Origin: Octopus sinensis | Taxonomy: Eukaryota | Reading direction: 5' to 3' | NCBI RefSeq assembly: GCF_006345805.1 | Contig: NW_021834799.1 | Span: forward strand, 1 to 45,526 | DNA length: 45,526 nucleotides | Shown here: positions 1-45,526 of the stretch, one piece after another | Layout of the letters: each line of letters begins with the position of its first letter | How positions within the stretch are numbered: position 1 is the first letter of the stretch | Notes under the pieces: generated by a model | What the model was told of the DNA's origin: nothing | Database searches by the model: none | What the model saw: the letters and a program-made list of their open reading frames with translations, nothing else | Position numbers and translations under genes: made by a program

Positions 1-240
1 GGCCCTCTCAGCAACTTTTAGCTTTTGCTTTGACTGAATTATCAAAGGTACAAGATAGTGCATTAGAAAATTTAATTATTGCTGGCAAAAAATGTTTAAA
101 AAATAAAATGGAGATACGACGAAGAAAATTTTAATGTTGGAACGACTGTGCTTTTAAGGTTTCAAAGTTTTTATTAAAAATTAACGATAAATTTTCCTGA
201 AAAATTAATTAGGATAAACCTAAAACAAATACAGTGACTC

Positions 241-288
241 CTCTGAAATTGACCACCTCTGAAATTGGCCACCTCTGAAATTGACCAC
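241..288 (+). repeat. 3 x 16-bp subterminal direct repeat CTCTGAAATTG(A/G)CCAC of the pogo element
   Basis: Read directly at 241-256, 257-272 and 273-288. Related AATTGACCA motifs recur near 346 and 2040. Probably transposase-binding sites (inference). Confidence 0.85.
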
Positions 289-412
289 ACTTATAAAATT
301 ATCTTAAGAAAAATTCGAATTTCCATTGAAAGTGCCAATTCTCAAATTGACCATAAATTTTAAAATATATTTTATATAATTTGCAAATTAATAAAATTTC
401 AGTTGTTTTTAT

Positions 413-1741
413 ATGTCTTCGAACAATTCTTGTGGTAATTATACTCGTCTCACTTTTTTATCAAAAAATACAGATTTTAACTTATAAAAATCAAAATGAA
501 GATGTTTCATGTCAGTATTTGGCTGATAGATTTTCCCATTTGTTTAAAAAGAAGATTTCCAGAAAAACAATTAATAATATTTTTGAAAAAAGATTTTTTC
601 TTAAAGAGTGTAAAAAACAAAATCTATCTTCAAAAAATGCGCATAGACTCAAGTTCCCACAGATTGATGCTATGTTAGTTGATGGATGGATTCGATTGAG
701 TCTAAAGGTAATTGTACTAATTTATGATTAAGGTGGCTTTCTTAATGATGCTTTAATTTCAAATAAGGCTAATTTATTCCCAGCTGAATTAAAACTGGAT
801 AAGTTTAAAAACTCAGATGGATACCTTCATAAATTCAAAAAGAGGCATGGTTTTCGAATGACCAAGTTACATGGAGAAATGAGAACTAATGATCCAGTAG
901 ATGTCGACTTATTTATTGAAAAATTCATAGAAATATCAAAGGGTTATAATGCCGATCAAATTTATAACTTGGACGAAACGGGATTGTATTACAAGCTGAT
1001 TCCTTCGAAGAGTATTTGTAGAAACAGATTTCAAGGATACAAAAATTTCAAAGATCGTGTTTCTATTATGCTATGTTCAAATATGAGTGGAAATCATAAA
1101 TTGAAACCTGTGATGATCTCGAAACCTAAAATGCCAAGATGCTTTAAATCTTATGACTATAAATGTTTCATTGATTATTATAGCTCAGAACGAGCTTGGA
1201 TGACAGGAACAATTTTTACTAACTGGCTATTAAACTTTGATTACCATCTCAAAAATGAAAAAAAGCAAATTTTACTTCTCATGGACAATTGTCCTTCACA
1301 TTGTGTTCCATCAAATTTGGATAACATAAAAATATTGTTTTTTCCTCCAAATAGTACTGGTCTTATTCAACCTATGGATTTGGGTATAATAAAAACATTT
1401 AAAACACATTTTACTCGACACAAGTTAATGTATTTGACTGATTTGTTGGAACAGCAAAATATTTCAGTATACAGTTCCTACAAAAAGTTAACTCTAAAGG
1501 ATACTGTAATTTTCTTAAAAATGGCTTGTGAAGATGTGTCTGAAAAAACGATTGCAAATTGTTTCGGAATTTTAAGCAACCCATTCAAAAGAATCATGTA
1601 GTTGAAGTTCAGATATTGGCAGTAGAAAAAACTGACATTTTTGATCCCTTAGAAGTCGAAGAATTTCTTAATTTTGAATATTCTGAAAATGATACATTTC
1701 AAGACGTTGAGGATATTGAAAATATAAAAATGAAAAAGTAG
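413..1741 (+). pseudogene. pogo transposase (HTH-CENP-B, DDE_1, acidic tail) with about 3 single-base frameshifts and a 25-nt intron at 708-732
   Basis: ATG at 413 (MSSNNSCGNYTRLTF). Motifs KFPQIDAML, FKNSDGYLHKFKKRHG, IYNLDETGL, LLMDNCPSH and QPMDLGII. Removing GT..AG 708-732 joins WMDSIESKG|GFLNDALI in frame with ORF 858-1601. Confidence 0.85.
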
Positions 1742-2226
1742 AAGCTGAAGTAGAATCCAATGATTCAATTGACAAAGAAGACATTGTGGTTAAGTTAACT
1801 AAACTTGAAAACGAGCTCCTAAAAAACATTGAAAACGAACATGAAGTTCAATTGATTACATCCATAGGCGCTATAAGGAAAATGTCATTAAAACTCAAAA
1901 AAAGCAGATGGGCATCCAATTCTACTTTAAGAACATTAATAATGCTTAATTACTTAAAATTTCTGGATAAAAGTTGTTCTTATTCAAAATTTAATTTACA
2001 CAAAAGATTGATTTTATTTCTCAAATTGGCCATTTCTCGAATTGACCACAAAAACACGTGGAACCAAAAATGGCCAATTTCAGGAGTCACTGTAACAATA
2101 TTCAAACGTATACGTTAACTGCATAAATTGAGTTAATTGGTTTTGTTCATACAATTAGTAAAAAAAAGCCGCTAAAAATTAATTATCATAATTTTAATCT
2201 AGAATGAATACTATATAACATGTCTA

Positions 2227-3744
2227 CAGTACCGCTCAAATGTTTCGGACCACCCTATTTTTCTCAATTTCCAAGTCAATCCTAAATTATTTTTATACGG
2301 TTCTTTAGAGAAACTTATTAGATAAGCTTAATACATTTATTCTATTCTAAATTTTCTTTAAATATTTTTGTTTGGCGCCAATTGAATATAATTGATTTTT
2401 GACTCGATCATATGTTCCGGACCAGTTGCAATCATATGTTTCGAACCAGTTAAATCTCTTTAAATTTAAATAATTTTTGATTCAATTAAAAACAAAAGAC
2501 TAATAAATAACAAATGCCGCGTGTTTCACTGGTTGATCGGGTCGCTATCATCACTTTTTTTAAAGATGGAGCTTCACAAAGAGAAATTGCCGAAAAATTA
2601 AAAATATCCAAAACTGCTGTTCAAAGAACAATTTCCAGATATTCATCCGTTGGACTATATTCCGACAGACCCAAATCTGGTCGACCGAGATTGTTATCCC
2701 CAAGATCTGAACGCAAATTAGTGAGAATTTCGAAAGCAGACCCCACAAAAACGGCAAATCAAATTAAATTTGATATGAAATTAAATTCTATTGTAAGCAC
2801 AAATACAATTAAAAGATGCCTACAAAGAAATAATTTGAATGGGCGAAAGCAATGCCCAAAACCAAGTCTTTCCATATGCCATAAAAAGGCTAGAAAAAAT
2901 TGGTGCATTGAGAAATTAACTTGGAGCCAAAATGATTGGGGTAAAATTATTTTTAGTGATGAATGCAAAATAAATTTGCATTCAAACACAAAAAATTATG
3001 TTAGAAGGCCACCAAACTCTAGATTTGACTCAAAATATTGTTTAAAAACACGAAAATTTTCTCCTAGCATTATGGTCTGGGGAGCTATTGCTGCAAATGG
3101 ATGGAGAAACATTGTCTTATGCATTAAAAATGTTGATTCCGCAGAGTATCAGAGAATTATAAATGTTGGACTCGAAAATTTTTATGATGAGACCATGTAT
3201 CTCCAGCAAGACGGCGCTCCTTCCCATCGGTCCATGTCGACAATGAATTTTTTTCAAAGGAAACAAATAAAAATCTTAGAAACTTGGCCGAGCCAGTCAC
3301 CCGAACTGAATATTATTGAAAATATGTGGTCGGTACTAAAACAAAAACTTTATGATCTGGAACCAAAAGATCTTCCAGAGCTCTGGAATTTGACCAAAAA
3401 AATTTGGTACGAGATTGATAATTCGTACATTGAAAAATTATACAATTCACTTCCAGAGCGAATAAATGCTGTTATAACGAACAACGGAGGAATATTAATT
3501 ATTAACTTTTTATAAGTTTAATAAATTTTCGGTTTTTTTTAAACTGGTCCGGAACATATGATCGAGTATAAAATCGATAATTTTAAAATTGCGCCAAACA
3601 TGAATATCTGTCCAAGTTTTTAAAATAGAATAAATGTGTTTAAGCTTATCTAATAAGTTTCTCTAAAGAACCGTATAAAAATAATTTAGGATTGACTTGG
3701 AAATTGAGAAAAATAGGGTGGTCCGAAACATTTGAGCGGTACTG
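2227..3744 (+). mobile_element. Tc1-family DNA transposon with ~200-bp IR/DR-type TIRs, near intact
   Basis: TIRs at 2227-2427 and 3542-3744 start CAGTACCGCTCAAATGTTTCGGACCACC. The outer ~100 bp and inner 26 bp are identical between ends. TA target duplications at 2225-2226 and 3745-3746. Confidence 0.96.
2514..3515 (+). CDS. Tc1-like transposase, DD35E spacing
   Basis: Paired-like HTH N-terminus, GRPR linker, IIFSDEC, QQDGAPSH and WPSQSPELNIIE, with 35 residues between the second D and the E. The tail GGILIINFL probably reflects a 1-nt loss from GGNINY*. Confidence 0.93.
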   Translation: MPRVSLVDRVAIITFFKDGASQREIAEKLKISKTAVQRTISRYSSVGLYSDRPKSGRPRLLSPRSERKLVRISKADPTKTANQIKFDMKLNSIVSTNTIKRCLQRNNLNGRKQCPKPSLSICHKKARKNWCIEKLTWSQNDWGKIIFSDECKINLHSNTKNYVRRPPNSRFDSKYCLKTRKFSPSIMVWGAIAANGWRNIVLCIKNVDSAEYQRIINVGLENFYDETMYLQQDGAPSHRSMSTMNFFQRKQIKILETWPSQSPELNIIENMWSVLKQKLYDLEPKDLPELWNLTKKIWYEIDNSYIEKLYNSLPERINAVITNNGGILIINFL

Positions 3745-4093
3745 TATGCCTTATAGTGGGAGCCTGGTTATGCTGAAGTTTACTTAATATGTTAAATCAG
3801 TAAAAGTAAAGATTACATTAAAACGGGATCATCAACATGGACTATTCACGGCCTCTGGTCCGTTAAAAATCTCAGTATTGAAGGGAAATGTCTATTTTCT
3901 ATTACTAGATTAGATGTACTGTTTCAATAAATCAATTTTTAGCCCAAAAAACTATAGAAATATTTTCTAGCGACCTATAAAGTCATCCAAATAAAATGTT
4001 TTGGTGATTATTGAGTTAAATTAAACTCAGGGAACCCAGATCTCGTACCAGTCCCATGCAAATTTCAGAGTTTCTTTGAATTAATTTAGTGTA

Positions 4094-4650
4094 CAGTGGG
4101 CTAAAAAAATAATGCCACCACTTAATAAATTTTAATATTTCAGGTGAAAGTATTGTTAATTTTTAATCATTTTTTACAAAATTAGAAAGTTTCAGAATAT
4201 AGAAAATAATTTTAAATCTCTAAAATGCTAATAATTGTTTGAGAGATGACCATTTTTTAATTTACTAGTGCTATTAATGGGGAAAAACTGTTGGCAAGGA
4301 TACATCATTAATATTCTGGTGCATGACCTTTCGCAACAATTACTGCCTTTAATCTTTTTTTTATTAATTTAAAGAATTGTTTTTTGGAAATTTTATTCCA
4401 TTCCTCCCGACAAGATACTTTTAACTCGATAATATTTCTTGGTTTTCAGTTTCTATCTCTACTTCAAAGTTTTTTTATAAGTTTTAAATTGGGTTTAAGT
4501 CAGGAAATTGGCTAGGACAATTCAATAAATTTATTAACCAGAAATAAGGGGAAAAAGAAAAGAATGATAAATATTCTTACAACAAATGAATATAAGAAAT
4601 CTACAAGAGGGAACTTTCTAAATTGGTCTCATACATTACAGGCAGAATAG
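4094..4650 (-). mobile_element. Degenerate Tc1-like remnant (3' part and one TIR)
   Basis: TA|CAGTGGGCTAAAAAAATAATGCCACC terminus at 4094. Minus strand reads CPSQFPDLNPI*N and EEWNKISKKQFFKLIKKRLKAVIVAKGHAPEY*. Inner boundary approximate. Confidence 0.65.
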
Positions 4651-4892
4651 AGTATTGGAAAAAAGACTTGCAATTCATGACGGGGGGAGAGCATTCGGTT
4701 AAGACAATTATGGCTTCGAGCTAAACAAAAGAAGATTTTATTGCTATCTTACCAGTAATGGTCACCTCAATGTGTGAAATGGGAAAATGAGTATTTATTT
4801 TTTTGGTGACCGTTTGGGTGAAAGTTGACAATCAAAAGTCTTTCATTGCTGTTGAAAAATGTACTACTGAGTGGAAGAGTCTATTGTTGATA

Positions 4893-5260
4893 TCACTTGA
4901 TCCCGATGCACTCGACCAGGAACCTCATCTTCGCTCGGTGATCTTTCCACGAGCCCACACAAGATCGCACCGGGCGGCAGGCCGTTTTTGACGGGGCATT
5001 TGCTGCCTGACCGAGATTCAGCTTGATAAGGTCTTCCAGGGAAGCTAGACGGGGGCGTTCGCTATCATGCGACCAACGATCGGTTAATCTGAGGGCCCTT
5101 TGTTGGGCCTCCTCGATTCGCCTCCTGTTGGACCACGATAACCGCGGACCCCATGATCCGCAGGCGTAGGCAATAGAAGGTTCGAAGTACTGGCGGTAGA
5201 TATTCGCCAGTACCGGGTGCGACCCGTTTTTCCATATACCGGATAGAGTTCTATTTATTA
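4893..5260 (-). mobile_element. Non-LTR retrotransposon fragment, post-RT/thumb region (Jockey/CR1/L2-like)
   Basis: GC-rich patch encoding NIYRQYFEPSIAYACGSWGP...IEEAQQRALR, the typical lY...irP.leYa...W...le.vQ.ralR pattern. Confidence 0.65.
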
Positions 5261-6239
5261 AATAAAGAAAATTAGTTCGAATTTTGTTATATTTGAGGTA
5301 GTAATAATAAGACATGATGTTTTTCATTATAAATAAGCTATTACCTCAGCAAGTGTGCTTAATCACTATTCATAAGTAGCAATTCAGTCATCATTGGTAT
5401 TAGCTTAATAATTCTTCGAATGAGACTAAGAATTCAATTCAACAAATGAGACTTAATTAATACAACTAATAAGCTATATAACTACAAAAGAAAGTACAAA
5501 TAAGAACACACAATTAAAAAATGTGAAAATTATTTATTATATGAACAAAGGAATCAACATTTAAATATAATAATTTCTTCTTTTTGCGGAGAACTAAATA
5601 GTTGACAATTAAGTCTTGAATCTGTGATCATGTCTTTAAGTCTACACTGTTTGAGTAAATTTGAAAGGTTTAAATGAAATCGTCGATTAGTTTCTTTGAA
5701 GTCAACATTTTACAATATCTTTGTCAAATATTCCAAAAGGTCTCTATGAATGTCAAAAAACTGAAAATACAGCGATTTTAAAAGCATGGTTACATTTGTA
5801 AAATGACTTACTCAACAAAACAATATCGGAGGTCATTTCTCCGTTGACTTTCTTTCAGATTCGATAATTTGTATAAAATCCAAAAACCTTGAATCAAATC
5901 ACACGCCATTCGAAGTTAGAGGTCGATTTTGCTTTTTTTAAGAAGAATTATTTTTCATCTCAAACCTAATTTTTGTTATCCAATCATCACTTGGTTATCG
6001 ATCGGTCAAAACGCTTTGTTTCTTGATGTAGTAATGTCTCGCTTGACGGATATTGTATTTGAAAACATGTCTTAAAATACATGTATGAGTTGGTGTCTTT
6101 TTCAGATAATAAAATTAGAAAATATACCTCAATTTGACTTTCCTATTGAAAAAGAATGAATGAATTCAAACTGTAAAAAATAGAATTTTATTTTTTTTAT
6201 AAATGAATGAATTCAATGTGGTTTAAACGAAAAGAAATA

Positions 6240-7200
6240 TGTCGCGCCTCACGCTGGCGACCAAAGCGACCTTTATCGTTAATAACGAAAATGATTTATT
6301 ATAAAAAGGATTTAGCGTCATGTTAATTAAAAGAGGATATCTTCCAAAAGATGTTAGCATAGTCACAATCCTTAGGTTACGTGAAAAATAACACTGAATA
6401 CCAAAATCTTGTAAATGTACTACTCCAAAAATCTTAAAAAATTAAATCTAAATCCGAAAAATACAAACTTATAAAAAAGCGAATCAATTTATGATAATGG
6501 ATGATCGGTATTTTCAATTCCTAATTCAGTCTTTATCTAAAGGACGAGAATAACCAAAAACACAAATTGTTTGTTTATTTGGAGAATGAAATGGGGATGA
6601 AGACAGTGGCATTCGCTATTCACCAAGAATGCCACTGGGGAATACTAAAGATTTATAAGTGGTGCAATGAATTTTATTTTACTGTAAAACGCCCTATTAT
6701 CGAAGAATTATAAAAGACTGCGAAATTTGTAAATTTGCTCTGCCTTTAAAAGTATTTTTGAATAAATATATTTAGGTATCCGATTCTAATTACCATGTAA
6801 CGGCAAGAAGTCCAAATGAAAGATTCCAGGAGGATCCTACTGATATTAGAAAATATAAAGATTTTAACGATGGACATAATTGGATATTAACAATTATTGA
6901 CATCTATAGAAAATTCGTAATCTGCAAATCTTTTAAAAAATCTGCTTTGGTAAAACTTAAAATTTATTTTTAGAAGTTGGAAATAAATTTTAAAATTTTT
7001 TTGTCAAATTGGAATTGTAAAATTTTAAAAACGGACAAATGATTGGAATTCGAAATTCGACAAATGGAATAAAAAACAAATATTTATGGGAGACCAAACC
7101 GTCTTAAGTCACAACTTTATAAATTAGAAATATATTAGGGTGTAATTGAGCGTTTTAATCAAACATTGACACGAGTTATGGCAAAACTGATGGATAAGTC
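6240..7200 (+). mobile_element. Degenerate Ginger2/TDD-like integrase transposon with two 24-nt introns
   Basis: TGTCGCG...GCGACC terminus resembles the TIR at 31156. HHCC pieces (IHQECHWG, KDCEICKFALPLK), then PNERFQED, GRPN and GVIERFNQTLTR. Intron 6752-6775 is GT-AG; 7115-7138 is CT-AG (decayed donor). Confidence 0.75.
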
Positions 7201-7354
7201 CAGTCTGTTCTCGAAAAATTATATCCAACGAAAACATATTTCTTCAAATGAGTTCTGAATTGAAAACATAATGATATAGGTATATGATCACTCCCAATTT
7301 ATTACTCAAGATTGGGAGTTTCACAATATTATATTAGCGAAGCAGAAAGGAATA

Positions 7355-8245
7355 CAGTCCGACCACGAATTGGAGCAGACCCCAGGGGTGGGGCACCCCC
7401 GCATTTTGGGGCACTTTTTTGGCCAACATTTTGGCAAAGTAAAATGAAAAATCAATAAAAATACGGAAATTTTGGGGCACTATAAAATTGTGGGGAATGA
7501 AATTATAAGTAAATAAAATTATATTTTATTAATAAATACATAATTTAAATTTACACGTTTATTTACATTTTTCTATTGTCGATGGTCATAAACTACGAAA
7601 CAAAATTAAAGATTGCTAAATTGATATTGAAGAAAAAATTATCTGAAAGACAGATAATTCAAAAATACAAAACTACTAAAGGCATGATTTCACGAATAAA
7701 AAAACAATTGTGCCTTTTCTTGTACAAGGAACTGTAAACAAGGATGAAGATCCTATGCATTATTGTGAGAAATAGAAATTTGATGATCAAGTTTTTGAAA
7801 TATTTCAGAAACTACGGGAAGATAAAGTTCCAATATCAGATCCTTTCATAAAGAAAATCGCTCTCTATACGGCTTCAAAGATTGGATTTGATTCTTTCAA
7901 AGCTTCAAACGGCTGGCTTGACAGATTCAAAAAGCGTCATGAACTGAGATTCAAATTAATTTGTGGACTAAATGACGATACTTTGGCTTTAAACAGGGAA
8001 AAGAAAGAGTCACCGTACTTCTTTGTTGCAATTCTATGGGAGAAAAACTTGAGCCATTGATTGTTGGAAAATTTAAAAACCCTCGATGTCTCAAAAATTT
8101 CAATGTGAAAGATTTTGGAATTTCATACTCATCCTCTAAAAATGCATGGATGACTGGAAATATTTTTAGGAGCTGATACAATCAACAGAAAAGTATTAAT
8201 ATTGCTTGATAATGCGGGATGTCATAAAACTATTGTGATTCCGTA
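7355..8245 (+). mobile_element. pogo/Tigger remnant, internally deleted
   Basis: TA|CAGTCCGACCACGAATTGG terminus. FKASNGWLDRFKKRH (HTH-CENPB), KERVTVLLCCNSMGEKLEPLIVGK, NAWMT and LLDNAGCH. No partner TIR found. Confidence 0.8.
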
Positions 8246-8289
8246 AGAATTGAAGATAGCATTACAGAAGAATTAATCAACAATGCCGT

Positions 8290-8790
8290 AAACGAAACAT
8301 TGAATGGGGAAAATGACAACGTTAGAATGTGAAATACATAATCTTCAAAAAGTTTTAGCAGAATCTGCACATAACGGTTTGTACATTTACAGCCATAATC
8401 AATGTGTTTGGAGTTAAGATCGCCGACAATTATCCCGAGCTTATTCGATTCGAACCAATCCCGAATGATTTGCTGGTATCCTTCGAGATTTTCGAGTATT
8501 ATCGAATAGTGACTCATCAAATTTACATTTTTAACTCGAAACCAGTTCACAAAGTATTTCTTCAACAATTCTACAGTTTCTAGTCACTAGGTTATTCATG
8601 TAGAAAATTGATGTTCAAGTGCCTGCAAAAGCGCCCTTTCTTTAAAATATTTTAATAGACTGGTAGCCATCAAGAATAATATGCTGATCTTGCCTCAATT
8701 TTGTTTCATTAATCACGAGTATGTTTATCGAAATGGAGTTTTTTATGTTGATCAACTCGGAACCTGTCTATGTAAAGATCGGGCATTGAT
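8290..8790 (-). mobile_element. APE-type endonuclease remnant of a LINE
   Basis: Broken minus-strand frames give NARSL, INETKL and IIVGDLNSKH, the Exo_endo_phos motifs. Confidence 0.65.
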
Positions 8791-8867
8791 TGCACTCGTT
8801 AATTTTTTAGTTCACCCTAATTATAATTAACCAGGCTAAATCTTTAATATAAAAATATCCTCTATTT

Positions 8868-9540
8868 CAGCGGTTCTTGACCTGGGGTCGAAAATCAGCC
8901 CAGATAGATCGTAAGGGGTCGAAAATGAAATACTTGGGGGTCGAAAATAATTTAATAATTTTTTAATTTTAAATTAAGGAGGACTAGGAGGACTAATTGA
9001 ATCCTATAAAATTGCAATGATTATTGCCAAAAATGAGAGTTCCCACGTTTCTAGTGAAAATCTCATCAAACCATCTATATCAGTGATTCTATCAGATTTG
9101 ATGGGTTTAAATCCTGACGAAATTTTAAAATCTGTGCCAATTAGCAATGATTCAGTTCGCCGCAGGATTGACGAAATGTCTGATAATGTTGAACATATTT
9201 TATGTGAAAGCCTTAAAAATACTATTTTTCGCTTCAAATTGACGAAATTCATATATGTGACAACCAATCAATTCTAATGGGATATGTCAGGTTAATCTTA
9301 TTAAATGCTTACCCTTTCTTACAGAAAATTTATTATTCGTCAAATATTTGGAAACTGCTACTACTGGATTTTCTATTTTTTCTATAGTCAAATTGATTTT
9401 AGTTGAGAAAAAGATTCCATATGAAAATTTGGTTTTTTGCGCCACAGATGGTGCAATGTCTATGGTTGGGAAGTATAAAGGATTTGCAGCATATTTGATA
9501 AAAATTTGTCCTAATGTGATTCATATACATTGCGTTCTAA
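8868..9540 (+). mobile_element. Buster-type hAT remnant (ZBED5/SCAND3-like transposase fragments)
   Basis: CAGCGGTTCTTGACC terminus. ENLIKP...PISNDSVRRRIDEM, TDGAMSMVGKYKG and IHCVL. Truncated. Confidence 0.8.
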
Positions 9541-9589
9541 TAGACATTAGAACTGCAGGGAAAGTATGTGACGTTAATAGATTGTAAAG

Positions 9590-10635
9590 CAGCGGTTCTC
9601 AACCGCGGCCCGCCATAATTTTGGTGCGGCCCGATTAAAATTATAAAAATATATTAAATATTTTTTGTTTTTATATTAAATATTTTGTACATTAATGTTT
9701 AAATAATTTTGTTTGTGATGTCTGATAAACGTGTTAAACGAAGTAGAAAAATTATTCATGAAAATCGTGCATTTAACCCCGAATGGGAGGAAAAATTTTT
9801 CGTTTTTGAAGAAAATGGTAACGCACATTGCCTAATTTGTCATTCTGTCATACGATGTCTTAAGACATATAATGTCGAGAGGCATTATTCGAAACATTCT
9901 TCTGAATATGATTCACTTCAAGGTGAATCAAGAAAAATAAAATTTCAATCTCTGAAATCAAATCGCAAACTACAAACGAATTTGTTAAAACAGCCCCACT
10001 TATCAAGATCCGTAACATTAGCTTCATACAAAATAAGTAATCTACTTGCAAAAAATATGAAGCCATATTCAGATGGAAAATTCATTAAGCAAGCTATTCA
10101 TATATTTATTTACAGAAGAATGTTGCTCTTCAGAAATTAAAAAAATTGGTCGAAACTTACAGCTTAGCAATGATACAGTTTCTCGGAGAATTGAGAGCAT
10201 ATCTGACGATCTTCATTACCAGCTACTCACTGAATCCAAGTTTTTTGTACACTCAAGTGAACTATTGGATTTTTGGGGTCGAATTCCACAGTGGAAATAT
10301 CCGAACTTGGTCGATAATGCTCAAAAAAATGCATCAGTCTTCGGATCAACGTATACATGTGAAGCTCTTTTCAGCAAACTCACGCAAATAAAAACAAAGT
10401 ATCGAAATCGATTGACTGATGGACACCTAAATCAACTTTTACGCACATCGTGTTCGACTTTTACTCCCTGTTTCGACAAAATAATAGACGCCAAACAGAA
10501 TCAAGTCTCGCATTGATTTTGATTACTTAATAAAGCCTTCTTTTCATTAATAACATAAAATATTTTTTGTGCGGCCCGCAAAGATATTTTTAATTATCGA
10601 TTTGGCCCATGAGCTAAAAAGGTTGAGAACCCCTG
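9590..10635 (+). mobile_element. Internally deleted hAT (Buster/SPIN, GTF2IRD2-like) element, 1046 bp
   Basis: TIRs CAGCGGTTCTCAA / TTGAGAACCCCTG with a perfect 8-bp TSD TTGTAAAG (9582-9589, 10636-10643). The BED finger (CLICH...ERHY) is fused near 10236 to the C-terminal dimerisation domain (FGSTYTCEALFSKL). Confidence 0.93.
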
Positions 10636-11229
10636 TTGTAAAGGAATTATTAAAATATTTATCGAAAAAATTAAGTTATATAAATACAACTTGGAAAAAA
10701 GAAATTATTATAACATTCCCGAATTCCAATCAATTTATCAAACATTTGATGATGAAGATATTAATAGAGTCTATTTGTTCCCATATGACGTAGTAAAGGT
10801 TTGTTGTGGAGTCATATTTGAAAGTTTCTATTTTTTCGAATTTCACTGAGGTGATAAGCCAATAGTTATGAATATGTTTTTACACCGTTTTTGCCTTTAA
10901 ATTTAAAAAGGATTTCTTCAAAAATACTAAGGAATTTTTTTTCGTCAAAGTTGAATTCGACAATTCTCTGAACCTCTTAGATGTTTGATGATGTGAATTA
11001 ATTCTGAATTTTCTTCTTTTTTATTTTTGATGAAAGTTGAATTCGACTATTCTCTGAACATATTCAATGCTTGATGATATAAATTAATTATAAATCTTGG
11101 TTTTTTTTCTTTATTTTTAATGATTTTTTAAGTACATATTTTGAAACACCTTTTTATAGTTTTATGGATGGTTTTATAAATTTCATTTTAATGTTAAGGA
11201 AAATTAGAATTTTTACTTCAAATTAAGAC

Positions 11230-11526
11230 ATTTCCAGCTGCTCTGGTTCACCTATGTTCATTCCACACAAACTGGTTATTATAAAAGCCATGCCCAATAC
11301 ATTGTGATGAGAAAAAAAGTATTTTTATTTGAAGAAGTTGTTATTGGTCTAGGGAAAATATTGTTATAAAAAGACGTGAAAATATGAGCTCAGTTGGTGA
11401 CAGAGTTGATGATCAGCAATTAAAAATGATTGGATGTTATCAGTGCTTTGTATACTATCATAATGAATATGTGAACATGACACCTAAAAAAGTCCTTAAA
11501 AATTAGTTTTGTTCTAATTGTTGGTG
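11230..11526 (+). mobile_element. Possible MULE-like remnant (SWIM-like and PHD-like Cys/His motifs)
   Basis: MIGCYQCFVYYHNEY...FCSNCW resembles a transposase C-terminal PHD finger. Heavily decayed. Confidence 0.3.
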
Positions 11527-11732
11527 AAATTATTAATGACTGGAAAAATTATATTTTGGTATTTTAGCAAGTGGCTGTGGTTCGATATATTATAGAAGAT
11601 GAGCATAATGACTGGAGAACAGGAATATAAAATCATTTATTCTAAAGAGGTTTATTTCCGTTTCGGAGCCAATAATTTATAAGGGGTTAAACAAAAACGA
11701 CACCGAATTTTTAAAAATCAAAAAAGATAAAA

Positions 11733-13700
11733 TTAAAACAAATATACCAGTGGCCTTCTTCGTAATAACCATTGTATTTCTGTATGTAGCAACAAATTCT
11801 TATAACTTGCTCCCATTTCATCGCATAGAGAATTAAAAATTATAGAATTCTTAGATCGAGTTTTTATATAATAAATCATTTTTATGACATCATTCATAAC
11901 TGATTTCAAAGCAGGCGGGAGAGTTTTCAAAAGCAATACTTCAAGATGTAAAAACAATTTGTAGAAAGACATGGCTCTTCCTGCATTCCTCTCCTCACGT
12001 GCGAGCTCCCAAGCCCTCATCACCCAAATCCTACGTAACTCTCGCGGATTGGAAGAGGACCGGGTTTTCTCTGGAGCTTGCGAATTCTGGAAGGGATCTG
12101 GATTGGCCATTCCATCTAACATTTCACGCCAATGGGAATGGGATGATATCTCCAGCAAAGCTAAAATGGAAGCAATCAGACCTACATTGGATCAGCATCG
12201 CCTCGCTTGTTTCGGTGCCGCTGCCAGACCTGAAAGTGGGGCGTGGCTTAATGCCCTCCCTTGCTCCCAATCTGGAACCCTTCTCGATAATGACTGTGTG
12301 AGGATTGGCGTAGCAATACGCTTGGGACTTAATGTCTGTTCGGGGGGCCAATGCCGATGTGGTAGTAAAGTCGATACCAAAGGACTACATCCCCTGTCAT
12401 GCAGAAGGAGTGCTGGCCGTGCTCCCAGACACTCCGCTATCAACGAGACTATTTCGGCTGCGGTACAAGCAGCTGGATTCCCGACAGAACTGGAACCCGT
12501 TGGACTTGACCGTGGAGACAGTAAACGCCCAGATGGAGTCACCATTTTCCCGTGGAATAATGGGAAATGCCTCGCGTGGGACTCCACGTGCACAGACACC
12601 TTCTCAAAGACCAATATAGTTGACTCCGCGATCAGTCCAGGCTCAGCCGCTGAGAAGGCTGAGGCACATAAAGTTCAGAAATATTCCAACCTGTTGGACA
12701 ACTTCATCTTCTCCCCGATATCCGTAGAAACCTCCGGGGTCATGAGCCAAAAATCGTTCGAACTCGTCGGGAAAATCGGGGATCTGATCTCGAGAAGACG
12801 GAGAGAGCCTCGGGAGAAGCAATGGTTGTTCCAAAGAATATCCATTGCGATCCTGAGGGGCAACGTCTTCTCGATCATCAGTAGCTTTAGATTGTGATAA
12901 TCATTTTCGATCTCTTTGTCTTAAAAAAAAATTTATTTGTAGAAAGTATTTGATCATTCTGTGCTTTTAACAAAAAAATCTGAATTTAATTATATAAAAA
13001 CAAAGTAATAAATAATACCTTGCAGAAAAGAAATTGTAAATAATTGTTTCTGACTTTTCAGTACAAATATACATAAATAAGCAACTATGCAATTCTCGCT
13101 ACGTCAGTTGATTCGTCAATTTGCAAAGAATATAAATTGTTTTCCATTATAGATACCACTTGTTCTTCAATATCAAATTTAAATTGTACTAATTCTTTGA
13201 CAAATAATATTGTCAGATAAGTCAATTGTAATATTTTTTTTTCAAATTCCTCACCAAACATTGTTCGAACTATTAATTTACATACTGGAAAGATAAGATT
13301 TTCGGCAATCGTATAGGTTTAATTTTCTTAACAAACATTTCATTTTCTTAGCAAACAATTTCGATACTAGATAATTGTACTTACTCTAGATATGTTAATA
13401 TAATTATTAACAGTACCTATGCTTTTGGTTTAATTCTTTAAAATAATCAATTGAATAATCTTTATATTCCGGGTGCTTAAATGAAAAATATTTCTAAGTT
13501 TAGATAGAACCATTGATTCATTCGACAACACCCCCATGCAAATTAAGCATTGTGATAAACTATTTCCAGTGCCACAACAGTCAAAACCCATAGATAAAAA
13601 AGATGATTTGTAATAACGAATACTTCGTAAGCAACGCTATTATAATTGTTTTATAATAAAAATTTTCAAATCAAAAATTAAAAAAAATAAGTAAATATAC
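11733..13700 (-). mobile_element. Buster-type hAT remnant split by a CRE insertion
   Basis: Right part: BED finger QCLICMGVLSNESM, ENLIFPVC and YSLQIDESTDVA. Across the CRE junction it reads LKAQNDQILSTNC-FLHLE, then KTLPPALK...CDEMGASYKNLLLHTEIQWL. Confidence 0.82.
11969..12934 (+). mobile_element. 5'-truncated CRE-clade non-LTR retrotransposon (CCHC knuckle + restriction-like endonuclease)
   Basis: Uninterrupted ORF 11971-12897 with SGAWLNALP, CRCG..H.LSC..RH, KRPDG...WD.T...E..K..KY and QRISIAILRGN. A9 tail at 12923-12931. 12-bp TSD ATTTGTAGAAAG at 11957-11968 and 12935-12946. Confidence 0.9.
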
Positions 13701-13782
13701 ATCTTCACGCGGCGCAAAATATTTTACAATTGTTTTAAAAGTGACATAAATAATGGAAACAGTTATTAAATAATGTTTATAA

Positions 13783-14371
13783 TCAATCGTCAATAAACAG
13801 ATTTGTCGTTTCAATGTATTCCCCGTCCAAGGGAGAGTAGTCCCTTATTCGGGGAGTGATTGATGGACCATCCACACTCAAAGGAATCAAACTCTTGTCA
13901 ATCTTTAACGCATTCTTATACAGCCACTCACAAGTTTTGCTCAGTTCTATCAGTGCCTCTTTCTCACACTTGACTGCTCTTTGAAAGGCATCCCTTTGTT
14001 CTTTTTTGTCACGTCTTCTTAATTTTGAATAGAATATTGTTTCGAATTGCAACTCGTCGGGGTCAGGGGAACAATCCGTGAGTCGCTTTCGGAGGGGGAT
14101 CTCGGATATAAGTTTAAGGTCAGGTTGTTCTTCAATTATTGGTTTTAGTTGGTTAGTGACACGAGAAAGACGGCGGATTTCTCTGTCCAATTTCTTACGT
14201 GTCCGAATGTCTCGTTCTCGCTGGATTTCAGGGTCAAGACGTTTCTTTTTTTTGATAGGCTCAGAACTGAAATATTTCTTATTAAATCAACCAAAAAATT
14301 GGTGAAAACGACATTTTCTTGCCACCTGTTAGATGGACAGTCCTGGAAAGCTTGAACAGACTGCCCAGCAT
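13783..14371 (-). CDS. MRPL40: Mitochondrial ribosomal protein mL40, 187 aa; exons 14371-14292 and 14266-13783
   Basis: Spliced product MLGSLFKLSR...C|SEPIKKKKRLDPEIQRERDIRTRKKLDREIRRL...LKPI...GPSITPRIRDYSPLDGEYIETT matches the animal mL40 pattern (EPL.KKKK.DP...GP..TPPI..Y.PP.G.Y.D.T). 25-nt GT-AG intron at 14267-14291. Confidence 0.85.
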
Positions 14372-14485
14372 TGACACCACTTAAATAATTTAATTTCCAA
14401 TTAATTTAAAGAATTAACTTTAAACTATATAACATATATTCCAAAATAATCTAATAAAAACAGTGGGATTTATTCCTAGTAATAA

Positions 14486-17400
14486 TCAAAATCTCGATTT
14501 ATCTACACATGAGTGTACATTACAACTCTGCAGAGCCGCACTACAAAACCCATCATCTTGTAGCAACTTTGTCTTAACGTTTTTACTTCCAGGAGGTCGT
14601 CCACGTTTTTTAACAACTGGCTCTTGAATGACAGGGGTAGGCTTCTTCGATGCTTCAAGCGTCTTCTTATTCTTACTTCCTGCTGGCCTGCCTCGACGAC
14701 GAGCTACAATGATGTGAGAGTACAAACTAAAAGTGCAGTCTAACACGTCGGGCTACGATGAGTATATAAAGACAACCGAATTGGAAATGTCGAGGTAGGC
14801 TGCATCAAGTTGGGTGGAGACCCCTCCACTGGTTTCGTCCAAGAGCATCTTGAGGACTTCATTGGGGTTAAATGTCTGGTCCTCGGCAATGTACTGCCCT
14901 CCACTGACTACTGCCTTTTGAATCTATCGGATTAAGAGGGTTCATAAACTTCGCTTTTTTCCCGAGCTCTCTGCATAATTCTGTCCTCAATTGTGTCCTT
15001 ACAAATGAGTCTGTAGACCGTGACTTGCTTGGTTTGTCCCAGTCGGTGTGTTCTGTCCATTGCCTGCATATCCACAGTAGGATTCCAGTCAGAGTCGTAA
15101 AAGATTACCTGGGAAATTAATAAATCAAATACTGTGTCTGCGGCTGTCAAATTAATGCCAATTCCCCCAGCACGTGTGCTCAGAAGGAACACAAAAACAT
15201 CCTCATTGGCCTGGAAGTTTTCGACCATATCTTCTCGTTTATTGATTTGGAGTGACCCGTCAAGTCTAACATACGAAAACCCTCGTAAAGCCATGTAGTT
15301 CTATACTAAGAAGACAAACTCTACCTCGAGAATTGCAATCATTCTCGTCATTTGGGAAAAGATTAATACTCGGTGGTCATCCCTCTTTAGTCTGCATAAC
15401 AGTCTGTCCAGTGCGTACAACTTGCCTGAGTCACTCACCAATAAGGAGGCCACTAAATTGGTTGGGGGAGGTTAGTACGCGGGAGACGTATTTTATTCCA
15501 ATAATTGGACTGTATTTGGTGGAGGAATATTTCTGTCAACCAGCGCTGTTGGTCTTTGGTGAGACAAGAACGGTTAAGTGTAGACAATGTGAGTGATTGC
15601 TCGACAAATCGACTACTGGGACAATATATCTCTCTTGTGGAGCACATAACTTTGTCTTGACATATAAATAGACAGTCGGGATATGATATTGGTTCAGTCC
15701 TGTACTTCGGACGACCATTCTTTGACACGATTTGTACTTTTGAATAACCACAAAAGTTGTTCATATTCAGAAATGACTGATTTGAGAAATAACGGGAAGC
15801 AATGGGTTCCAACAGCATATGTTGAGTGGAAAATGTATTTCCCCACAATAGACTGTGGGTAATTTGTTTGAGGACATCCCTGGACTGGTTGTAGCAAGCA
15901 ATTCTATAAAATTATGACAGGAGATTACCGAATGTCAAATTGTGATGATTTGTGAAGTGAGTACTCCAAGGGAGACAAACCAGTGAAGGCCAGAAAAGAA
16001 AAAGAAGAGTTCAGAGAAACATGAATGTGTTGTGGGTGGAATATATTGAAGAGAGGAAGAGGACGACGTGGTAATAGTAGAGGGATGTTCACGACAGGAG
16101 GAGTGAAATGTTGTGTGGTAAAAATATCCCTCTTTCCAAAGAGGTCTGGATGGTTGCAGACTTTTCGGAATTGCATGACAATGTTCATTAATTGGACTTG
16201 CTGGGAAGACCCAAACCCATGCAGCTGGTGGGGAGAGATTTGGGTCTTCATTGCCTGGTACAAGAGTCGTTGTCGTTTAGAGAGAGGACAGTGGACCATA
16301 ACTTCAATCTTGGATGAGTCGGATGTGGGGTACCTTCTCAAAAAGTTCTGATTCGACGTCCTTTTTGACCCTTCTGAGCATAAACGGGTTTAAAATTGAA
16401 TGTAAACGAAGAAGTTGACCTAAAATGAAGAATGTAGGACAACTCTCGTTTATTTTAGATGGCTGGTCTGCACAGCCCTCAATGTCCTTGGAGAACCAGT
16501 GGTTGAATTCGTCGTGTGAGTCGAAGAGGGCAGGCATGATGAAGTGGAGTAGTGCCCATAACTGAAGTAAAGGGGACTTGTTACCTCCTGCATTGAGTTC
16601 TGAATGGGAGTGCCTGTGAGTAGTAGTCTGTTCCTGCATTTAAGGCTCATCAACGTTCTCCATCGCTGACTGAGAGTGAAGGAGAAAAATAACCTGCTCG
16701 TGCTCTTTATGGCCTGAGCCTCATCCAAAACGACGTACCACCAATTTATTCTTTGGAAGGACTTGAGGTCACGAACAGCAATTTTGTAGCTGGTGATGAC
16801 TACGTGGAAGGACGAGTCCTCGACATTGGCATCCTTCCATAACTGTCGTAACACTTTCCTGTCCTTAATATCGCCCCAGTAGGGAATGGTCTGAGTACTT
16901 ACATTCGACACTCACTTTGAAACGTGGACAGAATTGAGTCATCTCCTTCTGCCAGTTATACAACGTCGAGGACGGGGCAATCACCAGAAATGGTCCCCAA
17001 ATGCCCTTTCTCTACACATATAGTCAAAATATTAACCTCGGCCAAGTATGCAAGAAATGAAATGGTTTGTACTGTTTTACCCAATCCCATTTCATCGGCT
17101 AAAATTCCATTTATTCCCTGTTCGTGGAGGTTAGCCAACCACCTCATTCCCTACCCTTCACATCACATTATACCTTCAGTTGATAACATTTGAGAGTTCC
17201 CATAAACATGTCTGGTTGGGTTATCTCACCCTTGTCTTCTAACATGTCACTTCCCTCTCTCCATATTTGCGAACTGTACAACTCCGTCTGAGTCAACAAT
17301 TCTGACAGTTTCTTCCTCTCCACAACGACTTGCTTCTTTATTTTCTGCTCTACTCCTTTTTCTCCTTCTCTTCTCATACACTCCCGATACACCCGCCTTC

Positions 17401-17773
17401 CCCTACACACACACTCTCGTCTTGCCCGTTCAGAGACAGTTCTCTTCTTTCTGCTCTCTCGTTTCAAATGGCACATTAACTGCCATTTTTGCTACAATTT
17501 ACCTTTCTCATTTTCTCTGATTGTACAAACTCGACATTTTTAGAACGCTTCGCTCCAGTCTCCACAGCTTCTTCCTACCAAATTATCTACTAAGGTAACC
17601 GCCCGTCTTTTCACTTGTGAATTGGCCCAAGGATCAGACGGAGAGGTCCCAAATGGGAAATCTAGAACATTCTTTAGTAAGAAAGAGTTGGTCACTTCGG
17701 GAATAAATGAAGGCCCTGAATCAATCCAGTGGTCATTTTGTAATTTCATTTTGTGTTTATTAGAATTGTTCAT
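14486..17773 (-). CDS. INO80: INO80 chromatin-remodelling ATPase, 17 exons, 965 aa
   Basis: DBINO ([12 protein letters not shown]), [28 protein letters not shown], split-ATPase insertion, SDSGKL, HELICc ([19 protein letters not shown]), [12 protein letters not shown]. Sixteen GT-AG introns: 17575-17599, 17480-17502, 17151-17173, 17012-17036, 16891-16915, 16670-16693, 16562-16584, 16420-16443, 16309-16333, 15904-15928, 15453-15478, 15301-15324, 15109-15132, 14924-14949, 14753-14776, 14704-14727. Exons sum to 2898 nt with no internal stop. Confidence 0.93.
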
Positions 17774-18267
17774 TTAATATAATTTTTATTATTAATTTAT
17801 GTGAGATATTATTTACACAACGACTATTAATATATTTAATATAAAATGAAAAATTATATTTAAAAATTTGTCGAATCGTTTAAAATTTCACATATTTTTA
17901 ATTATTTTTAATTATTTTTGCGTTTTTACTTTGTTTTTTAGATTATATTAAATTTTATATTCAGCTAGCCTCCCTGCCTAAAGACGCATGTTTACTTAGT
18001 AAAATTGTTTTAAATCTTAATTTATTATATATTTATGTTTGCAGTAAATTTAAATAAAATTTTTACTTTGTTTAGCATTTAAAATTTTTGTAATTTGGAA
18101 TTTCAACTTTTATTTCATAAATCGAATTTTTATTTACTTGGTCTGTCAGGAAACCATATAATTTTATTTCTCAAATCCATTTAATATAACCCTGAAAAAA
18201 TTTCATTATAAAAATTTGGAGTTGGGGACTTAAAACTTTTGCAGAACTTCTTATGGAGTTACAATAG

Positions 18268-18560
18268 ATGCCAGAGGCTCTTATGGAAATCATATCGATA
18301 CCCAAAGGAAGAGAGCCATTAAATCCTACGAAGCCTGATCAGATTTCATCTGAGTCCAAAAACGTACATCTACATATACAAGACATGTGTACAATCGATC
18401 TCACTTACGGGTTTGAGGGCTGGTATGACACAGGTGAGAGGGTTTGTCTAATCAACAAACTCGAGAAAGAGGCGTTACGCCATTAAGTTGGCCTACGGTC
18501 TCGATCTCAAAAAAAATTGAATAACTCTTATGAATCTTACGTCCCCAAAATACAGTCCGT
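18268..18560 (+). mobile_element. Decayed LINE reverse-transcriptase fragment
   Basis: IISIPKGREPLNPT resembles vipIPKgk.p..p..yRPI. TYGF and a downstream LDLKK-like segment follow. Confidence 0.4.
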
Positions 18561-19991
18561 CCTGGAGAAGGCGCGGTTGTTTTGTAGTGGACGTCAGATA
18601 TCTAAAGTGTCTATTAGGGAAATATGCTGCTCCGGTGCCTCATTCTTTTTAAAATTTTCCGTCGTCGATAATGGCTAGTTTTTCCTGTCTTCCTAACTAG
18701 TAAAATAAATAAATTGTCATTGTCATTATAAAATTTTTCAATTTTAAAAATACACCTTTTAACTAATCCCTGCTTAACAGCACTTTGAGAAATGATTATC
18801 TAAACACTCATTATTTTAAACAAAAGCTGCCCATTTCAGAAGAGACGCAAAGCAGGTCATTTACAGAGGACCAGTTTTAGTGTTCGATATGTATTTTTTG
18901 GAGATCACGTATCTTTAAACGTGACTACTGCATTTAACACATATTAGAAATAAAAAGTAAAACAAGGAAATGTTAGAATAAATGATTTCCAAAAACTTCC
19001 GCTAAGCACAATTCTCCTCGCATATAAGATTGTCGAAGGGGCAGAGGTTGCAATCTATTGTGAGTAAACTAACTTACCATATGCTTCCTTCCATATCATT
19101 GTTGCGTCGTAGGATGGATCCGTCACTATTTGTATACTTTTTTCATTTATTATGATGGGGAAAAGTGTTATCGTCTCCGTAGTTTTCGTAATCCTTATAT
19201 GAGGATATTTAAGTATACAGTGCGGGTTGGGATTGATTTGCGAATATGCACATTTTCTGGCCTCCATAAATACTAGACAGTGAGTAATTTAAAATACTAA
19301 AGCTTTATTTCATGACGAATTCTAGGATACTGAACAATCTTATTTGATGGCATGTAACTTTTATATTAGAATAAGATTTTTACAGATATTTTAAACTGCT
19401 CAGACGTGCAAACGCGTCTATATCCACAAAAATCATGTTTATACATAATTTCAGTTTTCTAATTATTCAAAATATTTGAATGTACATTAATAAGTATATG
19501 ATTCATCAACCCATCAAATGAGTTGTTTTGTATTCTTTGTAACGAGTTTCCTTCACAGTAACTGGTATTAATAAAATGTTGATTACAAGCTGTGCAAGTT
19601 GATTAACTTGGAGAATATTTCTTGATTGTGTAAGTTAACGCCATTCATAATATAAATAAATGGTACATTTTTCATATCATACTTCGTATCTCCATTGAAA
19701 TCGCAGTCGTACAAATACCTAATTAAAATAAGCAATTGTTCAAAACCCAATTTTTAGATCACATTCAAATTGGATTACCACGCGTACAAAAAGTAGGACA
19801 AGTATAACCATTATAATTCATGTCATATTTTATTGTGAATAAATCATTGGTTAGACATTGAAATAATATATTTATTAAACTGTATTTTTTAATCTATATT
19901 ACTTTTCACTTATTTTCTGAGGCATGATGACAACAATATTTTTTTAATCTGGATTGTACAAATATTTATCCTCTCATTAGATACTGTAGAT

Positions 19992-20523
19992 CAGGGGTTC
20001 TCAACCTTTTTAGCTCAAGGGCCAAATCGATAATTAAGATTAGCTTCGCGGGCCGCACAAAAATATTTTATATATTTTTTATTTTCCATTTTACTAAATA
20101 TATTCGCATAAATATTAGATTCATATATGCATTGTGTGCTATATTTTTGAATTTGTCTGAGGAAATTAATTCGTAAAATTAATAATGGACGCTTTTTTAA
20201 TAATGCCGCAGTTCTATATCATGTTGCAAACTAATGAGTTCTAGTGAAACTTTGCAGGCGCATCCTTAATTTCCACGGTGAATGGAGTACGAATATTTTC
20301 ATTAAAGGAAGGAATTCTTTAAAATTCTAAAAATTAAATTTATAATGTACTCCAAAACGTGCTTCAAATTGATTAATAAATCACCAATTATGGATATGTT
20401 AACCTAAGAATGAATAATTAATTTAAACATTATTAAAAAATTAAAAAATTAGTTACTCTAGGGGCCGCAAAAAAAATCCTGGGGGCCACATGCGGCCCCC
20501 GGGGCCGCATTTGAGAACCGCTG
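19992..20523. mobile_element. hAT (Buster-type) MITE, 532 bp
   Basis: TIRs CAGGGGTTCTCAA / TTGAGAACCGCTG with a perfect 8-bp TSD CTGTAGAT (19984-19991, 20524-20531). Subterminal GGGCCGCA motifs are shared with the elements at 9590 and 31252. Confidence 0.93.
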
Positions 20524-20689
20524 CTGTAGATTGTTCTGAGTGTTTTCTTGAGTCATGATTTTTAATTTTATACTGCGACAATGATCAATCATTATCGTCA
20601 CGTTACTCTTCGTTAAACAATTAAAGAGGATTGAATGTAGCTGAACTTGTTTTAAAAGACCGTCTCTAACCAGTAGCAACAACAAACTG

Positions 20690-21420
20690 TTAAGACGTGT
20701 CAGTTCCGTATCTGTGCAACCCCAAGTGGAGCAGTTATACATTAACACTGGTCTGACAAGAGCATTGTAAAGCCTTGTCCGGAGTTGAACATTCGCTGAT
20801 CCATATGATAGCCATTCCTTCCAGAGTTTGTGCATTGCTGCAGATGCCAGTATTTTTCTCCTTGCAATATCATCACTGTCTCCCAGAAGAGAGCCAGGTT
20901 TTTGTACATGGCGCCATCTTTCAGCGATTTTGTCATTTGATCTTGTTACTTTCATAAGATCAGTTTTTTTCTTTGTTTACATAAGGGAACCATTTTCTTA
21001 ATTGTTTCACTACGAGGCTCGTATCAGCCAGCGGAAAAACGCAAATCTTCAAAGTGTTTTCATCAAAAATATTCTTGAGAACCTGGAATAGTTTATATCG
21101 ACAGAAACTGTCGACCGCTTTTGGTAGGTCAACTCCGAAAATGTGCATTGTTTTCTTGTACTTCTCCAGCAGTTGGTCTTCCCGGTTTGAATCCGCTTTA
21201 ACTTGGCGACAAGTATTAATCAACTAATTTTGATATACCTAAAAAAATTGGAAAACCTGCAGGCTCAATTGAAAACCTAGATCAATCGTGCTTTTGACCG
21301 CTTTGCGAAAAACTCTGTCGATTATAACATTAAATAACTCCTGCCCAAAGAGCTGGAATTAATCTATCATGCGAGAGTAAAAATAGCACCTATGTATTAA
21401 CATAAGATGGGCTGGTAACT
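20690..21420 (-). mobile_element. RTE-like LINE remnant (RT fragments and post-RT domain)
   Basis: HIFGVDLPKAVDS (RT motif), then GSLLGDSDDIARRKILASAAMHKLW...RLYNALVRPVLMYNCSTWG. Boundaries approximate. Confidence 0.72.
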
Positions 21421-22384
21421 CAAAAGTTTCTACAATATACTCGTTCGCTTAACATCAGTGAAAGAACGCACAAATACATTCAATCACTCACATAAAGAAA
21501 ACCCTTGAGAGCATGATTGAAAAAAAGTTGAACCCTAGGAAAGAACGCTTGAACCGGGCAGAAGAATAAACGAGATTTATCACCAAATAAGTGTGTCTTC
21601 AACATTGCCCATGCCTGTCAGTACCTCGAGCGGAAAGAGGCGGGCTTGCCTACCTAAATCACTTTGCGAATAGAGGTGTAACGACCAGAAGAAGTTTAAT
21701 TAATATCTGAATTTTAAATTATCGATTTTAAATATATCAAAAAAGAGAAAGAAAAATTAAGTATATTAACATGATAGAAAAAAATCAACTAGAAAGTAAA
21801 ATTAAAAATTATCGAACGTCAAAAACTAACAAATTTTCGATAAAAATATATAATTCACACAAGATTTTTATCCAAAAAACAATTTTTACTTAATTATTAT
21901 ATCAAGATATATATAAAAATTTACGATGCTATAGAAAATGGCATTAAAAAGAAAGTAGCACTCCAATTATTCAAAGTAACAGCAAAAATTGGTTTTAGGT
22001 TTAACCAATTGAATTCCATGCAAACTGTTCGATATACACATTTCATGATCACCCAAGTTTCACTATACTATTTAAAATTTATTAAAAATATGATAACTCT
22101 ACCGAGCTTGGAAAGTTAAGCCAAGAACTTGTGAAAACCAAAAATGGAATTGGTGTTTTAAAAAAATAGAGCACATTAAAAAACTCTTTCTGAACGATGT
22201 GACAAAAAAATCTAGTAAAATGTATTGCGAATTTGGTAAACATGTCGGTCTGCCTATGTAACACTAAGTAAAAAACATATTTTTATTAACTTCTAGTCAA
22301 AATCGTAAATAATGTTAAAAATGAAAATATTATTAGAATATAGAATAATTTCAATCAAAATGTTAAAAAAAGGTTGTTTCCCCA

Positions 22385-24055
22385 TCACAGAAAAGTCTCC
22401 TTAGGTGTGGGCCTCTCAGAATTATCAGATTCCCCAGACTCCACAGAGAAATTATTCTTAAGATTTAAATTCTTTGAATCTTTCAAAGTCTTTGTCACTC
22501 TTCGAGTCATTACAGTGGAAAAATAAGATTCAAAGCTTGTGGGGGATACGTCGCTACTACAAGAGCCACATTCCTCCAAATCTTCATCAATTCGCTTCGC
22601 TTTAATATTTTTAACTCCATCAGCAATAATATCCTCATACGTTACTTCCCTTGGAAACAGACTGGCACACTCTTTAGCATACAGAACAGGATCTGTAAGT
22701 ATTAAAGGCTCAGTCGGTGTTGTCTGTTCCGCCTTTGGTGCACTACAGCAACCATCCCGCTCAAATATTTTCCGATATTTCTAAAATATACCAAACTCCT
22801 CAAAAAACTTTGAACTTCCTGAAAATCCTGTCCGAAAGTGACTCTGGAAACAGAGGAAAGCGATTTAGCAATTTCATAATTCCTTCAAAGGCATTACTTT
22901 TAATTTCCTCTACAAATATACTAATCGGGCAGACTTCTCAACAATCTGAGCAACACAAAGGACATGACACTCAGCACGCAGTCCCCCTCGACCAGGAACA
23001 TGTCATAAACCCTCAACGTGGCAGAAAATGGAATCTATCCATTAACTACAATCATAAACCCTCCCAGAAACATTGCATAAACCAACGAAATGTGTAGAGA
23101 GGAGGTATCTCGTTCTTCCTCTTGTAATATATATTAGTAATTTCATACCAAATGAAAGTATAAACGTTTGGAATAATGCTTTAGTAAGTAATCGTGATGT
23201 TCCTGTAGAGAAAATAGCCGTGGAAAATTCCGTGTGAAAATACCTAATAATTAATTATTTTTAACAATGTCTTGTAATTAAATAAATTTAAAATATATAA
23301 ATAGGCTTTAATGACTATTTATTGTGGTACACAACTAATGATGTGGTATAAACCATGGAGGTTATAAAGAGGGTCAGAGAAGAGTCTTTCGAAGCCCCAG
23401 AAGGCCTCCTCTTCCCCCATGTACATAAGGACAAGTGCTGCCACTTCGCTCATGCCCTGACAGTATCCAACTTCAGTATTATAGACAGAATATGCCAACA
23501 ACACATTAAATAACTGGATCTGCCTTTTAAATCAGTTTTCCAGCCAAACTTGTGTCCATACTCCTCGGAGAACGAAACATGATTCCTGAATGTCCTCTGC
23601 ACGTCCAAATGTATTTGTCTGACGTGTGGGGACAGTCTGAATGCCTGGATGAGGATCTTTTTATAAATTCCTTTTTTGATCTTCTTTATATGTTCTACGT
23701 TGAGAATAGCCTTCCAAGCAATGGGTCGAAGTCCTTGAGGGATGCCTGATTTGAGTTGCTTGAGAGTTTTCCTTCTCTTCTCCATGTCAGTGTTTAAAGT
23801 AAGCAGCAAATTAATGTTGGCAGCTATACGAGGCTTGCAGGAGAGGATTTTAGATTCTTGTGCGTCCTCTAATTTATTGCTTGGGATGTGAGGGTGGGGA
23901 GTACTGGAAGAAGCCGTAGCAGTCAATGTACTTGTGAGGAGTTTGGGCAGGTTTGGAAGATTGGTAGTATAACCCGATTATGGCACTACGTTCCTTTACG
24001 GATTGACTGCCAGGAGTGTCTTGAGTTAGGGGGCTGGGGTACCTTTTTTGTTCAT
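22385..24055 (-). CDS. TBC-domain RabGAP, USP6NL/RN-tre-like, 9 exons
   Basis: ERSAII...[39 protein letters not shown]|IFTRNFPRL...[28 protein letters not shown]. Introns: 24020-24042, 23880-23904, 23524-23549, 23244-23353 (110 nt), 23121-23148, 23035-23059, 22910-22934, 22781-22808. The junction at 23059-23060 is 1 nt out of phase. Confidence 0.82.
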
Positions 24056-25519
24056 ATTGTGGTTATTATATTCTGCGTGGGTGATAAGGAGATTATACTC
24101 AACAAGACTTTATAATATGGCAATTTATTACAATTTAAATTTTTATTTTAATTATATATTTATATAATTATTTATCCTGCGTCATTACCAATGGCGTATG
24201 ACTTATATATTTTATACTTTTATAATATTCGCAGGTTGATTTTTAATTTTAAATTCATTAAATAAAATTAATATATAATTCTATCCGTACAAGTACGGCA
24301 TGTTGATATTAATTCACTTTCCTCAACAACCAGTCATCAAACATGCGGTATACAACTTTCTGTTCAAATGAAAAAGCTTTTTAATTTCAAAAAACAAATA
24401 ACATACCAAGTCTCTTAAGCTGTTTTGAACCGTCTTGACCGTTTTTTCCTCTTTTGTGTCGAGACTTTGACCTGGTCACTTATACTCTGCTATTTTAATT
24501 CTAAATTTGGAATGAAAAATTGAGATTCGAATTGAAAATTTGTTTCTATTTTTAGGGAAATAATGAAATTTCAAAATTAAAGATAAAATAAATACAAAGT
24601 TACCTGTTTTTACTATGTACAAACTTTGGAGAATGATTAATAGAAATTAATATTGACAAATCAATAGTAATTGAAGAAAGGAAGCAAACAAAAAATGATT
24701 AATAAAGCGTTAATTGAACCGAAGCGTCAACTGATACGTTCTCCATCCACTCTCCTGCAAGCGTAGTGGCGGAAGTTTTGAAATATTGAATGATTTTTAT
24801 ACCTTCAAAAAAAACTTTAAACAGCATTTAGTCGAATAATTTTTTTTTGGATCAAAATTAAAGAGAATTGCTTTTACTATGTCGCAGAGAAGTTTATTTC
24901 AACTTTCTCCTCGACCCAGTAGTTTTTAAATTTGTACTCAAATATTTTACTAAGTTAAAAGACTGTTAATATAACATTATTCGATTCCCAAAACCTCTGT
25001 TTATTGGGCCCTCTAGCTTTTTGGGGCATTTTTCTTTTGTGGTTCTATAGTATCAAAGAATATAAATTAAAGTCCCATTCTATTTGAATTAAAAAAATTG
25101 TTAACATCAAAATATTTTATGTCTACCTAAAAAATGAAGAACTGAAAAAAGTAGTAGACGTTCTTTGTTCATACAGTTACATGTCTAAAAGTAGAGAGTT
25201 TGAAAGAATATTGTTTACAAAAAATGATCAAATTAAAATTTCAAACAAAGTTTATTAATTGCGGATTCCAATTGGCAATATAGAATAGATAATCGAAAGT
25301 GCCCCAAGTAAAAAATCCGTAACTTATCTGTTTGCGGCGATAAACATATATGAAATCATTTTTAATTAAATCTTCAATTTTTCTTTAAATGGGGAAACTT
25401 TTAAAGAATATTTGATCAAATTCAAAGATAATTGGACTAAAAATTATGATATTTCGAAATCATTATTTATAATGGATAATGCTGACATACACCATTATAA
25501 TAGATAACTAATTCTCAGT

Positions 25520-26826
25520 CACTATCCGAGACAATTCTCCCTTTTATTCAAGATTACTCAAAACAAGACAAAATACAAAATCTATCAAAAATCGGGAAAG
25601 ATATATTGATTACTAACTTTGATCTCTACTATGGAAGCAAGTTTGTGATGTTTATGTTAGTTTAAGTACACTTTTGCTGGGCAGTTCGCTTATTCTTTGT
25701 CAGGGAAGGAGATATGGACTGGTTGGGAGGAATGGTGTGGGGAAGACTACTCTAATCAAGGCCATTGCAATGTATTAATTAAACGTGGTCACACAAGAAC
25801 ATATTTAAATACAATTTATTTATATTTAAATTAATAAATAATTAAATTTATTTATAGACGAGATTTACAATTTTCTGGTGATGTGTCAATGCTGCATGTT
25901 GAGCAGGAAGTCTCAGGGGACAACAGCAGAGTGATCGACTGTGTGCTCTCTGATGAGGTCAAATCTGTTAGAACAGCAAGTCAAACTCGAAAACACCTCC
26001 TCCTACCTCTAAATGAGTAGAGTGGCTGCAGAATTGGAGGCCATTGGAGCACATACAGGCCCAGCCCGGGCAGCCTCAATCCTCTCTTGCCTGGGTTTCA
26101 GTCACGTGGATCAAAAAAGACCTACAAGGGAGTTTTCTGGTGGTTGGAGGATGATAATTGCCTTGGCGAGAGCTCTGTTTGTCAAGTAAATGCTTAGTGG
26201 GATATTCTCAGGCCAGAACTGTTATTGCTGGACGAGCCCACGAATATGCTGGACTTGAGGGCTGTGATTTGGCTGGAGGAGTACTTGAGGACATGGCCTT
26301 GCACTCTTTTGGTCATTTCCCACGACAGAACGTTCCTGAACAACGTGGCCACTGACATTTATTTGATGAAGGACTTGAAGCTTGTTCACTACAAGGGGGA
26401 TTATGAAACATTCACGAAAACGCGGGAAAGAGATTTGGTTAACCAGCAAAAAGAATTTGAGTCACAACAAGCACTTCGAAAAACCACTCAAGTTTAAAAA
26501 TGGCGCCAAAATTTAGTAGGAATTTATCGATCGATTTCGTTAAAAAATGTTACAAAAAATGTCATTTGTGTCCCCAGTCGAGAAGGAGTGTCCCGTGGTC
26601 TTCAAGTTCCCAGTGGTTCCCCCCTCTGAGCTGACGGTGGTGAAATTTAACAATGTGTGTTTCTCCTACCCCAACAAACCCATATTCGAGCACCTTTCAG
26701 TGTCAATATCCATGACTAGTCGAATCTGCATAGTACGGAGAGTAGTGAGAGATGTAGGTGGGGGATAATGGATCGGGCAAGTCCACTCTCCTCAAACTAA
26801 TAATTGGACAACTCAAACAAGAAAGG
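25520..26826 (+). pseudogene. ABCF3: ABCF3-like (ABC-F family) unprocessed pseudogene
   Basis: GRRYGLVGRNGVGKTT, LHVEQEV, FSGGWRM, LLLDEPTNMLD and a second Walker A VGDNGSGKST. Introns 25641-25666, 25772-25857, 26186-26211, 26492-26519, 26733-26757. Frameshift near 25950, TAA at 26010-26012, linker deletion with TAA at 26541, and truncation just after the second Walker A. Confidence 0.82.
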
Positions 26827-26939
26827 GTATTTTTAGTGCATTTTGGTATTCATAAGATTATTTTTTCCTTAAGTTTTCCATTCCCTCCTTCAATGGTCAA
26901 AGAATCCGAATAAGGGTAGAGTCCATTTTTCCACCAGCA

Positions 26940-27075
26940 CTGTATTTTTAATCCGTTGGATATTGAAGAATTTTTTGCATATAAATATGCTGAAAATGAT
27001 ACAATAGAAGAAATGGAAAATTGCGAAAACATTGAAGATGAAAATGATCAAAATATAAAAGATAAGAATGACTAA
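26940..27075 (+). mobile_element. pogo transposase acidic C-terminal tail remnant
   Basis: IFNPLDIEEFFAYKYAENDTIEE closely resembles IFDPLEVEEFLNFEYSENDTFQD at 1636-1705 in the first pogo element. Confidence 0.6.
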
Positions 27076-27189
27076 AATTTTGCTGCTCATTTGTTTTTGT
27101 TATGTCTAATTGTCCATTATCCGTTTATATAAGAATAAGGTTAATATCATAAACACAATAAATGAAAATAAATATTATACAATTGAATT

Positions 27190-27530
27190 GAAGCGGGTGT
27201 CAAACGAAGTGGAGTTGTCTCATCAAATATAAAAAATTTAACATTTGCACGATCCTTTGCATCGATTGGGGTGTCATCATTAAGCAATATTCGACATACA
27301 TTGCCATTTGTTGCCGCACAGTCGAGAGGTGTCCATAAAAATTAGTTTCTGTATTCATGCAAATAAGCAACCTGGCTTTGATGACTGCGTTATTCTCAAT
27401 GAGAAATTTTACTACTTCCTTGTGTCCGTTTAAGGCAGGCAAGTCGAAGGGCGTATTGGAGTTTTCACTTTAGCTGTGGATCAACCATGTTTGCAAGGAT
27501 TTTGACAACACTGCTGTTTCCGTTTAATAA
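27190..27530 (-). pseudogene. Ankyrin-repeat gene fragment, possibly TRPA-like
   Basis: NTPFDLPALNGHKEVVKFLIENNA, WTPLDCAATNG...LLNDDTPIDAKDRAN|TTPL. Two apparent 23-24 nt GT-AG introns, with frameshifts and stops. Confidence 0.6.
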
Positions 27531-28455
27531 AATACTTTAAAAATCCATTTTGACCTCTAAAATATATTCAGTCATTTTTGAGAGTACAGTTGGTTTATGA
27601 GAATTTGTAGATAACTAACACAACTTTTGACACCTCAACAATCTTGATCGCACTTCTTTATATCCTTATTTCAGCTATCTGGAGCATCACTGAGATATGC
27701 GCTCTAATATTTACACTCTGTATAAGCTACTAGGTAGAATTGTGTTTTAATTAAAATAATGTTTGTTTTTATTAATAAATTATCTTAATTTTTGGTTATC
27801 CAATTATTAATAAAAAACCTAATAAATTATGCCGCGTGTAAACACGCGGTTGGCATACCTTGTTGTTTTGTTACATTATTTGGTAGATCATAATTTTTTT
27901 ATTTAATTGGATTCAGAAGGGATATTTCGCGATGTAGTTTCTTTTAATGGTTAAATTATCTGAAATTTCATCATTTTGTAATATTTGTAAGTTTATTCCT
28001 TCAATCTGTATATTCTACTTATTTTGAAATTTTGAAAATTGAATTTCACCCTATTTTTAATGAAAATTTTTATTCTTTATGACAAACTTTTATTTATGAC
28101 GGAGAGATTGAATTATTTTTCTTTTAAATCTTTTAAGCATTTTTTTAAACTTTAATTTTTCTTTTTAAATCTTTCTATCTACATAAAAGTTGTCAATCAG
28201 TAATTTTTCCTACTCTCAATTTCTCCGTCAATTACCGCAAAACCGTCTCTAAACACTGTTTGCGATTATCTGACTAACATTATCTGACAACTATACTTTT
28301 ATTGTATAATTTGATAATTCTGTCAATTTTTTTCTTCACATTGGTTACATTTGTCATATTCTTTTTTGTAAAAAATGAGATAGACTAATAAAAAACACAT
28401 AAAAACATATTTTTAAACGAATTAATTACTAATTAAGATTGCCCTACCTTATGCA

Positions 28456-30574
28456 TCTTTTATTAATTTATTGTTGTCAACTCCTTTTGATTGTTTATTG
28501 CCATATTTTATTCCTTATTTTCAAACCATAATATTCCTCTTTTATTAATTTATAGTTGTAAACTCCTTTTGATTGTTTATTGTCATATTTTATTCCTTAT
28601 TTTTAAACCATAATATTCTTTTTTTATTAATTTATAGTTGTAAACTCCTTTTGATTGTTTATTGTCATATTTTATTCCTTATTTTTAAACCATAATATTC
28701 TTTTTTTATTAATTTATTGTTGTCAACTCCTTTTGATTGTTTATTGCCATATTTTATTCCTTATTTTCAAACCATAATATTCCTCTTTTATTAATTTATT
28801 GTTGTCAACTGCATTTGATTGTTTATTGCCATATTTTATTCCTTATTTTTAAACCATAATATTCTTTTTTTATTAATTTATAGTTGTAAACTCCTTTTGA
28901 TTGTTTATTGTCATATTTTATTCCTTATTTTTTAAACATAATATTCTTTTTTTTAATTTATTTGTTGTCAACTCCTTTTGATTGTTTATTGCCATATTTT
29001 ATTCCTTATTTTCAAACCATAATATTCCTCTTTTATTAATTTATAGTTGTAAACTCCTTTTGATTGTTTATTGCCATATTTTATTCCTTATTTTCAAACC
29101 ATAATATTCCTCTTTTATTAATTTATTGTTGTCAACTGCATTTGATTGTTTATTGCCATATTTTATTCCTTATTTTTAAACCATAATATTCTTTTTTTAT
29201 TAATTTATAGTTGTAAACTCCTTTTGATTGTTTATTGTCATATTTTATTCCTTATTTTTAAACCATAATATTCTTTTTTTATTAATTTATTGTTGTCAAC
29301 TCCTTTTGATTGTTTATTGCCATATTTTATTCCTTATTTTCAAACTATAATATTCCATTTTATTAATTTATTGTTGTCAACTGCATTTGATTGTTTATTG
29401 CCATATTTTATTCTTATTTTCAAACCATAATATCCTCTTTTATTAATTTATTGTTGTCAACAACTCCTTCTGATTGTTTATTGCCATATTTTATTCCTTA
29501 TTTTTAAACCATAATATTTCTTTTTTATTAATTTATTGTTGTCAACTCCTTTTGATTGTTTATTGCCATATTTTATTCCTTATTTTCAAACTATAATATT
29601 CCATTTTATTAATTTATTGTTGTCAACTGCATTTCATTGTTTATTGCCATATTTTATTCCTTATTTTTAAACCATAATATTCTTTTTTTATTAATTTATA
29701 GTTGTAAACTCCTTTTGATTGTTTATTGTCATATTTTATTCCTTATTTTCAAACTATAATATTCCATTTTATTAATTTATTGTTGTCAACTGCATTTGTT
29801 GTTTATTGCCATATTTTATTATTCCTTTTTTTAAACCATAATATTCTTTTTTTATTAATTTATAGTTGTAAACTCCTTTTGATTGTTTATTGTCATATTT
29901 TATTCCTTATTTTTAAACCATAATATTCTTTTTTTATTAATTTATTGTTGTCAACTCCTTTTGATTGTTTATTGCCATATTTTATTCCTTATTTTCAAAC
30001 CATAATATTCCTCTTTTATTAATTTATTGTTGTCAACTCCTTCTGATTGTTTATTGCCATATTTTATTCCTTATTTTTAAACCATAATATTTCTTTTTTA
30101 TTAATTTATTGTTGTCAACTCCTTTTGATTGTTTATTGCCATATTTTATTCGTTATTTTCAAACTATAATATTCCATTTTATTAATTTATTGTTGTCAAC
30201 TGCATTTGATTGTTTATTGCCATATTTTATTCCTTATTTTTAAACCATAATATTTCTTTTTTATTAATTTATTGTTGTCAACTCCTTTTGATTGTTTATT
30301 GCCATATTTTATTCGTTATTTTCAAACTATAATATTCCATTTTATTAATTTATTGTTGTCAACTGCATTTGATTGTTTATTGCCATATTTTATTCCTTAT
30401 TTTTAAACCATAATATTTCTTTTTTATTAATTTATTGTTGTCAACTCCTTTTGATTGTTTATTGCCATATTTTATTCCTTATTTTCAAACTATAATATTC
30501 CATTTTATTAATTTATTGTTGTCAACTGCATTTGATTGTTTATTGCCATATTTTATTCCTTATTTTTAAACCAT
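28456..30574. repeat. Tandem satellite, ~26 units of 82 bp (81-85), with higher-order structure
   Basis: Unit TTGTTGTCAACTCCTTTTGATTGTTTATTGCCATATTTTATTCCTTATTTTCAAACCATAATATTCCTCTTTTATTAATTTA. Period measured at 28471/28553/28635. Recurrent variants TAGTTGTAAAC, ACTGCATTTG and AAACTATAATATTCCATT. Confidence 0.97.
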
Positions 30575-31155
30575 TTACTAGACCTGTATAGACCACGTGG
30601 TTAGTTAGACTTAAAAGAACCTTCAGCCTTTGGAGTCCACTCTACGAGCTCCACTATCTTCCCGATCTATCATCCCAGGGCCCACACTTCCGTCAATTTT
30701 AACTCGTTTCGAACCATCCAGAAAAGGAACATGGTATGCATCCTCGAAAAGTCCACGCACCGCGATCTCTCGGTCACCGATCCCGTTAGTTTCCTCGTAT
30801 TTTGAGAGTACCTCCTCAACCCGGGCTTCATAATCCATTTGCAAAAGACCTCTCCGAAAGTCCAGCACAATGTTCTCCATCGTACGCTTAAGCACAATCG
30901 ATTGCATATAAGCAGTCAGATGTTCCCTCACTCTGATCGACTCCAAATATTTTTTTAAATATTTAGACACACTGCCATCCCATGTAAGGACAACAGGAAT
31001 TATATTTACTTTGGCCTTGTGAATCAGGGATAATTCATTAGCGCGCAAATCATATTTTCTTAACTTTTCGAGTTCTACTCGCTGTAAATTATTTTGAGAA
31101 GTAACTCCCACTTTCACAATTCAAATTACGTTCTCTTTCTTATCATATACCAATA

Positions 31156-34100
31156 TGTCGCGAGCCGAGCGCGCGACCGAGCACTAGACGCGACCAATCA
31201 AATTTACTCAATGTCAATCAATGTCAAAATAACTTATTTTATTGATTAGATCAGGGTTTCTCAAGTTTTTTAACGTCGGGGCCAAATCGATAATTAACCA
31301 TTGTCTTCGGGGCCGCAGAATAAATTAAATTAAAACTTTCATTAACTTTTAACTAATTTTTTTTTAGATTCATTTTTTATTCAGAAACCGAGATAGTTAG
31401 TCTTAATTAATTAAAGGAAAATGACTAAAACGAAAAATTGTTAACTAAAACGAAAAATTGTTAGCTATTTTAACTAATTGTTAACTAATTTGTCATAACA
31501 CGGAATATAGGAGGCACATGTAGATCGCAAAAGCTGGCATAAGTGATTATCAGTCAATTTATTTCGATATTTATTTTTTATGTGAATCATTTTACTGAAA
31601 ATTGACTCACATAAATAAGTGGATCCGAACATTGAAGCATATTTATAAGCATTTATGAGTATATTCGGATATTTTTCTTTGGAAGTGAACTATAAAATTC
31701 CATTAAATTTTCAATCTTTTGCACTGAGGTAAATTGCACATCTGATTGAAGGTCTATCAATTCTAATTGGAGTGATGGCGGAGCATTCTTAGGATCTATA
31801 TTGAATGGTGCTGCAAAAATTTTCATTGATGGCAAAATTTCATCAAAATTCTTAAAATAAACTAAATTTTAATAAACCTTAGAACGTTTTTCAAATTCAA
31901 CAATAAGGTGACTGATAATGGTAGTATATTTTTCAAATGAACCGTTAGCTTTATTTTCACTCAAACAAGTAAAATGAATTGTATCTTTGAGCATTATTTG
32001 ATCCCTCCAAAGTTTTAATTTTGATATAAAAGAAGCAATAGATCCATAGAGTTGATGGCAAAATTTATATTTCCCCTGTAATTCACAATTTAACGACGAT
32101 AAATGAGAGGTTAGATCTACCCAAAAGCTAAATCGGCAATCCACTCTTTACTGCTCAACAAATCATGGTATTTGTGGTCTTTAACAAATTCTCTTATTTG
32201 AGGGAGTAGTTCATAAAATCTAACTTCTATTCAAGCAAATATACCTTTTGAGGCACGCGGCACGACTCAACCATCGAACAGTGGTATGGTAAAGCACATC
32301 ATTATGCACTGTGTCAATTTCCACTAACATTTTTTTAAATCTCCTGTGATTGAGAGATTTACCGCGTATCCAATTCACAATGGACAACACCGTACTTATT
32401 ACATTTTGCATTTTAAGTGACTTTGCGATTATATTCTCCTGATGAATGATACAATGTTGCCAAAATATAGGATCAAGATTTTTTCAAGTCTCCATTCTGA
32501 ATAAAGTCCATGAAACCCTTTATTACGACCAATCATATTCGCCCCCCCATCAGTACATATGGAAATTATTTTGGAAGGATCAATGTCAAATTCTTTAATA
32601 CTTTCAAGGAATTCGTTAAGTACATCCATTCCTTTTGTAGTGCCTTTTAATGAACGAAGAGAAAAAAATTCTTCAGAAATTTTAAAATCCGAAGTGACAC
32701 CTCTAATGCATACGACCATTTGTTCGGTATCAGAGATATCTTTACTCGTGTCGACAGCAAAAGAATGATATAAAAAATCTTTCGATGTTCTATAAAAATT
32801 ATTTTTAATAGTAAAGAACTTGATTAGCTGACGGGCAAGGTCCTCAAAAATACATTCTATTCTTCTTGTAATAGTATCATTACTTAATGGTAATCGTTTT
32901 GCAATATTTTGTATATTTGACGGACAACATTCATCACAAAAAATGGAAATAGCAGTTTTTAATAATTTCTCCGTCAGAATAAGGTTTCATATTTACAGCA
33001 AGAAGGTGGCTAATTTTATAAGACGTTAATAACTGATGCTTATTTTCCACTGGTTTAAATATTGAGGACTGATTTTTAAATGACGTCTTTAATATATTGA
33101 GTTTTTTTTTCCTTGACTCTCCGAGATATAAATTGTATATTTCGGAGTGCTTCTTATAATGACGTTCAATAGTATAATTTTTCAATGAATTAATGACACA
33201 GTTGCATATCAAACAACAGCTTTACCATTCAGTTCAACGAAAAAAAACTTTTCTTCCCATTCAATTTGAAATTCTCTATTTTCTTGAGATAATGTTCGAT
33301 ATTTCTTTGATGGCATGAAAAAATACTCAACCTGAAATATATTTACAAACACGTGTAGTTAAAATATTATCTTTAATAATATTAATTTACAATTAATTTT
33401 ATATCCAAAATTTATTTTAAAGTTTGGAAGTCGGGGCCGCAAAAAAGATTCTCGGGGCCGCATGCGGCCCCGAGGGCCGCACTTGAGAACCCCTGGATTA
33501 GATCAAGGACAATTATTATTTCTGACTGTTATAACTTCTTAAGTCGTTTGGCATGTAGATGAATGAGGTGTTTGATTGTACAAAAACACAGTCTTTCTTA
33601 TGTGTTTTACCCACTCTTTGGTGTCATCCAAACTCATAATTTTTGAAAGGCTCCTTGTGACCGTCTGATTAAATCGTTCAACAATTCCCTGACTCTGGGG
33701 ATTGTTTGGTCTTCCATGTATTTGTCGAACACAAAACTCTTCACATACTTTTGTCACATGAGAATTTTTGAATTCTGTTCCGTTGTCTGATTGGAGAAAC
33801 TTGCAGGGACCAAAATCCATAAAAATATCATTCAGATTATTCGCCACCTCTACTCCACTTTTATTTTTAAGATTCCTTGTAAACGCATATTTCGAATATA
33901 CGTCTATTACAGACATTAACCAAGAAAAATCATTGTTTTCATTTTTAAATCTACAAAATAAGTTAATTTTATACCGTTTAAGATCAATTAAATCTACTTG
34001 AAATCTTTCATTAGGTAAATCAGCAACAATATGAGTTGAATCATCATATTGTTTTAGTGGAACTGAAAATTTGCAAATATTGCATTCTTTAACAACTTGG

Positions 34101-34563
34101 CGAATGATCTCTCTTCTCAATATAAAAATCTTCGCCTACATAAGGCTTCCAAAGCATTATGTCCGCAATGATTAGCTTCATGAATCTCACGTGCAATTAA
34201 TTCATCTCTTCTAAGCTCGTGGAAGCAATTACGAGCTTGTGTAGGCCGTTTACATCTTTAAGATATAGTTTCCCCTCTTTAATTAGGAAATTTTCTGCTT
34301 TCTTTTTGAGTCGATACTTCTTATGTTTGGAAAGATCGACCTCCTCATTATTGAGTATAGATCTTAGGAAATTATATTCATCTTGATCTTTTACAAACAA
34401 ACGCTGGCCCGACATAACAAAGTGTAGACAAAATTATGCTAGCGTGGATAATATTTTATCTGGGTGAGTATGGTACGCCGGCAATTAGACTGACAGGTGG
34501 ATGACAGGTATGACAGGTGTCAAAGTCGCGTCTAGCGCTCGGTCGCGCGCTCGGCTCGCGACA
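31156..34563 (-). mobile_element. Ginger2/TDD-like DNA transposon (integrase-type DD35E) carrying a nested hAT
   Basis: 39-bp TIRs TGTCGCGAGCCGAGCGCGCGACCGAGC(A/G)CTAGACGCGAC at 31156-31194 and 34525-34563 (1 mismatch). 5-bp TSD CAATA. Frameshifted ORF 34415-33539 with HHCC, FQVDLID, QSDNGTEF and GIVERFN. 24-nt intron at 33951-33974. Confidence 0.92.
31252..33495 (-). mobile_element. Buster/SPIN-type hAT, full length (2244 bp), frameshifted GTF2IRD2-like transposase with 3 introns
   Basis: TIRs CAGGGTTTCTCAA / TTGAGAACCCCTG with TSD GATTAGAT (31244-31251, 33496-33503). ATG at 33316, BED finger, TDGGANMIG, HCIIHQE, TVRWLSR and FGSTYLCES. Introns 32790-32819, 32220-32244, 31851-31877. Confidence 0.94.
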
Positions 34564-34586
34564 CAATAAATCAGGTTTGTTATAAC

Positions 34587-36140
34587 TAGGGCAACCGTAA
34601 ATATGACCTAAAAAATTTCAAATATGACCGATAAAATATGACTTATATGACCTTAAACGAAAAAATATATGCCCTTAATATGACCTAATAAATTTTTATT
34701 TTTATGTATTAATAAAGTTTTAATAAGGCTTATATTTAGAACTAATCACTCAAATTTATTGTAATATAACGAAAAGTAATATTTAATGTTATCATTTTTA
34801 AAGTTTCTATCCTTCTCCAACATCTTTTGAAGCATAGAAAAACTTCTTTCAATGGAAATAGTTGTTGCTTGACATTTCCATAATATCGAACAAATTTTTG
34901 GTGAACAATTATCAATCTTAGCAGTATAAATTTCTTTTAATCGATTTTTATCTATTCTTTTACGGAAATATTTAGATATTCCACATGGATCATCCCCAAA
35001 ATTTATCACATTAATAAATTTAACGGCATCCTCAATGGTAAAAAAAGTTTCTTGGCATTGATGTAATCCATCTAATATGTCACTATAACATGATTTTATC
35101 GATGCAAGGTTTCTTTCCAAATTAAGTGAATCTAAAACAGTTTTTACTTTATCTAAGATTTTCCCTTTTTTGTTAAATTCAGGACCAGAAACTATAGTGC
35201 GAACTGTATGCATGTTTTTCGAGTAGTAAAAGGCTGCACTAAGCCAGGTTCTCCATCTTGTAATTATTACTTCAGGTGGTAATTCTATATTGTCAAAAAG
35301 ATCTCTTCGAGATTTTTTTTGAGCAATGCAGTTTTCATCGTGGCAATCAGATTATTAATATCCCCATAGTGTGTACTAATTTTTAAGGCACAATTATGTA
35401 AAAGATGAGCAAAACAAGTGATGTGTATAACATTGTTATACATAATTGACAATGTTTCTGCAGCAGATATCATGTATAATGCAGCGTCGGTAACCAATAA
35501 AACAAAATTGAGTTAAAATCCTTTAAAGTTTCATCGATTATCTGGCAAATAACTGAAGCATTACATATTTCAACAGAAATGCAATTTAATAGATAAATTT
35601 TCGATGGATTACAAATAGTCCCCCCCAAAACATTCACAAATTTATTATTTGAAATTTGGGTTTCATCAACAATCAAAAATATTTTCAAATTTAAAATAAG
35701 ATTTTTTATTCGTTCAAAATTTAGAAGATATTTATCATATACCAATTTGCGACAATGGGTTTCTGATGGAACAGAAAATCCCAAATCGTCGAAAAACTTA
35801 GAAAAAAGATTGTGACGAATCTTATAAAGAGGGATATTCACACCCGTCATCATCGAAACCAATTTAAAACAAAAATCATTTGGAATTGCAATCAATTTCG
35901 ATTGACGCGAGTCGTATGTTTTACTTCTTTTTTTATGCATTTCCGTCTGTCTGTGTTGTTCCACGTTAAAACTTTTTGAAAAGTTTACCGGAACACAACA
36001 GAACTTGCAATTAAGTCCCCCATTAGTACTTCTCGTAAATTCGTGCGGATATTTATTTAATATTTTAAAGAGTTTGAATTCATTAGATTTTTTTGATTTA
36101 GGCATCTATTAATATACCTTTTTTTATATAAAAACCTTTA
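34587..36140 (-). mobile_element. CGGBP1-like / DUF659 hAT-related transposon, frameshifted, one end found
   Basis: Zn finger CKFC...QHRQTEMH, FLIVDET, VTDAALYM, TCFAHLLH, RWRTWL and IERSFS. Terminus TAGGGCAACCG at 34587 with clustered ATATGAC repeats at 34601-34685. No convincing second TIR or TSD. Confidence 0.75.
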
Positions 36141-36521
36141 TCTCACTCGACAAAAAACCGATTATATCTCACGTTATAAAAAATAATTCAAATATTATTA
36201 TTCAAATATTTATATTAAAAAAAATAAATATTAATCTAATTCATTAAAATATACAAAAAATTGATTAGGGTTAGGGTTATTGAACCAAATAGGTTACCCC
36301 AGTATAGAACCACTCTCCAGGGTAGTAATTATTTCCAACAATCCTCATTATTTCTGCATAAATAAATTTGTGAAGACAATGACCATGAGATAAAAATTAA
36401 ATGCATAGAGGTTTATCGAAAAGTATTGTTTCTCAGTAGATGCACTTTTTGTTAAGTGCGTTTCTTTATTTAAAATTAGCTAAAACGATTAATTACACCA
36501 AACCAGAGATCACACCCATCA

Positions 36522-36800
36522 TTGCGAGCAGACTACGTGACCGATATATTCCAGACTCGTCGATTCACAATATTATTCATCGTTGAACGACTCATAATAT
36601 TAATAAGCAGCTACGTATTACATGTGATAGACTCCTTTTCAAAATATGCCATGGTTGAGGTTATTAAAACGAAATCTGCCGATGAGGTTGCTTCTAATTT
36701 ACAATGGATTATTAATCTTGTCGGACTACCTATCATCCTGCATACTGATAGCAGAAAAGAATTCCAAGATGGAAGAACTATGCGAAAAGTATATTTCCTG
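36522..36800 (+). mobile_element. Ginger2-like integrase core remnant
   Basis: LHVIDSFSKYAMVEVIKTKSADEVA...LPIILHTDSRKEF parallels the integrase at 33539-34120. Confidence 0.7.
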
Positions 36801-37239
36801 GATATTCAGTTGTTCGTCGGACAGACATGGGAAAGTTGGTAAAGGCATCCTGACTATCATTCGGGTGTTACTGACAATGTATACACTTTTCTCCTTACAA
36901 ATTTATCGATGTACGTATCACAGCTAGTTCAAACGGCGGCTAACAGTTACACCTGTTCGAATATGTATCCATGCACACAAAATAAAGAGACTAGAACCTG
37001 TCTTAGTGTAAGAATATCGCTGGTAACAAAACCAGACACGAGGCAGTTAATTGAAGATAATCAAATAACCAGTTAACCTACTACAATGTCTCAATAGTGA
37101 TCCTTCCGCATGATCACCTACAGAAAAATTGTTACGAATTTTATTTATTTAAATGAGGGGCGGTGTTTACAAAACACAGGGACGGAATACTTGTAAATTA
37201 CTCATCGTGTTTTTCTCCTATAATTAATATCCAACTTAT

Positions 37240-37460
37240 AGAGGACGTTCAAGAGGATGTCTTCCCAAGAAACTTGCGGAAGATTATGCTGTCATCGGAG
37301 GTCGATTGAAGGACGTTGACGATCTGGATAAAATCAGAAGACGAGCAAGGCAACAAAACGGATGGAAAAGACTAACGACGAAAATAGTTAAGAACATGGC
37401 ACAAGCGAAACCATAAACAGTGTTTACTGGTAACGCGAACGTGCATTAACTAACTAAGTA
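37240..37460 (+). mobile_element. RTE-like LINE 3'-terminal fragment
   Basis: RGRSRGCLPKKLAEDY...LKDVDDLDKIRRRA...W fits the RTE C-terminal GRP..TLP..L..D...L...DL...A...W pattern. Ends in TAAC repeats. Confidence 0.5.
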
Positions 37461-37602
37461 ATTTCTTTCAATCGATAATATATGATTAACAAACAAAATT
37501 AAATTTACACCGCAGACTATACAGAAACGTGCTTAAATAAAATTGCAATATAAATAACGGATTCTGCGCTAATAACAAACATTTTCCTCAAAGACGAAAT
37601 AG

Positions 37603-37890
37603 ATGCAGCGTGGTGAGGACCAGAAAGAAATTCCCAAGAACCCTGTCAAGAAAGTAAAACGGAACTACAAGACAGAAATGTGCAAAGTTTTTCAAATTCA
37701 TAATTCTTGCCGCTTTGGGGATAAATGCAATTTTGCACATACGGTAGAGGAACTAAGGAGTCTTGAATCAATCGAAAATAAAGAGCAAGCCACATGTAAG
37801 TATTTTGCTCTTTTGGGTCATTGTTCCAAATCAGATTGTAAAGATATCCACGTTAAAAAGACGGAATCTCAGCTGAATCATGAAATTTGA
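37603..37890 (+). CDS. Small tandem CCCH zinc-finger protein (TIS11/ZFP36-like), 95 aa, intronless
   Basis: YKTEMC-x8-C-x5-C-x3-H followed by EELR, then a second C-x8-C-x4-C-x3-H finger. ATG preceded by an in-frame stop, ends TGA. Confidence 0.8.
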   Translation: MQRGEDQKEIPKNPVKKVKRNYKTEMCKVFQIHNSCRFGDKCNFAHTVEELRSLESIENKEQATCKYFALLGHCSKSDCKDIHVKKTESQLNHEI

Positions 37891-38399
37891 TTTTAAATAT
37901 TTTATCAATTTCCTTTGTTCTTATGTCTGTCCAAATATTTGTAGTATTTGGTTGTTAATTAATTAACAACATTCATCCTTAGTAGGTTCAGAAATACAAC
38001 AAAAATAAAATACCATTTAATTTGCTTACTTATAACAGTTAATTGAGACAACTAGTTTTTTACACACCTAAGACTACATATTGCTAATCCGTCTCCTTAG
38101 ACAAATTGGCTCTTAAAGCTCCTAAATCTGAAGTTTATATCTGTCCTAACTCATACTTGTAAACATTCAAAATGCGCGAACGAGTGTTCAAATTAACAAA
38201 AATTGATTTTTGGGGTAATTAATAATAGTAACGTAATACAAGAATAACAAACTGATTATGCAATATCTTAATAGATGCCATTAAATTGTTGTCATTTAAA
38301 AAAACGTTAATAAGAATCAAACATATATGCCTCAATGATAAATCAATCATTTCTTTCTTAATCATTCAAACCTCGGAAAGCATAAGGTTTCCCCACTGT

Positions 38400-39850
38400 A
38401 CAATAACGTTGATTTCACAGCCAAATTTTTATTTATATTAAATTGCATTTCAACCTGTTCTTTATTTGTTACAAGCTGTAAAACTGAGTCACGGTGACTA
38501 CATATTGCCTCAGCATTGTCGAAAAATAGATTAAAGTATCAAGCACAGCAGTATCAAGCACAGCAGTCCTTACCACAAACTGGATATATATTAATTGTGA
38601 CTTTTTTAGTATTTTGCGACAATTTCTTTCCATGTAAGCACAACAGGCACTATTCTCAATTTTTCAAAATTAATAATCTCTAATTCTCACAGGTCATATT
38701 TATACATTTTAGCCACTTTGATCTGTTTCAAGCAACCTTGCAAGATTATCCCAGTTTCGATGAGGATTCAAACATTAAACAACCTGATTGTGTTTTCCGA
38801 GATAATAACTATGAGGATTCTCTCACATCTTGTATCAAGGTGGTCAACTGTCTTCTTTGCAGAATTACAATGATTAAATTTGTTTTCTCCATATTCAAAT
38901 AACAGATTGCGATTTTGCAGTAAACACAACATTCATCCGGTTGAAGGAGAGTTATTTTCATTTATTAGTCACTAACAAAATAAGATTAATTCAAAATCTG
39001 AATGTGTTTTATATGGTTTTCCAAGCTTTAATTTTATATTTCCTGCATAAATGCAGATATACACATTTTAATACTTTGTTCTGTTTCGTAAGTAGTTACT
39101 ATTTATTGCTTGGCCGAAATGTGATCAAAAGTCTTCTTGACTGAGTTAAGTGACTGAATATTGCCTTAGCGTTGTCGAAAATAGATTACAGTCCTTTATG
39201 AAGCACAGAAACCTCGCAGTTCTCGATGAGTTATTTTCTTATAATAACCAATGACAGGATTCGGAAACATCGAACAGTTCTTCTGCAATTCTCTCAGTAT
39301 GTTCAAGTAAAGGTTCCCAGTTTCTTGGATGCTGTAATTGCGCTTGAGGTATTCTGCGATTGTGACCAAATGTTTTGCTTTGGAATTAATGACTATGAGA
39401 ACCCCCTTTCCATATTTTAGTCAGTAAAATGATTTTTCTCAATTTGAAAAATATTCGTTCAGTATTATAAGCAGTAGATAAAAGCCTTTTTCAAATTGAT
39501 CTTTATGAAAGTAAAACCTTTTTTGTTTGTAGGTTTCAAATGAATTCGATGATGCGTATATTTTTGTCAATTTGTTCATATTCAGGTGGCTGAATATTGA
39601 CGAGCCTGTGTAATAATTATGAAGGGATAAAAAGAATGCCTTGAATACTCCGGTTTTCAATACATTGCTTCTTTTATGTTCTAGCTCTCCAAGATAGCTG
39701 TAACCTTCAATCCCATCAGGCGATTTAGCTTCCGACGATTCGTTGCAGATTTTTCAACATATTTTTCTGGTCGTAGTCACACTCAAGAGCAGGCTCACAA
39801 AACTTCAAGTGCATTGCAGGTGCTATGAACCTCATTTGAGTGGAAATTCT
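38400..39850 (-). mobile_element. Degenerate R4/Dong-like REL LINE, same family type as 30575-34586
   Basis: Broken frames give EKSATN, EGYSYLG, KKTVDHLDTRC, ILIETGI...KYDL and IVPVVLTW. Boundaries approximate. Confidence 0.62.
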
Positions 39851-40029
39851 AAAATTATAGATAAAAATGTCTAGTTTAATCGCAAAGATTGTTTTAAATC
39901 AATTTATTTTACCGAGTTGCAATCTATCAATAGGACCTTTCATCAAATATGCATATTCTACTCTTATAGTGTGACTTTAATTAATATTATTTTAACACAT
40001 TCCATAGGGACATAAACAGAAAAGGGTTA

Positions 40030-40175
40030 TATTCCTGCACGTGCCACACACGACACGACCTTCTGTACCAACGTTTTGGGCCAGTAACCGAAGTTCGCCG
40101 AGATCATCACAAGTCTATAGGGTTTTAGTTAAAAGCCTCAAGTCGTCTTGCAGAACAACCGGTAAGGTGACTTCA
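40030..40175 (-). mobile_element. RTE-like LINE 3' fragment
   Basis: TLPVVLQDDLRLL...L*TCDDLGELRLLAQ has the same pattern as 37240-37460. Confidence 0.5.
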
Positions 40176-40373
40176 ATATGTAAATAAAAATCCCAACACG
40201 TTACTAAAATCAATTGAAGATGTGAGTACGTAAAATAAAAATCGATAGAGCAAATAGAAAAATTGATAAGACAACAAAAAAACAAAACAGATTTTGATTC
40301 AATAAAGAAGTGCTTTAAAAATAAATCCTTTTAAGTTAGTTATATATCGTATGAATGCCAAATAAAAATAAAT

Positions 40374-40446
40374 GGCCCTGTGGCCTAGTGGATAAGGCGA
40401 CTGGCTTCTATCCAGTCGATCGTCGGTTCGAATCCGACCAGGGTCG
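40374..40446 (+). tRNA. tRNA-Arg, anticodon TCT, 73 nt, no intron
   Basis: Acceptor stem GGCCCTG/CAGGGTC, D arm GCC-TAGTGGATAA-GGC, anticodon arm ACTGG-CTTCTAT-CCAGT, T arm GTCGG-TTCGAAT-CCGAC, discriminator G, downstream T run. Confidence 0.96.
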
Positions 40447-40769
40447 TATTTTTTTAATTTTATAATTAGGAATCAAACTGTTTTCTTTTTTGTATTGAAA
40501 AATTAGGAATATGAAATTCAATTTTGATCAAATTTAATCATAATTAGTTGTCATTTTATTAGCTTGACTTTGACGTCCTAACAGTTCTTTGTTATTCATC
40601 AACATATTATAGACGGCTCATTTTGTGAATGCTTTTCGTTCCTCTAATTATTTAAATTTCTTGAAATCACTAAGAAATGCAGTATTTAAAAACGTTTTTT
40701 GAAAATTTTTATGTCAATTTAAAGTGATGCGTGGCTTAATGACATCCCTTGCTTTCTTTCTAAATTTTT

Positions 40770-41000
40770 TTTTGATAGACTGTGTAAGGATTGGCGTAGC
40801 AATGCGTTTGAGAGTCTGTTTATTCGGGCGTTCAATATCGATGTTGTAGTCAAGTTGAGACCAAAGAATTGCACCTTCTTTCATGCAAAGTCTCGCTATC
40901 AACAAAACTATTTCGGCTGCGTTACATGGTGGTGGATTCCCCACAGTACTGGAACCTGTTGGGCTTGATTGTAAAGACGGTAAACGATTAGATGTTATCA
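40770..41000 (+). mobile_element. Degenerate CRE-like fragment
   Basis: GACTGTGTAAGGATTGGCGTAGCAATGCG is nearly identical to 12292-12320. GFPTVLEPVGLDCKDGKRLD corresponds to GFPTELEPVGLDRGDSKRPD. Confidence 0.75.
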
Positions 41001-41079
41001 ATCTTTGAAAATATTGTCGCAAAAAACGAAGCTTCACAAATGACATTCTAAACAAGGGACTTGATTTCTTTAAAAAGAA

Positions 41080-41160
41080 AAGTAGTTATCCCATCGGGAC
41101 GCTTTCCGTCACTCAGACAAAGACCGACTGGCTCTATGGTGGAAAGAAAAGAGCAAGGTG
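41080..41160 (-). mobile_element. Second CRE-like endonuclease fragment, opposite orientation
   Basis: Minus strand reads TIEPVGLCLSDGKRPDGITTF. Confidence 0.65.
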
Positions 41161-41829
41161 GTAAACCTCGTAGATTCTTTAACTGTACTCGGCAAAGATC
41201 CTGGCAGTTGAGAGTTGAATCCAAAGTTCGGAAAAACCAACAAATGATCTGATTTAGTCTGGTATGTATAATGAGCTTTTTCTTTCAATATAAATATTGT
41301 CTATACCCTGTGAAACATATTTAAGCAATCACAGTCCGCTTTATTTATAATTACTATAATATCTTTGATTTTACCGCGAAATGTTATTTTTATTAGATAG
41401 CAAATTTGCTGAGCGTTTCCTGAGGCCAGAAACTAATTTATAACTCTTTCGATTTACTTTAGTGTTCTATTTTATTAAAAAATATTTTAATTTCCTAGTA
41501 TTACAAATCATTTGTTAAAAAAAATTTAAGGTATTTTACCTTAAGAACTTACAAATTTTGTTAATAATGGCACTTAAAGTTAGCAAAAAAGAACAAAAAA
41601 GAGCTCCATTTAAACCAAAAATGTTTCTGTTGCTACAAAGAAAAAAAACTTTTTTGATATATCTTATGAAAATTTTAAAGACACTACATAATCAACTTGG
41701 GAAGTCAATGAAGGCTATGATGACTATGTAAAGTTTCACATTTGATATTTATGACAAAATAAAAACCGAATCTAGTGCTCATTAATTACAGCCTTATCCA
41801 GCCTCATTAATTACACCTAAAACGAGGAA

Positions 41830-42120
41830 GTGTGTTGTGGAGAGTGTGCGTAGTAGGGCAGTAATGCAAAACTCGTTTTAATGCACGCAACCTATTCCAT
41901 ATCTTGAACCAGTACGCGATCTCATCGATAAACTACCACTAAAGTTGATCGAATTTGAGCCAAGTTAGTACGATGAAATGTACCTTATTGTCCGACGAAT
42001 ACTTTGAAAGAATCACATCCACGTGTTGGCATGCAATAAGGAGAGATTATACTTGTCTCGTGGGCAGCTAGAACGTGGACTGAGTACACTTAAGTGAGCG
42101 AATTCTTACTAAAATGCATG
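41830..42120 (+). mobile_element. R4/Dong-like REL LINE thumb-domain remnant
   Basis: EFEPS...IVRRIL*KNHIHVLACNKERLYLSRGQLERGL matches the ERLYLPR..GRGL signature. Confidence 0.68.
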
Positions 42121-42149
42121 ACATTTTGTCGAGTGCGTCAAGTGTATCC

Positions 42150-42600
42150 AAAAGGAACTCAATTGCTTTCTATGGAAAACGTCTAGTCTGTCAAGGTTCG
42201 TTTTTGATGTTCCCATGTTCCCGAGTTGTATAATAAGATTCGTTGTACAAACGCATTATACAGCCATGTCCGAAGATTTAAAGAAATAGGTACAGATACT
42301 CCAAATCTTTTTTAATGCACATGACGCCAACATTTTTTTGCGGACAATGTCCTCAGCATGTTTTCCTGTACTTCTGGCATATGGCTTTAAGCTACCGATG
42401 ATTCCATACTATATCAGCGTTTGATCTTCCCGGTCTGAATCCGCTTTGACTTGACGACAAGAGAATGCGAGCAACATCTGGGATGATTTTACAGACGGAA
42501 TCGGAAGATGACAGGAGACAAACAGCCGCGCTGACATCGTGCGACATTAAACATGAATTAATCCGAGACCGTAAACTTTTAGAAGCGTCCTTTGCAATAT
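42150..42600 (-). mobile_element. Mosaic of RTE-like and CRE-like remnants
   Basis: DVSAAVCLLSSSD (CRE pre-RT) is joined to QSGFRPGRSNADIVW, then DIVRKKMLASCALKKIW and LYNAFVQRILLYNSGTW (RTE). Confidence 0.55.
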
Positions 42601-43537
42601 ATTTTATTAACAAAACAATAAATATGTAATCATGAATTTTTCCTTTCTTTTTGAATAAATCAAATCCCGAAATATATAGCATTTTTCGACCAATTGGGTC
42701 AATTCTAAAAGTAACCTTCTATTAGATAAATAAATATTCTTAAAAACTTGCATCCTAATTTATTGCATTAAAGTGATAATATTTTTATTGTTGTCCCAAA
42801 AGTTTGGTCGATTATATTTTAAGTTAACATCAACTAAACAAAATTAATAGTCTAAATAATTTAATCACTTTTTTAATCAGCAGAAAGTAATCACAAAATA
42901 TAAAAATGATACAAAACACTTAAAATAAATCAAACTTGAATCAAATTTTTTTAAGTAAGATTGTTCATTGAAACATTCTATCAATTTTATAAAAAACAAA
43001 ACAGAAATTTAAAATTTATATAAAATCAAGACGATTCTGATTTGATATGGTAATAATAAATCGCAGTTTGTGCCGCTTTGGTGTAGGCCAATTCATTTGT
43101 CTCCCCAATTCCGAAAAAGCTAAAAAGTTCCTCGCTGTCGCTAATTGTTATTTCGCATTGAACTCCTTCTACAAGTCACATCACAATATTTATAAGCATA
43201 CTTGAGCAAATGCGACTGTAGCGCACAACGGAGTTATTTTCTAGACCAAGGCATTTTAATATTTCTTGTAAAATTGTCCCATAAGGAAGTTCGTCCTTAT
43301 TATTCTCAGGCATAGAATTATCTACGTGCAGCGAGTCAAATATAAAATTAATAAAACAAACCTGACATCCACAAGAATAAATAATTCGAATTTAAATAAA
43401 AAATTTATAAGATCTAATTCGAAAAAAATATTTATTACTTTGCAAAAATTTATTTGTAATTAAATTTTATAATCCTCTATTAATTTATAAAATTAAATAG
43501 CTAAAATCAAAGGAAAAAATTGATTTTAATATTAAAT

Positions 43538-43999
43538 TTATTTAGATATTTTATTATTAGGAATCCATGCTTTTATCTTGGGAGGTGTAGTGGAGTATGG
43601 GACGTAGCACTGGTCTGTTCCGGTCTTGTTATAGACATATGGGCTAATCCATTTATAATCTAATGAGTTGGTCTCCAAGGAATGAATCAGTCGTATGACG
43701 TAACCAACCATGCCTAAAAAATACATAAATTCTCAACCATCTGCTGGAAACGTGAGTTGCATCATAACTGAGATTATATTGAGGTGAATATTCACCCATC
43801 GATCTCGAGGATAGAATAAAATTTATTCTCAAAGTATTTGTTACCAAAAGAATCCTCTCCAACCAGGGTTCCCATTTTTAAAGTGTCGGTTCTGGATTTC
43901 TATATTTATTTACCTGTAAAGCTTTTTTATACTGCCGATAATTCCATCGTTATGTTTTATTATTTTTATGAGGTTTGAAACTTTTGACCAAAGTGACAT
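43538..43999 (-). pseudogene. NDUFA12: NADH:ubiquinone oxidoreductase subunit A12, frameshifted as assembled
   Basis: MSLWSKV...GIIGSIKKLYR|TDTLKMGTLVGEDSFGNKYFEN, PRDRWV, EYSPQ..SYDATHVSSRW|HGWL..TD, YKW and NKTGT..CYVPYSTTPPKIKAWIP. Introns 43892-43913 (22 nt) and 43714-43737 (24 nt). Three frameshifts, near 43812, 43795 and 43675. Confidence 0.85.
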
Positions 44000-45089
44000 C
44001 ACAGCAAGAAAAGCTGGTATTATAATTTAAAATATTTTTACTGTTTTTTATTTCAAAATATAATAATTACAAAATTAACATTTATTGAATAATTTCAGAT
44101 ATCACATAGTCAATCTTAAAGTCAATCTTTTTCTAGTTCTAACAAAAAAATAAATCAAGTATTATTTTCCATTTGTTGTTAATTGTCATACGCGTCCTCC
44201 ATTAAATAAAATAGTTTACTTTGATTTAAAAAAGAATAGAACAACAAACCGATGTTTTCATAAAAAAAATCCGATAGTTGGCCAATTAAAATGAAAGCTT
44301 GCATTTTTTAGTTATTACAATTGAGGCTTTTAAAGTTGTTGCAATTGACGCACTTACAGCACATGTTTTTTGCGCAATCGCGTGGATCTTTGTGCGTCTT
44401 ATTTTAAATGAAAAATTGATAATTTTGACGTATAAAGACCAAAATACTGGCATTTTCATGACAATATCTGACACATATATTTTCATCGATGTTTCTGCGC
44501 AAAAATAACCACTAAAAACGATTAATAAATCGTTCAGGAATACCTTTTTTTAAACAAAACTCTCAAATTCTTTTTTATTATTTATAGGGTTTTCCACACT
44601 TTACATTGTTAACTTAATTACATTGTTAACTTAAAATCTGCGTGTATTGACAATGGAATTGTATCTCCAGTTTTTATTATGGACTAAAATTAAAAATGAG
44701 TGAATTAAATTTGGAAATTTTATATCTACCACCATATTCACCATTTTTAAATCCAATTGAAAATGTTTTTCAAAATGGAAGAATCATGTAATCAGAGGAA
44801 ATCCAAAAAAGAACATGAATTGTTTATTTTAATTAATGAAGACTTTGAATCAATTACAGAAAATGATTGTAATAAATTCTTTTGAAATATGTTACATTAT
44901 GTAGCAAAATCATTGCAAAAAGAACTGATCCATTAGAAATTGATTAAACTTAATGATTCTCTTGTCTTATTAATTTTGCTCTCTTTTTCGGCTTTCCTTT
45001 TTGAATAAATAATAATTCATTCATAGAGCTATAAACAAAAATCTATATTAGTAAGAGAGTATCTAAAAAATAAATTTTTTAAGAATTTG

Positions 45090-45292
45090 GCGAAATTGCT
45101 TGAAAAGTTACGGAATTGCATGGAAAAGTAGCGAATTTGCTTGAAACAATAAACCGATAATCTTCTTATGCACGAAATTGCTTGAAAAAGTGGCAAATTG
45201 TTTGAAACGAAAAGCCGATAATCTACTTTACACGAAATTGTGTGAAAAAGTGGCGAAATTGCTTGCAAAAGTGGCGAAAAGTGTGGAAAACC
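45090..45292. repeat. Degenerate tandem motif GAAATTGCTTGAAAA(AG)TGGC, about 7-8 copies, with a ~60-bp nested duplication
   Basis: Read directly. AAACCGATAATCT / AAGCCGATAATCT recurs about 60 bp apart. Confidence 0.7.
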
Positions 45293-45526
45293 ATATATAA
45301 GACGTTTGTTTGGATTTTCGAAGCTTTAACGTCTGGAGCGCAGCATTAGTGTTGACCCCTTCAACCATTAGTGGTTGAGCATTTATCATTACTGTTAATG
45401 CATCAAAGATTAGTTTTCACGCTTAGCATTAATGTCAATGATTGAAAGTTTAAAACATTAGCTTTTAAACTGCATATAAGCAAGTATTAACGTTTTTCAG
45501 AAAATTCTGTGTTACGGTAAGACGGG

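Follow-up and report, generated by a model that had tools for sequence, protein, structure and literature searches.

A Buster-type hAT transposon with a probable four-exon transposase gene and ultra-short introns, on a contig labelled Octopus sinensis

The window analysed here is a stretch of 45,526 nucleotides deposited as Octopus sinensis (contig NW_021834799.1). It contains a complete hAT transposon of the Buster type, bordered by terminal inverted repeats (TIRs) and an 8-bp target site duplication (TSD) and supported by the identity of its copies and by Pfam. The window also has an INO80-like gene, a hAT from a second family with an internal deletion, and a small MITE (Table 1). A mariner-type ORF of 333 aa is also present, and a tRNA was the sole match in an Rfam scan. 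A second full-length hAT (34749-36105) was searched for micro-introns and has none; its two breaks are homopolymer frameshifts.

Table 1. Features of the window, with the transposase gene divided as predicted
Feature	Position	Strand	Details
Complete Buster-type hAT transposon	31252..33495	-	2,244 bp; bordered by TIRs and 8-bp TSD; copy identity; Pfam
TSD, left GATTAGAT	31244..31251	.	same 8-mer at 33496-33503
TSD, right GATTAGAT	33496..33503	.	pairs with 31244-31251
TIR CAGGGTTTCTCAAGTT	31252..31267	+	14/16 against reverse complement of 33480-33495
TIR CAGGGGTTCTCAAGTG	33480..33495	-	partner of 31252-31267
Subterminal 20-bp tandem repeat	31424..31467	.	2.2 copies; 3' non-coding end of the hAT
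Exon 1 (predicted)	32820..33316	-	ATG at 33316; zinc finger and N-terminal region; indels 33217/33216 and 32960 break the window copy
Candidate intron i30 GTTCTTTACTATTAAAAATAATTTTTATAG	32819-32790	-	30 nt, GT..AG, phase 2, GC 0.13, in frame, no stop
Exon 2 (predicted)	32245..32789	-	catalytic D179 and D246, CxxH, RW motif; indel 32485/32484 breaks the window copy
Intron i25 (predicted) GTATATTTGCTTGAATAGAAGTTAG	32244-32220	-	25 nt, GT..AG, phase 2, GC 0.28, frameshift into TAG
Exon 3 (predicted)	31878..32219	-	all-alpha insertion domain; indel 32127/32126 breaks the window copy
Intron i27 (predicted) GTTTATTAAAATTTAGTTTATTTTAAG	31877-31851	-	27 nt, GT..AG, phase 0, GC 0.11, in-frame TAA
Exon 4 (predicted)	31474..31850	-	catalytic E544 (CESIFS), hAT dimerisation domain, stop codon 31476-31474; indel 31683/31682
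Host INO80-like gene	14935..17173	-	nine GT..AG introns, 23-25 nt
Internally deleted hAT, family 2	9703..10641	+	~55% aa identity; no insertion at the i30 site (ORF 10073-10516)
532-bp MITE derived from F1b	19992..20523	-	TSD CTGTAGAT; 24-nt version of the i27 equivalent kept at 20327-20350

On the element strand the TSD of the window copy reads ATCTAATC. This duplication and those of five other insertion loci all fit the pattern nnnTAnnn, and TA occupies positions 4-5 throughout the TSDs ATCTAATC, ATCTAGAC, CACTAGAC, (G/A)TATAGAC and GTCTAGAT and in that of the MITE. This is the pattern of the Buster family, whose consensus was reportedly given by Arensburger and colleagues in 2011 as nnnTAnnn, against nTnnnnAn for the Ac family. 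Motifs of the GGCCCCGA type lie at both ends of the element. The transposase matches Dimer_Tnp_hAT (PF05699) in Pfam at 28 bits (E = 1.9e-6, cut-off 21.4), a SPIN-DOC-type zinc finger at 26.1 bits, slightly below the 27.3-bit cut-off, and DUF4371 at 16.7 bits, below the cut-off of 32.1. Its best database matches are ‘GTF2IRD2-like’ proteins with FAM200/ZBED5 Pfam domains; no match was found among PDB sequences. D179, D246, E544, C279/H282 and W339 fall in invariant or near-invariant columns of an alignment of 20 sequences (the transposase and 19 homologues), and D179, D246 and E544 are taken, on the basis of motifs, to be the catalytic residues. Judged by its TSD, TIRs, dimerisation domain and apparent D/D/E, CxxH and RW residues, the element belongs to the hAT superfamily. 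It shares with the Buster hATs and their domesticated relatives (TcBuster, AeBuster and Charlie; GTF2IRD2, FAM200 and ZBED5) the nnnTAnnn 8-bp TSD, TIRs of ~16 bp starting with CAG, an N-terminal zinc finger, a DDE/RNase-H-like core with CxxH and RW, and a C-terminal dimerisation domain. The difference lies in the gene: its ORF is split by three apparent introns of 25-30 nt, whereas the two nearest relatives whose loci have been read (P0003 and P0004; 52-53% identity) are both single-exon, with 1,800 nt for 599 aa and 1,806 nt for 601 aa, respectively.

The initial annotation had drawn attention to three GT..AG segments in this gene, and its coordinates and junctions are correct, the gene lying on the minus strand. 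It also held that two of them contain stops, as they do: i27 carries an in-frame TAA and i25 shifts the frame into a TAG. Its further claim that they must be spliced for function stands for i25 and i27; i30 keeps the frame and has no stop, and a functional product does not require its removal. Reading through i30 adds ten residues (FFTIKNNFYR) in a linker, 13 residues before the first catalytic Asp. After excision the junctions read QLIK|TSKDF, CLKR|FYELLPQI and EKRSK|NFDEIL. By comparison with the homologues, removal of i25 and i27 is required for a 587-aa DDE transposase, and i30 is probably spliced out as well.

Restoration of the ORF is weak evidence for an intron, because 5-13 alternative GT..AG deletions per site likewise yield a long ORF. 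The case for introns therefore rests on colinearity and on the intron of a sister family. Alignment with homologues offers an independent way to set the limits of each segment: the spliced transposase aligns without gaps at all three junctions with 19 homologues of other animals, removal of i25 recovers the conserved CLKR|FYxLLPEI, and at each site the proposed segment alone gives the gapless fit. The one near alternative, an excision of 24 nt at the 27-nt site, leaves one extra residue and loses a conserved Arg. For segments defined in this way, GT..AG ends would arise by chance with a frequency f(GT)*f(AG) of 0.0021 per site, or ~1e-8 for three sites. The putative introns have a GC content of 0.11-0.28, against 0.316 in the exons of the hAT. 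The flanks of the introns were inspected by eye for duplications, the signature of intron gain by tandem duplication, and none were seen.

Five further insertions of the same family, 99.3-99.8% identical to the window hAT, are found on contigs labelled Octopus sinensis. Each has its own 8-bp duplication (7/8 matching in L007). i30 and i27 are present in 5/5 of the other insertions and i25 in 3/5 (L001, L007 and L008), besides the window copy. i30 is identical in all six aligned copies, the window copy included, and i27 is one base shorter at the L005/L006 locus, an internal deletion derivative. Two copies (L001 and L007, the latter being the consensus) have an otherwise perfect ORF of 1.76 kb, which gives the intact 587-aa transposase only once the segments are removed. 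RefSeq/ORF models of the sister copies run through i30 and end inside i25 (365 aa), and RefSeq lists five or more ‘Octopus sinensis’ proteins that are truncated versions of this transposase, each terminating at the stop within i25. A search of 5.8e9 proteins with the spliced product found neither an uninterrupted copy of the family nor the spliced ORF from any transcriptome. The copies are too alike for selection to be tested by dN/dS, and the hAT appears to be young and is probably still active.

The window copy itself is broken in five further places, which the initial annotation had overlooked. With the segments removed, it still offers an ORF of only 35 aa. Each break is a single-base homopolymer indel (positions in Table 1). 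Extra micro-introns were considered as the cause of these breaks and rejected: at every break the window copy differs from each of its sisters by one base in a homopolymer. The five changes, which affect homopolymer length only, are private to the window copy, and it has no private substitutions relative to the sister insertions; both frameshifts of the hAT at 34749-36105 likewise fall in homopolymers. We infer that the five are most likely homopolymer errors of long-read assembly and not decay. Taken literally, the copy is a pseudogene, non-functional as assembled.

A sister family, F1b, is ~65% identical in nucleotide sequence to the hAT family over ~980 nt. It has a 27-nt GT..AG segment identical to i27 in site, phase and length; at the i25 site it retains a degraded 10-nt remnant with AG, in the same phase, and the i30 region is deleted. 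The initial annotation had proposed that introns of host size were gained in this lineage. This core proposal is supported by the two sister copies that are intact only after removal, the colinearity, the single-exon outgroups, the 27-nt intron of F1b and the host introns of 23-25 nt.

The host genes are themselves unusual. Twelve host introns were measured, nine in the INO80-like gene and three (24-25 nt) in a DHX8-like gene that lies ~8 kb from the L008 copy, and all are 23-25 nt long. The best database matches are 63-68% identical for INO80 and 45-51% for ABCF3, with no close relative among them. A real cephalopod INO80 would be expected to match the database far more closely than 68%. Given host genes with introns of 23-25 nt, the ‘octopus’ contigs that carry the hAT are probably parasite contamination. 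Among animals, dicyemids and myxobolid myxozoans are the only groups with known introns of <30 nt, ~30 bp having formerly been taken as the lower limit of intron size in animals (PMC13644364). Dicyemid introns have a median of 27 bp, and two thirds are <30 bp (PMC6543705). Dicyema japonicum was collected from Octopus sinensis, its host (PMC6736024). The host of the hAT is most likely an animal parasite with ultra-short introns, a dicyemid from the octopus kidney. The assignment to dicyemids stays indirect, neither INO80 nor ABCF3 having a close relative in the database, and the link is circumstantial: sister copies sit on contigs of an assembly of O. sinensis, the octopus that D. japonicum inhabits.

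The reading that we favour, and consider probable from these comparisons, is that of an autonomous Buster-type hAT in a probable dicyemid, with a four-exon transposase gene whose host-sized introns were gained in the lineage. The element would reside in the genome of an animal with introns of 23-25 nt, most likely a dicyemid of octopus, and its exons would be parted by spliceosomal introns of the U2 type, 30, 25 and 27 nt long. We infer that the host spliceosome excises i25 and i27 to give the 587-aa DDE transposase, and probably i30 too; retention of i30 would only add the ten residues ahead of the first catalytic Asp. The introns would have been inserted after the split from the intronless relatives and before the divergence of the two families within the genome, and the hAT family appears to have transposed very recently.

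Alternatively, the segments could be short insertions that inactivated a master copy, with every copy non-autonomous and moved in trans by another transposase. The window copy is broken, the L005/L006 locus is a deletion derivative, related hAT families and a MITE share the genome, and the intron reading is drawn from sequence comparison. All the same, such a history is very unlikely. It would leave to chance the GT..AG ends of all three segments, at host-like lengths, and an excision exactly colinear with 19 homologues, and it sits poorly with an ORF otherwise perfect in two copies and with the absence of an uninterrupted copy from the protein database. The GT, AG, length and phase of the 27-nt segment have moreover been kept in F1b across ~35% DNA divergence. 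If the segments are introns, they might go back to a hAT ancestor that already had them and have shrunk along with those of the host, rather than having been gained. The host introns of this lineage are all miniaturised (the INO80 of the window; PMC6543705), and few outgroup loci were inspected, but P0003 and P0004 are single-exon, the contig that carries the 660-aa P0002 is just 2,363 bp long, and the family 2 hAT of this window lacks any insertion where i30 lies, so that shrinkage appears unlikely.

More weight is due to the possibility that only two of the introns are real, i30 being a coding, lineage-specific insertion of ten residues, or else partially spliced. It is in frame and stop-free, the RefSeq/ORF models translate through it, and its place in a linker before the first catalytic Asp would suit a coding insertion. 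On the other side stand its GT..AG ends, a GC content of 0.13, well under that of the exons, and an excess of exactly 30 nt over 19/19 homologues and over family 2. We think this possible, though the excision of i30 is the better guess. Extremely improbable, by comparison, is that the hAT belongs to the octopus genome, or passed recently between octopus and parasite, so that the O. sinensis copies would be genuine octopus DNA. Five sister loci were deposited under that name and RefSeq calls their products octopus proteins. Yet on one contig the DHX8-like gene with its 24-25-nt introns is a near neighbour of the hAT, the window itself holds both hAT and INO80 with nine introns of 23-25 nt, no database entry exceeds 68% identity to this INO80 where closer matches would be expected of a cephalopod gene, and animal introns this short are reported only for dicyemids and myxobolids (PMC13644364).

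Transposase genes with introns are already known, and the hAT of the window is a further case, with ultra-short introns. Ac and the P element have such genes, and the P element is controlled at the level of splicing by retention of its third intron. The initial annotation's statement that Buster/SPIN/Charlie transposases are usually single-exon holds for the Buster/FAM200 clade but not for hATs generally: Tol2, a hAT, has four exons, and Minos (Tc1/mariner) has one intron of 60 bp (PMC2874221). In Tol2, Minos, Ac and the P element, as in the present element, the transposase needs host splicing, and control at that level is possible in principle. Unlike Tol2 and Minos, the window hAT appears to have introns of 25-30 nt in an otherwise intronless clade. 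These resemble the ultra-short introns of dicyemids and myxobolids in their length, their GT..AG ends and their weak further consensus, but the known dicyemid examples are in host genes and here they lie in a transposon. Compared with the nine introns of INO80, they are a little longer and far richer in A+T. No account was found in the literature of dicyemid DNA transposons or of micro-introns inside transposons.

On the favoured reading of a four-exon gene in a parasite genome, a mobile element would have adopted its host's most unusual trait of gene structure. Intron gain could then be followed cleanly by comparison, with intronless outgroups and an intron common to two diverged families of one genome, and the element would offer a simple test case of whether ultra-short introns confine a transposon to hosts able to splice them. 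A more detailed scenario may be drawn, which we hold to be doubtful: two or three de novo gains of AT-rich introns of 25-30 nt after entry into dicyemids, with confinement to the host and a product of i25 retention as a possible repressor. If true, intron gains of a rare kind that can be dated would be on record for an animal whose introns are miniaturised. Ordinary animals can probably not splice introns of 25-27 nt, so the hAT would be confined to its host and inert in octopus. Retention of i25 would give a protein of 355-365 aa with the DNA-binding region and without the catalytic Glu, possibly a repressor in the style of the P element. The truncated RefSeq models are, for their part, a sign of parasite contigs in the O. 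sinensis assembly and illustrate that standard gene finders miss introns of <30 nt.

The transposase gene lies on the minus strand of the window, in a Buster-type hAT element bounded by terminal inverted repeats (CAGGGTTTCTCAAGTT versus CAGGGGTTCTCAAGTG, matching at 14/16 positions) and an 8-bp target-site duplication, GATTAGAT. The hAT dimerisation domain scores above the Pfam cut-off; a SPIN-DOC-type zinc finger falls just below its cut-off, and DUF4371 is also below. In columns conserved with homologues, the spliced protein keeps D179, D246, E544, the CxxH motif and W339. Buster elements have nnnTAnnn as their target pattern, and the element is a hAT by the superfamily features tested, with a Buster-type target pattern. 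Within a few bases 5' of the start codon is a 19-nt GT..AG stretch (GTTTGTAAATATATTTCAG, window 33322-33340, minus strand), which may represent a 5'-UTR micro-intron or have arisen by chance.

The initial annotation placed three host-type micro-introns in this gene. Its coordinates proved exact: each segment has GT..AG ends, and excision reproduces the junctions QLIK/TSKDF, CLKR/FYELLPQI and EKRSK/NFDEIL. The stops that it reported in two segments are also there, as the 25-nt segment shifts the frame so that TAG is reached and the 27-nt segment has TAA in frame. The 30-nt segment keeps the frame and contains no stop codon; translated, it would insert FFTIKNNFYR. All are AT-richer than the exons (GC 0.13, 0.28 and 0.11 for the 30-, 25- and 27-nt segments versus 0.316). 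Restoration of an ORF is on its own weak evidence for splicing, because the frame can also be reopened at each site by 5-13 other GT..AG deletions. Against 19 homologues from other animals, the spliced protein has zero gaps at all three junctions, and GT..AG ends would arise by chance in a segment defined by such colinearity with a probability of ~0.0021 each, or ~1e-8 for three. There is one 24-nt alternative at the 27-nt site, but it leaves one residue more and loses a conserved Arg. In the sister copies L001 and L007, an ORF of 597 aa runs without interruption once the 25- and 27-nt segments are excised; with the 30-nt segment also taken out, it measures 587 aa and extends from Met to the natural stop.

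The junctions are restored in the window copy too, but its frame remains broken afterwards, changing five more times, which the initial annotation had missed. Alignment with the sister copies places each extra break at a one-base homopolymer length difference. None of the five is shared with a sister copy, and the window copy has no private substitutions; the second hAT of the window has exactly two frame breaks (at about 35490 and about 35330), both one-base length changes in A-runs. From the private homopolymer changes, the lack of private substitutions and the same pattern in the second hAT, we infer that the breaks are long-read assembly errors and not decay. Given this pattern in two hAT elements, other ORFs in the window may likewise be falsely broken.

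In the database, the spliced protein best matches (96% identity) an Octopus sinensis entry of 365 aa annotated as 'GTF2IRD2-like', the remaining matches reaching at most 53%. The cluster to which this entry belongs comprises four proteins, each from the O. sinensis assembly GCA_006345805.1, and their loci are five insertion sites 99.3-99.8% identical to the window copy. The contigs carrying L001, L005/L006, L007 and L008 are VCDQ01002078.1, VCDQ01011168.1, VCDQ01006159.1, VCDQ01013161.1 and VCDQ01002361.1; L005 and L006 appear to be a pair of haplotigs from a single locus. Each site has its own flanks and its own 8-bp duplication (ATCTAGAC, CACTAGAC, (G/A)TATAGAC and GTCTAGAT; ATCTAATC in the window), all fitting nnnTAnnn. 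Collecting the copies and a consensus, as the initial annotation proposed, showed that the segments recur, with L007 equal to the family consensus. The 30- and 27-nt segments occur at every locus, the latter one base shorter at L005/L006, and the 25-nt segment is missing only from L005/L006, through a 272-bp deletion. The annotated proteins of 365 and 362 aa correspond to the ORF that begins at the ATG and ends at a stop within the 25-nt segment, the 362-aa model deriving from L005/L006, where that segment is deleted. Five RefSeq proteins named as O. sinensis 'GTF2IRD2-like' (XP_029657494.1, XP_029655752.1, XP_029656231.1, XP_029655454.1 and XP_029654578.1) are each a truncated model of the element.

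On these comparisons, the introns were apparently acquired within this lineage. Comparison with the closest hATs elsewhere, another proposed check, found the two nearest relatives whose loci were read (P0003 and P0004, 52-53% identity) to be single-exon, at 1,800 and 1,806 nt; the homologue P0002 has 660 aa and lies on a 2,363-bp contig. No uninterrupted copy of the element's own family was found among 5.8 billion proteins searched. At the 30-nt site, the more distant family-2 hAT of the window lacks an insertion. F1b, a diverged sister family in the same genome, is represented by a decayed deletion derivative (L001, about 2985-4370) with ~65% DNA identity to the element over ~980 nt. In F1b, a 27-nt GT..AG segment, GTACATTTATATAAATTTAATTTTTAG, occupies the identical position and phase (QFEARFG/NFKKFLPLMKIF), which argues that at least the 27-nt candidate intron is older than the split of the two families; this predicted intron has retained its splice-site dinucleotides, length and phase despite sequence divergence. 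At the 25-nt site, F1b has a 10-nt remnant with AG in the same phase. Copies of an F1b-derived MITE in the window and in L001 are 93-96% identical.

The host genes have introns of similar size. Those of the INO80-like gene measure 23, 25, 25, 24, 23, 24, 25, 24 and 24 nt, and 24-25 nt is also the intron length in a DHX8-like helicase gene ~8 kb away from the L008 copy; therefore at least the L008 contig, labelled Octopus sinensis, is from the same kind of genome as the window. Dicyemids and myxobolid myxozoans are the only animals with reported introns <30 nt (PMC13644364). In dicyemids the median length is 27 bp (PMC6543705), and collections of Dicyema japonicum come from the Octopus sinensis renal sac (PMC6736024). 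The best matches of INO80 (63-68% identity) and ABCF3 (45-51%) are not close, which fits a fast-evolving, poorly sampled lineage. No named dicyemid with a directly matching sequence was found. We infer a dicyemid origin for both the window and the 'octopus' contigs. The truncated transposon models and the DHX8-like gene on the L008 contig suggest that the O. sinensis assembly includes parasite (dicyemid) contigs.

The near-identical copies, two intact spliced ORFs and perfect duplications point to very recent activity. The hAT would be transcribed and the host spliceosome would excise the 25- and 27-nt introns, probably also the 30-nt one. The 587-aa DDE transposase would bind the terminal repeats and subterminal GGCCCCGA-type motifs, and cut and paste the element, leaving an 8-bp duplication at each TA-centred target. 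If the 25-nt intron were retained, the product would be a protein of 355-365 aa with the zinc finger and two of three catalytic residues, lacking the Glu and the dimerisation domain; the existence or role of this product is speculation. The ideas in the initial annotation of a barrier to horizontal transfer and of splicing-level control are reasonable hypotheses.

Intron-bearing transposase genes, Ac and the P element among them, and ultra-short introns in dicyemid genes are already known. The Tol2 gene comprises four exons, and Minos contains one intron of 60 bp (PMC2874221); the introns of the present element measure 25-30 nt. The novelty lies in their combination: a hAT of the Buster/FAM200 clade, whose two closest examined relatives lack introns, carries three introns under about 30 nt that were apparently acquired in this lineage; literature searches found no published description of it.

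Features of the window and their coordinates
Feature	Position	Strand	Remarks
hAT element	31252-33495	-	2,244 bp
30-nt segment	32819-32790	-	GT..AG
25-nt segment	32244-32220	-	GT..AG
27-nt segment	31877-31851	-	GT..AG
Homopolymer indels	33217/33216, 32960, 32485/32484, 32127/32126, 31683/31682		alignment to sister copies
F1b-derived MITE	19992-20523		532 bp; duplication CTGTAGAT; 24-nt version of 27-nt-site segment at 20327-20350
Second hAT-type transposase	34749-36105	-	unrelated-looking; zinc finger, 'VDETQ', 'CFAHLLHN', 'ISIERSFS'
Family-2 hAT	9703-10641	+	internally deleted; ~55% aa identity to element
Other hAT fragments	8978-9584; 13088-13318	+; -	from other families, e.g. 'LQIDESTDV'
Mobile-element ORFs	732-1598, 2511-3512, 11965-12894; 30626-31120, 33542-34135	+; -	by eye only
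82-bp satellite	28458-30574		~26 copies, 91% match; GC ~0.21, very AT-rich
INO80-like gene	about 14935-17173	-	nine GT..AG introns
ABCF3-like ATPase gene	about 25600-26900	+	interrupted by short introns
TBC/RabGAP-like exon	23453-23977	-	
CCCH zinc-finger exon	37603-37887	+	
tRNA-Arg(TCT)	40373-40447	+	

The window consists for the most part of transposons, and hAT remains crowd this small region; the second hAT has no micro-introns. By eye, the mobile-element ORFs include a pogo/Tigger-like DDE, an intact-looking 333-aa Tc1/mariner transposase, ORFs resembling retroelements and, directly adjoining the hAT element, an integrase core of retroviral type. The satellite is strongly skewed towards T relative to A and towards C relative to G.
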